From contig JBAXUB010000005.1 of assembly GCA_037129895.1 (NCBI GenBank), positions 597 through 64,596 on the forward strand: 64,000 nucleotides of DNA, read 5' to 3'. The DNA comes from Candidatus Tayloriibacteriota bacterium (GTDB lineage: Bacteria; Patescibacteriota; Minisyncoccia; Phycocordibacterales; PALSA-1337). How positions within the stretch are numbered: the first letter of the stretch is position 1; every line of letters begins with the position of its first letter. This document shows, in pieces, positions 1-64,000 of this stretch. The position numbers and the translations under genes were made by a program. Under the pieces are notes generated by a model. The model was not told the DNA's origin. It ran no database searches and saw only the letters and a program-made list of their open reading frames with translations.

Positions 1-15
1 TACGGATCAATAACG

Positions 16-3000
16 ATGACTTCATCTGGTTTTGCTGTATTTGTAAGTGGATCCGCAAGTTTAACTATCAATAATGGTACCAATACGGCTATTGATCAGA
101 ACACCTCCAGTGGACAGGCTGTACGATGGGGTTCAACGGGGACCCTGTCTATTACTGGTAACATTGTAGGCGCCAGTGGAACGGGATATGCTATTCGTTT
201 TACAACAGCACCTGCATCAGCAACTATAAATGGAAACATAACTTATGGAGGGACATCGTCAAACTTCATTGATCTTTCTGGAAGTACCCTCACTATCAAC
301 GGCTCAGTTACTAATTCTTCATCAGGGAGTACGCTGGCTCCTGGTTTAGGTACTATTATTATAAACGGTTCAGTCACCAATTCTTCTACAGGTAAAGGTG
401 TATATGTGACTGGCTCTGCAAATCTCACAATCGCTAATGGTACTGACACAGCCATAGATGTAAATTCTTCAAGCGGAGTAACTAGTGCAGGTGTGTATTG
501 GTCATCAACGGGAACATTATCTATTACCGGCAATATTATTGGTGCTTCCGGAACTGGCGTTGCTATAAATATTTTGACAGCACCGACACTGGCTTCGGTA
601 ACTGGCAACGTTATATATGGAAGCACAGGGCAGGGTCTGATTAGGGCAGGTGCAGGTGGCTTAACTATCAACGGCTCAATCACTAATACATCTTCAGGTC
701 GCGCAATCAGTGTCAGTGGTTCGGCTAACCTAACTGTCTCTAACGGTACCAACACAGCCATCGATGAGAATACGTCAAGTGGATATGGTATATACTGGGA
801 TTCAACAGGAACTTTATCCATTACAGGAAACATAGTTGGAGCAAGTGGTACAGGAACTGCTCTTTATATCCGCACGGCACCAACGTCAGCAAGTTTAACT
901 GGTAGTGTTAACTATGGAAGTACAAATACAAGTGGCTTGGTTCAAATTAACACCGGCTCTTTAGTGGTTAGCGGTGATATTTCAAAAACATCATCGGGAT
1001 ATGCTATTGGTATGCAGACTTCAGGTAATCTGATTATTTCCAGTGGTACTATAACGGGGACCTCAGTTTTTCTTTCAGGGATTGGTTCACTGACTATAAA
1101 CGGTGGTGCGGTCACGCTAGGAAATGCAAACACCTATACGGGAGGAACCATATTGAATGCGGGTAGCCTTACAATCGGCAAAAGCAGCACTGGTGCAGCA
1201 GGAAATGTTACTAATGGACCGGTAGGTACGAGTACGCTGACGCTGAACGGAGGAACTTTAAACTCGAGCGGCAACTATACGGTGAACAATGGAATCCTAA
1301 TAGCAGGTTCTACTAATGTTGGAGGGATAAACTCACTGACTCTTGGGGGAGCAATATCTGTAGGTGATAATATTTTGAATGTAACTAATACCGCTGGAAC
1401 AATAACCCTGAATGGTCCAATCAGTGGAACTGGAGGAATTACACTCTCTGGTACTGGCACATTGACACTTGGAGTAGATTATACTGCTGGCCCGATTTTA
1501 ATAACTGATACCACTGCGATTGCTAAAACATTTGCCGGAGGCGGACATTCATTCGGCAACCTTACCGTTTCTGGAGATAATGTTATTATTACCGGCAATA
1601 ATACTATTAGCACGTTGGCGGTCAATACCGCGGGACTTACTAATGGACTTAAGCTGGCAAGCGGTTCTACACAAACTATTTCGAATCTTACGACCAATGG
1701 ATCTGCAGGAAATCTTGCTAAACTAGTTGCCTCCACAACAGGTAGTACAGCAACTCTTTCTAAATCAAGTGGTTTAATTTCTGTTGATTATATGTCAATT
1801 AAAGACTCTACCGCTAACGGAGGGGCCTCGTGGAATGCAGGTGTTAATAGTGTAAATGTTTCAGGTAATTCAGGATGGTTATTTTCATTACCCCCTTCAA
1901 ATTTGACAGTATCGACTGACCTTCCAAGTTTGGTTTCAACGTCAACAATGATATTAAATGGTTCTATTACAGTCGACGGTACTGCTTCATCGACCCTACG
2001 AGGATTCGCTTGGGGTACATCATCTAATCTTACGACTGGTACAGCCACTACAACAGAGAGCGGCACTTTCGGCGTTTCTTCATTTTCCACTTCAACTATT
2101 GTATTTATCCCAAATACGACTTACTATTTTCGCGCATACGCGGGAAGTTCACAGGGAACAACAACTGGTTCAATTCTTTCCACAACAACGCTTCCTTGGA
2201 ACGTGCCTGATGCGCCTACTATTGGCACAGTTGCGACATCTTCTCCAAATAAGGCTACGATTCCTTTTACTCCTGCAGGAAATGGCGGTTCCCCTGTTCT
2301 CTATTATTTAGCATCTTCAACCCCAGGGAATATTATGGCGACGAGTACCGTCTCACCTATTACCGTCAGTGGACTCACAAATGGTACCTCGTACACTTTT
2401 AAAGTTTATGCAGTGAATGCTGTAGGTACTAGTACTCCTAGCTCTGTTTCAAATGCTGTTATACCAAATGCTTCTTACGCTCGAAGTACATGGCGGACTG
2501 AAGAAGGTGCGACAGTAGGACCTCAGGTTGTGACAAACGGCTCATTTGCAGATAGTACGGGTTGGATTATACCCACAGGCGGTTCAATCAGTGGTGGGAA
2601 AGCAACATGGACACAAAGTGGATCTTTCCGACAAAATGTAACACTTGACACTGATTCTTATTATGAATTTATCTATACTGTCTCTGACTATACTTATGGA
2701 GCTATTCATGTTCAAGGGTGGAACGAAAGATCTGCTGATAGATATGGTCCAGGAACATTTAGAGATATTATATATTTTCCGACCGGATCATCCATGTTTC
2801 TTATCAATGGGTCAGATACATTTTCAGGGTCTGTTTCTTACATTTCTGTTCGTAAGATAACACCAGGAATTGCCAACTGGAATCCTAGAGTTGTGGCAAT
2901 TACAGGTGACTCAATTGCACAACATCAGGCAGTAATGAATCCCGATACATATCCTGGCAATACTACTTATGGATTTTCTCTCGCACAGGACGGAATTACT

Positions 3001-5592
3001 CCCGTTGACTGCGCCTTGGGAAATACAACCTTTGCTTGGGCTCTGTCGACCGGAATTCCATGCGCGATAGCTACCGGTGCCAGGACTATCATTATTCACG
3101 ATGGTATTAATGACATAGTGCAAGGCAGAACTTGGGACCAGGCACTTTCTGATCTAAACGCAATCCGTGCATTAGTTACGACACAAGATTTATTTGTAGA
3201 TGAAATTCTACCCAGAACGACTGGTAATGATGCGCAGGCAGCCACTATTCGAACATGGAACGCAAATCTGGATGCCTGGTCTGCAGCCAATAACGCACAT
3301 TTTATCCGTAGCCACGATATTATGGGCAAAATCAGAGCATCGACTGGACTACTGGACGACCTTGGTTTCGACACTGCGGATGGTGTGCATCCGGCTACTG
3401 GTGGTAGCTATGTCCTATGGCATTTGTGGTTCGATGCTCTGGAAGCTGTTTATGGATATCCTATCAAAACAACGTGGACAGTCACTGCTAGTACTGGAAC
3501 AGGCGGATCGATCAGTCCTGCTGGAGTTACGAATATTGGAGAGGGAACGGATCAAACGTTTATAGTGACTCCAAGTGACTCATATACAGCAGAAGATATT
3601 CTAGTTGATGGAGTAAGTGTAGGTACGACTTCATTATCGTATACATTTACAAATGTTATAGCGGATCATACGATTGATGTTAGCTTTCAATCTCAAAATA
3701 GTATTCCGGCATCCCCTGTATCAATCTCCGCAGCCACTTCCACCTCCGGTCAAGCCACTGTCTCTTTCACTCCAAGCTCCAATGGCGGTTCTGCCATCCT
3801 TTACTATTTAGCTTCCTCAACTCCAGGAAACTTCACTGCCACATCGACAGGATCTCCCATCGTTGTCGCTGGTCTTACTAACGGTACCTCATATACCTTT
3901 GCTGTGTATGCTGTGAATGCTTTAGGAACCAGCACATCTTCAAGTGATTCAAATGCAGTGGTACCGATCGGTCTTCCTACTGCCCCAACAGACGTAACAG
4001 CTACAGCAGGCAACACTCAAGTAGTTATCAATTTCAGTGCCCCAGGTTCAAATGGCGGCAGTGCCATTACCGGATATACCGTGACATCGAGTCCTTCTGG
4101 AGGCATTGATACAAATGCTGGCGGAACTGCGCTTACGCATACCGTCACAAGTCTTACTAACGGTATCTCGTACACCTTTACTGTAACTGCAACAAACGTG
4201 GTTGGTACAGGAAGTGCTTCAAGTCCTTCATCTTCAGTCACTCCTTCAACTGTTGCTGCCGTTTCAACAAACGTGGTTACTAGTATAGCTTCTACTAGCG
4301 CCACCGTGAGTGGTTCGATCACTTCAACGGGTGGGTCTGACGCAAGCCAGCATGGCTTTGCATACGGCACTGTTGCTAACCTCTCAACCGTGACTGCAAC
4401 TACCACTCTAGGGTCTCAAACTGGTACAGGCACGTTCACAAGCTTTGTGACTGGTCTAACAGCCAATACCACATACTATGTCCGTGCCTATGCTGTAAAT
4501 GCCTCAGGTACAACAACTGGTTCAATCATTTCCTTCCTAACTCTTCCTGCTATTCCGACTGTGACCACACAAGCTCCGACAGCTGGCTCAGGCATATACT
4601 TCACTGCTAACGGCAATATCACTGCAACTGCCGTGAACGCTACTGTTCGAGGTTTCGTCTACGGCACTACGAATACATACGGAGCGACAACTACGGAGAA
4701 TGGTTCATTCACTACAGGCGCATATACTGCCACGATTTCTGGTCTTGCTTGTAACACGCTATATCATGTCAAGTCCTATGCATTAAATACCGGAGGTACT
4801 GGCTATGGTTCTGATCAGACTATTACAACTGATGTTTGTACCAAACCAACAGTTGCCACTTCTACTCCTACAGGAATCACTACAACTGGAGCTACCTTGA
4901 ATGGTTCTATCACAGCCGACAACAATGCTTCATCTACAGTTGAAGGTTTCAATTGGGGTAATGATACGAATTATGGCCAGACGGCTTCGACAAATGGTAC
5001 ATTCGGCACTGGCTCATTCTCACAGACATTAAGCGGTCTAACATGCAACGCCACATATCACTACCAAGTTTTTGCTACAAATTATGCGGGCCAAGGCACT
5101 TCGGGTGACGAGATATTCAGCACATCAGCATGTTCTGTAACTCCTACACCTGCGGTACAAAGTTCTAGTTCAGGTGGAGGAGGAAGTGCTTCAAGCCGAG
5201 TCAACAATCTGATAGCAATGGGTAATTACACACTAGCGCAACAGATAGCTAAACAATTTGGAATCATAATCCTGACCCAGTCTTTGCTAAAAGAAAATTT
5301 GCCAGTTTCGAAATCGTCGCAAACATTTACAAAAACTTTGAAACTTGGAATGACTAATAGTGATGTAAAAAGATTACAAATATTCTTAAATACGCAAGGC
5401 TTCATTGTTGCAAAGCAAGGTGCCGGTTCTCTCGGACATGAGACAATGTATTTCGGACAGGCTACGAAAGCTGCTCTGAAGAAGTTTCAGTTAGCCTACA
5501 GGAAGGAAATACTTGATCCGCAGGGATTGAAGAGTCCGACGGGGCTGTTTGCATCAGGCTCTATGAAAGTTGCAAATGGACTATTAAAATAA
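16..5592 (+). CDS. Giant (1858 aa) surface protein with repeated beta-strand adhesin-like repeats, fibronectin-III-like repeats, an embedded SGNH/GDSL-hydrolase-like segment and a C-terminal peptidoglycan-binding domain. The 5' end may be incomplete.
   Basis: The ORF is uninterrupted and carries ANTYTGGT-type beta-strand repeats. Repeated YAVNA.GTS FN3-like units follow. An ITGDSIA ... DGVHP segment near 2880-3480 resembles an SGNH esterase. The C-terminus has a PG_binding_1-like stretch (TNSDVKRLQIFLNTQGF...ATKAALKKFQ). An in-frame stop sits 3 nt upstream of the ATG at 16, and there is no signal peptide at this start. Confidence 0.7.
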   Translation: MTSSGFAVFVSGSASLTINNGTNTAIDQNTSSGQAVRWGSTGTLSITGNIVGASGTGYAIRFTTAPASATINGNITYGGTSSNFIDLSGSTLTINGSVTNSSSGSTLAPGLGTIIINGSVTNSSTGKGVYVTGSANLTIANGTDTAIDVNSSSGVTSAGVYWSSTGTLSITGNIIGASGTGVAINILTAPTLASVTGNVIYGSTGQGLIRAGAGGLTINGSITNTSSGRAISVSGSANLTVSNGTNTAIDENTSSGYGIYWDSTGTLSITGNIVGASGTGTALYIRTAPTSASLTGSVNYGSTNTSGLVQINTGSLVVSGDISKTSSGYAIGMQTSGNLIISSGTITGTSVFLSGIGSLTINGGAVTLGNANTYTGGTILNAGSLTIGKSSTGAAGNVTNGPVGTSTLTLNGGTLNSSGNYTVNNGILIAGSTNVGGINSLTLGGAISVGDNILNVTNTAGTITLNGPISGTGGITLSGTGTLTLGVDYTAGPILITDTTAIAKTFAGGGHSFGNLTVSGDNVIITGNNTISTLAVNTAGLTNGLKLASGSTQTISNLTTNGSAGNLAKLVASTTGSTATLSKSSGLISVDYMSIKDSTANGGASWNAGVNSVNVSGNSGWLFSLPPSNLTVSTDLPSLVSTSTMILNGSITVDGTASSTLRGFAWGTSSNLTTGTATTTESGTFGVSSFSTSTIVFIPNTTYYFRAYAGSSQGTTTGSILSTTTLPWNVPDAPTIGTVATSSPNKATIPFTPAGNGGSPVLYYLASSTPGNIMATSTVSPITVSGLTNGTSYTFKVYAVNAVGTSTPSSVSNAVIPNASYARSTWRTEEGATVGPQVVTNGSFADSTGWIIPTGGSISGGKATWTQSGSFRQNVTLDTDSYYEFIYTVSDYTYGAIHVQGWNERSADRYGPGTFRDIIYFPTGSSMFLINGSDTFSGSVSYISVRKITPGIANWNPRVVAITGDSIAQHQAVMNPDTYPGNTTYGFSLAQDGITPVDCALGNTTFAWALSTGIPCAIATGARTIIIHDGINDIVQGRTWDQALSDLNAIRALVTTQDLFVDEILPRTTGNDAQAATIRTWNANLDAWSAANNAHFIRSHDIMGKIRASTGLLDDLGFDTADGVHPATGGSYVLWHLWFDALEAVYGYPIKTTWTVTASTGTGGSISPAGVTNIGEGTDQTFIVTPSDSYTAEDILVDGVSVGTTSLSYTFTNVIADHTIDVSFQSQNSIPASPVSISAATSTSGQATVSFTPSSNGGSAILYYLASSTPGNFTATSTGSPIVVAGLTNGTSYTFAVYAVNALGTSTSSSDSNAVVPIGLPTAPTDVTATAGNTQVVINFSAPGSNGGSAITGYTVTSSPSGGIDTNAGGTALTHTVTSLTNGISYTFTVTATNVVGTGSASSPSSSVTPSTVAAVSTNVVTSIASTSATVSGSITSTGGSDASQHGFAYGTVANLSTVTATTTLGSQTGTGTFTSFVTGLTANTTYYVRAYAVNASGTTTGSIISFLTLPAIPTVTTQAPTAGSGIYFTANGNITATAVNATVRGFVYGTTNTYGATTTENGSFTTGAYTATISGLACNTLYHVKSYALNTGGTGYGSDQTITTDVCTKPTVATSTPTGITTTGATLNGSITADNNASSTVEGFNWGNDTNYGQTASTNGTFGTGSFSQTLSGLTCNATYHYQVFATNYAGQGTSGDEIFSTSACSVTPTPAVQSSSSGGGGSASSRVNNLIAMGNYTLAQQIAKQFGIIILTQSLLKENLPVSKSSQTFTKTLKLGMTNSDVKRLQIFLNTQGFIVAKQGAGSLGHETMYFGQATKAALKKFQLAYRKEILDPQGLKSPTGLFASGSMKVANGLLK

Positions 5593-5597
5593 CAGCT

Positions 5598-6167
5598 ATG
5601 AACGATGACCAATCTCAAGATACACCAGTAACAGCTGAAATAGCCCAGACTCCAGAAATACCCACTTCTAACCAACCGACAGCATCGGAACCTGCCGATA
5701 TGCCCCCAGAGGCCCCAGAATTGCCCACAAACGCTTCAACAAACGTTCCTGTAGAAAGTCAAAATGGAGCAGTAAATACGTCAGAAAGCGAGGTGCCAGA
5801 ATCATCAAATGAGGCTCCAATTCCAGAACCTGTCCAGCCAGTTCCAACGGAATCTGCGCCGTCCGCGCCGGCGCCAGTGACACCGCCAGTACCACAACGC
5901 CAATCGCCGGCGCAACAAGATCAAACCGGATTCATCCGCGCACTGTTAGCGAAAGCTCAAGCTAAAATCCAGTCAAACAAACAGAAGAAGTTCGACAAGA
6001 TCATTTTATTCGCACAGAAAAAGAAAATCGTAGCCAATGAAGACATTCAACTTCTTTTGCATGTCTCAAGTGCTACTGCGACGAGATATTTGGTCAAATT
6101 AGTTCAGCAAGATCATCTATATCGCGTAGGGAATCCACGCGATGCTAAATATCAATTCCTACGTTAA
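5598..6167 (+). CDS. Small protein with an acidic Pro-rich N-terminus and a C-terminal winged-helix-like domain. It is a paralog of 57444..57971.
   Basis: It starts 5 nt after the giant gene stop. The C-terminal ~70 aa (ATATRYLVKLV...PRDAKYQ) is conserved with the protein at 57444..57971. Confidence 0.6.
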   Translation: MNDDQSQDTPVTAEIAQTPEIPTSNQPTASEPADMPPEAPELPTNASTNVPVESQNGAVNTSESEVPESSNEAPIPEPVQPVPTESAPSAPAPVTPPVPQRQSPAQQDQTGFIRALLAKAQAKIQSNKQKKFDKIILFAQKKKIVANEDIQLLLHVSSATATRYLVKLVQQDHLYRVGNPRDAKYQFLR

Positions 6168-6174
6168 AAATGTC

Positions 6175-6203
6175 TGTGGCTCATATCCACCAATTGAGCC
6201 ACA
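6175..6203. repeat. Small palindromic hairpin element (TGTGGCTCA-N11-TGAGCCACA), copy 1 of 3
   Basis: It has a perfect 9-bp stem. Related copies lie at 6430..6458 and 57980..58008. Confidence 0.6.
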
Positions 6204-6233
6204 TGTGTTTCTGATTTATCACTACGCTCCGCC

Positions 6234-6406
6234 GAGAAGCGGCCGACTTCCGCTTCTCTCACTAACAGTTGTTCGCATCCAGAGGATGTCTGTATGGCGG
6301 AGCACTCCACGGTTGCGATTAGCAACGGTGGAAAGTGCGAGAGCCATTCGGACATCCGATGGGTGCGCCATGAACTCAATCAGAAGCGGAAGTGGGCCGC
6401 TTCGAA
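6234..6406. repeat. ~175-bp intergenic repeat (family C) with hairpins at both ends, copy 1 of 3
   Basis: It begins with GAGAAGCGGxCGAC..CGCTTCTCTCAC and ends with GAAGCGGAAGTGGGCCGCTTCGA. Copy 51521..51695 is homologous along the whole length, and copy 58018..58162 shares the termini. Confidence 0.6.
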
Positions 6407-6429
6407 CCGCGCGATTGTGATAGAATGGT

Positions 6430-6458
6430 TGTGGCTCAAATGGTGGAATTGAGCCACA
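6430..6458. repeat. Palindromic hairpin element, copy 2 (identical to 57980..58008)
   Basis: TTGTGGCTCAAATGGTGGAATTGAGCCACA occurs at both places. Confidence 0.6.
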
Positions 6459-6509
6459 TCGAACCCGCCCCCAAAAACCACATTCCACCGCACGACCAAA
6501 ACAAATAGT

Positions 6510-6559
6510 GAGGGCGGACGGAGTCCTTCCCCCACACCCCCAGTCCTCCGTCCGCCCTC
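6510..6559. repeat. GC-rich hairpin with a 14-bp perfect stem (GAGGGCGGACGGAG / CTCCGTCCGCCCTC) and a C-rich loop (CCCCCACACCCCC)
   Basis: The inverted repeat was read directly. The loop motif recurs in reverse complement in the repeat B hairpin at 52004..52048. Confidence 0.5.
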
Positions 6560-6754
6560 TCCACCTTTTTGTGATTTCAAAGAAAACAGCGTCGCGCAGC
6601 GACTCCGTATTTCATTCACAGAGAAGTCACGCATCAGGATTTTCAGCGAAATAAGTTCGAACTTCAAGTAAAAACTGCCGCAAAAAAAATGAGCGAGCTT
6701 GCGAGCGAATGTTTTTTGCGTGAGAGAGCGACGCGACTGCTCGCGTCGCGTGAA

Positions 6755-6855
6755 GGGATTCGAAGAGGTTCTCCCATATTTTCGAGACCCCGAAGCTTTA
6801 GCGGAGGGGTAGAGAAAATGGGAAACCTGTACTGAAGCTGTAAGCTTCGAATCCC
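6755..6855. repeat. ~100-nt imperfect long inverted repeat (GGGATTCGAAG ... CTTCGAATCCC) with nested inner stems. It may be a structured RNA or a DNA element.
   Basis: The outer arms are 11 bp and perfect. The inner arms (ggttctcccatattttc / gagaaaatgggaaacc) are complementary but imperfect. Confidence 0.4.
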
Positions 6856-6871
6856 TTCCTCTCCGCAAAAG

Positions 6872-6886
6872 TTGCCAAATTGGCAA
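6872..6886. promoter_or_regulatory. Perfect 15-bp palindrome TTGCCAAATTGGCAA upstream of the wHTH gene, a candidate operator (copy 1)
   Basis: An identical palindrome sits at 11792..11806 in the duplicated cassette. It is followed by a second palindrome ATACCGCAGAA.(A/C)TGC(A/G)GTAT. Confidence 0.4.
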
Positions 6887-6960
6887 GATTCAACCTTTAG
6901 AAAATACCGCAGAACCGTGCAGTATTTCGTTTTCCACTCACATAGTGATTCCTGCTCAAG

Positions 6961-7278
6961 ATGCTGAAAGTTGTCGTGTGTGGCAAACCAAGTAAACAGA
7001 TGTCCACACCTTTCGTACCACAGGTGGTACGTTATACTACGTACCTTTCTATGCCCCAATTATTGCAACCCCTTGAACCAAATGATACAGAGAAGGCCGT
7101 CATCCACAAAGTGTGTATGGGGCTGATAAAGTACTTTAGCACTCCCGAAGGAGTAGAGGTGGGGAATAGTCAAGGTGAGCTCAGGTGTGGCGAAAGAGGG
7201 TATGGTGTTATGAGGATTCATAAAAAACAGCACAGAGGGTTTTCCTCTGCGCCGATGTGCTGCCAACGTCGAATTTAA
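6961..7278 (+). CDS. Divergent copy of a small LexA-N-terminal-like wHTH protein. It may be degenerate.
   Basis: Its C-terminal third is homologous to 11866..12186, but the N-terminal part is unrelated at DNA level. Its 3' end overlaps the hairpin terminator of the convergent small gene. Confidence 0.3.
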   Translation: MLKVVVCGKPSKQMSTPFVPQVVRYTTYLSMPQLLQPLEPNDTEKAVIHKVCMGLIKYFSTPEGVEVGNSQGELRCGERGYGVMRIHKKQHRGFSSAPMCCQRRI

Positions 7279-7288
7279 TCGCAAACAC

Positions 7289-7450
7289 TCATGTGATTAG
7301 TAGTTGAACTGCTGCTTTGACAAGTAACAGTGCTACGGCCGCCGTCATAAGACCAATGATGATGCCAACTTTCTGTCCTCGGTCAAATGCATGTTGGCGA
7401 TTGAGTAATTCCTGGCTATCGCCAGCGGTTTGAATGCAGTTATCTTCCAT
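7289..7450 (-). CDS. Small 53-aa protein with a C-terminal transmembrane helix (MEDNCIQTAGDSQELLNRQHAFDRGQKVGIIIGLMTAAVALLLVKAAVQLLIT). It is a paralog of 12440..12613.
   Basis: Translated by hand. It falls below the 60-aa ORF-track cutoff. The two copies differ mostly by conservative substitutions. A hairpin plus T-run terminator follows on the minus strand at ~7225-7250. Confidence 0.5.
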   Translation of the reverse strand: MEDNCIQTAGDSQELLNRQHAFDRGQKVGIIIGLMTAAVALLLVKAAVQLLIT

Positions 7451-7581
7451 AAGTACTCCAAGTTGTTAATGTTGCTGTGGATTCTGTCCTCTAACTATAT
7501 ATTACGCGCTTTATACGTTAACGCAAGAACACAACAGGCTGTTGTAATCTTTGTGAGTTTGTGCGATACTTGACAAATCAC

Positions 7582-7653
7582 CGCGGGGTAGGGTAATGGT
7601 AACCCACGAGGCTCATAACCTCGGATATGTCGGTTCGACTCCGGCCCCCGCAA
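7582..7653 (+). tRNA. Initiator tRNA-fMet (anticodon CAT)
   Basis: It was folded by eye into a cloverleaf with a TTCGACT T-loop and a CTCATAA anticodon loop. It has a C1:A72 mismatch, and its termini (CGCGGGG...CCGGCCCCCGCAAC) closely match E. coli initiator tRNA. CCA is not encoded. Confidence 0.8.
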
Positions 7654-7715
7654 CAAGTATTGACTTTTCTAATAAATCATGTAACTGTATAGCCAGAAAA
7701 TCTTTGACAATCTAT

Positions 7716-8063
7716 ATGGATAAAAACATGAACACAACAAGGCAATTCCAACGCACAATCGAAGATTTCGTGTGCGAAAACTGCGATCTGCAGGTAAAAG
7801 GCAACGGTTACACTAACCACTGCCCTCGATGTTTATGGAGTAAACACGTTGACATCAATCCTGGCGACCGCATGGCAAAGTGTGGCGGAATGATGGAACC
7901 TATTGCCATCGAATCAAAAGATGGCGGGTATATCATCGTTCATCGGTGTGTAAAATGCGGATACGAGAAAAGGAATAAAAAGTCGGAGGAAGATAACTTC
8001 GAAGCTATTCTTAAACTCTCTAGCCGTCCTCTGCAATCAACAATTAACAAGAAAGGAAAATAG
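7716..8063 (+). CDS. RNHCP-domain zinc-ribbon protein (~115 aa)
   Basis: It contains a YTNHCPRC motif plus several CxxC pairs. The ORF-track start at 7596 would overlap the tRNA, so the start was moved to the internal ATG at 7716. Confidence 0.55.
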   Translation: MDKNMNTTRQFQRTIEDFVCENCDLQVKGNGYTNHCPRCLWSKHVDINPGDRMAKCGGMMEPIAIESKDGGYIIVHRCVKCGYEKRNKKSEEDNFEAILKLSSRPLQSTINKKGK

Positions 8064-8067
8064 CCTC

Positions 8068-9480
8068 GTGAAAACGAATCTATCAAATGAATCATGGTCG
8101 CCTGTTGCGACTGTGCATTGCAATTATCGTTCACAAGGAAGGCGTGAGGACGGTAAATACGTTCTTCACGATGCCATTCCACACCTCTGTCATATCGAAT
8201 TGACATATGCGTGCAACGAGAAGTGCATCTTCTGTTACAATCCCGAACGAGCAAAACTGGGCGATCTATCAACGATTGATCAGCTTGTTCGTTCCATCGC
8301 GGTGAGTCAGATACCGCATGTATATCTGATAGGTGGCGAGCCAAGCTTACTGCCTGTCGAGAAGCTCAACGAATATATTGATCTTCTCTCTCCTTCCTCA
8401 TCCGTTACGATCGTAACTAATGGCCTAAAGCGGCTAGATGGTATCTCGAGCAAGCTCGCTTGTTTCGGAGTTCCGATTCATGGGGCGAATGCCAAAACCC
8501 ATGAATTTCTCAATCAGTCGCCAGGTAGTTTTGAGAAAACACTTGAAACAATCAGGTGTTATGTGGGCGAAGGTCATGATGTGCGATGCATACCAGTTCT
8601 CACTGGTTATAATCATGACCAGATGTATGACATCATCGGCATTGCGGCAGGTCTCGGTATGGAGTCGATTTACATCGACCGTTATGAAGATGGAGGTATT
8701 GGCGCGGTCAACTCCCGCGGTTATACTTTGAAGCCGACAAGCGAGCAGTTTCATATTGCTGTAGGACAAATTGTCCAGGCCAAGCACGATTTTGCCGTCT
8801 TTGATGGAAAGGTCGGGTTCGGTACAGCTATTCCGTACTGCTTGGATGAACGGATGATCATCGAGGGTATCACATCAAATTGCGGAGTTGGTACATACTT
8901 CTGCGCGATTAACCCCAAGGGTGAATTTCGAATGTGCAATCAGTCGCAACTTGTTTTTGGTAATGTCATGAAAGAGCCAATCGAGACGATCTGGAACAAG
9001 CCAGCACTCGATATCTTCCGTGATCTATCCTGGGTCGGCGAGCCGTGTAAATCGTGCGAATTATTGCTTGACTGTACGGGCGGCTGCAAAGTTGACTCGA
9101 ACTGTTCAGACAGATTCTGTATCGACTATGCGGTTCGCGGACTTTCCAAGCCTGTCGCTGAATTGGTAACAAAGGTCAAGCATTGTCAGTTGGCTGAAGG
9201 ATACCCGGAAAGTTACCGAAACTTTCGACCAAACAGATACATGAAACTTACAACACGTTACCCTGAGAAATTCCTGGTTACGCGGTATCAGACGGTAAAA
9301 CTGGATGAGATGGCACTGGAAATGGCTCAGGTCATTATCAGTGAAGCATTGATTGGTGAACGTGAGCTAATCGCTCGGTTTTCTAAATCAGTCGAGGAAC
9401 ATGAAATACGGTTATTCGTGAGCAAGATGCTTCAAGTGAATGCTCTTGATCTCGTGAAGGAGGTGCAACATGCAACTTAG
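8068..9480 (+). CDS. Radical SAM protein with a C-terminal SPASM/twitch-like Cys-rich domain
   Basis: It has a CNEKCIFC (CX3CX2C) motif, a GGEPS glycine-rich motif, and C-terminal cysteines (CGVGTYFC...CKSCELLLDCTGGC). The ORF track begins it at a GTG start. Confidence 0.75.
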   Translation: MKTNLSNESWSPVATVHCNYRSQGRREDGKYVLHDAIPHLCHIELTYACNEKCIFCYNPERAKLGDLSTIDQLVRSIAVSQIPHVYLIGGEPSLLPVEKLNEYIDLLSPSSSVTIVTNGLKRLDGISSKLACFGVPIHGANAKTHEFLNQSPGSFEKTLETIRCYVGEGHDVRCIPVLTGYNHDQMYDIIGIAAGLGMESIYIDRYEDGGIGAVNSRGYTLKPTSEQFHIAVGQIVQAKHDFAVFDGKVGFGTAIPYCLDERMIIEGITSNCGVGTYFCAINPKGEFRMCNQSQLVFGNVMKEPIETIWNKPALDIFRDLSWVGEPCKSCELLLDCTGGCKVDSNCSDRFCIDYAVRGLSKPVAELVTKVKHCQLAEGYPESYRNFRPNRYMKLTTRYPEKFLVTRYQTVKLDEMALEMAQVIISEALIGERELIARFSKSVEEHEIRLFVSKMLQVNALDLVKEVQHAT

Positions 9481-10957
9481 TGAAATTCATTGGGAAATCA
9501 CCAACATGTGTAATCTGGGGTGCAAACACTGTCTGCCGATGTCTGGTCGTGCACGAGAAAATGAACTTACGACCGAGGAAGCAATGGTTGCTTTGGTGGC
9601 ATTCCAAGCCGCAGGAGCTTCTAGAATCTGCTTAACCGGTGGAGAACCATTCAGTCGCTCAGACATCCTTGATTTGCTTGAAAGATCATTTGCGTTGGGG
9701 TTGAAGTCATCTGTAATAACCAATGCTACATTGCTCCCAAAGGCAACCTTGGAAACGATTAAACGCTTGGGCGTTGATCTTGGAATCAGTCTCGATGGTG
9801 CAGACCAAGCAACCAATGACGCCATTCGTGGTGATGGAAGCTACAAATGTATCATTGAGACTCTCATACAATGCCGGGCGTTGGGCATTTCAACAACTCT
9901 CTACGTCACGGTTTCAGCAATCAACATCGAACATCTGAATGCGTTCGCCAAGCTCGCAGTCGAGTATGGTTGTAATAGTATTCATTTCAACGAGATAACT
10001 ATTTCCGGTCGTGCCTATCATTTTTCGGATGAACTTAAACTCTCCGAAGATCAGAAAAAGCATTTGCCAGAAATGGTTGTCAAAATAGCCTCCGATATAT
10101 TCGGGGAAATTCTCTCTGATGCAGACGAGCATTGCTGGGTCGATGGTGTGACACTCAACATGACGGCCGACGGAAACCTCTATGTTTGCAGTGAAGTTTT
10201 CCAACGCCGGCCCGATCTTGCAATCGGCAATATTAGATCGTTTGTGTTCGAAACATTGTTGGAGCAAACCGCTTCGGCTTATTCTGGACATGAATATAAA
10301 TGTTGCTACAGTGTGTGTGCGAGCAAACATGTGATATTTGTCGGAAACATAGCCACTGGGTGTGCGTTTGCAAAGCAGAAACCATTCATCGAAACTCTTC
10401 CGCAACTATACGACGTTCTCGGTGAACTTTATCCGAGGATGGAGCTGGATTGCCGTGAATGTTCTGATCCTGATTGTATGGGTTATGTGTGGCTACTCAA
10501 AAAAGAAGCTGCACATCTGTACGAACAAGGTGTTCCGCTTGTTCAAGTGAATAATGGGCCAACCTTTATTCATTCGTTTCCCGTGACTGCGCAAGGGGTG
10601 CCCGATTTATCAATTCGGTATCCTCCATGCAGTCAGTTGTGTACAGACAGTAGAAGATGTAGTATCTACAAAGATCGTCCTTTGGCATGTCGTCTTTACC
10701 CGCTTGGGCTTGAGACAGAAGCAGACGGAACGATTGTATGGGCACTACATCTGGATTGTCTGCATGTTCGAAGACTGGAAGAGCGCGGTTTGCTTCCAGA
10801 ACTCGAATGTCGTGTTCTGAAAATCATCGACGAGATTTCGCCGAAATTGTTGGAAGAAATAGTCGAGACTTATCGCGCAGTCGATGCGATTTCTTCTTTC
10901 CCTGACGGTGATAACAAGTACAAACCCCTACGAAAGGTGAGTTATGTCAAAATGTAA
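9470..10957 (+). CDS. Radical SAM/SPASM protein with a C-terminal YkgJ-like Cys-rich extension
   Basis: It has CNLGCKHC (CX3CX2C) 12 aa from the N-terminus and a GGEPF motif. Mid-region cysteines are present. The C-terminus has CRECSDPDC...CSQLC...CSIYKDRPLACRLYP, which resembles the PF03692 CxxCxxCC zinc/iron-chelating domain. It overlaps the upstream rSAM gene by 11 nt. Confidence 0.75.
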   Translation: MQLSEIHWEITNMCNLGCKHCLPMSGRARENELTTEEAMVALVAFQAAGASRICLTGGEPFSRSDILDLLERSFALGLKSSVITNATLLPKATLETIKRLGVDLGISLDGADQATNDAIRGDGSYKCIIETLIQCRALGISTTLYVTVSAINIEHLNAFAKLAVEYGCNSIHFNEITISGRAYHFSDELKLSEDQKKHLPEMVVKIASDIFGEILSDADEHCWVDGVTLNMTADGNLYVCSEVFQRRPDLAIGNIRSFVFETLLEQTASAYSGHEYKCCYSVCASKHVIFVGNIATGCAFAKQKPFIETLPQLYDVLGELYPRMELDCRECSDPDCMGYVWLLKKEAAHLYEQGVPLVQVNNGPTFIHSFPVTAQGVPDLSIRYPPCSQLCTDSRRCSIYKDRPLACRLYPLGLETEADGTIVWALHLDCLHVRRLEERGLLPELECRVLKIIDEISPKLLEEIVETYRAVDAISSFPDGDNKYKPLRKVSYVKM

Positions 10958-11099
10958 AGCAGTTCTTGACGGTGACAAGATCACCGAAATCTGTGTCAAG
11001 ACAAAACCGGTCAAGAAAGCTGAGAAACGAGAGTTGAAAGATTCGAATGTTGTCGAAGCAAAACCGACCGATTCGTCCCGGCAACAGACTGGAACATAG
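10944..11099 (+). CDS. 51-aa Lys-rich peptide with 2 Cys (MSKCKAVLDGDKITEICVKTKPVKKAEKRELKDSNVVEAKPTDSSRQQTGT). It may be a precursor or partner peptide of the rSAM pair.
   Basis: Translated by hand. Its ATG overlaps the 3' end of the rSAM gene by 14 nt. It is followed directly by a rho-independent terminator and falls below the ORF-track cutoff. Confidence 0.35.
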   Translation: MSKCKAVLDGDKITEICVKTKPVKKAEKRELKDSNVVEAKPTDSSRQQTGT

Positions 11100-11123
11100 A
11101 TGTGACAGATCTTGTGTTCACGA

Positions 11124-11152
11124 GTGGCATTCATAGGAGTGCCACTTTTTTA
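11124..11152 (+). terminator. Rho-independent terminator (GTGGCA-loop-TGCCAC + T6)
   Basis: A hairpin followed by TTTTTT was read directly from the sequence. Confidence 0.6.
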
Positions 11153-11181
11153 TTATCCAAATAAGTTATACTATAGACAAC

Positions 11182-11739
11182 ATGACAGGTATTGAAAAAT
11201 ATTCGTCAGATTGGTCAAAGAAATATAAGCTTGAATCAGAAAAGATTAGAGCTGTCTTGGGTGATGTCGTAAAAGACATCCAACATATCGGAAGTACCTC
11301 CATTCCTAGAATGTTCGCAAAGCCATTGATAGATATTGGTGTCTTAGTGAACATAATCGATGATATAGATTTTTTTGTACAAAAACTTGAGAATTTAGAA
11401 TATTCATATAAACCGGATATGTCATCCGCGGAACGAATCTTTTTTCGAAAGGGCGATCCTGTGGAGTATCATTTGTCCATAGCCTGTCCGAGACATACCT
11501 TCTGGAAACGGCAGATTGATTTTAGGGATTATTTGAGAGAGCACCCTGAATTTGTCGAGGAATATAACGCACTTAAGCTAAAGAATCTAAAAATTACCCC
11601 TGAAGAGGATCTTTCCGATCTATCAAGAAGTAAAATATATAACCAAGGCAAGGAAGATTTTGTAAATAGGGTCCTAAAATTGGCAGAAAACGAGAATATT
11701 CACAAAATATCAGATTCTTCACAGATAATCGTTAAATAA
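11182..11739 (+). CDS. GrpB-family protein (UPF0157, nucleotidyltransferase-like)
   Basis: It has an HIGSTSIP...AKPLIDI motif and the length typical of GrpB. Confidence 0.6.
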   Translation: MTGIEKYSSDWSKKYKLESEKIRAVLGDVVKDIQHIGSTSIPRMFAKPLIDIGVLVNIIDDIDFFVQKLENLEYSYKPDMSSAERIFFRKGDPVEYHLSIACPRHTFWKRQIDFRDYLREHPEFVEEYNALKLKNLKITPEEDLSDLSRSKIYNQGKEDFVNRVLKLAENENIHKISDSSQIIVK

Positions 11740-11791
11740 TCAATAGACGATTTAATTCCATTCGGACATCGTCCCAAGCTCCCCGCAAAAA

Positions 11792-11806
11792 TTGCCAAAT
11801 TGGCAA
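11792..11806. promoter_or_regulatory. Palindrome TTGCCAAATTGGCAA, candidate operator (copy 2)
   Basis: It is identical to 6872..6886 and lies ~60 bp upstream of the wHTH gene. Confidence 0.4.
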
Positions 11807-11865
11807 GATTCAACCTCTAGAAAATACCGCAGAATCATGCGGTATTTTCGTTTTCCATTCAAATA

Positions 11866-12186
11866 GTGATTCCTGCTCAAGACGATGAAGACACGGCAAG
11901 ATTTGCCGCTTTGAGCGAAACAGAAAAGAAAGCGCTCATATTCATTGAAAAAGAGTCCTTATACTACAGATCACCGTCAGTGCGAGTGCTAGCAAATCAT
12001 GTTGGCCTCAAGTCATCACGATCTGGTGTGAGGATAATTAGAAAGTTGGTTGCGGATGGTTTTGTGGTGAAGAATAAGCGAGGTGAGCTCAAGTGTAGTG
12101 AAAGAGGGTATGGTGTTATGTGTATTTATAAAAAACAGCGCAGAGGGTTTTCCTCTGCGCCGATGAGCTGCCAATGTTGCATTTAA
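11866..12186 (+). CDS. Small wHTH protein resembling the LexA N-terminal DNA-binding domain, with no peptidase domain
   Basis: ETEKKALIFIEKESLYYRSPSVRVLANHVGLKSSRSGVRIIRKLVADGFV follows the LexA_DNA_bind pattern. Confidence 0.5.
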   Translation: MIPAQDDEDTARFAALSETEKKALIFIEKESLYYRSPSVRVLANHVGLKSSRSGVRIIRKLVADGFVVKNKRGELKCSERGYGVMCIYKKQRRGFSSAPMSCQCCI

Positions 12187-12439
12187 TCGCAAACACTCAC
12201 TGATTTTGCTGATTCCTCTTGGAAGTAAGGTTCTACTGCTCGCAGTGGCCCAGCAAGAATTCTTCTGAAGAAGGATCTAGACGGTGGGGGATTGCCACTC
12301 ATGTGAATTGCGATGATTCCTAAGTCGTTTACTGGGACTTTGTATGAGTCGGGTCCGAATTGTTCAAGTGACCTTCGACCCTGTCTTATCCGCCTTTTTC
12401 GTGTCATGTATGTTTTCATAATTGATCGTCGATCTACCA

Positions 12440-12613
12440 TCAATGCACAATGAACGTATTTAGCAGTTGAACTACTACTTTGACGAGCAACAGTGCTGCT
12501 ACCGTCGTCATAATACCGATGACAAAGCCAACTTTCTGACCTCCGTCAAATGCATGCTGACGGTTGATTAGTTCCTGGTCATCGCCAGTGGTTTGAATGC
12601 AGTTATCTTCCAT
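12440..12613 (-). CDS. Small 57-aa membrane protein, paralog of 7289..7450
   Basis: Hand translation gives MEDNCIQTTGDDQELINRQHAFDGGQKVGFVIGIMTTVAALLLVKVVVQLLNTFIVH. A hairpin plus T6 terminator follows on the minus strand at ~12140-12170. Confidence 0.5.
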   Translation of the reverse strand: MEDNCIQTTGDDQELINRQHAFDGGQKVGFVIGIMTTVAALLLVKVVVQLLNTFIVH

Positions 12614-12739
12614 AAGTACTCCAAGTTGTTAATATTGCTGTGGTTTCTGGCCTCTAACTATATATTACGCGCTTTATATGTTAATGCAAGAACACAACAG
12701 GCACTTGTCTTTGAGTTGTAGGAGGTATATAGTTGTTAT

Positions 12740-12943
12740 ATGGAATTAGTAAAAGCCCCAAATCTAGGTCTTCTTACCAAAGCTCATGAGAACAAATGGG
12801 TGGCTTTTTCGATGGATTATCAGAAATTATTGGCTGTTGCCACCTCGCTTGTAGAATTGACAAAGAATCTCGGGAAAAGAGAGGGGATCGTCATGCGCGT
12901 ACTTCCTGCTGACGTTGGCTATGCCCCAAGTCTTCGTTCATGA
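12740..12943 (+). CDS. Small DUF5678-like protein
   Basis: It has the NKWVAF...GIVMRVLPAD pattern and a stop/start overlap (ATGA) with the downstream protease gene. Confidence 0.4.
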   Translation: MELVKAPNLGLLTKAHENKWVAFSMDYQKLLAVATSLVELTKNLGKREGIVMRVLPADVGYAPSLRS

Positions 12944-13362
12944 AGTTTCAGTATACGACAACAGTTGCTACGAATACTAAGGGCAAGTTGACAAAGCGTC
13001 CCCTTGTTGAGTTGGAGTTGGTCGGTAATGGCCAGACCATTCACGCATTGGGCCTCATTGACTCAGGTGCCGACACGACCATGATGAATCTGGAATATGC
13101 ACGCGTTCTAGGTATTGATCTTGCAAAAGCAAACAAAAAAGAGTTTCTCGGAATTGGTGGCACTCGAGTGAGCTGCTTTTTATCATCTGTCAGTATGAAG
13201 CTAGTAAATACTGATCACACGTTCATTTCGACCGTTGCCTTTACTGATAGTCCGTCCGTCGATATCTTACTTGGTCAGGAGGACTTTTTTGAATGCTTCA
13301 GGATCAAGTTCGAGAAGGATCATGACGTCTTTGAATTGTCGCCATCACTGCAGAGAAAGTAG
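12940..13362 (+). CDS. Retropepsin-like (clan AA) aspartic peptidase
   Basis: It has an LIDSGADTTMM active-site motif. Confidence 0.6.
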   Translation: MKFQYTTTVATNTKGKLTKRPLVELELVGNGQTIHALGLIDSGADTTMMNLEYARVLGIDLAKANKKEFLGIGGTRVSCFLSSVSMKLVNTDHTFISTVAFTDSPSVDILLGQEDFFECFRIKFEKDHDVFELSPSLQRK

Positions 13363-13519
13363 AACGTATCAACAAAGGTTGTCATTTCCGACAAAATGTA
13401 CCCCCTTTGTTGTATCAATCGGTTCTTTATGATGACCTTACACTCTATTACAATCAATTCCGCTTACGACCGATCGACTCAATAAACTCTTTCTAAAATT
13501 ATGCTATATTATATACATC

Positions 13520-14560
13520 ATGAATAACCGAAATGTAGGCTTCTATTTCTTCATTGCCGTACTACTAGTCGTATTTGTTGCGACTTTCCTTATCTTTAAG
13601 CCCTTCATCTACCCGATGATCTTGGCGGCAGTTTTTGTAACAATATTCGGCCCAATACATGCCAAGATTTCCAAATTTGTTTTTCGAAGACGGGGCATCG
13701 CAGCATTTCTCTCAACTATCATAGTCCTCATTGTCGTCATCGTCCCAGTTAGCTTCTTGAGTTTCCAGGTATTACAGGAAGTATCCGCCCTATATTCATA
13801 TTATTCTACGAATCAGAGTACAACTGATGTTATAGGGTCGATCAATCATTCAATAGAGAATCTGATCGAAATGTCCCCGATCGATATCAATGTTGTGCCA
13901 GATATGAATAGTTATTTGACTCAAGGCCTCGATTGGCTAGTCGGGCATCTCGGTAGGATATTCCTCAATGTTTCGACGATCCTCATGGACGTATTCATAT
14001 TCCTTGTGGCCCTCTATTATCTATTCAGAGACGGTCACAAATTGAAGCAAGCTATAATAGTTTTTAGCCCTCTCAAAGACAATCATGATGAAGCGATCTT
14101 TTCGAAGCTCGCAGTAGCAGTCAAGTCAATCGTCGGGGGAAGCATCGTTGTGGCCATAGTCCAAGGATTATTGACTGGACTCGGATTAATGATTTTCGGT
14201 GTGCCGAATCCAGTACTCTGGGGTAGTGTGGCAGCGATCGCCGCATTGGTTCCAACACTCGGAACTTCTCTGATTATAGTTCCTGCTATTATATATCTAT
14301 TATTTACTGGTCAAATCTTGTATGCATTTGGACTCCTCATATGGGGTATGACAGCGGTTGGTCTCATTGATAATTATCTGGGACCAAAACTCGTCGGACG
14401 TGGCATAGATACACATCCTTTACTAATACTTCTATCAGTTATCGGCGGTATTGCATTGTTCGGTCCACTCGGATTCATCTTGGGACCACTAGTGCTCAGT
14501 TTATTGAACGCTCTTCTCGATATTTACTCGACCATTCAGAAGGAGAATGGGGTGTATTGA
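13520..14560 (+). CDS. AI-2E family transporter (UPF0118, PerM/TqsA-like)
   Basis: It has eight hydrophobic segments, with topology and length typical of the family. Confidence 0.65.
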   Translation: MNNRNVGFYFFIAVLLVVFVATFLIFKPFIYPMILAAVFVTIFGPIHAKISKFVFRRRGIAAFLSTIIVLIVVIVPVSFLSFQVLQEVSALYSYYSTNQSTTDVIGSINHSIENLIEMSPIDINVVPDMNSYLTQGLDWLVGHLGRIFLNVSTILMDVFIFLVALYYLFRDGHKLKQAIIVFSPLKDNHDEAIFSKLAVAVKSIVGGSIVVAIVQGLLTGLGLMIFGVPNPVLWGSVAAIAALVPTLGTSLIIVPAIIYLLFTGQILYAFGLLIWGMTAVGLIDNYLGPKLVGRGIDTHPLLILLSVIGGIALFGPLGFILGPLVLSLLNALLDIYSTIQKENGVY

Positions 14561-14790
14561 TTATGTCCAAAACCATTCATATCCGTGTATCTGCTGGTGC
14601 AAGAGTTGAAAAAGTTGAAGTAATGCCAGACGGTATCCTCAAAGTCCGGGTCAATGCTCCTCCAGAAAGGGGTAAAGCTAATGAAAGGGTCGTGGAACTC
14701 TTGGCCGAGTATTTCAAGCTGTCAAAAGCGAGAATCGCCATCATTCGTGGCCATACGAATAGGGAAAAGGTTGTTTTGGTAGAGGAATAG
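14557..14790 (+). CDS. DUF167 (YggU-like) protein
   Basis: IHIRVSAGARVEKVEVMPDGILKVRVNAPPERGKANE matches the UPF0235 pattern. It overlaps the upstream gene by 4 nt. Confidence 0.6.
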   Translation: MIMSKTIHIRVSAGARVEKVEVMPDGILKVRVNAPPERGKANERVVELLAEYFKLSKARIAIIRGHTNREKVVLVEE

Positions 14791-14901
14791 TGGGAGTAAT
14801 TGATTTTTAAATCTATGGAATTTCATAGTATTAGAGAATTCTAACATGGAATATTTATGTTGTGAGCTATACAGAAGTTTTTGGTTTGATAAAATTGTGG
14901 C

Positions 14902-15577
14902 ATGTCAAAAGCCATAAGTATTCAAAACATTAATATAAGTGTGAAAACTTCTAAAGTCGGAGATGATTATATTTGCCTGACTGATATGGCACGTTTTCAA
15001 AACCCTAAGGAACCAAAAGACGTAGTGAAAAATTGGATGCGAAGTATATACACGTTAGATTTCTTGAGCATTTGGGAAAAAATTAATAACCCAGGATTCA
15101 AAGGGATCGAATTCGACCACTTTAGAAGTAGAGCAGGCACAAATTCCTTTACTATGTCTCCTGAGAAGTGGATAAATGGCGTAAATGCTATAGGGATAAA
15201 ATCAACTAGAGGAAATACTGGCGGTACGTATGCTCATAAAGATATAGCTTTTGAATTTGCAACGTGGTTATCACCAGAATTCAAGCTATATTTAATTAAT
15301 GATCATTTATGCAGATGAGGCAGATGTATTGAATGTGGCACTATTTGGTATAACAGCTAGAGAATGGAGGGCTAAAAACCCAGATAAGGTTGGCAATATT
15401 CGGGATTATTCATCAATTGAACAATTATTAGTTCTGGCAAATATGGAAAGTATAAATGCTGAGTTTATCCGTATGGGCTTACACCAGAAAGACCGGTTAT
15501 TGAGACTGAATCAGACTGCTATAGTTCAGATAAAGTCACTTATGACTAGTATCGGTTTGAAAAAAGTTGGTCAATGA
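14902..15577 (+). pseudogene. KilA-N domain protein gene split by a frameshift (ORFs 14902..15318 and 15299..15577)
   Basis: The N-terminal ORF carries the KilA-N signature (AHKDIAFEFATWLSPEFKLYLI). The C-terminal ORF carries the typical KilA-N protein tail (LNVALFGITAREWRAKNPDKVGNIRDYSSIEQLLVLANMES). The two overlap by 20 nt in different frames. Confidence 0.55.
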
Positions 15578-15680
15578 GTGTTTTTTTGTAAAAAAGGCCA
15601 TTTATCGCACCAATAGAGTTATACACACCTTCATGTGGATAATGCCACCATATGTTTTGTGATACAATAATGGTAAATAT

Positions 15681-16031
15681 ATGGAAATACCAACACCATT
15701 TACAGAAAATCGTCCGTGGGGCGAAGAGTTGTGGTTGACGAAATCTACACCTTCAATGGTGAAGATCATAACTGTGAATCCGGGTGAATGTTGCAGTCTG
15801 CAATATCATCACAATCGAGATGAATTCTGGCGTGTATTATCAGGTAATGGTGTAGTTGAAATAGGTGATCTAAAAATGGAAACAAAACTCGGCGATAATC
15901 ATTTCGTACCAAGAGAGACCAAACATAGATTTACTGGTGGTAGTCAACCGCTCACTCTTCTAGAGATCACTTATGGACAGTTCGATGAAAATGATATTGT
16001 GCGCCTAGAGGACAAATATGGTCGTATATAG
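15681..16031 (+). CDS. Cupin-domain protein (mannose-6-phosphate isomerase-type cupin)
   Basis: It has a cupin_2-like GECCSLQYHHNRDEFWRVLSG motif. Confidence 0.55.
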   Translation: MEIPTPFTENRPWGEELWLTKSTPSMVKIITVNPGECCSLQYHHNRDEFWRVLSGNGVVEIGDLKMETKLGDNHFVPRETKHRFTGGSQPLTLLEITYGQFDENDIVRLEDKYGRI

Positions 16032-16051
16032 ATTATAATTATATTAATAGC

Positions 16052-17179
16052 ATGGACATTTATTCATTTCCAATAATTTCACTCTTCTTTGCCGGTTTGG
16101 TGATTTTGGTTTTGATTATATATATTTCAGTCCAACATATTTCTCATACGCGAGACGACTCATTTGAACGTCCACACCATAAACTTTCTCGTCATCACAA
16201 GAATCCAGTATTATCTCCTTTACCATTTTGTGAATGGGAAGCTGGTGGAACATTCAATCCTGCAGCATTTCAGGACGATGAAGGCAAGGTACATTTGTTA
16301 TATAGAGCTATCGGAGCTGACGGTTTGTCACGCGTAGGCTATGCAGGTAGTGGTGATGGTTATAATTTTGCTGGTCGTTCTACGTATCCCGTTTTTGAGC
16401 CGACTCTGGGATATGGTAAACCTGATCCTGCAAAAACCACTGGACCAAAGAAATATGATCCAAGTGTATATACTTCAGGTGGTGGTTGGGGTGGTTCTGA
16501 AGACCCAAGGACAGTGAGGATCGGTGACAGAGTGTATATGTCATATATTGCATTTGAAGGTTGGAATTCTGTACGCATCGCACTTACATCTATTCTTCTT
16601 GATGATCTCAAAAAGAAACGTTGGAATTGGAAACGTCCGCAGATCATTTCACCAGAAGGGCAAGTGGCGAAAAATTGGGTAATCTTTCCGGAAAAGATCG
16701 GTGGCAAGTTTGCCATAATACACAGCATTATTCCTAATATCGGTATAGAATATGTAGAAAATTTGGATAATATTAGTGAGAAGATAAGTAGCCCGAGACT
16801 TCATGGCCCACAACCTGGAAGAAAGAAATTCTGGGACAGTAGAGTACGTGGTGCAGGACCACCACCTCTTCGAACAGATAAAGGTTGGTTACTTCTATAT
16901 CATGCACAGGACGATCGTGAGCCTTCAAAATACAAACTCGGTGCGATGATACTGGATATCAATGACCCCACGAAGATACTGTATCGTTCACCACAACCAA
17001 TACTGACACCTGATATGCATTATGAGAATGATGGAAAACCAGGCATCGTCTATGCATCTGGTGCGGTCATAATAGGTGACAATCTGATGGTATATTATGG
17101 AGGTGGAGACAAACATGTATGTATTGCTGAGACACCACTTCGAGCATTGTTGGATTGGATGATTGAGTATGGTAAGTAA
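16052..17179 (+). CDS. GH130-family glycoside phosphorylase/hydrolase (beta-mannoside phosphorylase-like) with an N-terminal TM anchor
   Basis: It has FNPAAF..LLYRAIG, GSEDPR and YYGGGD motifs, plus an N-terminal hydrophobic helix. Confidence 0.65.
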   Translation: MDIYSFPIISLFFAGLVILVLIIYISVQHISHTRDDSFERPHHKLSRHHKNPVLSPLPFCEWEAGGTFNPAAFQDDEGKVHLLYRAIGADGLSRVGYAGSGDGYNFAGRSTYPVFEPTLGYGKPDPAKTTGPKKYDPSVYTSGGGWGGSEDPRTVRIGDRVYMSYIAFEGWNSVRIALTSILLDDLKKKRWNWKRPQIISPEGQVAKNWVIFPEKIGGKFAIIHSIIPNIGIEYVENLDNISEKISSPRLHGPQPGRKKFWDSRVRGAGPPPLRTDKGWLLLYHAQDDREPSKYKLGAMILDINDPTKILYRSPQPILTPDMHYENDGKPGIVYASGAVIIGDNLMVYYGGGDKHVCIAETPLRALLDWMIEYGK

Positions 17180-17269
17180 GCATGAAGTATTAGGGAATAA
17201 GTATCGATACGAATATACGAATTATCTTAATGATACGAATAGGGTTTTTACAAAATTTTAGCTATTACA

Positions 17270-19165
17270 ATGTTTACAATTACCAGATCTGAGAAAAATC
17301 CTATACTCTCGCCAAACGAAGACCATCCATGGGAGTCTAATGCCGTTTTCAACGCGTCTCCGGTTGTACATAAACGAAAGATGTGTCTAGTGTATCGTGC
17401 CATGTCAGGGCCAGACCTCTTGAAGGAGCCGCATATACGAACATCAGTCATCGGACGAGCATTCCAAAGTGGTGGAGAGTACACAGATAGAAAGGTTCTC
17501 GTTAATGCAGATACTGATTTTGATCGATATGGCTGTGAGGATCCTAGAGTGACCAAAATGGATGGTAAATATTATATTTTTTATACAGCGCTTGGCGGTT
17601 ATCCATATTCTGCAGAGAATATTCGCATAGCGGTTGCTGTATCAGATGACCTAGAGACTATCACTGAGAAGCATCTAGTAACAACTTTCAACTCGAAAGG
17701 CATGGCTCTATTCCCAGAAAAGATCGGCGGCAAATATGCAGCACTAGTTACGATCAATACCGATCAACCACCATCACAGATCTGTTATGTCGAGTGCGAC
17801 AAGATCGAGGACTTGTGGTCAGAAACATTCTGGGCTGATTGGTTGAAGAAAGTCGATACAAATAAACTGGATGTGAGACGAAGACCTGATGAGCATATAG
17901 AGTTAGGCGCAGCACCGATCATGACTGACCTCGGTTGGCTCATAGTCTATGCACATATACAGAGGTATGGTCATCCTGATCAGGCTTTTGGTATAGAAGC
18001 TGTGTTACTCGACAAGAAGTATCCGAGGAAAGTGATCGGCCGTACCAAGGGCCCATTCATGATTCCTGAAACGTATTATGAGAGGATCGGTGATGTACCG
18101 AATGTTATATTTCCATCAGGTGTTATGATCCGAAAAGGTAGGCTGGAGATACACTATGGTGCAGCAGATACACATTGTGCGATAGCGACTGTACCTATCG
18201 CGGAATTATTGCGAGCCATGACAGGAGATGACAAGAAAGTCGTCAAGCGTTTTCCAGGTAACCCTATAATTTCACCGAGGAATGGCTATTTCTGGGAGAC
18301 TTTGGGAACTCTGAATTCTGCTGCTATAGATATAGATGAGAAGATATATATCCTGTATCGTGCTGTGTCTGATAGGAATGTCTCGACTATAGGTTGTGCT
18401 ATCTCTCTAGACGGACTCACGATAAAGGAGCGTCTAGATAAGCCAGTGTATTCACCTCGAGAATCTATAGAGACCAATGGTTCTCAAAGTAATTTTGGCT
18501 GTGAAGATCCTCGACTCGTAAGGATCGATGACAAGATATTCATGATCTATACTGCATATGATGGAACAACGCCTAGAGTTGCGGTCACTTCTATAAGTGT
18601 GAAAGATTTTACAGCTAGACGTTTTGCCAACTGGTCGAAGCCAGAGGCGATCACACCAGCCGGTATACCTGACAAAGATGCTGTTATATTGCCAGAGATG
18701 GTCAATGGAAAATATATGGTGATACATCGTGTTAATGAAAGTATATGTGCGGATTTTGTTCCGTCTCTAGATTTTGTTAAAGAGAAAGTAAATAAATGTA
18801 TTGAAATATTGGGCCCTCGTCATGGCATGTGGGACGGTCTCAAGGTGGGTATCTCTACACCGGCGATAAAGACTGACAAGGGGTGGCTGCTCCTATACCA
18901 TGGAGTTTCGTGGAGTTCTATATACCGCGTGGGAGCAATATTACTCGACAAGGATGATCCGACTGTGGTACTCGCTCGTACTTCTGCGCCGATACTGGAA
19001 CCAGAAACAAAATATGAGACACATGGAATAGTATCCAGTGTCGTGTTTCCTTGTGGAACTGTTGTACGGAATGGTCTCATATACATCTATTATGGTGGAG
19101 GAGACAAGATCGTCGGAGTGGCAACTGTGAAATTGACTGATATAATGAAGATGTTGGAAGTCTAG
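17270..19165 (+). CDS. Tandem-domain GH130-family protein (two GH130 repeats)
   Basis: Two copies of the GCEDPR...YTA..G architecture with the NAS/NSAA N-terminal motif are present. Confidence 0.65.
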   Translation: MFTITRSEKNPILSPNEDHPWESNAVFNASPVVHKRKMCLVYRAMSGPDLLKEPHIRTSVIGRAFQSGGEYTDRKVLVNADTDFDRYGCEDPRVTKMDGKYYIFYTALGGYPYSAENIRIAVAVSDDLETITEKHLVTTFNSKGMALFPEKIGGKYAALVTINTDQPPSQICYVECDKIEDLWSETFWADWLKKVDTNKLDVRRRPDEHIELGAAPIMTDLGWLIVYAHIQRYGHPDQAFGIEAVLLDKKYPRKVIGRTKGPFMIPETYYERIGDVPNVIFPSGVMIRKGRLEIHYGAADTHCAIATVPIAELLRAMTGDDKKVVKRFPGNPIISPRNGYFWETLGTLNSAAIDIDEKIYILYRAVSDRNVSTIGCAISLDGLTIKERLDKPVYSPRESIETNGSQSNFGCEDPRLVRIDDKIFMIYTAYDGTTPRVAVTSISVKDFTARRFANWSKPEAITPAGIPDKDAVILPEMVNGKYMVIHRVNESICADFVPSLDFVKEKVNKCIEILGPRHGMWDGLKVGISTPAIKTDKGWLLLYHGVSWSSIYRVGAILLDKDDPTVVLARTSAPILEPETKYETHGIVSSVVFPCGTVVRNGLIYIYYGGGDKIVGVATVKLTDIMKMLEV

Positions 19166-19251
19166 GATCGGTAAACAGGGAGAATCAGAAATTAGGTATA
19201 ATCACAGGCGAGGTATTATTCTTAATTCTTGATACTTAATAATACTTACTT

Positions 19252-20007
19252 ATGGATAACAATATATCAAAATACGACCTCATAATGTTCGATCTCGATG
19301 GTACATTGGCACCGAGTAAGTCTGCTTTGGAGCCGGCTATGGCAGAAGCATTGGTTAAGTTATTGGCGAGAAAGAAGGTTGCTGTCATATCTGGTGGAAA
19401 TTATGCACAATTCGAGAAACAGTTCATAAGTAAACTGCCAATGACTGCGAATAACTTTAGTAACCTATACGTTATGCCAGTATCTGGATCATGTTTATAT
19501 ATCTGGAATGGTGATTGGGAACTGCAGTATGCTGAGAATCTATCACCTGGCGAGAAAGTGATGATCAGACAGACTCTAGGTGATGCGTTGAAGGAAGCCG
19601 GTTTCGTGGCAGAAGAGAACAAGTACGGTGATCTCATCGAAGACCGTGGTTCTCAGATAACTTTCTCGGCCCTCGGTCAACAAGCTCCGATAGAAGCAAA
19701 GAAAGGCTGGGATCTAGACAGAGTGAAGAGGCAAGCTATCGCCAAGATATTGGCCCCGAAAGTTCCGCAATTCGATGTGGTGATCGGGGGTATGACATCT
19801 ATCGATATCACTAGAAAAGGGGTCAACAAGGCTTATGGTATAAGGAAAATAGAGGGATACCTGAAACTTAGTCCTGAGAAGATATTGTTCGTGGGTGACG
19901 CCCTATTCGAAGGTGGCAATGACTTTCCAGCCAAGAGTGCTGGTGTTGATTGCAAACAGGTAAGTGGTCCGGAGGAGACTCTGGCTTGGATAAGTGGCTT
20001 ATTATAA
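19252..20007 (+). CDS. HAD-IIB phosphomannomutase-like protein (eukaryotic-type PMM fold)
   Basis: It has MFDLDGTL, ISGGNY, GGMTSIDITRKGVNKAYGI and FVGDALFEGGNDF motifs, which parallel PMM motifs. Confidence 0.6.
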   Translation: MDNNISKYDLIMFDLDGTLAPSKSALEPAMAEALVKLLARKKVAVISGGNYAQFEKQFISKLPMTANNFSNLYVMPVSGSCLYIWNGDWELQYAENLSPGEKVMIRQTLGDALKEAGFVAEENKYGDLIEDRGSQITFSALGQQAPIEAKKGWDLDRVKRQAIAKILAPKVPQFDVVIGGMTSIDITRKGVNKAYGIRKIEGYLKLSPEKILFVGDALFEGGNDFPAKSAGVDCKQVSGPEETLAWISGLL

Positions 20008-20153
20008 GCGCCAAATAGTGGTTGATTTTTGTTCGCATCTATGCTACAATACTAGCGTGTAAGTTTTCTCGTCACTTACGCGTTAGCAATTAATGACGTA
20101 GAGTTCCGCTAACGTGTTACTTTATGTGATTCGTGTCGCGGGTATAAAAGAAA

Positions 20154-20405
20154 ATGTCAAAGAGACTTTTCGTAGGCAGTCTTGCCTGGGGTACAACTGA
20201 GGCCACCCTGAAGAAGCACTTCGAACAGGCCGGCGCAGTTGAGTCAGCAGCAGTTATCATGGACAAGATGTCCGGTCGCTCAAAGGGCTTCGGCTTCGTT
20301 GAGATGGCAAGTGATGCTGATGCAGAATCAGCAGTTTCAAAGCTTAACGGCTCTGAACTCGATGGTCGCAAGATTGTCGTATCCGAAGCTCGCCCAAAGG
20401 CATAA
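20154..20405 (+). CDS. RRM-domain RNA-binding protein
   Basis: It has RNP-2 LFVGSL and RNP-1 KGFGFVEM motifs. Confidence 0.8.
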   Translation: MSKRLFVGSLAWGTTEATLKKHFEQAGAVESAAVIMDKMSGRSKGFGFVEMASDADAESAVSKLNGSELDGRKIVVSEARPKA

Positions 20406-20430
20406 TAGCTTTTAGGTGAGACTCAAGAAA

Positions 20431-20465
20431 ACACCCCGTAGTCGCGAGACTGCGGGGTGTTTTCG
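20431..20465 (+). terminator. Rho-independent terminator (ACACCCCG...CGGGGTGT + TTTTCG)
   Basis: A hairpin plus T-run was read directly. A near-identical terminator lies at 23212..23247. Confidence 0.6.
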
Positions 20466-20543
20466 TATGTGTGCAATGTGTGCATAAGTCTCTGAGGAGT
20501 ACTACCTTTGGTTTGTCGAATATATGATATATAATATTGGTAT

Positions 20544-23207
20544 ATGTCAAAAACTAATCGATTTAGATTATTAACTTCTCAGAGTTTTATTATAGGAGTA
20601 TTTTTTTCTTTTGTATTAATAAATTCAATATTTATATATCAGGCAAAAGTCGCAAATGGTGCGACACAGATTGGGACAATCTATGCAGCTAAGTGTGGTA
20701 CTTCATTCGACGGAAGAGCAATTCCCATATACGATCAATCTAGACCAGGTTGGCCAGATCAATGGTTTGTTGTAAATCAGTGTGCAGGTAGAGCAATTTC
20801 AAAAAATCCATATATTGTATTGACTGCTAATAAGACTATTCAACTTACATGCTGGGATCAATATTTAACAAATTACCAAGTTCTTGCAACTCATACTGGT
20901 ATAGGTACTTACAATGATCCTATAACTTCTTTTTGCAATTCAAGTAATGGCGATTTATCAACATATATCCGCATCATAGCAAATCCTGCACCAACACTTA
21001 TCTCTATGTCTACCACAACTATATCAAAAGGTGGACAAATGGTTAGTTTAAGTGGAACCGGTTTCTCGGGTACCAATAATACAATTCAAATATCAAGTAA
21101 TAATTCAACTTTTACAAATCTGACAACACAAAATAGTACAAATGGTACATCTATTGGACCAGTCAATATAGTAGTAAATACTGCTGGCAATTATTTCTTG
21201 CGAGTGAATAATACCAACGGTTCTACGAATTCGATTCCATTTAAGGTGGTGACTCCGTCTACACCTAGTGCTAGTGGAAGTGTATTGACAACAATACTTA
21301 CACCAGAGAAATTTACTGCGAATCCAGCAACAATCTTTCCAATATCTTTTAGTGGCTCAAATATTCCTTTTTCTGGCAATACCGTTCAAATATCAAAAGA
21401 TAATGTTTCGTTTTCGAATTTAGCTGTAACAGGTATTTCTGTAACTGGCAGCGGGTCTAATGAGTTTATAGATTTTAAAGCTGGGATGACAGGTTTTGGT
21501 ATTTTTTATATTAGAATTAGTAATAGTAAAGGTCTAAGTAATTCATTGCAATATAAAATCACACCGTATAACGTTCCTGCTCCGGCCACAACGACTATGC
21601 CTGTAGTTTCGAAGCTTAAACCTACGGATATTAGTGCTGTACCTCGGGTAACGTCAAGTGGTAGTACTGTCATTGATAACATCTCTATTGCATGGACTGA
21701 TCCGAATCAACCATCTATGGCTAGGAATTACTTGATTGAAAGATCAGTTGATTCAGGCTCCTATGTTGAAATAGCTAGAAAAGCTACCAATCAGGCGCTG
21801 TATTATGACGATCTTACATCTGTTTCAATGAATACTCCAAACATTCAATATCGGGTGAGGATCTTGTTTAATGATAGTTCTTACTCGAATTATTCAGATG
21901 TTGCCTCGGCTCATATATGTGGTGTTGATGTCGGTGATTTTCAGACTTCAAAAGATTTGAAAACTATATATAGTTCATTGCCAACCAATATGACAGGTAC
22001 TGTACCTATATCATGGCCACTTAGTGCACTTGCCGCTACTTTTTCAGGTCAAATTAATGAATCAATTGATAGTTATAAATTACCTGGTAAGTCCTTGTTT
22101 AATGCCCTTTTTATTGCTAAAGGGGAATTATCAAATCTTGAGCCGTCTACTCAGATGAAGGGTGTGAAATGGATTGTTGAGTCTATTAAAAATTTAGGTA
22201 AAAAATATAAATTAAGTCCTTCGGAAACAGATACATTGTTTGCGGGTCTATACGGAGGGGACGCGCCATTTGATGTTGTGTCGTTTAAGTTTGTTGGAGG
22301 TTCCGTATTGTTAGCTGGTGCTGGAAGCAAAGTTATGTACGAAGCCGTCAAGAAAGTCCCATCGTCATGGCCCAAATGTATAAATCTTGATTCATATAAA
22401 ATGAGAATAGTATTCCCATTTATGTCATCTCCGGTGGTAAATAGTGTAAACCAGACATCAGGGAACGAGGTTAATGTTTCTGGTTCCGGTTTTAGTGATA
22501 AGGGTAGTTTGATAAAACTTATACCGAAGCAAACCAGCTCAATGAATGTAAAAGTACCAGATACTGCAAACGTATTTGACGTATTTAATATATTGGAAAA
22601 TTTGTGGAGGTCATTGGTTCCATTTACAAATGGTCAGGTCGTAAATAATAAGTATTACGCTGTAGATAATGTAACCAGTTTTGATTCGAACACGTTTTCA
22701 TTTACTGTACCGGCGAATGTACCTGATGGTGTCTATAAAGTCAGTATTAGTAATATAAATAGTTTATGGGTGGATACTGAATATACGATAACAGTTTCTG
22801 GTCATGGTGCTGGTGATCCAAGCACGGCTATCGTAGATGACGATATCATTATTGGTGCTTCAGTACCTGGGACGCCAACACCTGTTGTGCCAGCGGGGTC
22901 TGGTGTAATATCATGCGAGTATAGAAATACGGCAGAATTTGATCGTTATGGAAGAATGCAGACAATACTATCAGTAAAGAGCGGTTTGCCTAGCGACAGT
23001 AAAAAGTATTTATACATGATGCACGCTACGACAATAGATCCTGCGCTTAAGTTGGTGAATCTCGGTTATCATTATCTCAACGAGAGTTGGAACTGGACCA
23101 TACCGGGCGCCGCAATAAATCTAAAAACACTTAAGAATGTCTATATTGACGTAAGTTTGAATTATAATGGAACGTTATTCAAGAAGGTTAGTTGTCAGCA
23201 AAAGTAA
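20544..23207 (+). CDS. Large secreted or membrane-anchored protein of unknown function (887 aa) with repeated Ig-like-looking segments
   Basis: It has an N-terminal hydrophobic signal/anchor and an S/T/N-rich repetitive composition. Confidence 0.55.
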   Translation: MSKTNRFRLLTSQSFIIGVFFSFVLINSIFIYQAKVANGATQIGTIYAAKCGTSFDGRAIPIYDQSRPGWPDQWFVVNQCAGRAISKNPYIVLTANKTIQLTCWDQYLTNYQVLATHTGIGTYNDPITSFCNSSNGDLSTYIRIIANPAPTLISMSTTTISKGGQMVSLSGTGFSGTNNTIQISSNNSTFTNLTTQNSTNGTSIGPVNIVVNTAGNYFLRVNNTNGSTNSIPFKVVTPSTPSASGSVLTTILTPEKFTANPATIFPISFSGSNIPFSGNTVQISKDNVSFSNLAVTGISVTGSGSNEFIDFKAGMTGFGIFYIRISNSKGLSNSLQYKITPYNVPAPATTTMPVVSKLKPTDISAVPRVTSSGSTVIDNISIAWTDPNQPSMARNYLIERSVDSGSYVEIARKATNQALYYDDLTSVSMNTPNIQYRVRILFNDSSYSNYSDVASAHICGVDVGDFQTSKDLKTIYSSLPTNMTGTVPISWPLSALAATFSGQINESIDSYKLPGKSLFNALFIAKGELSNLEPSTQMKGVKWIVESIKNLGKKYKLSPSETDTLFAGLYGGDAPFDVVSFKFVGGSVLLAGAGSKVMYEAVKKVPSSWPKCINLDSYKMRIVFPFMSSPVVNSVNQTSGNEVNVSGSGFSDKGSLIKLIPKQTSSMNVKVPDTANVFDVFNILENLWRSLVPFTNGQVVNNKYYAVDNVTSFDSNTFSFTVPANVPDGVYKVSISNINSLWVDTEYTITVSGHGAGDPSTAIVDDDIIIGASVPGTPTPVVPAGSGVISCEYRNTAEFDRYGRMQTILSVKSGLPSDSKKYLYMMHATTIDPALKLVNLGYHYLNESWNWTIPGAAINLKTLKNVYIDVSLNYNGTLFKKVSCQQK

Positions 23208-23211
23208 TATA

Positions 23212-23247
23212 AAACACCCCGTGGTCGTAAGACTGCGGGGTATTTTC
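23212..23247. terminator. Bidirectional hairpin terminator between convergent genes
   Basis: ACACCCCGtggtcgtaagactgCGGGGTAT has T-runs on both strands. Confidence 0.5.
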
Positions 23248-23248
23248 G

Positions 23249-23950
23249 TTAGTTTATATTCCTCCACCATTCACTAACAGGTGCATTCTTGATGATGTCT
23301 AAGGCCTGATCAACCGAGTCTACAATAGTGAATAATTCCAAGTCTCTTTCTTTGATAGTATGGAACTCGTTTAGCATGGTCTTTTTCAGGAATTCCCGCA
23401 CTTCATTCCAGAATAAAGAATTGAATAGAATGACAGGTACACGTGGGATCTTGCCAGTTTGGATCAGTGTGAGAACGCTGAATAATTCATCGAATGTGCC
23501 GAATCCACCAGGGAGGAATACATAAGCTTCAGCAGTGAAAGTCATCATCGCTTTTCTAGCGAAAAAGTATGAGAACTTCAAGTTTTCTGTCATGTATTCA
23601 TTGGATGTGTGATTGTGAGGGAGACTGATGTTGAAACCTAGAGATTTTCCACCAGCATCGAAAGCGCCTTTGTTGGCTGCCTCCATCGTTCCGGGTCCAC
23701 CACCGGTCAGGATCGCGTATGAAGTCTCTTTGGAAATACGATAAGCTAGTTCTGTAGCCTGTTTGTAGACTTCACTCTCTGGTCCTATCTGTGAAGAGCC
23801 GAAGATTGTAACTGATTTCGGATATTTACGTAAAAATTCGAAACTATCGGCAAATTCGTGTCGAATTCTCTCGAGGTGTTCCAATATCTCACCTCTGTGA
23901 ATATCTTTTCTCATGTCCTCATACTGAATGTGTGGTTTTGGTTGTGGCAT
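23249..23950 (-). CDS. LOG-family protein (cytokinin riboside 5'-monophosphate phosphoribohydrolase-like, TIGR00730)
   Basis: It has GGGPGTMEA and PGGFGTFDELF motifs. Confidence 0.75.
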   Translation of the reverse strand: MPQPKPHIQYEDMRKDIHRGEILEHLERIRHEFADSFEFLRKYPKSVTIFGSSQIGPESEVYKQATELAYRISKETSYAILTGGGPGTMEAANKGAFDAGGKSLGFNISLPHNHTSNEYMTENLKFSYFFARKAMMTFTAEAYVFLPGGFGTFDELFSVLTLIQTGKIPRVPVILFNSLFWNEVREFLKKTMLNEFHTIKERDLELFTIVDSVDQALDIIKNAPVSEWWRNIN

Positions 23951-23986
23951 AATGGTATCAGTATATCATATGACTATATTATTACC

Positions 23987-25252
23987 TTATGCAGGTTCCT
24001 TCTTCACGAATAATATGAATACGATCCAGCCAAGACCGATCACCCCTCCAGCAATATACACAGGTGCTGAAGGTGAGATATTAGCGGCCATCACGCCCGC
24101 CAATATTGGTGGAGATGTTTGGGCAAGGGCTTGTACGCTAGCATTGATACCGAGGATTTCGCCTTGGGATTCAGCTTTGGTACGGCGGCTCACAATACTC
24201 GGTAACGAGGCCATGCTGATGCCATTCGTAAAGGCGAATGTTGCACCGACGATCAGTAGCCCAACGGTGTGATTGGGTATATAGAATGAGAATATTGCAG
24301 CCGAACCTAGTAATAGGAATACTCGAAGCAGTACGAATTCATCGAATTTCTTACTCAATATACGCAATAATATGCCTTGAGAAAGTATCGCCCATATTCC
24401 GACGAATCCGATATAGTAGCCGATCTCTACTTGGTTATATCCAAATCCACTGATCAGGAATACACTGAAGAATGTGGCAAATAGTGCCAGTCCAGCTTGG
24501 AATAGGAAATTGGTGGCGAAAATCATACGCAAACTCTTCATTTTGTAAGCATCGAATATCTGAGTTATAGCACGATGCCACGTGATAACGAATTTACCAG
24601 AAAATGTGCGGGTCTCTCCCATTAAAATATATACGAGAACTCCATTTATGAGTGATATTATCGCAGCAAAGATAAATGGTGTTGATGCATTGAACCATGA
24701 GACCAAGTTCGGATCTGCGAGCACTCCGCCGATCACTGGACCAATGATGAATCCAACTCCATAAGCTGCACCGATCAACCCAAATCTCGAAGCGCGGAGT
24801 TTTGGTGGAGTTATGTCGGCGATCGCGGCTTGAGCAACAGAGAGATTGCCACCCATTATTCCACCGATGATCCTGGCGATAAATAGCATAGTCAAGCTTT
24901 TCATATAAATCCCTGTGGCAAAAAGGCCTAGGCTGAGTGCTGTACCAGCTAGAGCTAGTGTCATGATCTTGCGTCGTCCAACATAGTCGGAATATTCACC
25001 TAGAATTGGTGAAGAAAAGAACATGGCGATCGGGAATACGGCGATGAGTAGTCCGAGTATAATATATCCATAGGAGACTGGCACATATGTGGGAAGTAGG
25101 TAATAAGGTGAATTTGGGTTCGCGAGTAATTGAGGAACGATCGGTACGATGATTCCGTTGCAGATAAGGTCGAGGAATATTGCCATCAGAATGACTGGCA
25201 ATGCTCGGTTTGATTTTTTCATATCCAATAAGTATATCAGTAAGTAGGTCAT
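23987..25252 (-). CDS. MFS transporter (drug/H+ antiporter-like)
   Basis: It has 12 predicted TM segments with MFS signature loops. Confidence 0.7.
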   Translation of the reverse strand: MTYLLIYLLDMKKSNRALPVILMAIFLDLICNGIIVPIVPQLLANPNSPYYLLPTYVPVSYGYIILGLLIAVFPIAMFFSSPILGEYSDYVGRRKIMTLALAGTALSLGLFATGIYMKSLTMLFIARIIGGIMGGNLSVAQAAIADITPPKLRASRFGLIGAAYGVGFIIGPVIGGVLADPNLVSWFNASTPFIFAAIISLINGVLVYILMGETRTFSGKFVITWHRAITQIFDAYKMKSLRMIFATNFLFQAGLALFATFFSVFLISGFGYNQVEIGYYIGFVGIWAILSQGILLRILSKKFDEFVLLRVFLLLGSAAIFSFYIPNHTVGLLIVGATFAFTNGISMASLPSIVSRRTKAESQGEILGINASVQALAQTSPPILAGVMAANISPSAPVYIAGGVIGLGWIVFILFVKKEPA

Positions 25253-25323
25253 ATTTCATCATCTATCACACTGTGCTCTATATGGATTTGCTTGTATACA
25301 GTTTCTCCGCTAATCTTACATAT

Positions 25324-26685
25324 ATGATCAAATTCGATATCAAAGCACGTATAAAGAATGGTCGTGGAAGAGCGGGAGTTATCCAAACTCCGCATGGAGA
25401 GATAGAGACGCCGGCATTCATACCAGTTGGGACAAAAGCGACGATAAAAGCTGTAACTGCGGAGGAAGTGCGTGATCAAGTCGGTGCGCATGCGATTTTG
25501 GCGAATACATATCATCTATACCTACAACCGGGAACAGAAATCTTACGTAAAGCTGGAGGATTGGGTAAATTTATGAATTGGTCTGGTCCTACATTCACTG
25601 ACTCTGGAGGTTTTCAAGCGTTTTCGTTGGCTGGCGGTATGCAAGAACATAGGTCAAAGATACAGAATCCGGAGGCGGTTCGTGGAGGCAATGTGGATTC
25701 GCGTCAGCTCGGGGGAAAGATTCCTCCCGATTCCCCTCGAGGGTTTGAGGGAGGGATCTACTCCCCCGAAAAGGACGCGGAAAAGCAGACCCTCGCCAAA
25801 TTTGACGATGATGGCGTGTCATTCAAATCTATAATAGATGGTTCCTCACACAGATTCACACCAGAGAGATCAATAGAGATACAACATGATATTGGTGCAG
25901 ATATAATATTTGCATTCGATGAGTGTATATCGCCACAGGAATCCTATGAACGTCAGAAAGAAGCGGTAGAGAGGACGACGAGGTGGGCGAAGAGATGTTT
26001 AGAGGCACATGGTAAGGAGAAGGGAAGAAGGAAGGAGGAAGGATCTGAGAGGAATGATCAAGATGACGGGAGTGCCTTGTTCGGTATAGTTCAAGGGGGA
26101 CGTTATGAAGATCTACGTAAACAGAGTGCGCGTGAGATCGGGGCGATGGATTTCGAAGGTTTTGGTATCGGAGGTTCTTTTGATAAAGACGATATAGGTA
26201 CTGCAGTTGGGTGGGTTGCTGACGTGTTGCCGGAAAATAAACCGAGACACCTACTCGGTATTGGTCAGCCTATGGATCTAATCCTGGGAATAGAGAATGG
26301 AATCGATACTTTCGACTGTGTGGCGCCGACTAGGATCGCTAGAAATGGTTCGGTGTATGTGAGTGCGGGTGCATCGAGTGGTCCGATGGTGTCAAAAAAG
26401 TTCGGCTCTACGATCAATCTTTTGAATGCACAGTTTCGCGAGGACTTTACTCCAATAGATAATAATTGCGGTTGCTATACTTGCAAGAATTACACGAAAG
26501 CTTACTTGGCGCATCTATTCAGGGCCAAGGAAATGTTGGCTGCGACACTGGCTTCTATCCATAATCTGTATTTCTTGGTTAATCTAGTGAAGAGAGCGCG
26601 TCAGGCTATCATTGAAGGGAGATTTGAGGAATTTAAAAAGGGAATGCAGTTTGAAAAACTCCCATATACTATTTACATAAACTAA
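25324..26685 (+). CDS. tgt: Queuine tRNA-ribosyltransferase (Tgt) with two lineage-specific insertions
   Basis: It has MIKFDI...GRAGVIQTPHGEIETPAFIPVGT and the C-terminal zinc site CGCYTC. The start was moved to an internal ATG to avoid overlap with the MFS gene. Confidence 0.75.
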   Translation: MIKFDIKARIKNGRGRAGVIQTPHGEIETPAFIPVGTKATIKAVTAEEVRDQVGAHAILANTYHLYLQPGTEILRKAGGLGKFMNWSGPTFTDSGGFQAFSLAGGMQEHRSKIQNPEAVRGGNVDSRQLGGKIPPDSPRGFEGGIYSPEKDAEKQTLAKFDDDGVSFKSIIDGSSHRFTPERSIEIQHDIGADIIFAFDECISPQESYERQKEAVERTTRWAKRCLEAHGKEKGRRKEEGSERNDQDDGSALFGIVQGGRYEDLRKQSAREIGAMDFEGFGIGGSFDKDDIGTAVGWVADVLPENKPRHLLGIGQPMDLILGIENGIDTFDCVAPTRIARNGSVYVSAGASSGPMVSKKFGSTINLLNAQFREDFTPIDNNCGCYTCKNYTKAYLAHLFRAKEMLAATLASIHNLYFLVNLVKRARQAIIEGRFEEFKKGMQFEKLPYTIYIN

Positions 26686-26803
26686 TATTAGTGTTATCTT
26701 GACGTAATCTTAAGGATGGTCTCTTTAAGATTTAGTTCATTAACAACCTTCGAGTAGCGCAATACCTTCAGGGTATGCTGCTCGGCAAAGGAAGGAGTAA
26801 AGT

Positions 26804-28162
26804 ATGTCTACTGAAATTACTAATGACATTGTAATTCGTGAGGCAAGAAAAGGCGACTATGAATGGGTCGCGGAATTAATGCATAAAACGCTGGAACCGT
26901 ATTATGGTGGTGATCACCGTGCTCATGCTTGTCGTATCTTCGATGCACACATCGCAGGTGGACATGATAAAGTCGGATTCTTTTCATTTGAACAACGCAT
27001 GTTCGTTGCTGAAGTTAAAGGGGTCAGAGCAGGAATTATCCACGTAGTCGGCAAGCGTCAATCAACGTACAAGATCAGTCCACTGATCGTTTCTCCTGAG
27101 TTTCAAGGGAAATTTAGTCTTGGTAGTCGTCTCCTGCAACACGCAGAAGAATACGCAAGAAGTCGCAAGTCGCGACAACTATATTGTACCGTGGCAGAAA
27201 AAAACGTTGCAGCAATGCAATTCTTTCTTCACAAAGGATTCATCCGAGCTGGTAGCTCTGATAGCCACTACAAGAGTGGCGTCACTGAAACTATGCTTTA
27301 CAAGCCATTATATGAAGTAAGTACCATTACATCACTCGAACAAATTCATGTATCTGTTGTACCGTTTGACGAGACGCATGATAACATCAGGGAACAAGTT
27401 ACGAAACTGCTCCTTGAAAAACTTCCGCTCTCTTTTGAGGGAATCAGTGAGGTCTGGGTAGACGCATTGTTTACTGGTTACAGTCGAAGAAACACAGCTG
27501 ATATTAATTCAAAGTATAAATTGATCTTCGTTGCGTTAAGTAGTGACGGAACCGTAATTGGTACCGCTGCTGCAACACCAAAGAAAGGCAGTCCAATAAA
27601 AATTATGCCGTTAATTGCAACAAATCTTGTTGCACTTGAAGCACTATTAATTGATCTGCCACATCAACTTGTACCTTACGGCCACAAGCTGTACATCCAT
27701 ATTAATCCAGAGCCAGATGAAGTGATTGCACTTCAACGCCTTGGATGGAAATTGGATGCTGCTTTGCCATCAGCCTATCGTCCTAACGTAATCACACAGC
27801 AATGGAGTCTTAATATTGGAGAAATAACTATGAGAACAATGAGAGTCAAAAATAGGTTTTTCGATCTGATTCAGTCAGGTGAAAAGAACCTTGAAGTCCG
27901 TGTCGCTTATGATACGATCAATCGCATCAGGGTCGGCGAGAACATAAGCTTCGTAACCCACATGTCTGAGTTCGATGTTCGTATCAATGCAGTTCGAAAG
28001 TATCGAACCTTCCGTGAAATGCTGGAAAAAGAGCCATACAAAAAAATAGCTCCAGATTCAGCCTCTCAAGCCGAGGTGTTGTCACTTCTAGAAAACATCT
28101 ATCCCGCCGAGAAAGAAAGACTTGGAGTGGTAGTACTAGAGCTCGCTCAAATCGGCAAGTAA
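26804..28162 (+). CDS. GNAT acetyltransferase domain(s) fused to a C-terminal ASCH (PUA-like) domain
   Basis: Acetyl-CoA-binding-like motifs lie in the first ~170 aa. The C-terminal ~110 aa resemble an ASCH domain. Confidence 0.5.
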   Translation: MSTEITNDIVIREARKGDYEWVAELMHKTLEPYYGGDHRAHACRIFDAHIAGGHDKVGFFSFEQRMFVAEVKGVRAGIIHVVGKRQSTYKISPLIVSPEFQGKFSLGSRLLQHAEEYARSRKSRQLYCTVAEKNVAAMQFFLHKGFIRAGSSDSHYKSGVTETMLYKPLYEVSTITSLEQIHVSVVPFDETHDNIREQVTKLLLEKLPLSFEGISEVWVDALFTGYSRRNTADINSKYKLIFVALSSDGTVIGTAAATPKKGSPIKIMPLIATNLVALEALLIDLPHQLVPYGHKLYIHINPEPDEVIALQRLGWKLDAALPSAYRPNVITQQWSLNIGEITMRTMRVKNRFFDLIQSGEKNLEVRVAYDTINRIRVGENISFVTHMSEFDVRINAVRKYRTFREMLEKEPYKKIAPDSASQAEVLSLLENIYPAEKERLGVVVLELAQIGK

Positions 28163-28214
28163 ATATCGATTAACTTACGGACCTGCGACTTAGTTGCAGG
28201 TCTTTTCAATTTTA

Positions 28215-28553
28215 TTAAGAGAGCTTAATGCCAATAACACCAAACTTAGTTTGCTCATCTAAAGGATAAAATTGCTCAATTTCAGTAATGAGAGCTTCTT
28301 TCGATTCACCACCAAAATATTGAGAAGGAAAATCAGAAAACATATCAGAAAATGAAGAATACCTATATAAAGCCACTACATTTCGTTTAACAACAACATC
28401 TGGATTATCATTTTGACTAAACTCAATTTGATCGCCGACATCAATCAGTTTTCTTTTATCGTCATATAGCCTAGATTCTATTATTTTTATTCCAGCTACG
28501 ATCTTATCTAGCGGTGACTTTGCAAGCCTCATTTTGTGGATCTTTATTGACAT
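28215..28553 (-). CDS. ASCH-domain protein
   Basis: It has the typical ASCH N-terminus (KMRLAKSPLDKIVAGIKIIESRLYDDKR). Confidence 0.5.
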   Translation of the reverse strand: MSIKIHKMRLAKSPLDKIVAGIKIIESRLYDDKRKLIDVGDQIEFSQNDNPDVVVKRNVVALYRYSSFSDMFSDFPSQYFGGESKEALITEIEQFYPLDEQTKFGVIGIKLS

Positions 28554-28637
28554 AATTGTATATAAGTGCTATATGTTTATACTAGAAAGTAATAAGCAAA
28601 GGTTAACATATATCAATTAAAACTGAAAGGACAAAAA

Positions 28638-28976
28638 ATGGAAATATGGAAAAAGAACAGCGATAGTTTGACAAAAAAACCAACATTAAGTTTTCCTAAC
28701 AAGAAGTCACTCGACAATATCTTGTCATCTCGATTTCCAAACAAGGAACATCACTACTTGGTCTTTACCGATCAAGAAGAACAGGAACTCACAAAGATTG
28801 CTAAATCGTTATTGGATTCAGAAGGTACAAAGTTAAAACCCTCTCAACGATTGTTAGAAATCTTCATGAGGGAAACCTTTAGAGGAATGCCTGGACCATG
28901 CCCAATCGAATTAGTAACGATTAAAGATGAAGAGACTCAAGGTGAACATCTCGCATTCGAGTTTTTCAAACCATAA
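28638..28976 (+). CDS. Hypothetical protein (112 aa)
   Basis: It is an ORF with no recognisable motif. Confidence 0.35.
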   Translation: MEIWKKNSDSLTKKPTLSFPNKKSLDNILSSRFPNKEHHYLVFTDQEEQELTKIAKSLLDSEGTKLKPSQRLLEIFMRETFRGMPGPCPIELVTIKDEETQGEHLAFEFFKP

Positions 28977-28991
28977 CCAATCAGAATATTT

Positions 28992-29028
28992 AGCTGCACA
29001 ACCCACAAAGGTTTGTGCAGCTTTTTTA
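28992..29028 (+). terminator. Rho-independent terminator (AGCTGCACAA...TTGTGCAGCT + T6)
   Basis: Read directly from the sequence. Confidence 0.6.
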
Positions 29029-29190
29029 ATACTAGCCCAGTTGAGAGTTTTGAACTTGTAAACAAGCGGTGGTTAGTGGCCTGTTGTTTTATGTGTTATA
29101 TCATATATGGTATAATGGACGTGACAGCTGACCTCCTACCAGTTAGGAGTTGAATTTCCATAAGTTTTTAGTTGATGTTACAATATATCC

Positions 29191-30159
29191 ATGCAAAAGA
29201 TCTTTATCACTCGTAAAATTCCAGAGAATGGCGTGCACATGTTACGTGACAAAGGTTATGAGGTAGATATAAGCCCAATAGACAGACCGCTTACACAAGA
29301 TGAACTCATAGGTTATCTCAAAGCAAAACCATATGATGCTGTATTGTCGATGTTGAGTGACAAGATAGACGCAAAAGTATTCGATGCAGCACCGAGCGTG
29401 AGATTATTTGCCAATTATGCTATAGGTTTTGATAATTTCGATATTGCAGAAGCAAAGAAGCGGGGAGTATATCTCACCAATACACCGCATGGTGGAGTAG
29501 ACAGAGTAGCTGAACATGCTTGGGCTCTCATACTAGCTCTCACTTGCAGGATAGTTGAAGGCGATGACTATACAAAAGATGGAAAATACACAGGATTTGA
29601 TCCTATGCTATTACAGGGTATGAAAGTCAATGGGAAAGTATTGGGACTCATCGGTGCTGGACGTATCGGTACTGAAGTGGCAAAGATAGGGGTATCTGGT
29701 TTCGGTATGAGGGTGGCTTACTATGATGTTGTCCGCAATTCGAAAATAGAAGAATTGAAAAATGTGACATATTGGCCTTCAGTAGATGAAGTATTGAAGC
29801 AGTCAGATGTAATATCTCTACACGTACCACTCATGGATTCAACTCGTCATCTGATAAACGCCGAAAATATGAAGTTGATGAAACCTACTTCTTACCTCGT
29901 GAATACTTCTAGGGGTGCCGTCATAGATGAGAAAGCGTTGGTACAAGCACTCATGTTGGGGACGATCAGGGGTGCAGGGTTAGATGTATTCGAAAACGAA
30001 CCATCACTGGCAGAGGGGCTCAAGGGACTAAAGAATGTAGTTCTTACACCACATATCGCATCTTCGACTATTGAAGCTCGTCAAGATATGGCTAGAATGA
30101 GTGCAAGCAATATCATAGAGCTTTTTGAAAACGGAAGACCAGTGGATATGGTACAATAA
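29191..30159 (+). CDS. D-isomer-specific 2-hydroxyacid dehydrogenase (glyoxylate/hydroxypyruvate reductase-like)
   Basis: It has the GLIGAGRIG NAD-binding motif and conserved catalytic R/E/H positions. Confidence 0.75.
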   Translation: MQKIFITRKIPENGVHMLRDKGYEVDISPIDRPLTQDELIGYLKAKPYDAVLSMLSDKIDAKVFDAAPSVRLFANYAIGFDNFDIAEAKKRGVYLTNTPHGGVDRVAEHAWALILALTCRIVEGDDYTKDGKYTGFDPMLLQGMKVNGKVLGLIGAGRIGTEVAKIGVSGFGMRVAYYDVVRNSKIEELKNVTYWPSVDEVLKQSDVISLHVPLMDSTRHLINAENMKLMKPTSYLVNTSRGAVIDEKALVQALMLGTIRGAGLDVFENEPSLAEGLKGLKNVVLTPHIASSTIEARQDMARMSASNIIELFENGRPVDMVQ

Positions 30160-30196
30160 ACGGGTAGATTCGTATAAATTTATTACAAATAATTAT

Positions 30197-30454
30197 ATGT
30201 CATCAGGAGTAGAATTTGATGAAGAAGGTTCAAGTTATGCGAGGCCAAATGTCTCTCGTAATAATAATGTTGGTCGACCTAACAGTAATTTTGATGCACC
30301 ACAGTATACGCCGACAGGCAATGAGCCAGCGATGGTTAGATGGTTACTCCGACATGGGTATGTCAAAACCCCTGCAGCCGCCAATATTGTCCTGTTAGTC
30401 TTGGTCGGATTGAATGTCGTGGTTACCTATTTTGTTGTCACAAACTTTTTATAA
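30197..30454 (+). CDS. Small hypothetical protein with a C-terminal TM helix
   Basis: It is an ORF. The start was moved to an internal ATG to avoid overlapping the upstream gene. Confidence 0.3.
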   Translation: MSSGVEFDEEGSSYARPNVSRNNNVGRPNSNFDAPQYTPTGNEPAMVRWLLRHGYVKTPAAANIVLLVLVGLNVVVTYFVVTNFL

Positions 30455-30699
30455 TATTAGCCACTATCAACATGTCAAAGAATCATACTGATCATGCAAA
30501 GAAAAATATTCAGAAGTTACCAATATCGATCTATATCGTACTCGGTATGGTCTTGTGTGCGAATATAGCAGTTGTCATCATCATGCTCAATTATTTCATG
30601 TAGAGTGAGGTTATGTGTCGCGTAATGTAAGGTCACCTAATATAGTATCGCGTAATATAGTTCAGAATCAAAATAAATTTTATCAACATATATATCATT

Positions 30700-31449
30700 A
30701 TGAAAGCAAACCGTTCCACAAAGCAATCAGGGTTCACTCTCATAGAGTTACTAGTCGTCATCGCTATCATAGGAATATTGGCGGCTGTTGTGATCGTGTC
30801 AGTTTCTAATGCTCGAATAAACGGAGCGATCGCCGCAGGAAAAAAATTTGACACTCATACATATCGAGCGTATGGCGCGGATGCGTATGCTGTGTATAAT
30901 TTTGATGAGTTGGGTATTACGGGTAGTGAAGTTTCAAGTATTAAAGATACATCTGGAAATAATGCCAATCTTACTACTTGTAATACTCCGCCGCAAATTA
31001 TGACTGAAGCTGGCGCATTATTTGGTAAAGGATTGAGTGTTCAATTGGCAGGCTCGAATATGGCATATTGTAATGCGACACTTAGTTTTAGTACAACAAA
31101 AGGAGCTGTCTCTTTCTGGATAAAGCCGTCCGCTTCAGGTGTTGTTATGTCGGTTAATGGTGTAAAAATCATCATTAAGTCTGGCACTGGAGCTATTCAG
31201 ATCAGCTCACCTGCAATAGACGGTAATACACCGGTTGTTATGAATAAGTGGAATCATGTCTACGTGTCGTGGGACACTAGTGCTACTAATAAGACAAGTA
31301 TATATATAAATGGTAAACTGGATAAAGTTTCCACATCACCACCTACTTTTTCTGGCTCTGTTGTGAGTATCGGCGATCCAGCGGTTCAATATAGTACTGC
31401 GTCTATGATAATCGATCAAGTCGTAATATATAATTTGACTAAATATTAA
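30700..31449 (+). CDS. Type IV pilin-like protein (prepilin-type N-terminal cleavage/methylation domain) with a C-terminal LamG/concanavalin-like domain
   Basis: It has a class III signal (KQSGFTLIELLVVIAIIGILAAVV) and an IDQVVIYN LamG-like terminus. Confidence 0.75.
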   Translation: MKANRSTKQSGFTLIELLVVIAIIGILAAVVIVSVSNARINGAIAAGKKFDTHTYRAYGADAYAVYNFDELGITGSEVSSIKDTSGNNANLTTCNTPPQIMTEAGALFGKGLSVQLAGSNMAYCNATLSFSTTKGAVSFWIKPSASGVVMSVNGVKIIIKSGTGAIQISSPAIDGNTPVVMNKWNHVYVSWDTSATNKTSIYINGKLDKVSTSPPTFSGSVVSIGDPAVQYSTASMIIDQVVIYNLTKY

Positions 31450-31531
31450 TTGTCGAGATTGATCTGAACTCAACATTGAACTCGGGCCTCAAAAATTTGC
31501 ACTTTTTCTAAAATAGTGTAATATACCCCAC

Positions 31532-32224
31532 ATGTTAACCCTAAACGTAGAAAAGCGCGATATGAAGGTGACCCCAGAAGCGATCCGCAAAAACGGCTCT
31601 ATTCCTGCGGTTTTTTATGGTCCAAAAGAAGCCAGTACACCTATCATCATCAATGCAAAGGATTTTACAAAAACATGGAGGAAGGCAGGTCAGTCGTCAG
31701 TTATTATACTTAAAGAAGGTAATACTGAACACGAGGTATTGATACACGATATCGATGTGCATCCACTTTCAGGTGATGCTAGGCATGCAGACTTCTATGT
31801 CATCGAAAAGGGCAAGAAAGTGAAGGTTTCAGTTAAACTAGTTTACGAGGGTGTTTCCCCAGCAGTGAAAGACAAGGGTGCTATCCTGGTCAAGGTTCGA
31901 CGTGAAGTCGAAGTTGAGGCTGCTCCTCGCGATCTTCCTCATGAGATCAAAGTTGATATTTCCAAACTTGTTGAATTTACAGATGTTATAAAGGCCAAGG
32001 ATTTGAATATTTCTTCTGGAGTAGAACTCAAGATCGGTGCTGATGAAGTTATCGCTTCGATATCAGAAGCCAAGGAAGAAGTCGAGGAAAAGCCAGCAGC
32101 GATCGACATGTCAGCTATCGAAGTCGAAGCCAAGGGCAAGGAGGTCAAGGAAGGTGAGGCCGGTGCCGCAGATGCAAAGCCAGCTGATGCAAAGAAAGAC
32201 GCAAAGAAAGAAGACAAGAAATAA
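31532..32224 (+). CDS. rplY: 50S ribosomal protein L25/general stress protein Ctc with a K/E-rich C-terminal tail
   Basis: The N-terminal L25 domain pattern (IPAVFYG...) is present. Confidence 0.7.
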   Translation: MLTLNVEKRDMKVTPEAIRKNGSIPAVFYGPKEASTPIIINAKDFTKTWRKAGQSSVIILKEGNTEHEVLIHDIDVHPLSGDARHADFYVIEKGKKVKVSVKLVYEGVSPAVKDKGAILVKVRREVEVEAAPRDLPHEIKVDISKLVEFTDVIKAKDLNISSGVELKIGADEVIASISEAKEEVEEKPAAIDMSAIEVEAKGKEVKEGEAGAADAKPADAKKDAKKEDKK

Positions 32225-32288
32225 TCCTACAACAAATTTTTTGGAAACAGAAGGCGCAGTTGATGCGCTTTTCTGTTATAATAATCAG

Positions 32289-33659
32289 ATGAAACTTATG
32301 AAAATAAGTGCTTTGATGTTGTTGGTCACGGTATTCGGAGTGCCATATTTCGTAAGTGGTATTAGAATATCTCATGCACAGACATTGCAATGTGATACAC
32401 CAGCCCAAAAAGTACAATGTCAGGCAGACCTCGCAGCTGCAGAGGCTGAGGCAAGAGCTGCGCAGGCACAGCTCGTCGATGCACAAGCCCAAAGTTCGTC
32501 ATTGAAACAGGCTGTCACGGTCCTAGACGCCAAGATCAAGGTTGCACAGGCAAATATAAAGGCAAAGAATCTATTGATCCAGACCCTAGGCAATGACATC
32601 ACACAGAAACAGAAACATATAAATGATCTAGAAGCACACATCAATAAAGGCAAAGAAACATTAGCTCAGATACTGGTCAAGACAAATGAGATCGATTCAA
32701 GTTCGTTGCCAGAATTATTATTATCTCAAAATAGTGTAACTGGTTTTTTTCAGAACCTCGATAGTTTCGAGTCTCTGAGACAAGGGTTGAGTTCCACATT
32801 CGATCAATTACAATCTGACCAAGCATCAACGACAGAAGAAAAGGAAGCCCTCACGACTAGACAGAATACTGCCATGGATGCGAAATATGCTGTAGAACAG
32901 GAGAAGAAAAACATTCAAGGTGATCAGACACAGAAGACCCAGTTATTGAATATAAGTAAGGGTAATGAGAAGGCTTATTCATCTCTATTGGCCCAAAAAC
33001 AGGCCAAGGCAGCACAGATCAGGGCAGCCCTCTTCCAATTACGTGATGCCGCAGCTATCACATTTGAACAGGCTTTGGAGTATGCAACTATAGCGTCAAA
33101 AAAGACTGGTGTGAGACCGGCATTCATATTGGCAATATTGACCAAAGAGTCAGACCTCGGACTCAATGTAGGAAAATGTCTGGTTACAAACCTCGCTACT
33201 GGAGATGGAAAAGGTAAGACTTCTGGTGTATTTTTCGAAAAAGTCATGAAGGCTCCTCGTGATACTGATCCTTTCAAAGCGATCACAACGGCCCTTGGGG
33301 TTGATTGGACGACTAGAACAGTATCGTGTCCTATTGGCAGTGCCAAGTATTATTCTGGTAGAGGCTATGGTGGTGCTATGGGTCCTGCACAATTCATTCC
33401 TTCGACATGGGAACTGATCAAGAGCACAGCTTCTGCGAATCTAGGCTTGTCAACCGAATTGGACCCATGGAATCCTGCACATGCCGTCATGGCCCTCGCT
33501 GTCTTCGTGAAAGATCTCGGTGCTGGCGCTGGTACATATTCATCCGAGATCCGCGCAGCTTGCAGATATTATGGAGGGGGCGGAAGTACTTGTACTTATG
33601 GTAAGAGTGTTATGACACTTGTTGATAATATACAGAGAAATAAGATAGATTTGTTGTAA
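32289..33659 (+). CDS. Secreted coiled-coil protein with a C-terminal lytic transglycosylase (SLT-like) domain
   Basis: A signal peptide begins at the internal ATG 32289, so the ORF-track start at 32037 was rejected. It has long heptad-like repeats, plus an E-S motif (ILTKESD) and a GAMGPAQF motif. Confidence 0.55.
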   Translation: MKLMKISALMLLVTVFGVPYFVSGIRISHAQTLQCDTPAQKVQCQADLAAAEAEARAAQAQLVDAQAQSSSLKQAVTVLDAKIKVAQANIKAKNLLIQTLGNDITQKQKHINDLEAHINKGKETLAQILVKTNEIDSSSLPELLLSQNSVTGFFQNLDSFESLRQGLSSTFDQLQSDQASTTEEKEALTTRQNTAMDAKYAVEQEKKNIQGDQTQKTQLLNISKGNEKAYSSLLAQKQAKAAQIRAALFQLRDAAAITFEQALEYATIASKKTGVRPAFILAILTKESDLGLNVGKCLVTNLATGDGKGKTSGVFFEKVMKAPRDTDPFKAITTALGVDWTTRTVSCPIGSAKYYSGRGYGGAMGPAQFIPSTWELIKSTASANLGLSTELDPWNPAHAVMALAVFVKDLGAGAGTYSSEIRAACRYYGGGGSTCTYGKSVMTLVDNIQRNKIDLL

Positions 33660-33678
33660 AGATAAAGTATTAGTGTCT

Positions 33679-33794
33679 GTAAAACCACGAGAAATACGGG
33701 TGAAGGGGACTTGCGAGCGTGTCGACGCGAGCACGAGGAATTTTCTAGCAAGAAAATATCCGTGCCCCTGAATCCGTATTTCTCGTGGTTTTAC
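33679..33794. repeat. 116-nt element bounded by a perfect 21-bp inverted repeat (GTAAAACCACGAGAAATACGG / CCGTATTTCTCGTGGTTTTAC), with internal sub-palindromes, between convergent genes
   Basis: Read directly from the sequence. It may be a bidirectional terminator or a structured RNA. Confidence 0.45.
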
Positions 33795-33800
33795 TGTTAA

Positions 33801-35885
33801 CTATATCGTCAGTATAACCGGTATAACCATCGGTCTCTTTGCGGTCTTCTGCATCAGGTATTTGCTGACAGCATCGGTGACACTGTCTTTGACGAAGTCC
33901 ACATTGATAGGGTTTTGGCCGCGAGAAGTCTTCTCAACGGTTTCGCGAATGAGTAGGCGTACTTCATGCAGCAATTCCTGAGATTCGCGAAGGTAGACGA
34001 AACCACGGGAGATGATATCTGGAGATTTCTTGAGCTTACCAGTTTGACTATTCATGATACCAAAGATGATGAATATTCCATCTTGTGCTAGTGCCTGTCG
34101 GTCGCGTATAACCACATCCTGCACATTACCAACAGAGAATCCATCTACGAGGACGAGTCCTGATGGAGCTTTTTCTTTCAATTTTACCAGCTTCGTACCA
34201 CCGTTCTGGATCTCGATGATGGAACTATTGTCTGGTACGACGACATCTTCTTCTTTGAGACCATTGGCTTCCTTTGCTACGTCAGCATGCACTCGGAGCA
34301 TGTAGTGATAACCATGTAGTGGCATGAAGAATTTTGGTTTGATCTGTCTGTGTATCCACAATGTTTCATCACGGTATGCGTGACCAGTGGAGTGAACTTC
34401 GGCAGTTCTATAGTGAATGATCTTGGCACCCTGACGTGACAGGTTGTCTTTCAATTTCTGAACGGCGCGTTCATTTCCTGGGATAACAGATGATGAGAGA
34501 ATAACAGTATCTCGAGTATTGATCTTGATCTTTGTATGAGTCTTGTTAGACATACGCATTAGAGCTGCGAATTCATCGCCCTGAGCTCCTGTTGCCAATA
34601 TGACGATCCTGTCAGGTGGATAGTTATCCATATCATCACTAGATATGATCGTCTCTTTCTTTGCTTTGAGTAAACCGAGGTGCCAACAGATTTCAATATT
34701 TGATTTCAAACTGCGGCCTTCGATCACAACTTTCTTGTTGTATTTTTCTGCAAACTCAACCATTTTGAGTAGTCTCTCGAGTAGGGAAGAGAATGTCGCT
34801 ATGATGAGACGTCCTTTGGAATTCTTGATATATTCCTCGAGGTTTTTGTGCACTTGTCTCTCAGGAACAGAAAATCCTGGGGTCTCTACGTTGGTTGAGT
34901 CTGCCATGAGCATGAGTACCTTTTCATTCTTGAAAGCACGCTCATATTCTGCAGATTCAGCTTCTGTAGGTATCCCATTTTCATGATCCATCTTGAGGTC
35001 TCCAGTGTGGACTATCGATCCATACGGAGTTTCGATGATCACTCCCATAGCATCTGGAATAGTATGCGTGACTGAAAAGAATTTGACCTTGAATTTACCT
35101 ATTGTAACTGTTGAATTTTGCTCGACTAGGTTCATGTCTATCTTTGGTACATGAGGGAACTCTTCCTGTCTCTTTTGGATCAAGATAGAGGTGAGTAGTC
35201 TAGTATAGACTGGAGGATTACCGATACGTGGCATGATATATGGAATACCACCTGTGTGATCCAAGTGACCGTGTGTGATGATGAGGGCTTTGATCATACC
35301 GAGCCTCTCTTCTAGGTATTTCGTATTTGGTAGAATATAGTCGATACCTGGAGTATTCTCATCTTTGAATTGGAAACCGAGGTCGATCACGATGATCTCT
35401 CCGGCGTATTCGATAGCGGTCATGTTGCGACCAACTTCTTCAACACCACCGAGTGGTATGATACGGATAGTATCAGCAGCTATAGGTGGTATCTTGTCCT
35501 CGTTCTGCTGGTAAGTTAGTGATCTCGCTGGGCCACCTCGCTTCATTGGGCGAGATTCTTTGCGGATAACATTCATACGTGCTCCGGCGATATGGGTTAC
35601 TGCTTCTGGGTGCTTGCGTGCGCCCTTGCCTAGTACTATGCGATGTCCGTTAGCTGTCGTGCTTGGTGTATGAGGCGCAGCATTTGTAAAGCCCGGTTTC
35701 GTAGTCCTAGTATCTGTTGTGTACGATCTAGTCGTCGCTGGCCTATTGAAACTTCGATTCTGGTTGTTGGAACCTTGATAACCGCCTGTATTTTGATTCG
35801 GTCTTACGGGACCGCGTGGACTGAATCGTGGTCTCGAAGGAGGGAAGTTGTTAGGTTTCTTTATTGGTTGTTGTTCGTTGTTCAT
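33801..35885 (-). CDS. rnj: Ribonuclease J (metallo-beta-lactamase/beta-CASP) with a ~140-aa disordered RG/N-rich N-terminal extension
   Basis: It has the HGHLDHTG motif and the beta-CASP and C-terminal domains. Confidence 0.8.
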   Translation of the reverse strand: MNNEQQPIKKPNNFPPSRPRFSPRGPVRPNQNTGGYQGSNNQNRSFNRPATTRSYTTDTRTTKPGFTNAAPHTPSTTANGHRIVLGKGARKHPEAVTHIAGARMNVIRKESRPMKRGGPARSLTYQQNEDKIPPIAADTIRIIPLGGVEEVGRNMTAIEYAGEIIVIDLGFQFKDENTPGIDYILPNTKYLEERLGMIKALIITHGHLDHTGGIPYIMPRIGNPPVYTRLLTSILIQKRQEEFPHVPKIDMNLVEQNSTVTIGKFKVKFFSVTHTIPDAMGVIIETPYGSIVHTGDLKMDHENGIPTEAESAEYERAFKNEKVLMLMADSTNVETPGFSVPERQVHKNLEEYIKNSKGRLIIATFSSLLERLLKMVEFAEKYNKKVVIEGRSLKSNIEICWHLGLLKAKKETIISSDDMDNYPPDRIVILATGAQGDEFAALMRMSNKTHTKIKINTRDTVILSSSVIPGNERAVQKLKDNLSRQGAKIIHYRTAEVHSTGHAYRDETLWIHRQIKPKFFMPLHGYHYMLRVHADVAKEANGLKEEDVVVPDNSSIIEIQNGGTKLVKLKEKAPSGLVLVDGFSVGNVQDVVIRDRQALAQDGIFIIFGIMNSQTGKLKKSPDIISRGFVYLRESQELLHEVRLLIRETVEKTSRGQNPINVDFVKDSVTDAVSKYLMQKTAKRPMVIPVILTI

Positions 35886-35969
35886 TGTTATTATATTATC
35901 GTTGTTTGATTAATTGTAATTGAGTTTATTTTATTTTTATTAAATTTAATGTGTGCTTTGTATATAGTA

Positions 35970-37715
35970 TTAATTCTTGTTTGCGAATACGCTCCAAATA
36001 TTTGCTGTCTGGATGTACCAATCACTGACGGAGTTCCATCGATCAGTGGGGATTGTTATATCTTGTAATTTTATGTTTTTCAATTCTTTTGGTACTACGT
36101 ATATGAAATTTGGTGAATATAGGAATATCGCGGGGATGTCAGTTGAGATATTGTCTTCAAATTGGGCATATTTCATCGTGCGTGTCACATCGTCATTTGT
36201 AGTTCGTATATCTTCTAGAAGTTTGTCTACTTTGCTATTCGTATATAGAGCGATGTTCAGTCCCGGTGCTTTGATCTGAGAAGAGTGCCAGAATGCGTAT
36301 AGGTCTTGGTCTTTGCCTATGAGCTCGCCGAATAGTAGAGAGTCATATTTTCTAGTGCGTATGACGTTCTGGTATAGATCGCTCGCATTGAATACTCGGA
36401 GATTGACTTGTGCACCTAGTTTCGTCCAAGAATCTTTGACCATCTGAGCCGCCTGTTTCAAGTCGGCTGTGTCAGCTGTGTATATATCGAATGAGATATT
36501 CTGGACTGCACCTTTTGAATTTTTCTTTGAATATATTCCAGAAGCAGCATCGATTTTCCAGCCATTTTTCTCTAGTAATGATTTTGCACCTGCAATATCG
36601 ATACCAGGTGTTACTTTTCCATTGTCTGTCTCAATATTCGAAGGTAGAGGACTATCGATAGGTACTCCATAACCAGAAAGTACTGTATTCACGATAGCTT
36701 TTCTATCTATAGACATATCGAGAGCCTGTCTCACGATCTTGTCAGCCAAGACTGGGGCTTGGTTCTGATTGAAGAAGACACCAAATATTCTAGGTAGAGA
36801 TGATTGGAGTACGGTGTATGGTTGTGCTTTATTTGACGCCAATTTCACAGCTTCTGTTGCGGAGACTGTGGCCAAACTAGTGATAGTGCCATTGTCTAGA
36901 GCAGACAGGGCTTTGTCTTCGTCTGCGTAGAATGAAAAAAGAATATTACTCAAATAGGGCTTTTTTCCATAATAGCCACTCCATGTTGAGAGTGTGAAAT
37001 TGGTTGGTATACCTGTTGAATCATAGTCGATACCAGAAACCTTGTATGGTCCAGAACCTATAGGATCAATATTGTAATGACTGAAAATGAATTGGTCGTC
37101 ATTTATCGTATTCCAGATATGTTTTGGTAGTATGCCAAGCGTTGTGTTAGTCAGAAAAGGTGAATAGGCTTGTTTCAAAATAAAACGTATCTCTTTCGGA
37201 GAAGTTGCTTGGACCGTGACATTCGACCAGTCAGATTTCCTAGGACTTTTCAGTGTAGGATCTTGGATTTTCTGAATAGTGAAGACGATGTCGTCAGTAG
37301 TCATGAGAGTACCATCTTGGAAACGAACATCATCACGGAGTGTGAAAGTATATGTTAGTCCGTCGTCAGAGATCTTGTATGATTTTGCTAGGTCGGTAGT
37401 GAGTTCACCGTCGTTCCATTTCATGAGGCCTGAATAGACCAAACTGGCAATATCACGATCTATATCATTGATAGCTAGTACAGGATTCACATTTCTAGGA
37501 AGGCCGATCATACCTTCGCGGAGTTCACCGCCATAAGCCGGAACTTGGATCATGAAATATGAGTTGATACTCCCAGTCATCATGATCGTCGTTACGAGTG
37601 CTGCCAAGATGAATATACTATAAACAGCCTTCTCGGTAGCTGAGAATTGTTTGATGTAGCTTATGATTTTCGAGCTTTTCTTGAAGCCCAACTCTTTTGG
37701 GGATGTTTCGGTCAC
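35970..37715 (-). CDS. ABC transporter substrate-binding protein, family 5 (peptide/nickel), membrane-anchored
   Basis: It has the SBP_bac_5 pattern and length, with an N-terminal TM helix. Confidence 0.65.
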   Translation of the reverse strand: MTETSPKELGFKKSSKIISYIKQFSATEKAVYSIFILAALVTTIMMTGSINSYFMIQVPAYGGELREGMIGLPRNVNPVLAINDIDRDIASLVYSGLMKWNDGELTTDLAKSYKISDDGLTYTFTLRDDVRFQDGTLMTTDDIVFTIQKIQDPTLKSPRKSDWSNVTVQATSPKEIRFILKQAYSPFLTNTTLGILPKHIWNTINDDQFIFSHYNIDPIGSGPYKVSGIDYDSTGIPTNFTLSTWSGYYGKKPYLSNILFSFYADEDKALSALDNGTITSLATVSATEAVKLASNKAQPYTVLQSSLPRIFGVFFNQNQAPVLADKIVRQALDMSIDRKAIVNTVLSGYGVPIDSPLPSNIETDNGKVTPGIDIAGAKSLLEKNGWKIDAASGIYSKKNSKGAVQNISFDIYTADTADLKQAAQMVKDSWTKLGAQVNLRVFNASDLYQNVIRTRKYDSLLFGELIGKDQDLYAFWHSSQIKAPGLNIALYTNSKVDKLLEDIRTTNDDVTRTMKYAQFEDNISTDIPAIFLYSPNFIYVVPKELKNIKLQDITIPTDRWNSVSDWYIQTANIWSVFANKN

Positions 37716-37839
37716 GATAATAAAAGTATAAAATATTAGGAATTAAGTATCGATATTATTGCGATGCTAATATACGAATGCATACCAATGATACGAGTAA
37801 TCGCAACGCCAAAACTGGTACTTTGATTCTATAAGGTGT

Positions 37840-38061
37840 TTATATAAGGTTAAGTAGAGCTGAAACAGCGAACAGGATAGCGACTACAATGGTTATAATG
37901 AATAGAATCTTCTCCATGCCGCGTCTCGTATGGAATGCTGAGCTGAAGTTATCGTTTCCTCCAAATGCACCGCCTACTTGAGCACCAGTTCTTTGGAGCA
38001 GTATTATAGCGACCAAAACAACGGACAGAATGATCTGGATGTAAGGGAGGAGGGACTTCAT
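37840..38061 (-). CDS. secG: Preprotein translocase subunit SecG
   Basis: It is 73 aa with two TM segments and LLQRTGAQVGGAFGG...RRGMEK motifs. Confidence 0.75.
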   Translation of the reverse strand: MKSLLPYIQIILSVVLVAIILLQRTGAQVGGAFGGNDNFSSAFHTRRGMEKILFIITIVVAILFAVSALLNLI

Positions 38062-38184
38062 TGGTATTTATACTAGCATATGTGACATTTTGGTGCAACC
38101 TGTGCACTTGTATTCAGATATCTATGTTATAATTTGACGAGTATTAGACAATTTGGGCATTTTATTAAATTTAATTATTTTATT

Positions 38185-39135
38185 ATGAAGCACGCACCAC
38201 TATTGGCAGTTACAGTCTTAGCTCTTGGGATTTTCGGACTATTCATAGTCAACAATGTACCATCTCGATCGGTCGCTACTAGTGGCGTGTTAGTCTGCCC
38301 AGAAGGTTATATATGTGAGAAGGTAGCCATCGATTGTCCATCAGGTTACTCATGTCAGCCGATAAACTCAGTTGCTGTTTCAGACGTTCCTCCAAGTGAT
38401 TTCGTTTCTGATGATGTTGCCGCAGTATCGAGTGCAGTAAATTCTCTGCAAAACATATCACAGAATCCGATCGGTACTCTCGGATATTATGCTATAAGTG
38501 GCGGATATAAGGTCTCTGGTGCGGGAAAACCTCTGACTTATACATGTGGAGCGAGTCAGTATTATGATAGCAATACAAAGAAGTGTACAGCCAATCCCAG
38601 TGCTATCCCAACTATTACAGTAGCTACTCCTGCAACTATATATACAAACCTGAATGGTGAAAAGACTGTATCTGGTAAGAAGGTGAGTGCGTCCCTAGAT
38701 GGTACTAAAGTCACAAACCTATGTCAGAATCCAGTGAAATTGACGACCGCTAAGACGTTAGCAACATTATTGACTGCCAATGGTATTCAGAATGACTTCA
38801 TGAATAATTCTAGGTTGCTCATTTTGAACCCAACAGCTACGAAGGAGAGTTTTACTCCTGATTGGTTCCAGAGCCGTTTGAGTTCTCAAACGATCGATCA
38901 CACTATATATTTCTGGAATGGTGAGGTGAGCGTCACTCAGCCAAGCACTATCAATACATTTGATATCAATGATTGGAGTGACCCAGAATTTCAGAGTCTG
39001 CTATCTCACTTACAGTTATCATCGAATTTCCTATATAAGTGTCTAGATGCTGGTTATACGTCGAATTTTACACCATGGCAGCATATGTTCTTTTCGGCGA
39101 TGGCAGGATTACGTAAACAAGGTTTGGTTCAGTAA
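38185..39135 (+). CDS. Secreted hypothetical protein with CPxGYxC motifs. Its C-terminal domain is paralogous to that of 40442..42001.
   Basis: A signal peptide begins at the internal ATG. The shared C-terminal block is NGIQ(N/D)D(F/Y)MNNSR(L/I)L...DWS(D/N)P(E/Q)FQ. Confidence 0.5.
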   Translation: MKHAPLLAVTVLALGIFGLFIVNNVPSRSVATSGVLVCPEGYICEKVAIDCPSGYSCQPINSVAVSDVPPSDFVSDDVAAVSSAVNSLQNISQNPIGTLGYYAISGGYKVSGAGKPLTYTCGASQYYDSNTKKCTANPSAIPTITVATPATIYTNLNGEKTVSGKKVSASLDGTKVTNLCQNPVKLTTAKTLATLLTANGIQNDFMNNSRLLILNPTATKESFTPDWFQSRLSSQTIDHTIYFWNGEVSVTQPSTINTFDINDWSDPEFQSLLSHLQLSSNFLYKCLDAGYTSNFTPWQHMFFSAMAGLRKQGLVQ

Positions 39136-39210
39136 GTTGTGGTTGATATAGGCCGAGCATTTTTCCTATAAACTTTCGTCATTAATAATTATCAAATTAA
39201 ATTTAATTAA

Positions 39211-40410
39211 ATGAATAAAAAATATAACATTTTTGCAGTCCTTTCGATCGTCGCTTTATCAGTCTTGATTTCTGTGGATTCAGTGAAGGCTCAAACCGTC
39301 ATGGCTGATGGTGCGATCTGTCCAGCACGTGCGGTTTGTGTAAAAAATAAGACGACAAGTGCTGCGGCTTCAACTTATGTTCCTGGAACGTGGACAAGTC
39401 AATACTTCGGGCTTACACAGGAGCAAGTAAATATTTGGAAAGCTTCCAATGGAAGTGAACCTCTGAATATTGACTATGGTAATGTTTCTTCTCAGGCTCA
39501 ATATGAGACACCTGTCAGTTCTATGACAGCTGAGCAGTATCAGGCCAATGAGGCAGCACGTACTGCGAACAATGCGACATTACGAACGACGTTGGCTAAT
39601 GCCACAACCAATGTTATGAATGTTCCGGCCTCTCAGTATTTGGCTATTTCATGTAAATACGCGGGTTGCTACTACACAGGGGCAAAGATCATCAATACTG
39701 GAGTGTGCAAGAATCAAACGACTTTTGAGGCAGCAAATCGTGCTGCAGATATAGCAGGTTTGAGTCAGTCAGCACGTGCCGCGATCATTAGCCCATCAAC
39801 ACTGCATATGAGATATGGCGGAACAGAAGGGTCGATCGATACAAGATACTTTTCTATTATTACGGCTGCTGGAACTAGTCAGTCTCCATATCCTGCAAAT
39901 AAAATGTATGTCTTTGATCTGTGTCTAGATCCAAATTATATTTCCAATGTGCCAGCTGGTTATGACAAGTCGGCAATAATAACGATGAACACACCGAAGA
40001 CTCAGTTAATAGTATTACCAGATGCGACTCAGTCTAGTGTTCAAATCGCTGGAGTAAACACGCCGAGATCGTTCAGTCTGACTTCAAAGTCATATAGTGC
40101 TGGAAATACCACCGTATATATTTTCCACGTTGATAATATCCAACAGATTGTGCCGAATGAGCAAGGAGTATCTATCAATGGTTCAGTTGTTGCTGCCAAG
40201 TTGGCTTCAATGGGTTATAGGATGGCGACAAAGACTGAAGCTTTTGCGATCCAGTCTATCGCCGGTGCTGATGCTGATGGTGTGAAATTGATAGGTGAAG
40301 CGAATGGCTACGCAACTCTGGTTATGAGCAATCTATGTCCTGGTAGTAACTGTGTCGGTTCCTCCGGCCTTATATACAACGGAGACAAGGTGGCAGCAGT
40401 TAAATTGTAA
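39211..40410 (+). CDS. Secreted hypothetical protein (399 aa)
   Basis: It has a signal peptide and no recognisable domain. Confidence 0.45.
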   Translation: MNKKYNIFAVLSIVALSVLISVDSVKAQTVMADGAICPARAVCVKNKTTSAAASTYVPGTWTSQYFGLTQEQVNIWKASNGSEPLNIDYGNVSSQAQYETPVSSMTAEQYQANEAARTANNATLRTTLANATTNVMNVPASQYLAISCKYAGCYYTGAKIINTGVCKNQTTFEAANRAADIAGLSQSARAAIISPSTLHMRYGGTEGSIDTRYFSIITAAGTSQSPYPANKMYVFDLCLDPNYISNVPAGYDKSAIITMNTPKTQLIVLPDATQSSVQIAGVNTPRSFSLTSKSYSAGNTTVYIFHVDNIQQIVPNEQGVSINGSVVAAKLASMGYRMATKTEAFAIQSIAGADADGVKLIGEANGYATLVMSNLCPGSNCVGSSGLIYNGDKVAAVKL

Positions 40411-40441
40411 TAATTAATAAAATTTTATAAAATTATTAATT

Positions 40442-42001
40442 ATGAATTATGAATCCATGAAAAAAATTCTTTACACAACGTTTGCCACAGCCATGATAGT
40501 ATCCGCTGCTATACAGACTCCAGTATTTGCCCTAGAAGGAGATTATGCTCCGTCTAGCGCATCATCTCAATCTCTTTGCACAGTATTTTCTGGAGACATT
40601 GCCTTTGGATCATCGGGAGATAATGTTACGAAATTGCAAGATTATCTATCAGTTACTGGGTATTTCAATACTGAGTCTACTGGATATTTTGGAAATGTGA
40701 CATTGAATGCAGTGAAGAATTATCAGACAGCTCACAATTTCGTCTCGACAGGCTATGTTGGTCCTTTGACTAGAGGTGCTATTCAGTCAGAGAGTTGTGG
40801 AACTGCTTCTGGTGCAAGTTCCGGATCAACTGGTGCTTCTCTTGGTTCAGTGACATGTCCAGCAGGCTACAATTGTACAGCCACTACTCAAACTCCAGTT
40901 GCCTGTCCTCTAGGTTATGTCTGTACTCCACAAACTACGACTTCTGGTGTGGTCGGCGCGACATATGTTCAGGGATCATTCTATAGGACATATCTGAGTG
41001 GTTCAGGAAGTAGTAGGACGATTACGAATGCAACTGGAACAACTGTTACGAACGGCACAACTTCTGCTGCGGCGAATTCTTCATCAACAATTCTGACCAC
41101 TCCATCAAGTCAGGTTGTAACAATACCGGTTGTGAGTAGTCTGGGAGTTGATGATGGTGTACCAAACCCATTTGCTGGTATGAATTTGAGTACAGATGTA
41201 AATAAGATATACGCGGTTGTCGGGGCGGATTATGTCGTCCCCGCAATCGGAAAAGCGATCATTCCAAAATGTAAGGACAATCAGTTCTGGTATGACAAGA
41301 CTCATGGTTGTGTGAATAATTTCATCACTCCTCTGCCTATGGACACGAGTGTAACAGTCGAAAACACTTCAGTTTCTACGAATGATCCATATTGTATAGG
41401 CAAGAGCAATGTTGATACTGATAACAACATCCGCACACTGACTGAATATTGGAAATGTGTTATGGGCGAGGCCAATAGTGTGACGAATTACAAGAATCCG
41501 TGGATAAGTAAAAGTAATCTGATCGGGGTAAAGACCTTCGGTTTAGCCAATAATCTCAGTTCGAACTTCTGTAAGAATGCTGTTAGTCTGTCTGTTGCAA
41601 AACAACTGTCAGCGACGAATGCAGCTAGTGGCATTCAGGATGACTATATGAATAATTCTAGGATACTATTGGTCAATGATGGAGTTAGTTTGTCTTGGCT
41701 TCAGGCACAGATGTTCTATATGGTGAACAATCATAGTGGAAATAACTGGGATGGATCAAAGAGGTATGAACCATATATCAATAGTGATGGATTAGAAGAT
41801 TCAAAATTTTATACTCCGAACACGAATGATTGGTCAAATCCACAATTCCAGGCTTTACTCAAGAATTTCCAAATGCCAGCTGTTGGTGGTATAGCAAAGT
41901 GTCTCGATGCCGATTACAAATCAAATTTCTGGGGTACACCTTGGGCTAGTCATTATCAGAGATATTTGATAGATCTGAAGCAACAGGGATTATTGAGATA
42001 G
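40442..42001 (+). CDS. Secreted protein with a peptidoglycan-binding domain, CPxGYxC motifs and a C-terminal domain paralogous to that of 38185..39135
   Basis: It has a PG_binding_1-like stretch (GDNVTKLQDYLSVTGYF...VKNYQTAHNF) and a signal peptide. Confidence 0.5.
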   Translation: MNYESMKKILYTTFATAMIVSAAIQTPVFALEGDYAPSSASSQSLCTVFSGDIAFGSSGDNVTKLQDYLSVTGYFNTESTGYFGNVTLNAVKNYQTAHNFVSTGYVGPLTRGAIQSESCGTASGASSGSTGASLGSVTCPAGYNCTATTQTPVACPLGYVCTPQTTTSGVVGATYVQGSFYRTYLSGSGSSRTITNATGTTVTNGTTSAAANSSSTILTTPSSQVVTIPVVSSLGVDDGVPNPFAGMNLSTDVNKIYAVVGADYVVPAIGKAIIPKCKDNQFWYDKTHGCVNNFITPLPMDTSVTVENTSVSTNDPYCIGKSNVDTDNNIRTLTEYWKCVMGEANSVTNYKNPWISKSNLIGVKTFGLANNLSSNFCKNAVSLSVAKQLSATNAASGIQDDYMNNSRILLVNDGVSLSWLQAQMFYMVNNHSGNNWDGSKRYEPYINSDGLEDSKFYTPNTNDWSNPQFQALLKNFQMPAVGGIAKCLDADYKSNFWGTPWASHYQRYLIDLKQQGLLR

Positions 42002-42086
42002 GTCGACAGACATCATCTACCGTATAAAGTGTAAGGTGATCAATCTCGAGTGTATCTTTTTCTGAATTTTCTGATATTCTGTAATT

Positions 42087-43010
42087 ATGGCATTAGATAA
42101 ACAAGAAATAGAATCAAAGATCGCCGAACTTGAGGCCCTGATGGCTTCCGGCGATTTTTGGTCTGACAAAGTGAAAGCGCAAGCCAAGATAAAGGAGTTG
42201 CAAAATCTGAAGGATAGTTTGGCCGGACTCGGTAAATACGATAGAGGGAATGCAATACTTTCGATCCTCTCTGGTGCAGGTGGTGATGATGCGGAGGACT
42301 TTTCTGCGATGCTACTTCGGATGTATAGGCGCTATGCTGAGGGTAAAGGCTGGGGTTGGTCCCTCATACATTCGAATGAAAATGATCACGGCGGGTATAG
42401 AAACGTAACTGTCGAAATTACAGGGAAGAGTGGCGGCGTGACAACTGATGATGGAGGGAGTTTGGGTGCGTATGGAACTCTCAAAAATGAGTCAGGAGTT
42501 CATAGATTGGTCCGCATCTCTCCATTCAATGCCAATCAGAAACGACAAACGTCATTTTCGATGGTTGAGGTTATACCAGAATTCGAAAAGACTTCGGCAG
42601 GTGATCTACATATTCCTGATAGCGATCTAGAGGTCAGTATCGCAAAGTCTGGCGGTCCAGGAGGGCAAAATGTCAATAAAAGGGAAACAGCGGTACGTCT
42701 CGTCCATAAACCGACTAGCATCTCAATACATGTGACATCTGAACGTTCTCAAGCTCAGAACCGTGAGAAAGCTATGGATATATTACGTGGAAAGTTGTGG
42801 AAGAAAATGGAGGACGAAAGGATTGCCAGAGAAAAGGGCATGCAGATCTCCTCGACTACTGCTATCGAGTGGGGCAATCAGATCCGCTCATATGTTATGC
42901 ATCCGTATAAGATGGTCAAGGATCATCGGAATGATCATGAGACGACACAAGTTGATAAGGTGCTAGAGGGTGACTTGCAGGAGTTTATAGAAGCGGAGAA
43001 GAGTTTATAA
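42087..43010 (+). CDS. prfB: Peptide chain release factor 2-like protein with a shortened N-terminal domain 1
   Basis: It has SPF and GGQ motifs. It is only 307 aa. No upstream frameshifted ORF is present. Confidence 0.65.
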
Positions 43011-43039
43011 TTCACACTTAGTACGCTATACTGTTACAC

Positions 43040-43720
43040 ATGATCTACTACGACAAAGTCACGAAAATATATCCTGACAAGTCAGTTGCGCTTGATTCAG
43101 TCAGTTTTGGTGTTGAACCAAAGGAATTCGTGACGATCGTGGGGCACTCTGGTGCGGGCAAGACAACTCTCATGAAGATGCTCATAGCAGAGGATTGGCC
43201 AACAGAAGGAGCTGTATTTCTAGAATCCAGTAATATTCACAAATTGAATAAGAGAGAGATGAGTAAGTTGCGACGCAGGATCGGCACAGTTTTTCAAGAT
43301 TATAGATTACTACCAAACAAGACCGTCTATGAAAATATCGCTTTTGCTATGGAAGCAACTGGCAGGTCTGATAGTGAGATAGCTGCTGATGTTCCGCACG
43401 TTCTCGAACTCGTCGATCTCGGCCACAAGATATGGAATTTTCCGAGAGAACTGTCCGGTGGTGAACGTCAGCGTGTGGCTATTGCGAGAGCGATCGTTAC
43501 ACAACCTGATATCGTGATCGCTGATGAGCCTACTGGTAACCTCGATCCTACAAATACTTATGAAATTATTCGTATTTTACAGAAAATCAATGAACTTGGT
43601 ACCACTGTTCTGTTAACCACTCATAACAAAGGTGTTGTCGATAAGGTTGGCGGTCGTGTCATAACGATGGAGAAAGGGAAGGTGATAAGAGATGATAAGG
43701 CAGGTAAATATATTCTATAA
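43040..43720 (+). CDS. ftsE: Cell division ATP-binding protein FtsE
   Basis: It has Walker A (GHSGAGKTT), LSGGERQ and Walker B motifs. Confidence 0.8.
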   Translation: MIYYDKVTKIYPDKSVALDSVSFGVEPKEFVTIVGHSGAGKTTLMKMLIAEDWPTEGAVFLESSNIHKLNKREMSKLRRRIGTVFQDYRLLPNKTVYENIAFAMEATGRSDSEIAADVPHVLELVDLGHKIWNFPRELSGGERQRVAIARAIVTQPDIVIADEPTGNLDPTNTYEIIRILQKINELGTTVLLTTHNKGVVDKVGGRVITMEKGKVIRDDKAGKYIL

Positions 43721-43733
43721 TAATAAACTTTAT

Positions 43734-44690
43734 ATGGTATTCACAACATTCAAGAGAATTACTAGAACAGGCTTCGTAAATTTCTGGAGAAATGGGTTTC
43801 TTTCTTTTGCTGCGATAGTAGTTCTCACACTCGCATTACTTTCATTTGGTAGCATCATCTTTCTAGGCGCATTCGGTAGGGCACTCATAGCTGATGTAAA
43901 GGATAAAGTAGATATCAATGTATATTTCGCTCTGTCTGCTCCTCTGCAGGATATGTTGGCGGTGCAGTCAGATCTCAAACGTTTGCCAGAGGTTGCTAGC
44001 ACGACATTTATCTCGAGCGATCAAGTTTTGGTCAATTTCAAAGCAAAGTGGCAAGATAATACTTTGATCATGCAAGGACTCGAGGAGATCGGAGACAATC
44101 CATTTCCAGCAACCTTGAATGTAAAAGCGAAAGATCCTGGTCAATATGGAGGTATCACTCAGTACTTACAGAACAAGGATCTGACAATGACTGATGGCAC
44201 ACCGCTCATCGAGAAGGTCAATTATGAACAGAATAAACTGATCATTGATAGACTAGGTACGATCATACCTGCGATAGAGAAAGCCGGATCGATCACAGGG
44301 TTCATCATGGTAGTAGTCGCTATCATCGTTGTATTCAATACGATCAGACTCATTGTATATACTTCAAAAGATGAAATCTCAGTTATGAAACTAGTTGGTG
44401 CAAGTAATATATATGTGAGAGGTCCTCTGGTTGTTTCTGGTGTGATGTATGGCATCATCTCAGGCGTCATAACGCTCATATTGATGGCCGCGTTCTCGTA
44501 TTGGAGTGATGTAGTCATATTACGGTTCGCCGGTGTAGAGATAGCCGCGAATTTTGAATTAGTGGTAAATGTGTTGTCAAAATATTTTTCGGCAAATTTC
44601 AGTCAGATATTTATATTGATTATGGGTGCTGGTGTGGTGCTCGGCGCTCTATCTAGTTACGTTGCAGCTAGGAGGTATCTCAAGGTTTAA
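43734..44690 (+). CDS. ftsX: Cell division permease FtsX
   Basis: It has four TM segments and the FtsX-like extracellular domain. The start was set at the ATG just after the ftsE stop. Confidence 0.7.
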   Translation: MVFTTFKRITRTGFVNFWRNGFLSFAAIVVLTLALLSFGSIIFLGAFGRALIADVKDKVDINVYFALSAPLQDMLAVQSDLKRLPEVASTTFISSDQVLVNFKAKWQDNTLIMQGLEEIGDNPFPATLNVKAKDPGQYGGITQYLQNKDLTMTDGTPLIEKVNYEQNKLIIDRLGTIIPAIEKAGSITGFIMVVVAIIVVFNTIRLIVYTSKDEISVMKLVGASNIYVRGPLVVSGVMYGIISGVITLILMAAFSYWSDVVILRFAGVEIAANFELVVNVLSKYFSANFSQIFILIMGAGVVLGALSSYVAARRYLKV

Positions 44691-44691
44691 A

Positions 44692-44720
44692 TAAAAAAAC
44701 CGCCAGTGTAATGCTGGCGG
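44692..44720 (-). terminator. Rho-independent terminator for the minus-strand gene (CCGCCAG...CTGGCGG, with the T-run on the minus strand)
   Basis: Read directly from the sequence. Confidence 0.5.
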
Positions 44721-44751
44721 CTGAAGGAGCGAAATCAGCGCGATTGCTAGA

Positions 44752-45453
44752 TCAAGCAGCTCCCATAGCGAGCTGGTGGCTGACGGTATCTTCTTCGACT
44801 CTAATCCAGTCGAGGACGACATTCTTGGTTGGGGAATGCCGGACGATTTCTTGTCTCGGACTCAAGTCCTTGGGAATGACACAGATGAATGTGTGCATCT
44901 CCCGAAATGTCTGGAGGCCGGGGTACGACTCCGTTGTCGGTTCGCCTGGTTCATACATATCGATCGCGACTATAGCGCCGGTACCCAAAGGGCAGATCCC
45001 CTCTGTAATTTCCCGAACCGCCGCCTGTAGTGGCTCTTCGTCTGGGCGAGGATAGACTCGAGTAAAGTTGCACTCAATGCCGAGTTTGTCCTTGATGCAG
45101 CGTATGGCCGCGGCAAAGGTGTCGATCTCACCAACCCTCATCTTGCCACAGATACTGTTTTGTCTTGGCTGTACGTTCCTGTTGCCGATCGAGCGCTTCT
45201 TTTCACAGAGCATCTCGATCTCGCCGTCGTCATCAACTGTGCAAACGGCGATGAGTACATTCTTGACGTACCTGTCTGCACCATAGCCGCCGCCGTCCTT
45301 ATGTACGATGGCGACCTGGCTGAGCTCTGTCTGAACCTCGAGATGTAGATCTTCTACAGTCTTCGGGGTTTTCCATTTTTCGAATGGCACATGGGCATTT
45401 TTCAATTCCTTTCGGAATTCTAACAGGCTTATCTTTCTAGTTAATATAGTCAT
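44752..45453 (-). CDS. Hypothetical protein (233 aa), possibly a Nudix-fold-like protein. Its GC content (~52%) is clearly above the local average.
   Basis: It has a degenerate GX5E...R(C)...(DK)LGIE segment. The compositional contrast was read by eye. Confidence 0.35.
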   Translation of the reverse strand: MTILTRKISLLEFRKELKNAHVPFEKWKTPKTVEDLHLEVQTELSQVAIVHKDGGGYGADRYVKNVLIAVCTVDDDGEIEMLCEKKRSIGNRNVQPRQNSICGKMRVGEIDTFAAAIRCIKDKLGIECNFTRVYPRPDEEPLQAAVREITEGICPLGTGAIVAIDMYEPGEPTTESYPGLQTFREMHTFICVIPKDLSPRQEIVRHSPTKNVVLDWIRVEEDTVSHQLAMGAA

Positions 45454-45562
45454 GTTCTCCTAGTATTTGTTTTTTGGTCTGTTTACTGTCTGTGCGTAAT
45501 CCTACACAAAAATTGGGAAAAGTCAAGGTGACAAGTCAGCCAGTCTTTCATAGAATGGACGG

Positions 45563-47419
45563 ATGAAACGATCTTCAAAATTGCCACACAAATACATATT
45601 CGTTCTTGGCGGTGTGATGTCTGGGGTAGGAAAAGGTATAGCGACTTCGTCTATAGGGACATTACTTTCGAGTAAGGGCTATTCGATCAACCTGGTCAAA
45701 GTAGATCCATATCTCAATGTTGATGCTGGTACTATGAATCCTACCGAACATGGTGAGGTTTTCGTATTGAATTCTGGACTGGAAACGGATCAGGATATGG
45801 GTAATTATGAGAGATTCCTCGGAAAAGATCTAACCGCCAATGACTATATAACTAGTGGGATGGTATATAAGCATGTGATCGAAAAAGAGAGAGCACTCGG
45901 CTATGGGGGCAAATGTGTAGAAGCGATACCTCATCTGCGCGATGAGATCGTCCATAGGTTCGAACATTCTGCCAAGATCAATAAGTCAGACATTTCCATA
46001 ATAGAGATCGGTGGTACAGTCGGTGACTACCAAAACACTATGTTCATAGAGGCGGCGAGATTTCTCAAAATGCGACATCCTACAGATGTCATTTTTATTA
46101 TGGTTAGTTATTTGCCTGTTCCATCGAAGTTAGGTGAGATGAAGACTCGCCCTACTCAGCACGCAGTACAGCAACTAGCATCATATGGAGTGAATACGGA
46201 CATTGTGATCGCTAGAGCTGATCATCCTTTGGACTTACGTCGTAAAGAAAAGATAGCGACAGCCTGCAATATTCCTATTGAAAATGTCATCTCAGCTCCA
46301 GACATCGAGAGTGTTTATGATGTTCCTGTCAATTTCAAGCAAGGTAAGATAGATGAGATCGTACTCAAAGCATTGAATATAGATGTGCATGGTAGAAAAG
46401 GTGGGGAGTCTGGTATTGATTTCAATAAATGGGCGAAGATGGCACGTGGTATCAAGGACGGGACGCGTAAGAAAGTGAATATCGCCATAGTTGGAAAATA
46501 TTTTGCAACAGGAAATTTCATGTTGAATGATTCGTATCTGTCAGTTTTGGAAGCGATCAAGTATTCAGCCAATAGAGTTGGTGTCAAAGCGGTCATAACT
46601 GCAGTTAATGCTGGTGATTTTGAGAAAGTTACAAGGCAACAGAATGATCCAGATTTTCCATATTTACCGGATGGTGCAGCTTCAGTCTTGGACAAATATG
46701 ATGGCATCATCGTTCCTGGTGGATTTGGTGCAACGGGCATAGAAGGTAAATTGAATGTTATCAGATATGCGCGTGAGAAGAAGATTCCATACTTTGGATT
46801 ATGTTATGGTATGCAGCTCATGACGATAGAATATGCGAGAAATGTACTCGGATTGAAAGGTTCACATACTGCGGAGATAGATCCAAAGTCACCGCATACG
46901 ATCATCGACATCATGCCGGATCAGAAAAAGAAGATAGACATCGGTAATTATGGAGGCAGCATGAGGCTAGGGCTTTATCCAGCAAAGCTTTCTCCTCACA
47001 CCATCGCCCATTCTGCATATTTGAAATGGCTAGATAAGTTGGCAGCTAGAGAGAGCAGATCAAAGACCGGAGACAATCCAAAAGATAGATTGAAAATGAA
47101 AGATATTCTGATCGAAGAACGGCATCGTCATCGTTATGAAGTCAATCTAAGATATGTGAAGCAACTGGAGAAAGGCGGCTTGATATTTTCTGGAAAGTCA
47201 CCTGACGGCACTTTGATGGAGATAGCTGAGTTACCATATTCGGTAGGGGAAACTGGGGGAAATGGCCACCCATTCTTTCTGGGAACTCAGTTTCATCCGG
47301 AATTTTTGGCTAGACCACTTACGCCACATCCACTCTTTACCGCTTTCATTGAGGCGGCTGTGAATGGCGCCAAGAGGGTGATTGATGAGGTTTCTATTAA
47401 CAATGAACATAGAGGATAG
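45563..47419 (+). CDS. pyrG: CTP synthase
   Basis: It has YIFVLGGVMSGVGKG at the N-terminus and the GATase motif GLCYGMQ. Confidence 0.85.
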   Translation: MKRSSKLPHKYIFVLGGVMSGVGKGIATSSIGTLLSSKGYSINLVKVDPYLNVDAGTMNPTEHGEVFVLNSGLETDQDMGNYERFLGKDLTANDYITSGMVYKHVIEKERALGYGGKCVEAIPHLRDEIVHRFEHSAKINKSDISIIEIGGTVGDYQNTMFIEAARFLKMRHPTDVIFIMVSYLPVPSKLGEMKTRPTQHAVQQLASYGVNTDIVIARADHPLDLRRKEKIATACNIPIENVISAPDIESVYDVPVNFKQGKIDEIVLKALNIDVHGRKGGESGIDFNKWAKMARGIKDGTRKKVNIAIVGKYFATGNFMLNDSYLSVLEAIKYSANRVGVKAVITAVNAGDFEKVTRQQNDPDFPYLPDGAASVLDKYDGIIVPGGFGATGIEGKLNVIRYAREKKIPYFGLCYGMQLMTIEYARNVLGLKGSHTAEIDPKSPHTIIDIMPDQKKKIDIGNYGGSMRLGLYPAKLSPHTIAHSAYLKWLDKLAARESRSKTGDNPKDRLKMKDILIEERHRHRYEVNLRYVKQLEKGGLIFSGKSPDGTLMEIAELPYSVGETGGNGHPFFLGTQFHPEFLARPLTPHPLFTAFIEAAVNGAKRVIDEVSINNEHRG

Positions 47420-47580
47420 TCAGTTACAGTATTGACAGTTACGACCTCTGTTTGATGTTGTCATGAGTCCCAATAAAGAAGCTGCACCATAGGGTCGGTG
47501 CAGCTGTAGTAGCGTTTTGCGTGTATGAGAAGTACGAATATCCCTGAGGTGTTTCGAATGTGCGACGGAACTCACAGATG

Positions 47581-48270
47581 TCAGGCAACTTTCGGATCCC
47601 CATTCTGCCAACAGAAATGAGTTTCGTGGCCATTTTCAATGAAAATGTATTTGTGTCTGTACAAGAGATTGTTCGCTTCGAGGTGAACAGTGAAATGGTG
47701 TCGATGGTACACATCAACGAATCCTAGATAGAACAGTGATGTGTCCGTATTCACTATTTCCACTTCACCCTTGTTGAGCTTGAATTCTCTGGCATCTTTG
47801 AATCCTAGGACACTCTCGAGTAGTCTGAAAGCGGCATCTTCTGGCATTTCAGTGCGCAGCTTGATCTTACCGCCGAGGCTGCCTGTAAATGGCCTCTTTT
47901 TGTATTCTTCATTTTTTTCAGTCCTGCGGAATTCATGCAGAGTTTCCTTGTGACCATTGTGATAGTGAGTCACGGTGATCACGGCAACACTCACATGTAG
48001 AGCAGGACGTTTCTTCATGGAATTTTCTTCTACCCACATTTCGCCATTTTGGAGAGAGTCGAGTAGGCCATCGACAGCCTTCAGATTACCAGATTTCTTT
48101 TGGTCTACTCCTTGATGTTTCCACAAGCTGTACGGAATATGGTTATCGTCCAGAAACTTGAGTAGTTTCTTGCGATTCCAGTTCATGTTCTGTAATGAGC
48201 GGGGATTGCCCAGATAGAGATAGAATACGGCCAAGACTACGATTACGAGTAATGCTTTTTCAATGTTCAC
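47581..48270 (-). CDS. Hypothetical membrane-anchored protein (229 aa)
   Basis: It is an ORF with an N-terminal TM helix. A minus-strand hairpin terminator lies at ~47497-47520. Confidence 0.4.
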   Translation of the reverse strand: MNIEKALLVIVVLAVFYLYLGNPRSLQNMNWNRKKLLKFLDDNHIPYSLWKHQGVDQKKSGNLKAVDGLLDSLQNGEMWVEENSMKKRPALHVSVAVITVTHYHNGHKETLHEFRRTEKNEEYKKRPFTGSLGGKIKLRTEMPEDAAFRLLESVLGFKDAREFKLNKGEVEIVNTDTSLFYLGFVDVYHRHHFTVHLEANNLLYRHKYIFIENGHETHFCWQNGDPKVA

Positions 48271-48385
48271 ATTGATCCTTTGGTTGAATTTTTAGTCCGA
48301 ATCTACGTATTTTATAACTTTAATAGAGGGGAATTGCAATAGGTAATCCTAGTGATCTGGTTTTGCGAGTCGATCGAATGGTGTA

Positions 48386-48414
48386 TTGCCAAAGTGCTAA
48401 GAAAATGATATAAT
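48386..48414 (+). promoter_or_regulatory. Sigma70-type promoter TTGCCA-N17-TATAAT upstream of 48490
   Basis: It has near-consensus hexamers with 17-nt spacing, ~75 nt upstream of the ORF. Confidence 0.4.
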
Positions 48415-48489
48415 ATCAACATAACTTTGTACAAAAAAATCAAATATACTTAGAAGAAAGGGAAAAACATTAGAAAGATCTATTCGACT

Positions 48490-48996
48490 ATGTTGGCGTG
48501 GTTACGGTTCGCGGCGACGATCGTTATGGAGAAAGTGGTTTGTGGATCGTTCTACTATCTATTCTTTCCATTCTTGATCGGTAAGATCGGAGCGCTTCGG
48601 GCGGTTCCATCACTCTTCTGCATGCAGTTTTTGGTTTCTCTGGTTTGTTGGTTCATGTATGACTATATCGGTAGAGATATTGTCGGATTGGCTAGCATCA
48701 AGATGAAGATCGAGTGGCAAAGCCAGAAGGTTCGCATGCGTTTTCCACGCTGGGGCAGATTCCTAGATCGTTATAGGAATATAGCTCGGGCACTGGAGTT
48801 CGCATTTTGTTCGTGGCAGTTCATTCCGCCGCTTGCGTTGCTCTGCCTTCGGAAAGAGGGTAAAAAGGGGGATACGACAACAGAGATCGGTATGCTGTGC
48901 GGAAGTTCTGCACTCGCGACGGTTATCTGGACTGGTTATTCGATTGGATTGTTCGAACCAATAGTGGTCTTCATCAAATCCAATTTTGGAGTGTGA
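48490..48996 (+). CDS. Hypothetical integral membrane protein (168 aa)
   Basis: It is an ORF with multiple hydrophobic segments. Confidence 0.4.
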   Translation: MLAWLRFAATIVMEKVVCGSFYYLFFPFLIGKIGALRAVPSLFCMQFLVSLVCWFMYDYIGRDIVGLASIKMKIEWQSQKVRMRFPRWGRFLDRYRNIARALEFAFCSWQFIPPLALLCLRKEGKKGDTTTEIGMLCGSSALATVIWTGYSIGLFEPIVVFIKSNFGV

Positions 48997-49020
48997 CTGG
49001 GTTTTGTTGGTTTCAAAAAT

Positions 49021-49055
49021 GCGCCACTTCTAATACATGTGGCGCTTTTATTTTT
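49021..49055 (+). terminator. Rho-independent terminator (GCGCCAC...GTGGCGC + T-run)
   Basis: Read directly from the sequence. Confidence 0.6.
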
Positions 49056-49099
49056 GTATTGTCAATATTTCTGTCGTTTTTTTGTAATGATACAATATT

Positions 49100-49801
49100 T
49101 TGATGAATACAAGTTGGAATAAAGGACTTACAAAATATACGCACCCGTCAATTATGATGACTTCAGTAAAAATGAAGGCTAAAGCGGTAGATAATTTATT
49201 TTCTTGGCGAGAGATGGCTAAAAAACAAGGAAAAATGCGGAGCGTATACCCGATATTGAAGCGCGATGGAGATCTCGCAGAGCTTATCGGTGTTATTCTT
49301 GGAGATGGACATTTGAGAAAATATCCACGTACCGATGAATTGTCGATCTTTTCTAATTCAACAAACGAAGGAATTGTCAGGAGATATAGTGGTCTGGTAG
49401 AGCGTATATTTGATATGAAACCTGCAGAAACTATTCACAGTGGAAAGAAATGTATTAGGATTAGAATATATCAAAAATTCTTGCAGGAACGAATACAGAT
49501 CCCATATAGTCCGCGGGGCAAATTGGACATAGTTGTACCGGACTGGATTTTGGGCGATATTTCCTTTATAGTTAGGTATCTTCGTGGTTTATACGAAGCT
49601 GAGGGATCATATAGTGTTCATCTGCCAACATCTACATATAAATTGTTCTTTTCGAATAGAAACATGTCGATGTTATCAAATGTGAAAATTTTGTTGGAGA
49701 AGCTTGGTTTTCATCCTCATTTGAGTAAGGATAAGGTTCAAGTATCTAGAAAAGAAGAAGTTGTGAAATTGCTAGAATTAATCGAGTTTAGAAAGTATTG
49801 A
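49100..49801 (+). CDS. Free-standing LAGLIDADG-family homing-endonuclease-like protein (two LAGLIDADG motifs)
   Basis: It has LIGVILGDGHL and YLRGLYEAEGSY motifs. It ends 7 nt before tRNA-Gln. Confidence 0.6.
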   Translation: MMNTSWNKGLTKYTHPSIMMTSVKMKAKAVDNLFSWREMAKKQGKMRSVYPILKRDGDLAELIGVILGDGHLRKYPRTDELSIFSNSTNEGIVRRYSGLVERIFDMKPAETIHSGKKCIRIRIYQKFLQERIQIPYSPRGKLDIVVPDWILGDISFIVRYLRGLYEAEGSYSVHLPTSTYKLFFSNRNMSMLSNVKILLEKLGFHPHLSKDKVQVSRKEEVVKLLELIEFRKY

Positions 49802-49808
49802 AAATTTA

Positions 49809-49879
49809 TTGCGGGATCGGCTAATGGTAGGCCACATCCCTCTGGAGGATGTTATCTTGGTTCGAGTCCAAGTCCCGCA
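49809..49879 (+). tRNA. tRNA-Gln (anticodon CTG)
   Basis: It was folded by eye. The acceptor stem is TGCGGGA/TCCCGCA, the D stem GGCT/GGCC, the anticodon stem CATCC/GGATG with loop CTCTGGA, the T arm CTTGG-TTCGAGT-CCAAG, and the discriminator G. CCA is not encoded. Confidence 0.75.
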
Positions 49880-51434
49880 GCAATTTCGCAAAAATCGCAG
49901 AATCGCCCGAAAAAGGCGAAAGAATCGCAGAATATGGAGGGCGGGGCGGAATTCCCCCCTGAAACCCCCCTTCCGCCCCGCCCGCATCTTTGCTCACGTT
50001 TTTGGGAATTTTCGTGACGAAAGCAAAAGGAAAATGCGGAGAAAAAATGAGGGTGCGGTTGAGGACGAGTGGGTTCGAACCGACTTTTTCAAAGAATGAT
50101 CGAATTTTCGTAGTATCTGTACTCTCTGCCAAAATAGAGGCTTCCTTGCAGTCTTTTAGGAAGTTAATCACTGGTTCGAACCGATCGTTAGAAACTTTAC
50201 CGAAAGCAGTAATTTTGTCCTTCAAAACCTGCTTTTCGGTTACAAGTTTGTTTTTGGTTGTCTGGTATTCTTCAAGAGTTAGGGCATTGCCAAGGTATGC
50301 AGTCATGAGTTTTTCTAGTTTAGCGTTAATGGCTAGTGCCTCATCACTTACTTTCTGAATCTGATTTTTCGAAGAGTCATCGTCCTTAGCTCGATCTTTC
50401 TCAACCTCTGCAATTAGCCAGTTTGCCACTTCATCAGAAAGTGATACTTTTTTTAGCTCCTCCTGAATGAGTGTTGTCATAGCTTCCTCACGAACGTATT
50501 TTTGTGAACATGGGCCTTTGTGCTTTGTACACCTCAAATAGTTATGACCCTTCTGGGTTTCAATCGTAAGGCAACAGCCACATTCAGCGCACTTGAACAG
50601 TCCGCGATACACATACGGCTTGAGATCACCGTCATGTTGGGGTTTGCTTTTTTTGGTCATAACTTCCTGGCATATATCAAAAATTTTCTTGGTGATGATT
50701 GGCTCATGCTTACCTTCGTAAAATTCACCATGAAAAAGTATGAGTCCGTGGTACAAATTATTTTTGAGTAGATACTGGTAGTTGGAAATAGAAAGTTCCT
50801 TGCCCTTGTGCCCAGTCAATCCAAGCTCGCCCATACTTTTACGGAGGGCTGATAGAGTATAATTTCCTGTAGCGTAAGTTTCAAAAGCTTTCTTGATGAA
50901 TGGTGCTTTTTCGGGATCAACAACTATCAATTTAGTTTTCTTGTCATTGAGGTAACCGATTGGAGCTTTCTGTGGCCAGATTCCATTCTTCAATTTTTGT
51001 TTGTAACTACGCTTTACATTTTCAGACAGATTGTCCACATAATATTTTGACTGCGAAAAAGAAATGGAAAGCATAAATTTTCCTTGGGGTGTTGCATCAA
51101 ACCAGAAAGTTGGAAATTTTAGGTCGGTGATAACACCGGTGTCCACCATATAAATAATTTTGCCACCATCCACCGAGTTACGAGCGAGCCTATCAGGATG
51201 CCATGCCAAAATGCCAGAGGCTTCTCTGGCTTCTATACGCTCCAACATCTCCGCAAATACAGGCCTACCAGGAGTTTTGGCAGTTTGTTTCTCGATGAAG
51301 ATGTCTACAACCTCCAATTGCTCCTTTTTGGCGAGCTCGCGTAGCTCGGAGAGCTGGTCGGCAAGAGATCTCACTTGCCGATCCTCGGTGTCGGTAGATT
51401 TTCTGGTATATATAAAATATTTTTTCTCACTCAT
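49821..51434 (-). CDS. Large serine recombinase (resolvase/invertase catalytic domain + recombinase domain + zinc ribbon)
   Basis: It has N-terminal YTRKSTDTEDRQVRSLADQ (catalytic Ser), the recombinase domain, and CAECGCC...CTKHKGPC. The 3' ~60 codons run through the left IR and over tRNA-Gln on the opposite strand, so the true stop is uncertain. Confidence 0.75.
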   Translation of the reverse strand: MSEKKYFIYTRKSTDTEDRQVRSLADQLSELRELAKKEQLEVVDIFIEKQTAKTPGRPVFAEMLERIEAREASGILAWHPDRLARNSVDGGKIIYMVDTGVITDLKFPTFWFDATPQGKFMLSISFSQSKYYVDNLSENVKRSYKQKLKNGIWPQKAPIGYLNDKKTKLIVVDPEKAPFIKKAFETYATGNYTLSALRKSMGELGLTGHKGKELSISNYQYLLKNNLYHGLILFHGEFYEGKHEPIITKKIFDICQEVMTKKSKPQHDGDLKPYVYRGLFKCAECGCCLTIETQKGHNYLRCTKHKGPCSQKYVREEAMTTLIQEELKKVSLSDEVANWLIAEVEKDRAKDDDSSKNQIQKVSDEALAINAKLEKLMTAYLGNALTLEEYQTTKNKLVTEKQVLKDKITAFGKVSNDRFEPVINFLKDCKEASILAESTDTTKIRSFFEKVGSNPLVLNRTLIFSPHFPFAFVTKIPKNVSKDAGGAEGGFQGGIPPRPPYSAILSPFSGDSAIFAKLLRDLDSNQDNILQRDVAYH

Positions 51435-51945
51435 GTTTGTATTTTACCAAATTTTTCAGAAAGCAAGAAATATTTTTTACATAAATCAGTGCATAAACAG
51501 TTAACAACTAAGCTCTCATCGAGAAGCGGTCGACTTTCGCTTCTTCTCACAGTAGTTTCTTCACGTCTCGCACATATCTGTATGGCGGACGCGCCCCACG
51601 ATTGCCCTAGCAACGGTGGGAAGCGCGGGAGCCGTTCTGGTATGTGCGTATGGCGTGCCACGAGACTCTGTAGAAGCGGAAGTGGGCCGCTTCGAGTCAC
51701 TGTGGTGTGTGTTTGTGTTTAAAAATAAAAAGTAAAAGAAGGTGAGTACCCATCTGGTCCTCAACCGCACCCTCATTTTTTCTCCGCATTTTCCTTTTGC
51801 ATTTGTAACGAAAATTCCCAAAAACGTGAGCAAAGATGCGGGCGGGGCGGAAGGGGGGTTTCAGGGGGGAATTCCGCCCCGCCCTCCATATTCTGCGATT
51901 CTTTCGCCTTTTTCGGGCGATTCTGCGATTTTTGCGAAATTGCTG
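49877..51945. mobile_element. IS-like element. A large serine recombinase gene is bounded by ~180-bp terminal inverted repeats (49877..50057 and 51757..51945). It is inserted at the 3' end of tRNA-Gln.
   Basis: The two ends are near-identical in inverted orientation. The left IR starts inside the tRNA 3' end (CAGCAA), and the right IR ends with TTGCTG. The IR carries an internal GC hairpin at 49936..49984. Confidence 0.6.
51521..51695. repeat. Family C intergenic repeat, copy 2
   Basis: It is homologous to 6234..6406 along its whole length and shares the terminal hairpins. Confidence 0.6.
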
Positions 51946-52150
51946 TCGTTTTTGAATGAAGTTCGAACGTTTTTCGCTGAAAATCCTCAAAATTAAGGAA
52001 GTCAGGCGGCACGGCAGGAGGGGTGTGGGGAGGAATGCCGTGCCGCCTTCCTACTGTTTTCTTTCTTTTTTTTCCGTCATGCACCTTGTGGAGCTCGGAC
52101 GATGCGGAACTCTTGTGTGGGGCGAGCTGTTTCCGCACGTCCTCGCGGGG
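51939..52150. repeat. ~210-bp repeat B, copy 1. It contains the hairpin AGGCGGCACGGCA-loop(GGAGGGGTGTGGGGAGGAA)-TGCCGTGCCGCCT at 52004..52048.
   Basis: The reverse-complement copy lies at 58197..58406, with only a few mismatches (~95% identity). Confidence 0.65.
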
Positions 52151-52236
52151 GATTTGGAGGACGATTTGGATTGAAATACTGTTAGAGATACGATTAGTTT
52201 ATACACAGCCCATATAAAGACTTTTGAGTATAAATC

Positions 52237-57390
<5,154 letters not shown>

Positions 57391-57443
57391 ACTATGATAG
57401 AAAGTTTGATAAATTATATTGAGAAAAAATGTAAAAATTTCTT

Positions 57444-57971
57444 ATGTCAGATGATCAAAACCAAGATATAAATCCACAACAAGAGCCACCACAAAGCCCT
57501 GAAGCAGTCACAGATGAAGCACCTATTCAGCAAGCCGATTCTATACCTACCGATATGCCCCCTGTGGCCCCAGAAGCCCCTAAGGACGCTTCTACCTCTG
57601 TTCCTGTAGAAGATCAAAATGGAGCAAATAAGGATGAAAATCAAGTATCAGAATCTCCAGCTGTGACCGCGCCAGCGCCACTAACCTCGGCTACTCCACA
57701 AACGCAATCGCTGGCGCAACAAGATGAACGTGGATTCATCAAGAGCTTGCTTATTAAAGCTCAAGCTAAAATACAATTTAACAAACAAAGAAAGTTAGAA
57801 AAAATCATTCAGCTAGCACAAAAGAAAGGAATAATTACAAATGATGATGTACAAAAACTTTTGCATGTCTCTGATGCAACTGCAACCAGATATTTAGTAA
57901 AATTAGTAGAACAAGGTCGTCTGACTCGCTTAGGTTCACCACGCGATGCTAAATATCAAATTGTACGATAA
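57444..57971 (+). CDS. Small Pro-rich protein with a C-terminal winged-helix-like domain, paralog of 5598..6167
   Basis: It has the same architecture and a conserved C-terminus (ATATRYLVKLVEQGRLTRLGSPRDAKYQ). Confidence 0.6.
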   Translation: MSDDQNQDINPQQEPPQSPEAVTDEAPIQQADSIPTDMPPVAPEAPKDASTSVPVEDQNGANKDENQVSESPAVTAPAPLTSATPQTQSLAQQDERGFIKSLLIKAQAKIQFNKQRKLEKIIQLAQKKGIITNDDVQKLLHVSDATATRYLVKLVEQGRLTRLGSPRDAKYQIVR

Positions 57972-57979
57972 AATAGTCT

Positions 57980-58008
57980 TGTGGCTCAAATGGTGGAATT
58001 GAGCCACA
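57980..58008. repeat. Palindromic hairpin element, copy 3
   Basis: Identical to 6430..6458. Confidence 0.6.
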
Positions 58009-58017
58009 GAGGTTCTC

Positions 58018-58162
58018 GAGAAGCGGTCGACTTTCGCTTCTTCTCACTGAAATCTATTCGTGTTCGGAGGAAGTCGGTTCGGCGATTAGCCGTACGGACT
58101 GACGACGAATGCGCCACTAAACTATATGGAAGCGGAAGTGGACCGCTTCGAATGATTTGATG
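58018..58162. repeat. Family C intergenic repeat, copy 3 (termini conserved, interior divergent)
   Basis: GAGAAGCGGTCGACTTTCGCTTCTTCTCAC ... GGAAGCGGAAGTGGACCGCTTCGAA. Confidence 0.55.
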
Positions 58163-58196
58163 AAATACGTTTTGAAATATTTTGAACCCCGCGAGG

Positions 58197-58406
58197 ACGG
58201 TGCGGAAACCTTTTGCCCCACACAATAGTTCCGCATCGTCCGAGCTCCACAAGGGCATGACGGAAAAAAAAGAAAGAAAACAGTAGGAAGGCGGCACGGC
58301 ATTCCTCCCCACACCCCTCCTGCCGTGCCGCCTGACTTCCTTAATTTTGAGGATTTTCAGCGAAAAACGTTCGAACTTCATTCAAAAACGACAGCAAGAT
58401 TTTTTT
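58197..58406. repeat. Repeat B, copy 2, in inverted orientation
   Basis: It is the reverse complement of 51939..52150. It ends with the same ...AAAAACGACAGCAA junction that abuts the right IR of the recombinase element. Confidence 0.65.
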
Positions 58407-58882
58407 ATGCCTCTGTTAAGCCACTTTACAAATCAGAGAGTCTTGGACGATCGAACCTAGGTCTAAGACATAGATAAATGAGTTCATCATGCTGCGGATA
58501 CTTACCCTCGAATTTCCCCCTTTCTCATTCTTCCTAGAATCTTGTCTATGTCATGAATGGCACAGAGCATCTGGAAGATCATCTCTTGCATGTCATTCAT
58601 GCGCCAAATGATATGAGGAGGGAGAGGGTATATAGGTACCTTCTCTTCCTTATGTTTCATCGGAGTATCTGTTACCCACTCATGGTGCACCATGAACAAA
58701 GCCTGTGGTTGTTAATGAGCTTTGTGTGAGAAGAATGTTCCTATTGGCGAGTCTATAAAAGACGTCAATCTTTGCCAGATTGGAAAGAATTCAGACTCTT
58801 GACAAACGCCATTTCGGGAGTACAATACTGATGTATCAATACGAAAAGGGACCCGAAAGGTGAAATACCTAAGGGGCCCTTT

Positions 58883-59416
58883 TCATTTACGCTGATAGGA
58901 TATCTTTGCTCGGACGTCAGCACTTTCTAGATAGTCATAGAATTCGCTTCCCAGAGATTTGTATAGAGAAGAGGCGAACTGTTTGTTAGGGAAGAGCATC
59001 TTGCCGAATTTGTCTTTTTTGATGAGATAGTCGACGACTCTTTTATAATCACCGTCTCCTGAAACGATGAAGAACTTGCCAATAGGTTCACCATCCGCCA
59101 ACTTTTTCATCATCTCAAAGATAATATCGGAATCAACATTTCCTTTCTTCGCACCTCGGAGGGCTGATGAATGATCTCGGAATGAAAGCACGAATCCAGC
59201 TTTCTGAAGCTTGTTGTACAGGTCTTGTTCATCGTCGGAGATGAAGCCGAGGAAATAATACGCCTCGGTTATTCCATACTTTTCCAATAGATAGGTTCTG
59301 AAACGGGCATGATCAATAGCCCAGCCACTCTCTTTTGTGCCGAGGTGTAGGTTTTGACCATCTATGAAAGCAATATTTGGTTCCTTTGCTGATTCCATCA
59401 GTGGTAATGATATCAT
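58883..59416 (-). CDS. NYN (LabA-like PIN) domain protein
   Basis: It has IAFIDGQNL and FIVSGDGDY motifs. Confidence 0.6.
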   Translation of the reverse strand: MISLPLMESAKEPNIAFIDGQNLHLGTKESGWAIDHARFRTYLLEKYGITEAYYFLGFISDDEQDLYNKLQKAGFVLSFRDHSSALRGAKKGNVDSDIIFEMMKKLADGEPIGKFFIVSGDGDYKRVVDYLIKKDKFGKMLFPNKQFASSLYKSLGSEFYDYLESADVRAKISYQRK

Positions 59417-59668
59417 CTAGAAACGCTGATACACAATAGTATCTTGCCGCCGACGGCAACCTTTGACGTCTGTTTCAAAATGTTCGGCCATCTATACTAG
59501 CTTCACACCTCAATAATTAGTTTTGTGTGCCGGTCTTTCGATGCTCTCCAAACTCCTTTCTAAAGTGGTAGTATATTAGTCTAGCCGCACGTTCCATTTT
59601 ACGAGTCCAGGTTCGAACGTCGTCTAAGTTACCCAGCAAATCAAATTTGTCTATGGTATTATTGCAAG

Positions 59669-60583
59669 ATGAAAACAATTAGGATTTTTCTTCTAGTTTT
59701 AATTATTATCGGAATAGTTGCGTTGTCTACTTACAAAATTTGGGTGCCGAAGTTGGTCAACCACATTCTTCGGTCTGAGGGCATATCGGTCGTGAATGAT
59801 GAAAGTTTCTCTCCTTTAAACGCTACATATATGATTGATGGGCGACTAATTGCTCTAAAGAATGGATTATCGAGTATTTCGATTGCTAGTGGCTCAGCAT
59901 CAAAGATAACTACTCAATATTTCGGCAATGAAGTAACACATGACTTTGATGGCGATGGAAGATTGGATACGGCTTTTATTTTGACACAGAACACTGGTGG
60001 AAGTGGTACATTTTATTATGTTGTGGCGGCACTTAACAAGGTGAATGGGTATATTGGTTCGCATGGTCTACTTCTCGGTGATCGTATAGCTCCACAAACA
60101 ACAGAAATGTCACAAAACAAAAATACTCCAAATGTAATTGTTGTAAACTATGCGGACAGGAAACCGGGAGAAAGCTTTACGACACAACCATCGCAGGGGA
60201 AAAGCCTATGGCTTTTACTTGATCCAAAGATAATGCAGTTCGGTGAAGTAGCACAGAATTTTGAAGGAGAGACGGCTAACACTCTGACAGAGGCTGAAGG
60301 TCGTCTTATTGCCGAAAAATCTTGTGTCAAAGGTGGAGAAGCGTTATCGCAGGGGATATACAACGAAAATTCTAAAACTTGGTGGTACGATGCCAATCTA
60401 AATGCTACTAGACCCGGATGTAGTCCTGCCTGTGTAGTTGATGCAGTAACAAGAAAAGCTGAAATTAAATGGAGATGTACGGGCGTGAAGGAACCAGTTG
60501 CTTGCACCATGGATGCAAGACAATGCCCAAATGGTTCATATGTTGGGCGCACTGGACCTAATTGTGAATTTGTCTGTCCTTAA
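59669..60583 (+). CDS. Secreted hypothetical protein with a Cys-rich C-terminus (304 aa)
   Basis: It has an N-terminal TM/signal segment and eight Cys in the last ~90 aa. Confidence 0.4.
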   Translation: MKTIRIFLLVLIIIGIVALSTYKIWVPKLVNHILRSEGISVVNDESFSPLNATYMIDGRLIALKNGLSSISIASGSASKITTQYFGNEVTHDFDGDGRLDTAFILTQNTGGSGTFYYVVAALNKVNGYIGSHGLLLGDRIAPQTTEMSQNKNTPNVIVVNYADRKPGESFTTQPSQGKSLWLLLDPKIMQFGEVAQNFEGETANTLTEAEGRLIAEKSCVKGGEALSQGIYNENSKTWWYDANLNATRPGCSPACVVDAVTRKAEIKWRCTGVKEPVACTMDARQCPNGSYVGRTGPNCEFVCP

Positions 60584-60945
60584 TTCCGTTCGGGTAACAC
60601 CCCAGATTGCCAGTAATTGATTCTGAGCTTGTGATATAATAAAATATATGGTTATAGACATAGAATTAACATTGAATAGGTTCGGATTAGGTAAAATTTC
60701 AGAAAATAAATTCCAGTTCCTATTTCTTAGGTTTTCTAAGTGGAAAATTACGAACAAACACTCTATTTCTTTTGAAATTAACTGGCGAACAAGTGAGGAA
60801 CACAATAAGATAATATGACAAAAATACTTGGGATGCCTTTTGTTAATATAATTAGTACGGGTGATATCATCATTTTTATTGCTATTATTGTCTTGGGTCT
60901 ATTTATAGCATCAGAGAATGATAGAAAAAAGTAAATGGTATTATT

Positions 60946-61143
60946 ATGAAAAAATCACAAATTTCTTCAAAACAAATAGCAATAATGTTTTTTGGAATCA
61001 TGATGGGCGTTTTGGGTGGACTATTTGGGTCTATTTTGGATCGGTATTTTACTCGGTACGATATGATTTATGAGATTATAGTAGCCGTTTTATTTTTTGG
61101 GATAATAGTATATTTTACAAAGATGATTAAATTATCCAAATAA
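60946..61143 (+). CDS. Small hypothetical membrane protein (65 aa)
   Basis: It is an ORF with two hydrophobic helices. A 38-aa TM ORF at 60815..60931 lies immediately upstream. Confidence 0.25.
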   Translation: MKKSQISSKQIAIMFFGIMMGVLGGLFGSILDRYFTRYDMIYEIIVAVLFFGIIVYFTKMIKLSK

Positions 61144-61193
61144 TTTGAAATGCACAATTCCGTTCGTATAACACCCCACACTCTTACCTAGTA

Positions 61194-62066
61194 CTATTTT
61201 GCTTTTAGGACCTTCTTTGTCTCAACGGGGAAGGTCTTTACAATCTTCTTCTCCGCAACTCTCTTAGTTTCTCTATTCCTTCGAGATTCTACCAACTTTA
61301 GATCCTCTTCGGGTTTTATGTGTTCAGGTTTGATGCCTCTATTTAACAGAGCCTGACGTGTTTCATTACTATTCTTCACAACCTCGGAGTTCATCGCCTC
61401 TTTACCTCGAATATCTTTTTCTTTGATGTTGTGATCAGTCATCGCTAGTGCGAAATCCTTTGCTTTGAGTTCTACATGACTATCAAAATCAGCCAGGGAT
61501 CTTTCTCTAGGAATCTTTCTGATCTTTTTGAGCTGACTTGCAGAGATGCCCCCATACAAGGCCTCGATGTGTTTGTTCTTGAATGTCGCAAATTCAACGG
61601 GATATTTTATACCCCTCTCATATACAGTAGACTCTATCTTGTTCTCGGTCTCTCGGAGTTTTGCTCGCGCATCGAGGCGTTTTGATTCCATATCTCTTTG
61701 CTCGAGTAATTCTTGCTTGCGAGTCTGTGTCGCGAAATATGTTTGTGAGAGAGCGATTTCAGGTTTTCGCGGATCACCGTTTTGGGCGATCAGGTAGCAG
61801 GCGTATCTGGTGAGGAAAATGTCTTCCTTCGGTCTACCTCCAGAGCTTTTTGTTGGCGCCGTCAAAAAGTGTCCATCTGTGGTTTGGTTGCTCGTTCTAC
61901 AGGAGTGCTTCGCTCTTTCAATAGTTTCTGCAAATTGGCGCCATGTTGAATAACCAAGCATCGGCATGAGATCACGAGCTGACCAAAATTCCATAGGGTA
62001 CTCATCTTTTGATGTGCGTTTGATCGATTCTAGGTTCTTTTGTATTGTGTCTAGTGCTTTATCCAT
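61194..62066 (-). CDS. DNA-damage-inducible protein D (DinD) family protein
   Basis: EFWSARDL, LTRYACYLIAQNGDPRKP, QTYFATQTRKQEL and ALYGG blocks are colinear with E. coli DinD. Confidence 0.7.
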   Translation of the reverse strand: MDKALDTIQKNLESIKRTSKDEYPMEFWSARDLMPMLGYSTWRQFAETIERAKHSCRTSNQTTDGHFLTAPTKSSGGRPKEDIFLTRYACYLIAQNGDPRKPEIALSQTYFATQTRKQELLEQRDMESKRLDARAKLRETENKIESTVYERGIKYPVEFATFKNKHIEALYGGISASQLKKIRKIPRERSLADFDSHVELKAKDFALAMTDHNIKEKDIRGKEAMNSEVVKNSNETRQALLNRGIKPEHIKPEEDLKLVESRRNRETKRVAEKKIVKTFPVETKKVLKAK

Positions 62067-62503
62067 ATATTTATTGATTAGTTAATAATGTTATTAGTAA
62101 ATAGACTCACCGTCAGATCCGATGAGTGAAAAATTATTGTGTTTGATTGAGGTCAGCGGAAAAACTTACAGTCTGAATAGGGGAATTGTATCAAAGGGAC
62201 GAGTTGAGTCAATATTGTGGTGGGAAATGTTTTGTTGTGGTATGTATCTCTAACCTTGTGCATCAAAGGTTTAGGGGTCAACGTCAAAGTCGCGTGCGTG
62301 TTGTAAATCACATAATTGCGTGTTAGAGTATTCTTACAAATGAAAAAGACATTCATCCAGTCAAATAACTGGCACCATAATTACCTTTTACACGAAGGGG
62401 TTCTTGGCATGTCTCAAACTAATTAATTAAACATTTTACTGAGAAACAAAAACACCCTTCGTAGTTGAGGGGTGTTTTTGTTTATATCAACTAATCAAAT
62501 ATT

Positions 62504-63637
62504 ATGAAAAAATTATCAAAGAAACAATTTGAAGAGGACTTATCAAGGCTTGTTTCGTTCAGGACACTTACTTCTGATCGTGTTCAGAATGGAAAAGCAC
62601 TTGATTTCATCGTGTCGAAGATCAATAGGAAAGCAGTCATAAGCAGGATAAATAACGATGGTGTAGAGACTCTTATAGCATCAAATGAAGATACTAGAAC
62701 TCCCGATCTGTGTTTCTTGGTACACGTCGACGTTGTAGCGGCCAAGTCAGAGCAATTTTCAATGGTAGTGAAAAAAGGGATCGCATATGGCCGTGGCGTG
62801 AGTGATATGAAGTTTTCAATCCCGATGGGCTACTGTCTCTTGAACGATATTATCGAAGATGAGTCGGATATATCATTCGCCTTTGTTGTAACAACTGATG
62901 AAGAGACGGGAGGATTCAAAGGTGCGAAGTATTTAGTAAATACATATGGTTTGAAGCCAAAGATTCTTATCGTTCCTGATGGCGGAGATGACCTTGTATT
63001 TATCAACAAGACTAAGGGTGTCTGTGCGCTGCGCATTGATTCAAAAGGTATTCCTGCACACTCATCGAGGATTTGGGATGGAAAAAATGCTTTAGAACCA
63101 TTGGTAGAGTTATGTAGTATTGTTCTTAAGCGGTATAAGAAAAATAACGCAAAAGAATCTTGGAAAACAACCGTCAATCTGGGCATGCTTCAAGGTGGTA
63201 TCTCAGCAAATCAAGTATGTCCTGAAGCTTATGCGATACTTGATTTCAGATTTCCAGAGACGACGACCTTCGAAGCTATTCGAGACGAAGTGTTGTTGAT
63301 TGCAAGAAAAATTGATCCCTCACTCAGGATATCTGTTCATTCAATCGGTAGTCCAACATCTGTAGACGTGAAGGATCAGATCGTAAAAATATTTATCGGT
63401 AGTTTTGAGAAATCAACGGGGAGGGAGATAAGGGTTCGGGGAACATATGGGGCCTCTGATGCAAGACACTTTGCTAGACTCGAAGCTCCGGTACTAATGA
63501 TAAAACCGATCGGTGGAGACATACACGGCGATAATGAAAATATAAGTATTGATTCTTGTCTTGTATTCTATTTGGCGCTACAAAACTTTTTAAGCGAACT
63601 GAAACAGGAGAAGGCGGTACTTCATCGGGCTCACTGA
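62504..63637 (+). CDS. Peptidase M20 family protein (ArgE/DapE-like deacylase)
   Basis: It has HVDVV and GRGVSDMK metal-binding motifs, TDEE, and a dimerisation domain. Confidence 0.65.
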   Translation: MKKLSKKQFEEDLSRLVSFRTLTSDRVQNGKALDFIVSKINRKAVISRINNDGVETLIASNEDTRTPDLCFLVHVDVVAAKSEQFSMVVKKGIAYGRGVSDMKFSIPMGYCLLNDIIEDESDISFAFVVTTDEETGGFKGAKYLVNTYGLKPKILIVPDGGDDLVFINKTKGVCALRIDSKGIPAHSSRIWDGKNALEPLVELCSIVLKRYKKNNAKESWKTTVNLGMLQGGISANQVCPEAYAILDFRFPETTTFEAIRDEVLLIARKIDPSLRISVHSIGSPTSVDVKDQIVKIFIGSFEKSTGREIRVRGTYGASDARHFARLEAPVLMIKPIGGDIHGDNENISIDSCLVFYLALQNFLSELKQEKAVLHRAH

Positions 63638-63736
63638 ATAAAAAACTATCCCAACTCCCGTTGGCGATAGTCTACTGCCCGCACATGGTGTGTTGGCAGT
63701 ACCTGTCGTAGTTCATTAACAAATTGAGAAATACTT

Positions 63737-64000
63737 ATGAAAGATACATCGTTAGTTCGTGTCAATATGAATACCTGCCCCTTAGAGACGTTACTTGAAT
63801 GGGCCGAGTGTTATTGTGAAATATGGAAAGAACCACCCTGGAATGAAGATTTTTGGCAACCTCAAGAGGTCATCAAAGATTTCAAAGGTTTGATGCTTAA
63901 ACCAGGCTCAGCGGCTTTTCTCGCAGTTCAAGATGGAATGATCGCAGGGTTTACTCTTGGATATTCAGTCAACCGAGAAGAACTTCGAGTTGTTGCTGGT
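63737..64000 (+). CDS. Partial CDS (N-terminal 88 codons, runs off the window), possibly a GNAT-like protein
   Basis: It is open to the window end and has an FLAVQDGMIAGFTLGY segment. Confidence 0.3.
   Translation, partial: MKDTSLVRVNMNTCPLETLLEWAECYCEIWKEPPWNEDFWQPQEVIKDFKGLMLKPGSAAFLAVQDGMIAGFTLGYSVNREELRVVAG

Follow-up and report, generated by a model that had tools for sequence, protein, structure and literature searches.

Among the described systems which come closest to the locus analysed here, the SCC and SCCmec elements are staphylococcal cassettes moved by Ccr large serine recombinases, and the tycheposons of Prochlorococcus and the classical tRNA-linked genomic islands are integrative islands which target tRNAs and carry modular cargo. 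In Neisseria, Haemophilus, Campylobacter and Mycoplasma, surface proteins undergo slipped-strand phase variation at SSR contingency loci. Correia elements and other MITEs or REP-type repeats are palindromic, rod-like repeat elements. The CPR/Patescibacteria are mostly uncultured episymbionts, and how these bacteria exchange genes and diversify the surface that faces their hosts is largely unknown.

The window, i.e., the whole stretch of 64,000 nucleotides that was analysed, carries towards both of its ends a gene for a giant surface protein followed by a small gene for a winged-helix protein. These two modules are copies of a repeat-bounded cassette which occurs widely among Candidatus Taylorbacteria and related Paceibacteria. 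The constant part of the cassette is the small gene and, behind it, a non-coding array of the elements H, E, C and T. With moderate confidence, we read the whole as a recombinase-linked cassette family which carries phase-variable surface proteins. The literature on serine recombinases and inverted repeats in Patescibacteria, or on phase variation in the CPR, yielded no description of such cassettes; one paper on Gracilibacteria reports a hypervariable repeat gene, which is different from the present giants. The features are collected in Table 1. In the following, W1 and W2 denote window cassettes 1 and 2, and L-numbers denote the loci compared with them.

Table 1. Features of the two cassettes and of the recombinase unit. 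Positions refer to the window unless a locus is named; a slash marks a junction or the end of an element.
Feature	Position	Strand	Description
giant1	1..5592	+	ORF, 3' 1858 codons of a 2009-aa secreted multidomain protein
small1	5598..6167	+	189 aa; acidic Pro-rich disordered N-terminus, C-terminal winged helix
H-E-H rod	6174..6458	+	H 6174-6203, E (long class) 6231-6408, H 6429-6458
C hairpin, cassette 1	6510..6559	+	14-bp GC stem, conserved loop TCCTTCCCCCACACCCCCAGTC; covarying stems across copies
T motif, right tip of cassette 1	6636..6683	+	ends ...GTTCGAACTTCAAGTAAAAACTGCCGCAA/
tRNA-Gln(CTG)	49810..49881	+	3' end ...CCCGCAGCAA against repeat A at 49883/49884
large serine recombinase	49821..51434	-	537 aa; Resolvase PF00239, Recombinase PF07508, Zn_ribbon_recom PF13408
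repeat a (A arm)	49878..50069	.	left inverted repeat of recombinase unit, 192 nt, 98%
E element, recombinase-proximal, long class	51518..51698	+	repeat search, covariance model
repeat a'	51754..51945	.	inverted copy of recombinase 3' end and A arm; meets inverted T at 51939/51940
left boundary, cassette 2	51940..52150	-	inverted T 51940-51987, C hairpin 52005-52047; I2 143 nt 100%, I3 55 nt 91%
giant2	52237..57390	+	1717-aa secreted protein; LamG x3, fn3, lacto-N-biosidase-like segment, CarboxypepD_reg-like C-terminus
(CA)18 repeat	52269..52304	+	giant2 5' leader; encodes (TH)6 upstream of signal peptide
small2	57444..57971	+	175 aa; architecture as small1
H and E, short class	57979..58154	+	H 57979-58008, E 58015-58154
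C hairpin and T motif, right boundary of cassette 2	58187..58397	+	C 58290-58332, T 58350-58397; tip ...CGACAGCAA/GATTTTTTT
(GA)9 repeat	L031 529-546		giant1 5' leader

Like SCC/SCCmec, the window cassettes are discrete, are associated with a large serine recombinase and carry highly variable accessory cargo. In both systems, some cassettes lack a recombinase, the ends combine inverted repeats with a short stretch that also occurs in the target, the insertion point is the 3' terminus of a conserved gene, and cassettes may adjoin, as they do in L008. The target in SCC is rlmH, whereas here it is the 3' end of a tRNA or a tRNA-like tip. The present cassettes further differ in their single recombinase, whose ORF crosses the junction, in inverted repeats of about 200 nt, in the constant winged-helix gene and structured rod at one end, and in their CPR host, and their mobility is putative. 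With tycheposons and tRNA islands they have in common a junction located exactly at the 3' end of a tRNA, an element end which mimics the 3' half of a tRNA, variable cargo and the occurrence of cargo-only units. Unlike in these islands, the tRNA junction is found in only two loci, the ends are inverted rather than direct repeats, and the recombinase is located in a repeat-bounded unit of its own.

Two pairs of a giant and a small gene had been recognised in the original prediction, and both are real, with all four ORFs on the forward strand (16..5592 for the first giant, the others as in Table 1) and with the close spacing described, the gaps being 5 nt in pair 1 and 53 nt in pair 2. The ATG at position 16 is internal, and the first giant gene is truncated by the window edge. 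The gene is complete in L031 (505-6534; 2009 aa, signal peptide 151 codons upstream), and its 5' 151 codons, including a (GA)9 leader and the signal peptide, lie outside the window. Pfam domains detected in giant1 comprise three copies of fn3, the peptidoglycan-binding domain that had been predicted (PG_binding_1) and Lipase_GDSL_2. The latter scores 27 bits, below the cut-off, and 34 bits, above it, in the L005 orthologue, such that the proposed SGNH esterase-like segment is sub-threshold in giant1 itself and backed by its orthologue. In giant2, Laminin_G_3 reaches 108 bits over three stretches, in agreement with the LamG domains expected there, and fn3 is present as well. Residues ~773-880 resemble the lacto-N-biosidase LnbX (E 4.7e-13), which is a GH136 beta-helix enzyme, and the parallel beta-helix attributed to giant2 thereby receives only indirect support. 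The two giants had also been called paralogous. Their common ground consists of FN3-like and beta-sandwich blocks only (54% over 195 aa, 66% over 94 aa), among them the FN3-like block ILYYLASSTPGN...YTF.VYAVNAVGTSTPS; outside these blocks they are not colinear.

The leaders of the giant genes carry dinucleotide repeats. The (CA)18 tract had been overlooked in the original prediction, as had the large serine recombinase and the inverted repeats around module 2. Only four dinucleotide tracts of at least six units occur in 461 kb, all of them in giant leaders, and the leader ATGCGATTAAC(GA)nGTAGAAGC is common to giants with different bodies. Across 14 leader copies, the repeat number n ranges from 7 to 16. 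Presupposing ATG starts and accurate assembly of the repeats, an in silico tally of the frames gives nine distinct genes with an in-frame ATG (ON) and four out of frame (OFF; L015=L044, L036, L041 and L042), in which no in-frame ATG is present and a stop closes the frame upstream. L035 and L036, which are 99.8% identical over 1994 nt, are one GA unit apart, with 14 units (ON) in the former and 13 (OFF) in the latter. Judging from these frames, repeat length moves the start codon of the giants in or out of frame, and slipped-strand mispairing would result in stochastic ON/OFF expression of giant host-interaction proteins. The features of an SSR contingency gene, i.e., a leader repeat, copy-number polymorphism and frame switching, are all present in silico. 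As in the known contingency loci, the repeat is located in the 5' coding leader before the signal peptide, repeat number differs between near-identical copies, and the frame is either ON or OFF. The giants differ from those loci in that the repeats are dinucleotides, (GA)n or (CA)n, in genes for Taylorbacteria proteins of 1100-2300 aa, and in that their switching is predicted from the sequence.

The small ORFs are real conserved genes rather than non-coding, with 421 word-index matches and at least 735 clusters (50% identity) at E<=1e-10, all 735 of which are small proteins. Small1 shares 56% identity with small2 (E 5e-64), and the architecture originally proposed for them is supported: the N-terminus of ~90 aa is acidic and disordered, and AlphaFold2 models the C-terminal ~85 aa with pLDDT >90 as a winged helix, which in Foldseek matches MarR, ArsR and Z-alpha winged helices. 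Among Pfam families, small2 lies barely above the cut-offs of AbiEi_4, HTH_DeoR, HTH_24 and DUF977, and small1 above none. PHROGs returned a generic 'DNA binding protein' match only. As no relative of it turned up in the viral contig collection, the small gene is no obvious phage gene. The HTH and beta-hairpin wing of the winged-helix regulators (MarR, DeoR, the N-terminal domain of AbiEi, DUF977) are also found in the small protein, which is distinguished from MarR, DeoR and AbiEi by its acidic disordered N-terminus and by the lack of MarR dimerisation helices, a DeoR effector domain and an AbiEii partner. Membership in the MarR family was rejected, as the scores for MarR are 18-23 bits against a cut-off of 24.6; structural matches span just ~62 residues at low rmsd, and in the model a single long helix precedes the winged helix and none follows, whereas MarR carries dimerisation helices on both sides. 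An AbiE antitoxin was also rejected. AbiE is defined by AbiEi, with a winged-helix N-terminus and a C-terminal antitoxin domain, and by an adjoining AbiEii nucleotidyltransferase; only the winged helix is matched (AbiEi_4 26.5 bits for small2 and none for small1; PADLOC AbiEi 18 bits), and there is no AbiEii neighbour.

The most constant association of the small gene is with the non-coding array located downstream of it. In line with the earlier observation that both modules are followed by like hairpin and repeat elements, H, E and C-T follow small1 as well as small2, and blastn and motif maps show the order small-H-E-(H)-C-T in nearly all loci examined. Hairpin H (TTGTGGCTCAAATGGTGGAATTGAGCCACA; copies at 6174, 6429 and 57979) lies 7-9 nt behind the stop codon of the small gene in 29 loci and at a distance of 29-37 nt in five more, giving 34 of 36 in total. 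The subtype of the small protein, furthermore, co-varies with the E/H layout. E is a rod-like near-palindrome of 140-180 nt with terminal inverted repeats, and it occurs in discrete size classes set apart by an internal segment. The H-E-H rod of cassette 1 folds at -164 kcal/mol (z = -14.1) and the H and E of cassette 2 at z = -6.5. In the structure of E, 95.7% of cells are paired and 15 pairs show compensatory changes, a result which none of 500 shuffles equals and which compares with 34-42% in slid controls; G-U pairs favour folding of the sense strand. The covariance model of E finds 39 sites in 552 kb, always in identical orientation, including those of the window (141.6 bits at 6231-6408, 123.8 at 51518-51698 and 139.7 at 58015-58154). 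All sites lie 3' of a small gene or 5' of a recombinase or its remnant, except for one in L008 at a cassette end without a small gene. Palindromic rod shape, terminal inverted repeats and discrete size classes are features which E has in common with Correia elements, MITEs and REP-type repeats; unlike these, it is not dispersed, its orientation is fixed and its stems covary. Searches of Rfam 15 with H, E and C-T gave no match at the gathering score except for two tRNAs, and the scans at E<=10 gave chance miRNA-like hairpins. The E rod could instead act as RNA in the 3' UTR of the small gene, with no role in recombination.

The ends of the cassette are inverted repeats of ~65-215 nt, each with a GC hairpin C, which has a conserved C-rich loop, and the motif T. 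The core of T, GTTCGAAC, is a perfect palindrome, T as a whole resembles the T-loop and acceptor end of a tRNA, and homology between copies stops abruptly at T, past ...GCAA. Module 2 is located inside the inverted repeats 51940-52138 and 58200-58397, which match at 100% over 143 nt, and the inverted partner of the cassette 1 tip lies outside the window (L031 179-401). An inverted C-T copy upstream of the cargo is found in W1 (in L031), W2, L005, L009, L010, L015, L020, L026, L039, L044 and L046. About half of the loci with at least 6 kb of upstream sequence lack it, and the small gene can thus also occupy an ordinary chromosomal context, as exemplified by L048, where it follows GrpB. The cargo varies from locus to locus, with many defence genes among it, and elsewhere includes type III restriction-modification, a CBASS-like cyclase with E2, OLD/Gabija-like ATPases, HTH_3-M78 and hydrolases. 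The repeats break metagenome assemblies, and the contigs of L031, L034 and L040 end in them.

A unit of the order a-recombinase (on the opposite strand)-E-a' lies directly against the inverted T tip in six genomes (W, L005, L009, L035, L039 and L046). The domains of a large serine recombinase integrative element, i.e., catalytic, recombinase and zinc-ribbon domains, are present, and the gene is located at the element edge beside a junction. The protein matches the integrase family phrog_95 (2.5e-77) and is 72% identical to the copy in L046; its best NCBIfam matches, CcrB and XisF, are far under the cut-off (102 bits against 900 for CcrB). Its ORF crosses repeat A and terminates inside the tRNA gene on the opposite strand, and this crossing of the tRNA/A junction by the recombinase 3' end is seen in both the window and L046. 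Within repeat a lies a further GC hairpin, whose loop is C-rich. Large serine recombinases are not known to require inverted repeats of ~200 nt. The outer A arm begins precisely at a tRNA 3' end both in the window and in L046, and the final 6-7 nt of the tRNA concerned agree with the T tip found in that genome. The window junction reads ...GCAGCAA/TTTCGC in tRNA-Gln and ...ACAGCAA/ in the T tip, with the core CAGCAA in common; in L046, the respective sequences are ...TCCGCAA/TTTCGC and ...GCCGCA/, with the core CCGCA. Beyond these two, no tRNA adjacency of cassette ends was found among the loci, and a tRNA-Gln located 2.9 kb upstream of the small gene in L007 was discarded as a different isoacceptor with unrelated flanks. 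Head-to-head joints of the type T/T or a'/A, which would betray a circular form, occur in none of the loci compared, and neither the loci nor other assemblies yielded an excised circle, an empty target site or an alternative junction. Junction look-ups by exact protein (small1, small2, the recombinase, its LAGLIDADG neighbour, the NYN gene and ORF 59669-60583) returned the same population with contigs broken at repeats, or nothing; in the alternative assemblies, the contigs simply break at the repeats.

Several other explanations have to be weighed against a recombinase-linked cassette family. The one which survives best, and which we still regard as unlikely, sees in the small gene an ordinary chromosomal gene present throughout the lineage, for example one for a nucleoid-associated protein or transcription factor, with H-E-C-T as a 3' UTR, a terminator or a small RNA linked to it. 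Its neighbours would then vary because of an integration hot spot and dispersed repeats, with no discrete cassette. Such a gene would suit the great breadth of the family, its absence from viral contigs and the folding of E on the sense strand, as expected of a 3' UTR. Some loci (e.g., L003/L047 and L048) have apparently only core genes as neighbours and no inverted copy, and L009 and L026 have a common right flank (tRNA-His) and different cargo, both of which point in the same direction. However, several genomes hold two divergent cassette copies, each with its own matched inverted-repeat pair, and both flanks of the cassette differ between genomes. E and the T tip, moreover, also occur at the recombinase unit, away from small genes, homology ends sharply, and within a genome the T tip agrees with the tRNA end.

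The original prediction of a fixed two-gene operon, with the small protein serving the giant adhesin or enzyme as dedicated winged-helix regulator or as anchoring partner, now appears improbable. It accords with the fold of the small protein and with the short gaps in the window, and in seven out of seven giants with an SSR or SSR leader for which the 3' end can be seen, the small gene comes next (W1, W2, L005, L015, L040, L041 and L043). Viewed from the small gene, the picture differs: of 29 distinct loci recovered with the small protein, only three or four have a giant directly upstream (L005, L015, L021 and perhaps L030), and the cargo of others includes restriction-modification, CBASS-like and further unrelated genes. 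The conserved pairing hence holds from giant to small gene and fails from small gene to giant; in related genomes the giants keep the small gene, and most small-gene loci are without a giant. The small gene cannot be maintained as a dedicated partner of the giants, since most loci carry other cargo and its tightest and most constant link is with the downstream array. Anchoring is unlikely because neither a signal peptide nor a membrane segment was found in the small proteins.

Least probable of all is an inversion switch, in which the recombinase would flip the giant-small cassette or the recombinase unit as a means of phase variation: the flanking inverted repeats I1, I2 and I3 (143 nt and perfect around cassette 2, 192 nt at 98% around the recombinase gene), the adjacent recombinase, whose ORF would remain intact either way because its 3' end lies within the repeat, and the palindromic T core, which implies sites without polarity, would fit such a switch, but relative orientation is identical in six of six recombinase-linked loci (a small sample), the genes of each cassette are complete and include their own 5' ends, and at either side the C hairpins and their T-runs point inward, such that orientation should not alter expression, many cassettes have no recombinase nearby, and no flipped junction or second orientation was found in other assemblies.

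Two further classes were rejected. An integron is defined by the tyrosine integrase IntI with attI and attC sites; here the recombinase is of the serine type, the cassette ends are, on inspection, unlike attC, and no tyrosine-recombinase family was found among the Pfam matches of the scanned neighbouring ORFs. A diversity-generating retroelement was considered because such elements are common in the CPR, and no reverse-transcriptase family was found among the Pfam matches of the scanned window ORFs.

In a recombinase-linked cassette family with phase-variable surface proteins, the reading that we favour, the recombinase would join the tip sequences, i.e., T tip, A tip and tRNA 3' end, and the joining of tips could lead to cassette integration, excision or shuffling, much like the action of cassette-chromosome recombinases on SCC elements. 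Cassettes without a recombinase would be either moved in trans or fossils. The lack of circular joints and empty sites, the small number of tRNA junctions, the loci without an inverted C-T copy and the length of the inverted repeats tell against this reading. The small protein may be the cassette's own DNA-binding factor, which most likely binds the palindromic H and/or E near the cassette end and thereby regulates expression or recombination. Tentatively, one may go further and envisage a serine-recombinase-driven cassette system of the CPR, with circularisable cassettes and a separate recombinase unit, in which palindromic, tRNA-like tips are joined tip to tip with each other or with tRNA 3' ends, and in which the winged-helix protein and the ~150-nt E form a constant control module. 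The order tRNA/A-rec-E-a'/T-cargo-small-H-E-C-T/flank is exactly the expected product of two tip-to-tip joining events. If true, this would be a serine-recombinase analogue of the integron or SCC platform, spreading phase-variable giant adhesins and defence systems among episymbionts.

For the biology of these bacteria, the pair with (GA)14 ON and (GA)13 OFF provides sequence-level evidence that giant surface proteins of the CPR behave as contingency genes. The constant module combines two uncharacterised parts, a broad winged-helix family and a covarying rod without an Rfam match, and recognition of the array repeats should aid genome curation. Depending on the genome, the same repeat-bounded frame holds adhesin-like giants or defence genes of the restriction-modification or CBASS-like kind, and it often lies beside a large serine recombinase. 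Because of this variable cargo and frequent recombinase neighbour, the frame is a concrete, testable candidate vehicle of accessory-gene flux in reduced genomes.

We lean towards reading the two modules of the window, giant1 with small1 on the left and giant2 with small2 on the right, as two members of one family of Taylorbacteria/Paceibacteria cassettes. The source organism is a Candidatus Taylorbacteria MAG, within CPR/Patescibacteria. The four ORFs lie where the original prediction placed them, with giant-to-small gaps of 5 nt (5592 to 5598) and 53 nt (57390 to 57444), and the two small proteins are homologous (56% identity, E 5e-64). The giants, described earlier as paralogues, are related in part: FN3-like and related beta-sandwich blocks, among them the quoted block ILYYLASSTPGN...VYAVNAVGTSTPS, are common to both at 54-66% identity, while the remainder differs. 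Of the modules assigned to them, the PG-binding domain of giant1 (PG_binding_1, alongside fn3) and the LamG domains of giant2 (Laminin_G_3 in three stretches, plus fn3) were recovered in Pfam, whereas the proposed SGNH esterase gives a weak GDSL/SGNH match in giant1 and passes the cut-off in its orthologue at the related-genome locus L005. Support for the beta-helix of giant2 is indirect, because it comes from a match of residues ~773-880 to the lacto-N-biosidase LnbX (E 4.7e-13), a beta-helix glycosidase. Giant1 is truncated at the window edge; in the same population, an ENA contig (L031) carries the whole gene, which encodes 2009 aa and whose first 151 codons, MKSYDAINERERERVESPS..., lead into a signal peptide.

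The architecture is bounded by repeats and conserved across genomes, with variable cargo in the 5' part of the cassette. When the non-coding DNA 3' of the small gene was compared with all loci by blastn and mapped for motifs, a conserved array emerged there, consisting of the elements H, E, C and T. The hairpin H, GTGGCTCAA-loop-TTGAGCCAC, starts 7-9 nt past the stop codon in 29 loci and 29-37 nt past it in 5 (34/36 in total); its loop is found in both orientations, and small1-type loci carry a second, inverted H after E. E, a rod that falls into three size classes (132-188 nt), has the ends GAGAAGCGGyCGACTTyCGCTTCT and GAAGCGGAAGTGGGCCGCTTCGA, and it covaries: the RNAalifold consensus of 26 copies contains 38 pairs, with 95.7% of cells paired and compensatory changes in 15 pairs, compared with 0/500 shuffles scoring as well and 34-42% paired in slid controls. 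Its U-G pairs favour the small-gene strand, a signal dominated by one column. C is a GC hairpin of 12-14 bp with a covarying stem, a conserved loop of 19-22 nt (..CCCCCACACCCCC..), an A-run on the 5' side and frequently a T-run on the 3' side. The T motif, GGATTTTCAGCGAAAAAnGTTCGAACTTCAAGTAAAAACTGCCGCAA, is similar to the T-loop and acceptor end of a tRNA and has a perfectly palindromic core, GTTCGAAC; beyond T all copies diverge sharply. The core occurs 71 times in 609 kb, several-fold over chance.

On folding, H-E-H of module 1 forms a 284-nt rod (-164 kcal/mol, z = -14.1), and H plus E of module 2 reaches z = -6.5. Protein subtype co-varies with this layout: H-E-H accompanies small1-type proteins, and most small2-type proteins have H plus a short E, the locus L004 being an exception to the latter rule. 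No Rfam family matches the array elements. Searching 552 kb with a covariance model of E gave 39 sites, all oriented as the small gene and mostly 3' of one; 7/39 lie upstream of a recombinase, or of a recombinase remnant in L026, and 1/39 closes a cassette in L008 that lacks a small gene. Three minus-strand ORFs of 121-168 aa, wholly on the array, are almost certainly spurious, and the first and last of them have no Pfam matches. That we are dealing with an ordinary chromosomal gene which has a structured 3' UTR and happens to lie beside a hot spot is an alternative that we consider unlikely.

The cassettes, as we prefer to read them, are also bounded on their 5' side. An inverted C-T copy lies ~90-130 nt 5' of the giant start codon in all four giant cassettes measured (window cassette 2, L031, L005 and L039) and about 180 nt 5' of the first cargo ORF in L009; cargo is also bounded by inverted copies, at varying distances, in L010, L015, L020, L026, L044 and L046. 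The two C-T copies of one cassette are closer to each other than to copies elsewhere. Just beyond both T tips of L015 there is a 15-nt direct repeat, ACGAAC(G/A)AAGTGAGT, suggestive of a duplicated target or of what is left of a tandem cassette, and the right flank runs on into the first bases of another T tip. Between two neighbouring cassettes of L008, a T tip, half an A hairpin, ~170 nt of unrelated sequence and half a C hairpin appear to be decayed remnants whose breakpoints fall within hairpin loops; the next cassette (to 11644) ends E-H-C-T and lacks a small gene.

The constant gene of the cassettes encodes the small protein, for which a word-indexed search returned 421 relatives; an exhaustive profile search, with clustering at 50% identity, gave 735 clusters at E<=1e-10, a number that rises to 1929 at E<=1e-3. 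The best 150 cluster representatives, of 75-275 aa, all match one profile. Among close relatives the C-terminal ~85 residues are nearly invariant, and the N-terminus is acidic and Pro-rich yet still alignable. The proposed disordered N-terminus and C-terminal wHTH-like domain agree with an AlphaFold2 model that used the relatives' alignment as input, in which residues 1-89 are disordered and a long helix (90-128) leads into a helix-turn-helix and then a two-strand wing (pLDDT >90 in the folded part). Foldseek matches are winged helices of the MarR, ArsR and Z-alpha types over ~62 residues. Sequence-profile matches (AbiEi_4, HTH_DeoR, DUF977 and the C-terminal winged helix of Fic-type defence proteins) are marginal, and we therefore rejected membership in a characterised regulator family; the fold and the profiles together point to a winged-helix protein of generic type that binds nucleic acid and carries an acidic tail. 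The protein has no signal peptide and no membrane segment.

Thirty genome loci were fetched via the small protein and their genes called and compared; L028 and L029 are duplicates, which leaves 29 distinct loci. Among these, the gene directly 5' of the small gene is mostly unrelated from locus to locus, and it is a giant only in L005, L015, L021 and perhaps L030. Conversely, a small gene stands 3' of every repeat-leader giant whose 3' end is on the contig (both window modules, counting the (CA)18 leader for giant2, and L005, L015, L040, L041 and L043). The pairing of giant and small gene is therefore real but one-sided. Had the small gene been a dedicated regulator of the giant, its presence next to all leader-type giants with a visible 3' end would be explained, but the usually unrelated gene directly 5' of it makes this quite doubtful.

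Coordinates and cargo of cassette-associated and other features (window positions unless a locus is named)
Feature	Position	Strand	Remark
Inverted C-T, cassette 2	51940-52150		100% identity to 58255-58397 over 143 nt
Inverted C-T, giant1 cassette	L031 179-401		91% identity to window 6464-6689
Large serine recombinase	49821-51434	-	directly left of cassette 2
Recombinase-tRNA-Gln overlap	49821-49881
L046 recombinase	1519-3105		overlaps tRNA 1468-1555
GGTTCGAACC copies	50073-50082, 50174-50183		first at inner edge of inverted repeat a
LAGLIDADG/WhiA-like ORF	49100-49801		directly 5' of tRNA-Gln, beside recombinase unit
NYN-domain gene	58883-59416	-	right of cassette 2
Bro-N/anti-repressor-like gene	61194-62066	-	right of cassette 2; phrog_8036, 2.3e-71
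(CA)18	52269-52304		giant2 leader; encodes (TH)6 before signal peptide
(GA)9			giant1 leader
(GA)9			L005 giant leader
(GA)7			L015 giant leader
ORFs on array	6380-6886, 51773-52138, 57986-58381	-
15-nt direct repeat	L015 about 5390-5430, 10925-10945
Remnants	L008 8127-8490
Direct repeat	6852-7545, 11772-12708		86-91% identity
Membrane-type ORF	about 7297-7458	-	~53 aa, within direct repeat
tRNA-Met	7582-7654
Radical-SAM/SPASM genes	8068-9480, 9470-10957
GrpB	11182-11739
PyrG	45563-47419		618 aa
Terminator-like hairpins	20428-20466, 23211-23249		AAAACACCCCG...CGGGGTGTTTT
887-aa ORF	20544-23207		no Pfam match
L010 cargo			OLD/Gabija-like ATPase + type III restriction-modification system
L020 cargo			CBASS-like cyclase with E2 + C5 methylase
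L009 cargo			HTH_3-M78
L026 cargo			hydrolases + methyltransferases
L046 cargo			methylases + ResIII/Z1 helicase
L047, L048 cargo			apparently core genes

A recombinase unit recurs beside the cassettes. In the window it comprises, besides the gene, inverted repeats of 192 nt (a and a', 98% identity) and a copy of E; the layout returns with differing cargo in L005, L009, L035, L039 and L046, in the order A, recombinase (opposite strand), E, a', inverted T, inverted C, cargo, small gene, H, E, C, T. At two junctions the A arm starts exactly after a tRNA: after tRNA-Gln(CTG) in the window (...CCCGCAGCAA|TTTCGCAAAAATCGC) and after another tRNA in L046 (...CTCTCCGCAA|TTTCGCAAGAAACGC). These are the only tRNA-adjacent cassette ends among the loci, and the T tips, where homology stops, end in sequence matching the tRNA end of the same genome (...CGACAGCAA| and ...CTGCCGCA|, respectively). 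In both, the recombinase ORF runs through A into the tRNA gene; the two recombinases share 72% identity, and their A-encoded C-terminal stretches align without indels. In the window, the last ~20 recombinase codons overlap the tRNA-Gln on the opposite strand, and L046 shows a like overlap. Since the ORF crosses the presumed attachment junction, integration could alter the recombinase C-terminus.

Judged from their sequence, the junctions would fit tip-to-tip recombination among cassette, recombinase unit and tRNA 3' end. Comparison of the loci and other assemblies revealed no circular joint, empty site or flipped orientation. An inversion switch is a further alternative, which we consider very improbable. 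Every recombinase gene (window, L005, L009, L028, L035, L046) carries the palindrome GGTTCGAACC twice, exactly 101 nt apart; the T motif is centred on the same core, which is similar to a tRNA T-loop. The NYN and Bro-N genes, just to the right of cassette 2, hint at further mobile-element content past the T tip.

Repeat length in the giant leaders is polymorphic among assemblies and switches the reading frame. Dinucleotide tracts of at least 6 units number only four in 461 kb (window and loci), all in giant 5' leaders. The GA-type leader has the form ATGCGATTAAC(GA)n, and a metagenome scan for ATGCGATTMAC(GA)>=5 added 11 further leaders, giving repeat numbers of 7, 7, 7, 8, 9, 9, 9, 10, 12, 13, 13, 14, 14 and 16. 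The ATG is in frame with the giant ORF in nine distinct genes; four others (L015=L044, L036, L041, L042) have no in-frame ATG, their frame being closed by a stop just upstream. L035 and L036, the same gene in different assemblies (99.8% identity over 1994 nt), differ by one GA unit, 14 (ON) against 13 (OFF). One leader precedes differing giant bodies, L041 and L042 having giant2-like LamG N-termini. Provided that translation starts at these ATGs and that the repeats are accurately assembled, the giants qualify at the sequence level as contingency loci.

Elsewhere in the window, a direct repeat of ~700-900 nt, non-coding or with small ORFs, brackets the tRNA-Met, radical-SAM/SPASM and GrpB genes, a region that may reflect a segmental rearrangement or represent a RiPP-like cluster; a small-protein homologue directly follows a GrpB gene in L048. 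The glutamine amidotransferase domain of the CTP synthase PyrG extends over ~275 residues against a 190-position profile, which suggests an ~85-aa insertion. Two near-identical (90%) terminator-like hairpins bracket an 887-aa ORF.

Serine-recombinase islands and repeat-driven phase variation are known kinds. What is new here is that a CPR lineage combines the two, that the inverted ends are long and carry tRNA-like tips, that the recombinase occupies a separate unit bounded by repeats, and that a winged-helix gene with an Rfam-unmatched rod forms the constant part; full-text literature searches found no description of such a system. We propose that the serine recombinase would move or shuffle cassettes via the T, A and tRNA tips, a recombinase-driven movement that may be likened to that of Ccr recombinases and SCC elements. 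The small protein may bind H and/or E near the cassette end and thereby control expression or recombination, and slipped-strand mispairing would toggle the giant host-interaction proteins.

Follow-up and report, generated by a model that had tools for sequence, protein, structure and literature searches.

A radical-SAM gene cassette with an RNHCP protein and a conserved MSKC peptide, a probable peptide-maturation system of a CPR bacterium

What do two overlapping radical-SAM enzymes act upon when their genes are placed between that of a Cys-rich zinc-ribbon protein and a short trailing ORF? An earlier note on this locus had read it as a peptide or protein maturation cassette, in which either the zinc-ribbon (RNHCP) protein or the 51-aa peptide could be modified. 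In the 64-kb stretch of DNA that was analysed (the window), the tRNA-Met, the RNHCP gene, the two radical-SAM genes (rSAM1 and rSAM2), the short ORF and the terminator were all found, at the following positions:

7559..11156, + strand: whole module, from tRNA-Met to terminator (3.6 kb)
7582..7654, + strand: tRNA-Met (CAT), initiator-like (tRNA call and direct sequence reading)
7716..8063, + strand: RNHCP-domain protein, double zinc ribbon (PF12647, E=1.4e-30)
8068..9480, + strand: rSAM1, core radical SAM/SPASM enzyme (470 aa, GTG start; Radical_SAM 4.2e-15, SPASM 2.2e-9)
8212..8235, + strand: CX3CX2C motif of rSAM1 (C49, C53, C56), radical-SAM cluster-binding, invariant in the alignment
8839..9120, + strand: SPASM region of rSAM1 (PF13186, E=2.2e-9; invariant Cys columns)
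9205..9462, + strand: C-terminal domain of rSAM1, putative peptide-recognition domain (RRE/PqqD-like winged helix; AF2 secondary structure)
9470..10957, + strand: rSAM2, radical-SAM domain, twitch-like partial SPASM and YkgJ-like Fe-S domain (495 aa; Radical_SAM 1e-22)
9509..9532, + strand: CX3CX2C motif of rSAM2 (C14, C18, C21)
10133..10363, + strand: twitch-like auxiliary region of rSAM2, Cx12Gx4C (invariant C222, C240, C278, C298)
10388..10957, + strand: YkgJ/COG0727-like Fe-S domain of rSAM2, aa 307-495 (PF03692 CxxCxxCC, 2.2e-5)
10944..11099, + strand: putative precursor peptide gene (51 aa), overlapping the rSAM2 stop by 14 nt
10944..11006, + strand: conserved 21-codon peptide core, MSKCKAVLDGDKITEICVKTK (56 distinct 21-mers aligned)
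11122..11153, + strand: intrinsic terminator closing the operon, 11-bp stem (hairpin 11122-11147) and T-run (terminator scan)

The layout given in the earlier note was confirmed, with an initiator-like tRNA directly upstream, an RNHCP gene preceding the rSAM pair, an overlap of 11 nt between the two rSAM genes, and a hairpin and T-run following the short ORF. The 3.6-kb module is common to the loci L001 and L088 at ~94% nucleotide identity; in blastn comparisons the homology ended abruptly at both module edges, and the ORFs flanking the L001 module had no counterpart anywhere in the window. The whole arrangement is kept in ~100 loci, which, together with the domain E-values, rules out a chance arrangement, and the locus is a real, compact gene cassette in a tiny-genome (CPR) bacterium. 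The cassette occurs in CPR phyla, DPANN and other archaea, and one Firmicutes bin, the family being found mainly in CPR and DPANN, and a pattern scan of one genome per species (185,579 species) returned 18 loci with a substantial match. Moreover, distant relatives, found via the YkgJ-like C-terminal domain of rSAM2 (C-domain), carry an MSKC peptide gene beside an rSAM/SPASM gene and a C-domain gene, together with accessories that are typical of RiPP systems: ABC exporters in L169 and L170, the latter with an RNPP-type regulator as well, methyltransferases in L173 and an amidohydrolase in L172.

Among the cassette proteins, rSAM1 is the most conserved. As had been noticed earlier, it combines an N-terminal CX3CX2C with C-terminal auxiliary-cluster cysteines: the invariant C258, C272, C290, C327, C330, C336, C340 and C351 form the pattern Cx12Gx4C ... 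Cx2Cx5Cx3C ... C, a full SPASM motif that fits two auxiliary clusters. The AF2 model of rSAM1 (pLDDT 86, pTM 0.89) matched best the folds of SkfB, SuiB, BlsE, anSME, CteB and PqqE, and PqqE was also the best PDB sequence match (2e-14). In this model, the C-terminal domain, which carries an invariant TRYQT motif, is built as strand-strand-strand(-strand)-helix-helix-helix, with pLDDT > 90 over most of its length. Its sequence matches were weak, to PqqD in 1 of 27 members (E=0.007) and to the BlaI winged helix (E=0.45), and the modelled fold makes it a putative peptide-recognition (RRE-like) element. For both enzymes, peptide maturases (SkfB, SuiB, CteB, PqqE and anSME) head the solved relatives in sequence as well as in fold comparisons, and neither enzyme reaches the cut-off of any curated family. 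HMM classification placed them outside the cofactor-biosynthesis families, with best NCBIfam scores of 65 and 117 bits against cut-offs of 265-650. The top NCBIfam matches of rSAM1 also include the non-peptide enzymes AhbD (heme b synthase) and NirJ2, with scores similar to those of peptide maturases, which counts against a peptide-maturase reading.

The second enzyme had been described in similar terms. Its CX3CX2C is present, but its auxiliary cysteines amount to a twitch-like set and not to a full SPASM domain, for which the match was weak (E=0.015). Its best match, by sequence (1.7e-32) and by fold, is SkfB. The YkgJ-like domain attributed to it holds up, with a PF03692 match above the cut-off (25.5 against 23 bits) over the CSIYKDRPLACRLYP stretch; this C-terminal third of rSAM2 in the window contains seven invariant cysteines (C328, C331, C336, C387, C397, C407 and C430). 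Of the 55 loci with adequate flanks, 38 showed a second radical-SAM domain and all 55 the YkgJ-like domain; outside the window, the latter is a stand-alone protein of ~185 aa or is fused to rSAM1 (P0110, P0111 and P0220). In these loci, the second radical-SAM domain is dispensable and the obligatory partner of the cassette is the YkgJ-like domain. Its family is small, with 114 representatives, nearly all of ~185 aa or fused to an rSAM, and it matched no NCBIfam family.

All 55 loci with adequate flanks carry the short ORF along with rSAM1, a count that includes L138, in which the peptide was identified by eye, and the ORF is kept at the protein level in orthologous loci. Conservation is restricted to its first 21 residues (consensus MSKCKAVLDGxKITxIxVKxK), and across 56 distinct 21-mers M1, S2, K3, C4 and D9 never vary; the rest of the ORF encodes a variable hydrophilic tail, missing from the shortest homologues, and 21-aa versions occur in L007, L141 and L150. 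The two cysteines and the overlap with the 3′ end of rSAM2 reported earlier are there, but only Cys4 is conserved, position 17, a Cys in the window, being Cys in 3 of 56 distinct homologues. The variation across codon positions 1/2/3 (entropy 0.70/0.48/1.37) and the ribosome-binding sites, with an SD-like motif before 62 of 64 distinct peptide gene starts, show that the ORF is translated. By its sequence pattern, the core would form a β-hairpin. With no aromatic residue in the core, cross-links that involve Trp, Tyr or His are excluded, and the obvious reactive group is then the invariant Cys. L099 carries two identical peptide genes, the second of them placed after a B12-binding radical-SAM gene; in L092 and L104, a gene for the same enzyme precedes a near-identical extra copy. 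The sole element invariant across all clades is MSKC; Asp9 is replaced by Asn in L173 and by other residues in L169 and L170, so a Cys4-Asp9 link cannot be the universal reaction.

These observations support the maturation reading of the earlier note, since the peptide is conserved and the enzymes lie outside cofactor-biosynthesis families. We hold it to be fairly likely that the cassette is a self-contained RiPP-like system modifying a ribosomally made peptide. What is shown is the gene content, its conservation, the gene fusions, the coding signal and the fold similarity; from these we infer the substrate role of the peptide, the recognition role of the C-terminal domain of rSAM1 and the enzyme chemistry. 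Between the two substrates suggested earlier, the peptide is much the better candidate and the probable substrate, and RNHCP, absent from 9 of 55 loci, the weaker one. The trailing gene would yield a short peptide whose functional part is the predicted hairpin of the first 21 residues, held by the C-terminal winged-helix domain of rSAM1, the core enzyme. The CX3CX2C cluster of rSAM1 would cleave SAM, and the radical and the two SPASM auxiliary clusters would act on the invariant Ser2-Lys3-Cys4 of the peptide or on a position close to it. The chemistry might be a thioether cross-link with Cys4 as sulfur donor, the acceptor being either Asp9 (CX4D spacing), as in ranthipeptides, or, as in sactipeptides, the α-carbon of a residue on the opposite side of the hairpin. 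The YkgJ-like Fe-S domain, as obligatory partner, might serve as redox relay or provide a second catalytic site; the SkfB-like radical-SAM domain of rSAM2 and, in other loci, the B12 radical-SAM enzyme may introduce optional further modifications, and RNHCP would be a frequent but dispensable metal-binding accessory. Neither a leader peptidase nor an exporter was found in the window or in close relatives, which makes it probable that the modified peptide remains inside the cell. Such an absence is unusual for a RiPP and counts against this reading, as does the conservation of nearly the whole short peptide, closer to that of a cofactor precursor or a small subunit; typical RiPP cores are hypervariable. 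No match for the gene combination was found among curated families, nor any paper describing it, which agrees with the earlier remark that this is not a described RiPP class; the general kind is well known, and this radical-SAM peptide-maturation family does not appear to have been described.

RNHCP itself could instead be the substrate, with the short ORF as helper or regulator. The RNHCP ORF matches PF12647 with 105.5 bits (cut-off 24), its true start may be the ATG at 7728, and homologues share a strikingly invariant block, GYTNHCPxCLWSKHVDxNPGDR. It is adjacent in 46 of the 55 loci, recurs in the distant locus L172 and, in P0203, forms the N-terminal part of a fusion with rSAM1, although a permanent substrate-enzyme fusion would be unusual. 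The co-occurrence of RNHCP with rSAM pairs, which the earlier note proposed to test, holds in part only: the 9 complete loci without RNHCP still hold the peptide, whose gene sits upstream of rSAM1 in those clades, and stand-alone homologues are abundant, the database homologues numbering at least 3968 for RNHCP against 413 for rSAM1. None of the three long-contig RNHCP homologues that were checked had a radical-SAM gene in the examined flanks: that of L081 adjoins a nuclease, that of L083 is without a related neighbour, and that of L085 sits between rpsG and fusA. The cassette copy is 76-78% identical to the stand-alone P0241 and is not a specialised subtype. We regard RNHCP as an unlikely substrate and probably an accessory partner. 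The zinc ribbon, the ribosomal-protein/EF-G operon context of one stand-alone homologue and the tRNA-Met inside the shared module could also speak for an RNA-modification system, with RNHCP as the nucleic-acid-binding module and the adjacent tRNA or another RNA as target. The C1xA72 mismatch and A73, read from the sequence, fit an initiator tRNA, but among the 18 genome loci it lies upstream only in L001; this adjacency is confined to the window's own clade, where the tRNA travels with the module, and is incidental, the tRNA being outside the conserved cassette. Since both enzymes belong to the SPASM/twitch group with peptide maturases as best-matching solved relatives, and since the conserved peptide gene would be left unexplained, this alternative is very improbable.

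It is also unlikely that the enzymes serve a cofactor or metabolite pathway, acting on a small molecule as AhbD, NirJ, MoaA or BlsE do, with the 21-residue product as structural subunit, scaffold or regulator and not as substrate. The NCBIfam matches to heme b synthase and NirJ2, the BlsE and viperin-like enzymes among the fold matches, the missing protease and exporter in the window and the unusual conservation of the peptide would fit; the scores, however, fall far short of what those families require (65 bits, with a cut-off of 500), the cassette has no further conserved pathway genes in its neighbourhood, the exporters and RNPP-type regulator of distant loci are typical of peptide products, and in L099, L092 and L104 the added B12 radical-SAM gene has an extra peptide gene behind it. 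Alternatively, the peptide might be cut up by a housekeeping protease into a small cofactor-like molecule derived from the invariant Ser-Lys-Cys, comparable to PQQ or mycofactocin. An invariance limited to MSKC, a conservation like that of PqqA or MftA, the similarity of rSAM1 to PqqE and MftC and the amidohydrolase adjoining the L172 cassette agree with such a route, which we nevertheless consider quite unlikely, as CPR loci have no dedicated peptidase, oxidase or other tailoring gene, the sporadic distribution (18 loci in 185,579 species) argues against a central cofactor, and the exporters of distant clades suggest an exported peptide there.

Among known systems, the preferred peptide-maturation reading finds close parallels in sactipeptide and ranthipeptide systems (SkfA/SkfB, CteA/CteB, PapA/PapB), in which an rSAM enzyme with SPASM or twitch clusters acts on a short Cys peptide encoded with it; SkfB is the top solved match of both enzymes, and CteB was matched too. 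PapB forms Cys-to-Asp thioethers with CX0-6D spacing, and the CX4D of the window peptide lies inside the range it tolerates (PMC9413430). The strand-turn-strand pattern deduced for the peptide would resemble a sactipeptide hairpin. In contrast, the MSKC peptide has one conserved Cys, not several, no leader can be recognised before its conserved part, which lies at the extreme N-terminus, rSAM1 has its putative RRE at the C-terminal and not the N-terminal end, CPR loci are without protease or exporter, and the scores stayed below every maturase family model (for StsB, 45-96 bits with a cut-off of 625). To our knowledge, YkgJ-like and RNHCP partners do not occur in those systems.

PQQ (PqqA/PqqD/PqqE) and mycofactocin (MftA/MftB/MftC) likewise join a very conserved peptide of ~20-30 residues to an rSAM/SPASM enzyme and a PqqD-type recognition domain, and their product is intracellular; rSAM1 has PqqE as its best PDB sequence match, and rSAM2 has MftC as its best NCBIfam match (117 bits). 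However, scores are far under the cut-offs (57 against 381; 61 and 117 against 265), a core without Tyr or other aromatics makes Glu-Tyr and Val-Tyr chemistry impossible, and no PqqB/C/F or MftD/E/F genes lie beside the cassette. The SynChlorMet (ScmE/ScmF) and His-Xaa-Ser (HxsB/HxsC) cassettes, predicted in silico and defined by genome context, also pair adjacent rSAM genes with a short peptide gene, and ScmF, ScmE and HxsC are among the best NCBIfam matches, but with 55-88 bits against cut-offs of 268-400; the motif here is MSKC, and loci can do without the second rSAM domain but not without the YkgJ-like domain. With streptide-type quorum-regulated operons (StrA/StrB/StrC, SuiA/SuiB), the likeness lies in SuiB as top fold match and in the distant loci L170 and L171, which combine an RNPP-family regulator, an rSAM/SPASM enzyme, a small peptide gene and ABC exporters; the window cassette is without regulator and exporter, and a core without Trp makes a Lys-Trp cross-link impossible. 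Finally, FliB has a related Cys motif, and the [4Fe-4S] cluster that it binds is required for the SAM-dependent methylation of lysine (PMC8598068). The C-domain differs from FliB and PF03692 (CxxCxxCC, COG0727) in its CxxCxxxxC with four further invariant Cys and in forming its own small family; its above-threshold PF03692 match and the invariant Lys3 and nearly invariant Lys12 of the MSKC peptide recall that system, and by this analogy a methylase role for the YkgJ-like domain may be taken as a lead only.

The cassette probably encodes a radical-SAM system for the maturation of the MSKC peptide, the product of the short ORF at its downstream end. The reading as a peptide or protein maturation cassette, put forward in the earlier note, was upheld by the conservation of the peptide gene, the likeness of the enzymes to peptide maturases and the RiPP-type accessory genes found in distant relatives. 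The tRNA, the RNHCP gene, the radical-SAM pair, the short ORF and the terminator described in that note were all present in the window, as listed below.

Features of the cassette region in the window
7582-7654: tRNA-Met (CAT), with C1xA72 and A73 read from the sequence
7716-8063: RNHCP protein (PF12647, E=1.4e-30)
8068-9480: rSAM1, with Radical_SAM and SPASM domains
9470-10957: rSAM2, with Radical_SAM domain and PF03692 (CxxCxxCC), overlapping rSAM1 by 11 nt
10944-11099: short ORF of 51 aa, overlapping the stop of rSAM2
11122-11147: terminator, followed by a T-run

The order RNHCP, rSAM1, rSAM2 and peptide was kept in nearly all related loci, as observed by tblastn and motif scan, and beyond these four genes no conserved neighbour was found in 19 loci, be it a protease, a transporter or GrpB. 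The GrpB gene of the window (11182-11739) was rejected as a cassette member, since it lies past the terminator and searches of related loci did not detect it. The tRNA-Met looks like an initiator tRNA by its C1xA72 and A73; the linkage of this tRNA to the cassette was discarded, because an upstream tRNA-Met occurred in only one other genome locus, L001.

The conserved stretch of the peptide was restricted to its first 21 residues, MSKCKAVLD[GSA]xK[IV]xx[IL]xV[KR]xK, followed by a variable, hydrophilic tail of 0-35 residues, and the shortest genes encoded exactly 21 residues. In 64 distinct 63-nt gene starts, the mean entropy at codon positions 1, 2 and 3 was 0.70, 0.48 and 1.37, respectively, and an SD-like motif was found upstream of 62 of them. 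Among 56 distinct 21-mers, Met1, Ser2, Lys3, Cys4 and Asp9 were invariant and aromatic residues were absent from the core. The entropy profile, the SD-like motifs and the invariant residues together indicated that the peptide ORF is a genuine and strongly constrained coding gene; the conservation at protein level that the earlier note had proposed to check was thus verified, with a peptide in 55/55 loci and a coding signature. Concerning the two cysteines reported for the short ORF, Cys4 was the invariant one, whereas the second, at position 17, was not conserved, this position being highly variable among the same 21-mers. The hydrophobic alternation around a D-G or D-S turn suggests that the core may fold as a beta-hairpin.

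A scan of one genome per species revealed 18 loci with a substantial rSAM2 match, spanning many CPR phyla, Woesearchaeota, a bin labelled Thermococci and a gut Firmicutes bin, and the rSAM1 profile recovered a further 80 loci from metagenomes. Component counts refer to the 55 loci whose sequence extended at least 500 nt upstream and at least 2300 nt downstream of rSAM1. Both the YkgJ-like C-terminal domain of rSAM2 (the C-domain) and the peptide were found in 55/55 loci (the latter in 54 by script and in L138 by eye), followed by RNHCP in 46/55 and the second radical-SAM domain in 38/55, this last count being an undercount in the divergent clade, as illustrated by L153, where rSAM2 was divided into a 296-aa radical-SAM protein and a 207-aa C-domain protein. 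Moreover, P0203 was a natural fusion of RNHCP and rSAM1, and P0110, P0111 and P0220 were natural fusions of rSAM1 and the C-domain without a second radical-SAM domain. The MAFFT alignment around P0203 set stand-alone RNHCPs on the Cys-rich SPASM region, a placement excluded from structure prediction. Occurrence counts and fusions indicated that the invariant core of the system comprises rSAM1, the YkgJ-like domain and the peptide.

Both enzymes were above the Radical_SAM cut-off of 29.5 bits (56.8 for rSAM1 and 81.5 for rSAM2), with invariant cysteines in the CX3CX2C motif of each, and rSAM1 preserved a mean column identity of 67% across CPR and archaea. The rSAM2 protein was 100% identical to an NCBI entry assigned to Candidatus Taylorbacteria, in line with an origin of the contig in this group of CPR/Patescibacteria. 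The SPASM seven-Cys motif, Cx9-15Gx4C ... Cx2Cx5Cx3C ... C, binds two auxiliary clusters. The auxiliary cysteines that had been attributed to both enzymes were confirmed as a complete SPASM set in rSAM1 (PF13186, 37.9 bits vs a cut-off of 21.5), formed by C272, C290, C327, C330, C336, C340 and C351 plus C258, all invariant; rSAM2, in contrast, lacked a full SPASM domain and carried only its first half, a twitch-like arrangement of C222, C240, C278 and C298. Seven additional invariant cysteines were found in the rSAM2 domain placed after this region, where the suggested YkgJ-like domain was recovered with a PF03692 score that was marginal but above threshold (25.5 bits vs 23) and with the variant motif CxxCxxxxC. 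The C-domain constitutes a small distinct family: out of 1.84 billion proteins, only 114 representatives were retrieved (E<=1e-3), the majority of them stand-alone proteins of about 185 aa.

The C-terminal end of rSAM1 may account for peptide binding. PqqD-like RiPP recognition elements (RREs) are winged helices with three strands followed by three helices. In the AF2 model of rSAM1 (pLDDT 86, pTM 0.89), residues 384-465 were modelled as four strands, three helices and one strand, with pLDDT >90 over most of this stretch, which also harbors an invariant TRYQT motif. An RRE role was proposed because this order of elements matches the PqqD-like topology, and the domain is considered a putative RRE, likely by its predicted topology but weakly supported by sequence. 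A weak PqqD match was obtained for 1 of 27 rSAM1 members (Pfam, E=0.007), the profile of the domain retrieved from the PDB only a weak match to the BlaI winged helix (E=0.45), and an HMM of the domain found nothing significant in the ORFs of 62 other radical-SAM loci. NCBIfam scans of the YkgJ-like C-domain, the RRE-like domain and the peptide gave no match.

The HMM classification suggested for both radical-SAM enzymes was performed, and no NCBIfam model was reached by any cassette protein, with 65 bits as the best score of rSAM1 and 117 bits as that of rSAM2, where the cut-offs were 265-650. Curated sactipeptide and ranthipeptide maturase models were not reached either: StsB gave 45.5 and 96.4 bits vs 625, SkfB 32 and 58 bits vs 300, and AlbA 30 bits vs 850. 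Profile-to-PDB searches placed both enzymes nearest to SkfB, PqqE, SuiB and CteB, and Foldseek nearest to SkfB, SuiB, CteB, anSME, PqqE and BlsE, so that their nearest solved relatives were mostly peptide maturases. No description of RNHCP/PF12647, of the peptide motif or of radical-SAM RiPPs in CPR was found in the literature, and the statement that this combination is not a described RiPP class was sustained, with neither a curated family nor a paper retrieved.

Distant loci were reached by tracing stand-alone C-domain representatives to their contigs. All of them combined an MSKC peptide with genes for a radical-SAM/SPASM enzyme and a C-domain protein, together with the genes listed below.

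Peptides and added genes in distant loci
L169: peptide MSKCKAVALVRLVTLIRVLKRK; ABC exporter
L170/L171: peptide MSKCKGSISTKNVVKIRIIKKA; RNPP-type HTH regulator and two ABC genes
L172: peptide MSKCKAVLDGQRVKSLKIKTK...; two further radical-SAM genes, RNHCP gene and amidohydrolase
L173/L174: peptide MSKCNAVLNAERVESLEMESK...; two methyltransferases

Across clades, MSKC alone was universal. A B12-binding radical-SAM enzyme (PF02310 and PF04055) accompanied the cassette as an optional component in at least 13 loci of the main family, such as L099 (1572-2897, minus strand, 441 aa) and, in varying positions, L006, L089, L092, L104, L117, L121, L127, L142, L143 and L156; this gene was absent from the window cassette. 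An additional copy of the peptide gene followed the B12 radical-SAM gene in three of these loci, identical in L099 and near-identical in L092 and L104. A constant peptide accompanied by interchangeable tailoring enzymes, exporters and regulators is a hallmark of RiPP gene clusters, and the constancy of the MSKC peptide amid varying genes of these kinds was the strongest argument for the peptide as the substrate. In addition, a short putative precursor co-encoded with the enzyme, as in radical-SAM RiPP systems, was found in 55/55 loci and in the distant clades, where Cys4, the candidate Cys donor in the core, was also invariant.

Other functions were weighed against peptide maturation. The PQQ pathway is marked by the E-X3-Y motif of PqqA and by the pqqB/C genes; PQQ biosynthesis was rejected on account of a peptide core without Tyr, PqqE scores of 56.9 and 77.6 bits vs 381 and the absence of pqqB/C-like neighbours. 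MftA ends in a C-terminal Gly-Val-Tyr, which the peptide does not have, and with MftC scores of 61 and 117 bits vs 265 mycofactocin was rejected as well. The target motif of anaerobic sulfatase-maturating enzymes is C/S-x-P/A-x-R, and the C-K-A-V-L of the peptide does not match it. Anti-phage defence found a partial resemblance, in that PADLOC detected similarity between the radical-SAM core and pVip; it was not supported, because this reflects only the generic viperin core, and RNHCP, the peptide and GrpB had no PADLOC match. A phage origin was likewise not supported, no orthologue being found in one scan of viral contigs. A leader peptidase or exporter was not conserved in 19 loci, exporters being present only in the distant relatives L169-L171.

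The earlier note had left RNHCP and the peptide as alternative substrates, and of these the peptide was favoured. The RNHCP of the cassette passed the Pfam gathering score (PF12647, 105.5 bits vs a cut-off of 24), with TNHCP, a form of the [RT]NHCP motif, inside an invariant block, and it recurs in the distant L172. The expected co-occurrence of RNHCP with the radical-SAM genes was observed in 46/55 cassette loci, but RNHCPs were also abundant beyond cassettes, with at least 3968 database clusters vs 413 for rSAM1. For three homologues traced on long contigs, the flanks examined were free of radical-SAM genes: one was located beside a nuclease gene, one lacked a related neighbour and one lay between rpsG and fusA. 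Besides, the cassette RNHCP was 76-78% identical to the stand-alone P0241, shared with it the GYTNHCPxCLWSKHVDxNPGDR block and eight metal ligands, and therefore constituted no special subtype. Its abundance, its settings without radical-SAM genes and the lack of a subtype argue for a general small metal-binding protein that is frequently recruited by the cassette, making it unlikely as a dedicated substrate; it could possibly act as an electron carrier, chaperone or docking module. In L085-L087 (about 4039-9464; uncultured bacterium), a stand-alone RNHCP gene directly followed rpsL and rpsG and preceded fusA. This hints that RNHCP may serve a translation-related or housekeeping role independent of the radical-SAM enzymes.

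The chemistry of the peptide maturation was argued by exclusion and analogy alone. A core without aromatic residues excludes cross-links based on Trp, Tyr or His and reactions of the PQQ or mycofactocin type. The single invariant Cys and the SkfB/CteB-like enzymes led to the proposal of a thioether with Cys4 as the sulfur donor, which by analogy is conceivable, albeit doubtful. Sactipeptide and ranthipeptide precursors are multi-Cys, unlike the MSKC peptide with its single conserved Cys. Asp9 would be a candidate acceptor, with CX4D spacing, and PapB accepts CX0-6D spacing, a range that includes it (PMC9413430). A universal Cys4-Asp9 thioether was weakened by the replacement of Asp9 in L169, L170 and L173. 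Alternatively, the acceptor could be an alpha-carbon across the hairpin, in a sactipeptide-like manner, which would fit the observed variability. As for the YkgJ-like domain, it might relay electrons or might instead act on the conserved lysines, by analogy with FliB, a [4Fe-4S] lysine methylase with a related Cys motif (PMC8598068).

The general kind of system, a radical-SAM/SPASM enzyme with a probable RRE and a short peptide, is well known. The new elements are an invariant MSKC core at the N-terminus, with no leader evident, a COG0727-like Fe-S domain as an obligatory component, RNHCP as a recurrent partner, a putative RRE placed at the C-terminal end of its enzyme, a conserved cassette without protease and exporter genes, and a CPR/DPANN distribution. 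It seems improbable, in our estimation, that the MSKC peptide, rSAM1 and the YkgJ-like Fe-S domain constitute a new radical-SAM peptide class native to CPR/DPANN, with new chemistry centred on Ser-Lys-Cys, the COG0727-type domain and RNHCP as unprecedented partners, and an intracellular role. Under such a class, a peptide so extremely conserved, with no exporter beside it, would favour this intracellular role over an antibiotic one; reduced-genome symbionts would use the product, for example, as a cofactor-like molecule or a cross-linked micro-protein. Few biosynthetic systems have been recognised in the minimal genomes of CPR bacteria and DPANN archaea. The cassette is compact, rich in predicted Fe-S cluster sites and nearly unchanged across many of these lineages, and a peptide as conserved as a cofactor precursor suggests a specific function. 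The proposed maturation system offers the functionally unassigned RNHCP and YkgJ/COG0727-like domains a concrete and testable biochemical context, and its putative substrate, with 21 residues, is very small, which suits the search for radical-SAM reactions that may be new. With their exporters and quorum-type regulators, some relatives also make it possible to compare secreted with intracellular versions of the system in nature.

Regarding the genomic setting, the cassette lies in a 3.6-kb module (7559-11156), which starts 23 nt upstream of the tRNA, ends at the terminator and has about 94% nucleotide identity to L001 3950-7558 and L088 2982-6590. The sequence on both sides was unrelated in these two loci and the neighbouring ORFs of L001 had no counterpart anywhere in the window; thus, the shared module occupies different immediate contexts in close relatives. 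In the window, two copies of a patchy direct repeat, about 700 nt long (6852-7545 and 11772-12708; 86-91% identity in three blocks), bracketed the module and GrpB. The arrangement of these sequences suggests that the module moved by recombination or transfer as a unit; no integrase or att-like tRNA fragment was found for it.

Both repeat copies carry a short minus-strand ORF for a hydrophobic product (7450-7289, 53 aa; 12613-12440, 57 aa), with a strong terminator on the same strand after the ORF (7254-7228 and 12162-12136). The two ORFs may specify small membrane proteins or toxin-like products, or the repeat could be a recombination hotspot. The right copy also includes a 106-aa ORF (11866-12186) with no Pfam match, the first two thirds of which resemble a winged-helix DNA-binding domain; in the left copy, unrelated sequence replaces this part. 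A near-perfect hairpin of about 284 nt was located at 6175-6458, with nested inverted repeats (6175-6203/6430-6458 and 6236-6257/6382-6403) and a folding energy as RNA of -164 kcal/mol (z = -14 vs shuffles). It had no Rfam match and no convincing ORF; possible identities are a structured non-coding RNA and a MITE-like palindrome. The window also encodes, at 5598-6167 and 57444-57968, two paralogues of about 189 aa that share 56% identity; in each, the N-terminus is disordered and rich in Pro and Glu, and the C-terminus shows a weak MarR-like helix-turn-helix. Finally, a very large repetitive Ser/Thr/Gly-rich ORF of 1858 aa (16-5592) encodes a probable surface protein, judging from its sequence, and an ORF upstream of the cassette in L001 was weakly similar to it, although the best match of that ORF in the window was at about 53215-53631.

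Follow-up and report, generated by a model that had tools for sequence, protein, structure and literature searches.

A putative 8.5-kb serine-integrase island at the 3′ end of a tRNA-Gln gene, with an inverted attP-like site inside it, and its relatives in Patescibacteria

In the window analyzed here, a 64-kb stretch of DNA from a Candidatus Tayloriibacteriota genome, positions 49878-58397 probably form one integrated mobile element of ~8.5 kb, placed at the 3′ end of a tRNA-Gln gene by its own large serine integrase. We put the probability of this reading at roughly two in three. A recombinase gene within long inverted repeats, which a sequence-only reading had taken for an IS- or transposon-like element of its own (49877-51945), is read here, together with its repeats, as the integrase module of the larger island. 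The island belongs to a family that is widespread in Patescibacteria and apparently undescribed; no description of its architecture was found in the literature searched. Across the family we observed the same conserved anatomy, half-sites with attP/attB-type geometry, switching of the target tRNA, and variable cargo.

The tRNA-Gln(CTG) gene at the left end occupies 49810-49881 on the forward strand (ARAGORN; Rfam RF00005 at 49810-49880, 57.8 bits) and has no encoded CCA. The large serine recombinase (LSR) gene lies on the reverse strand at 49821-51434, exactly at the tRNA 3′ end as the sequence-only reading had it, and encodes a protein of 537 amino acids with three Pfam domains above their cut-offs: Resolvase (PF00239, 73.8 bits against a cut-off of 23.3), Recombinase (PF07508, 45 bits), and Zn_ribbon_recom (PF13408, 30.4 bits). 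The catalytic domain is present, and the nucleophile, whose presence that reading had left to be checked, is S13 in the motif YTRKST; 20 homologues all retain R11 and S13. A conserved, heptad-rich segment at residues ~340-440, between the zinc-ribbon parts, is predicted to form a coiled coil. Identity to annotated phage integrases is at most 29%, a PDB sequence search with the LSR returned only a catalytic-domain match (3g13), and no recombination directionality factor was identified. An extended −10-like motif, TGGTAAAAT, can be read 6 nt ahead of the LSR ATG; promoter and terminator scans gave counts no better than those of shuffled sequences. The LSR frame passes through the left repeat, as had been claimed, and through the core within it, and ends in the antisense tRNA, 11 nt inside the tRNA 5′ end, rather than crossing the whole gene. 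On the other side of the tRNA, outside the element, a two-motif LAGLIDADG endonuclease-like ORF (49100-49801, forward strand; Pfam LAGLIDADG_3, E 4.9e-10) does adjoin the tRNA gene, and the gap measures 8 nt where 7 had been given. A homologue with 53% identity holds the same position upstream of tRNA-Gln at locus L004, and LAGLIDADG remnants lie upstream of tRNA-Gln at L013 and L014.

The long repeats had been described as inverted and near-identical, and as unusual for serine integrases, and our comparison bears out both points. The arms of this repeat, IR-A (49878-50069 and 51754-51945), are 192 nt long and 98% complementary, with 3 mismatches and 1684 nt between them; other inverted matches within the same 7 kb measure only 20-28 nt at 71-80%, which places IR-A far above chance. 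The left arm, "a", covers the codons for LSR residues ~456-519 (minus strand) and contains, besides two AATCGCAGAAT repeats, a GC-rich hairpin whose loop is rich in C. It starts with CAGCAA, the first 3-4 nt of which are the last nucleotides of tRNA-Gln, and the right arm, the reverse complement of "a", ends in TTGCTG, so that both junctions read (G/A)CAGCAA, in agreement with the sequence-only reading. A second inverted repeat, IR-B, does not figure in that reading. Its arms (51940-52150 and 58187-58397) match over 143 nt at 100% and a further 55 nt at 91%; they bracket a giant surface-protein gene and a winged-helix (wHTH) gene. IR-A and IR-B abut and have the hexamer TTGCTG in common. The right arm of IR-B is termed "b". 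The left arm, its reverse complement, contains a P-type half-site with GTTCGAAC 22 nt from the core, followed by a GC hairpin and then a T-run, both of them ahead of the surface-protein gene. The core CAGCAA is common to three sites: site 1 (49878-49883, plus strand) at the junction of the tRNA and "a", site 2 (51940-51945, TTGCTG on the plus strand) at a b/a junction on the minus strand, and site 3 (58392-58397, plus strand) at the junction of "b" with the flank X. Sites 1 and 3 are in direct orientation, with one copy at the tRNA end.

The spacing of a second motif suggests what these sites are. In 26 of 26 clean loci, TTCGAA stands 22 nt from the core in "b"; in the tRNA, where the motif belongs to the T-loop, the spacing is 17 nt. 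A 5-bp DBD2 offset separates attP from attB half-sites, the outer motif being nearer the center in attB (PMC11722253). The offset between "b" and the tRNA therefore has the attP-versus-attB signature, and we read site 1 as attL (B/P′), site 2 as an intact attP (P/P′) that is inverted relative to the other two, and site 3 as attR (P/B′). At the left end, the T-arm and 3′ acceptor strand of tRNA-Gln would supply the predicted B-type half-site, joined to "a" as the P′ half-site, and at the right end the P-type half-site "b" would be joined to host DNA, X. The third site, between the integrase module and the cargo, is a complete but inverted b/a junction, which is how the attP of the excised element is expected to look. 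Identity around this site extends ~200 nt to each side, and as a result IR-A encloses the integrase module (the LSR gene and a structured element, E), and IR-B encloses the cargo module (surface protein, wHTH, and E). The "a" half-site mirrors "b" weakly, so the P′ label is based on position and not on motif symmetry. The b half-site outside IR-A (~40 nt) is conserved across genomes, including loci in which IR-B was not found. CAA, which is nonpalindromic, is the only motif common to the cores of all clades; a GC dinucleotide is present too.

On this anatomy, the LSR probably performs attP × attB integration and attL × attR excision. We infer that the two repeat-bounded modules can also invert, through RecA acting on the repeats or through the LSR itself, and that other tRNA genes with an identical 3′ end can serve as partners for the spare attP; the arrangement at L062, where the cassette stands alone between two convergent tRNA-Ser genes, would be one outcome. 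The sites that flank the cassette have identical inner halves, and their outer halves are tRNA (B-type) in one and "b" (P-type) in the other. Canonical LSRs do not recombine attL × attP or attP × attP (PMC11722253), and inversion of the modules by the LSR is for that reason not expected.

The cargo module carries the surface-protein gene (52237-57390, forward strand; 1717 amino acids with two Laminin_G_3 domains and fn3), which has an (AC)18 tract at 52270-52305 in its 5′ coding region, and a gene for a winged-helix protein of 175 amino acids (57444-57971, forward strand) with a Pfam AbiEi_4/DeoR-type HTH at its C-terminus. The wHTH gene is a conserved right-end gene of the element clade, and its homologues lie directly before E in ~45 of 79 metagenome loci. 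E is a predicted rod-like structure (RNA or single-stranded DNA) of ~185 nt. The copy in the integrase module, E2 (51515-51700, plus strand), sits on the template strand immediately upstream of the LSR gene and points from the LSR start toward site 2, and a shorter copy, E3 (58012-58156, plus strand), lies downstream of the wHTH gene and points toward site 3; with E1, there are three copies in the 64 kb, each tied to element ends. The minimum free energy of E2 is −103.6 kcal/mol on the plus strand (z −9.5) against −76.1 on the minus strand (z −4.0), one strand folds better with DNA energy parameters as well (−51 against −41 kcal/mol), and the alignment of E yields 16 covarying pairs (0 of 500 shuffles). 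No Rfam model matched 51515-51700 even at E ≤ 10, and at gathering thresholds the whole window gave no matches besides tRNAs; a search of 49700-52300 at E ≤ 10 gave only chance-level, miRNA-like matches to the GC hairpin. By its covariation, E is a predicted structured element that belongs to the mobile element and is absent from Rfam. A role as target guide was ruled out, since E subtypes do not follow the target tRNA, and 6S RNA and SRP RNA were rejected on the lack of a model match and the presence of three copies, all at element ends.

The proposal that other copies be sought proved fruitful: IR-A is present in 71 of 82 loci from Patescibacteria metagenome-assembled genomes (MAGs), with a median arm identity of 99.2%. 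The arms are near-identical inside one locus and diverged between loci. Of the 43 loci whose upstream sequence reaches 5.4 kb or more, 17 also have an abutting IR-B, around cargo of 1.5-6 kb; at L171 the cargo measures 10.3 kb. With few exceptions the 3′ end of the LSR gene meets that of a convergent tRNA, and the core is always identical to the tRNA 3′ end. The target itself switches between LSR clades, from tRNA-Gln, -Lys, or -Ser in the closer clade to tRNA-Ser of any anticodon in a clade of 57-64% LSR identity; the tRNA-Ser clade has the repeats without E. The cargo includes phage, methyltransferase/helicase, and toxin-antitoxin-like genes and differs between loci with the same flanks. Mobility is suggested by this variation and by LSR identities of 85-94% at loci whose syntenic housekeeping proteins share 58-83% identity. 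Closed long-read MAGs (e.g., OY969557.1 and OY969413.1) show the same layout, and OY969557.1 has three copies, 70-83% identical to the query, at tRNA-Lys, at tRNA-Gln, and at one site whose target was not identified; the 64-kb window has one LSR. Two loci (L005 and L056) have no IR-A despite enough flanking DNA, and L106 has the b/a junction at the LSR 3′ end with no repeats within 14 kb. The LSR search of viral contigs returned three truncated close relatives (L083, L084, and L085), one of which (L083) has the LSR joined by the same a/b junction to phage lysis and adaptor genes; the E hairpin search of viral contigs gave no match. The b/a junctions of L083, L094, and L175 are compatible with a circle or with a flipped integrated form, and we found no circular junction that could be told apart from site 2. 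Empty sites had also been suggested as a check; no empty tRNA-Gln site (a tRNA not followed by "a") was present among the retrieved loci, and a search for homologues of flank X found none.

Among assemblies the cassette also appears in flipped orientation (L047, L011, L080, L094/95, L162, and L175). The standard orientation is about ten-fold commoner and is the one seen in all 8 long-read loci; most of the variants stem from short-read assemblies, which cannot phase DNA that lies between identical repeats exceeding k. Three contigs from sister samples (L098, L154, and L158) were not accepted as proof of inversion, because the best explanation of L158 is chimerism across the shared arm. A model with two attPs in the circle, either of which could be used for integration, would allow double-flip isomers only; it was rejected as a complete account, since L162 shows a single flip and the standard orientation is in excess.

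If the 2-kb unit a-LSR-rc(a) were instead an autonomous, IS-like transposon that inserts itself at tRNA 3′ ends, its 192-bp terminal inverted repeats would bracket a single recombinase gene as they do here, and the many homologues on ~2-kb contigs, the several copies per genome, and the lone cassette of L062 would be accounted for. We nevertheless consider it distinctly unlikely. The flanks of the segment read ..CCG/CAGCAA and TTGCTG/TCG.., with hexamers that are inverted and part of the repeat; unless the crossover dinucleotide is palindromic, conservative serine recombination between tips with inverted cores would invert the segment and could not excise it. No direct target duplication is present in the sequence flanking the segment. 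Conservation extends to the half-site beyond the right arm, which belongs to the system, and a copy of "b" with the core in direct orientation is found at 58392, 6.4 kb beyond the right tip of IR-A. The sequence-only reading had argued that serine-integrase att sites are short and that long repeats imply an IS-like build; short att-like sites do sit at the tips of the repeats, and the long repeats therefore carry no such implication. Nor are the copies in the closed genome products of recent transposition, given their divergence from the query and their different targets, and ~2-kb contigs are the usual assembler output at any inverted repeat longer than k. Tn4451/Tn4453 (TnpX), Tn5397 (TndX), and the IS607 family likewise have a serine recombinase as the only mobility enzyme of a small element, with short imperfect ends or none and a direct crossover dinucleotide, and they excise as circles; in none of them, to our knowledge, is the recombinase gene enclosed by long perfect inverted repeats or the target fixed at tRNA ends. 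Contigs do often break at the repeats, and L158 looks chimeric through the arm, but the chance that the repeats themselves are an assembly artefact is negligible, since 71 independent loci, produced by many different projects and assemblers and with closed long-read genomes among them, share the architecture, and the arm sequences are specific to each locus.

A phase switch of the Hin kind, in which the LSR would flip its own repeat-bounded cassette, and possibly the cargo, to toggle the operon of the giant surface protein, would fit a recombinase gene that lies inside an inverted repeat and adjoins a surface-protein gene, an E that is directed from cassette to cargo, the occurrence of both cassette orientations among assemblies, and LSR C-terminal tails that extend into the b arm in at least 22, and into a tRNA in at least 44, of the 120 best homologue clusters. 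It is unlikely all the same: the flanking sites are a nonequivalent pair that canonical LSRs do not recombine, the variable cargo extends to phage, methyltransferase/helicase, and toxin-antitoxin genes, a hairpin and T-run separate site 2 from the surface-protein gene, a promoter-like motif for the LSR lies within the cassette itself, and the standard orientation dominates. A target at tRNA ends and horizontal spread are a better match for an integrase. Hin, Gin, Cin, and Pin resemble the present system in having a serine recombinase gene in or beside a repeat-bounded segment near surface or host-range genes, but they are small recombinases that act on identical 26-34-bp sites with a Fis-dependent enhancer, whereas an integrase-type LSR, nonequivalent sites (attL-like and attP-like), and repeats of ~200 bp are found here. 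The inverted attP might, in another proposal, let a single-stranded form of the element fold back into a double-stranded attP, as in CTX phage, where fold-back of two inverted att halves presents a double-stranded att site; the part of E would be that of a single-strand promoter or origin. The universal inverted b/a copy, the nearly perfect complementarity of the arms, and the strand-specific E hairpin, on the template strand upstream of the LSR and evident with DNA parameters too, are consistent with this idea, which we regard as highly improbable: because serine recombinases cleave both DNA strands, a reaction with a fold-back stem would produce chromosome ends capped by hairpins; the same repeats occur without E in the tRNA-Ser clade; and the element has no rolling-circle or single-strand replication gene.

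The integrated-island reading is closest to the large serine integrases known from temperate phages and from integrative elements. The phiC31, Bxb1, A118/LI, SPbeta SprA, and TP901-1 integrases share the architecture of Resolvase, Recombinase, and zinc ribbon with coiled coil, and as here the phage-type gene adjoins the attachment site, the sites have a short common core, and B- and P-type half-sites are offset by 5 bp. The differences are that the present family targets tRNA gene 3′ ends, that the integrated element retains a complete inverted copy of attP, that the LSR ORF crosses the crossover core, and that identity around the sites extends over 120-430 bp, with the consequence that each module is bracketed by long inverted repeats. 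In topology the element recalls the class E genome of herpes simplex virus and the yeast 2-micron plasmid, in which each of two unique segments lies between inverted repeats of its own, the junction inside repeats the joined termini in inverted form, and as many as four isomers are possible; the likeness is topological only, enzymes, scale, and biology being unrelated. Islands with tyrosine integrases also integrate at tRNA 3′ ends and regenerate the tRNA end, and the integrase of Thermococcus pTN3 reportedly causes chromosome inversions between tRNA genes. These systems share with L062 a potential for rearrangement between tRNA genes of the same 3′ end, but they belong to another recombinase superfamily and have direct repeats only.

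A further suggestion, possible but on balance doubtful, is that these elements form an undescribed class of serine-integrase element in which the intact inverted spare attP is a working part and not a relic, and E a cofactor or regulator. If the spare attP works, the integrase could by itself, with no directionality factor, go on reacting once the element has integrated: it could flip the modules, integrate via either attP, and recombine with other tRNA genes of the same 3′ end. Recombination of this last kind would lead to chromosomal inversions or cassette exchange, and L062 may be an example. E would in that case be a dedicated RNA or single-stranded DNA cofactor or regulator. Serine integrases are prized in genome engineering as simple and one-directional, and a natural family that always has a second inverted attP and long homogenized arms suggests use or regulation outside the scheme of attP × attB and attL × attR. 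Predicted, ready-made att sites for Patescibacteria, in which genetic tools are few, also come with the family. With a cargo that ranges from giant surface proteins to phage genes, it is a candidate vehicle for the transfer of such genes between reduced Patescibacteria genomes, and it is a possible cause of rearrangements between tRNA genes; the repeats explain the breaks in MAG assemblies at these loci.

The right end of a second, paralogous element lies at 16-6683 (forward strand) of the window. It has genes for a surface protein of 1858 amino acids and a wHTH protein of 189 amino acids, E1 at 6228-6410, and a b′-type arm at 6460-6683 that ends in the core CCGCAA, a P half-site of the tRNA-Ser type.

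The sequence-only reading had described a 2-kb, IS- or transposon-like large serine recombinase (LSR) element at tRNA-Gln; the finding is real and more structured than it reported. The 537-aa LSR that had been read is encoded at 49821..51434 on the minus strand and scores above the Pfam cut-offs for Resolvase, Recombinase, and Zn_ribbon_recom; the catalytic serine on which that assignment depended lies within YTRKST and is invariant among homologues. A repeat search recovered the long inverted repeat claimed around this gene (IR-A; arms at 49878-50069 and 51754-51945, 192 nt, 98% complementary and 1684 nt apart). Pairwise alignment showed three mismatches between the arms and loss of identity directly outside them, and the next-best inverted pairs in this 7-kb region reach only 20-28 nt at 71-80%. 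The neighboring gene is indeed tRNA-Gln(CTG), placed at 49810-49880/81 by ARAGORN and Rfam; the left arm opens with its final 3-4 nt (CAG, then CAA), and the right arm does end in TTGCTG. Our whole-window repeat search revealed a second inverted repeat, IR-B, missed in the earlier reading (51940-52150 and 58187-58397; 143 nt at 100% plus 55 nt at 91%), which starts with the hexamer in which IR-A ends. IR-A brackets an integrase module. The cargo module inside IR-B encodes a 1717-aa surface protein with Laminin_G_3 and fn3 domains (52237-57390) and a 175-aa winged-helix (wHTH) protein (57444-57971), and the whole occupies 49878-58397. Every repeat arm also has a GC-rich hairpin whose loop is rich in C (49936-49985, 51838-51887, 52005-52055, and 58283-58330). 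The opposite strand of these hairpins has G-runs such as GGGCGGGGCGGAAGGGGGGTTTCAGGGGGG that could form a G-quadruplex, and on the strand entering the cargo the IR-B hairpin is followed by a T-run and may act as an insulating terminator.

Reading the repeat tips in one common orientation, with IR-A arms termed a, IR-B arms b, and the host DNA beyond the element X, revealed three sites: site 1, the tRNA-a junction (...GGTTCGAGTCCAAGTCCCG CAGCAA TTTCGCAAAAATCG...); site 2, the b-a junction on the minus strand (...GTTCGAACTTCATTCAAAAACGA CAGCAA TTTCGCAAAAATCG...); and site 3, the b-X junction (...GTTCGAACTTCATTCAAAAACGA CAGCAA GATTTTTTTATGCC...). Sites 1 and 3 are direct and site 2 is inverted. 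Among homologous loci, a convergent tRNA 3' end adjoins the LSR 3' end in nearly all cases. The targets are tRNA-Gln(CTG/TTG), tRNA-Lys(CTT), or tRNA-Ser in the closer LSR clade and tRNA-Ser with any anticodon in the clade at 57-64% LSR identity, and metagenome loci include tRNA-Ile and tRNA-Arg cases. The core is always the tRNA 3' end (CAGCAA, GCACAAA, or CCGCCA/CCGCAA). Outside the distal IR-A arm lies a conserved motif, ..GAAAAA.GTTCGAAC TT..T.CAA.., followed by the target-matched core, and this outer motif is kept even where IR-B was not found. The distance from TTCGAA to the core is 22 nt for the b half-site and 17 nt for the tRNA T-loop in 26/26 cleanly scored loci, the count leaving out loci that were regex mis-hits or had truncated or diverged arms. 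In large serine integrases, an outer DNA-binding-domain motif placed 5 bp further inward distinguishes attB from attP half-sites (PMC11722253). Given this rule, the 5-bp offset of TTCGAA allows the tRNA to be read as a B-type half-site and b as P-type, so that sites 1, 2, and 3 would be a predicted attL, an intact inverted attP, and an attR, respectively. The weakest link is a, which is read as P' from its position, since it mirrors b only loosely. At two loci (L020 and L078), the LSR 3' flanks adjoin a common non-tRNA sequence (..CACGGGTAC..AACCCGA..CCGCAAA), and their target may thus be a different structured RNA gene, entered at its 3' end.

The element family is widespread in Patescibacteria. 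LSR homologues number in the thousands at 57-93% identity and come from Patescibacteria where a name is annotated. In a scan with one genome per GTDB species, all 80 loci were in Patescibacteria-type metagenome-assembled genomes (MAGs), and the other phyla in some MAG titles are probably binning noise. When each locus was compared with itself, IR-A was detected in 71/82 loci (median arm identity, 99.2%), with a length of 120 nt in the distant clade and about 190 nt in the close clade; most of the 11 loci without it have a contig edge beside the LSR. IR-B was also present in 17 of the 43 loci having at least 5.4 kb upstream, where it is 86-434 nt long, encloses 1.5-6 kb, and overlaps IR-A by the core; one further case, L171, has 10.3 kb, so 6-kb flanks underestimate its frequency. 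Arms are near-identical inside one locus but only 77-91% identical between loci, which points to homogenization or selection for complementarity.

The same layout occurs in closed long-read genomes, which rules out the repeats being an assembly artifact. One such genome, OY969557.1, has three divergent copies, at tRNA-Lys, at tRNA-Gln, and at one site without an identified target. The proposal that the 2-kb cassette is itself an IS-like element is not supported. Its tips carry the core in opposite orientation, and conservative serine recombination between inverted cores yields inversion only; no direct target duplication is present, and the conserved half-site runs on past the right tip. Copies inside one genome are old divergent lineages, each with its own target. 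Many contigs of about 2 kb do exist, but these are the expected assembler output at any inverted repeat longer than k, and a public contig with this same LSR protein ends inside the right IR-A arm. The locus is instead best classed with the integrative elements of large serine integrases, among which it would be a new architectural variant. This 8.5-kb island at tRNA-Gln has predicted attL, internal inverted attP, and attR sites, and long homogenized inverted repeats bracket both of its modules. We found no description of this architecture in the literature searched, coverage of which was incomplete.

About 90% of loci have the standard orientation, with the tRNA at the LSR 3' end and b at the 5' side. 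In L011, L047, and L080 the tRNA is at the LSR 5' side; in L083, L094/95, L106, and L175 the LSR 3' end faces the cargo 3' end; and in L162 it faces the cargo 5' end. Of the 120 best homologue clusters, at least 44 have an LSR C-terminal tail that continues into antisense tRNA (..DSNQ/P..), and at least 22 have one that continues into the b arm (..EVRTFFAENP..). Phasing a segment flanked by identical repeats is beyond short-read assemblers; L047 is a convincing variant because its arms have only 54 nt in common. L158 is best explained as a chimera through the arm. All eight long-read loci (8/8) are in the standard orientation. Module inversion is therefore likely over evolutionary time, active switching being unproven. 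In canonical integrases, attL x attP and attP x attP do not recombine (PMC11722253), and flips through RecA acting on the 120-430-bp arms are the conservative explanation. In L062 (5763-7581), an integrase module is flanked by two convergent tRNA-Ser genes (GGA and GCT), and the tRNA-a junctions at its two ends are identical, as would be expected of the product of an inverted internal attP and a second attB at another tRNA gene.

The LSR frame had been reported to stay open through the left repeat and across the antisense tRNA; it is open to 49821, and its stop lies inside the tRNA, not past it. In both clades, IR-A begins at LSR codon ~456. Conservation between the clades is partial over residues 456-494 (F464 is invariant, and P466, R467, G490, G493, and G494 are conserved at ≥90%), indicating that the inner arm is real coding sequence. 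The final ~20 residues vary with the sequence past the core (antisense tRNA or b) and are probably unimportant. The LSR ATG is preceded, at a distance of 6 nt, by a TGGTAAAAT motif that is conserved in L094 and suggests a leaderless transcript from a promoter inside the cassette.

A structured element of ~185 nt, E (51515-51700), lies in the GC-rich 320 nt that separate the LSR start from the distal arm, with further copies at 6228-6410 and 58012-58156; copies, including those in loci L096-L174, span ~145-200 nt. E folds as a single long rod with a 21-bp, sequence-conserved basal helix. Its minimum free energy is -103.6 kcal/mol on the plus strand (z -9.5) and -76.1 on the minus strand (z -4.0), an asymmetry kept under DNA energy parameters (-51 versus -41), and G-U pairs mark the plus strand as the functional one. 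Across 23 sequences, 95.4% of cells pair and 16/43 pairs show compensatory changes, a value as high being reached in 0/500 shuffles and slid controls giving at most 6. E had no match in Rfam. A metagenome scan for its 3' hairpin yielded 79 loci. E is divergent from an LSR start and directly upstream of it in 27 of them; in about 45, a ~190-aa wHTH gene precedes E by 20-40 nt. The GTTCGAAC half-site follows about 210-300 nt downstream of E wherever the sequence is long enough. These contexts identify wHTH-E-b as the conserved right end of this clade; E is absent from the tRNA-Ser clade. Its copies are always tied to element ends, and E is a candidate for an RNA made from those ends or for a signal in single-stranded DNA. 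Cargo-end copies are flanked by a conserved hairpin of ~30 nt, TGTGGCTCAAATGGTGGAATTGAGCCACA and variants (6169-6204, 6424-6459, and 57974-58009 in the window; 20859-20925 and 21131-21197 in L002).

Where loci share synteny with the window (CTP synthase, FtsE/X, and RF), the LSRs are 85-94% identical, versus 58-83% for housekeeping proteins, evidence that the element turns over faster than its host and is mobile and integrative rather than a fixed switch. The cargo between b arms varies among loci with common flanks. In the Ser clade it includes an XRE-type HTH together with genes for membrane proteins or ATPases; methyltransferase/SWI2-SNF2 and SocA genes, a GDSL/Peptidase_S74 protein, and giant surface proteins also occur. 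In L083, an IMG/VR contig, an a-b junction joins the LSR 3' end to an amidase, a LysM protein, and an SU10-type adaptor; the closest annotated phage integrases are only 24-29% identical to the LSR. Early in its coding region, at the 5' side, the gene for the 1717-aa surface protein has an (AC)18 tract (52270-52305) translated as THTHTH...; adding or removing a single unit would put the gene out of frame, a classic signature of slipped-strand phase variation independent of DNA inversion. A second cargo module at 16-6683 contains genes for a 1858-aa surface protein and a 189-aa wHTH protein, the E copy at 6228-6410, and a b-type arm ending CCGCAA, its half-site being identical to those of tRNA-Ser-type elements L019, L020, and L022. 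The integrase module of this second element would be expected upstream of the window, and this genome thus has at least two family elements.

The LAGLIDADG gene reported beside tRNA-Gln is a two-motif LAGLIDADG_3 ORF (49100-49801), although the gap before the tRNA is 8 nt, not 7. It recurs upstream of tRNA-Gln in L004 (7630-8325; 53% amino acid identity), a short fragment is present in L013/L014 (7665-7874; 61% identical), and it is absent from syntenic loci L002, L005, and L009, a patchy occurrence that argues for an independent element tied to the tRNA-Gln 5' side. Elsewhere in the window, ~700 nt of noncoding or short-ORF sequence is duplicated (6852-7545 and 11772-12708; 86-91% identity, four collinear blocks, 4.9 kb apart), the upstream copy adjoining the 5' side of tRNA-Met (7582-7654). 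In L092, a distinct small element (15745-18009) lies near the family member there; it encodes a rolling-circle Rep (REP_ORF2-G2P) and, after it, an rve transposase and a 490-aa serine recombinase different from the LSR.
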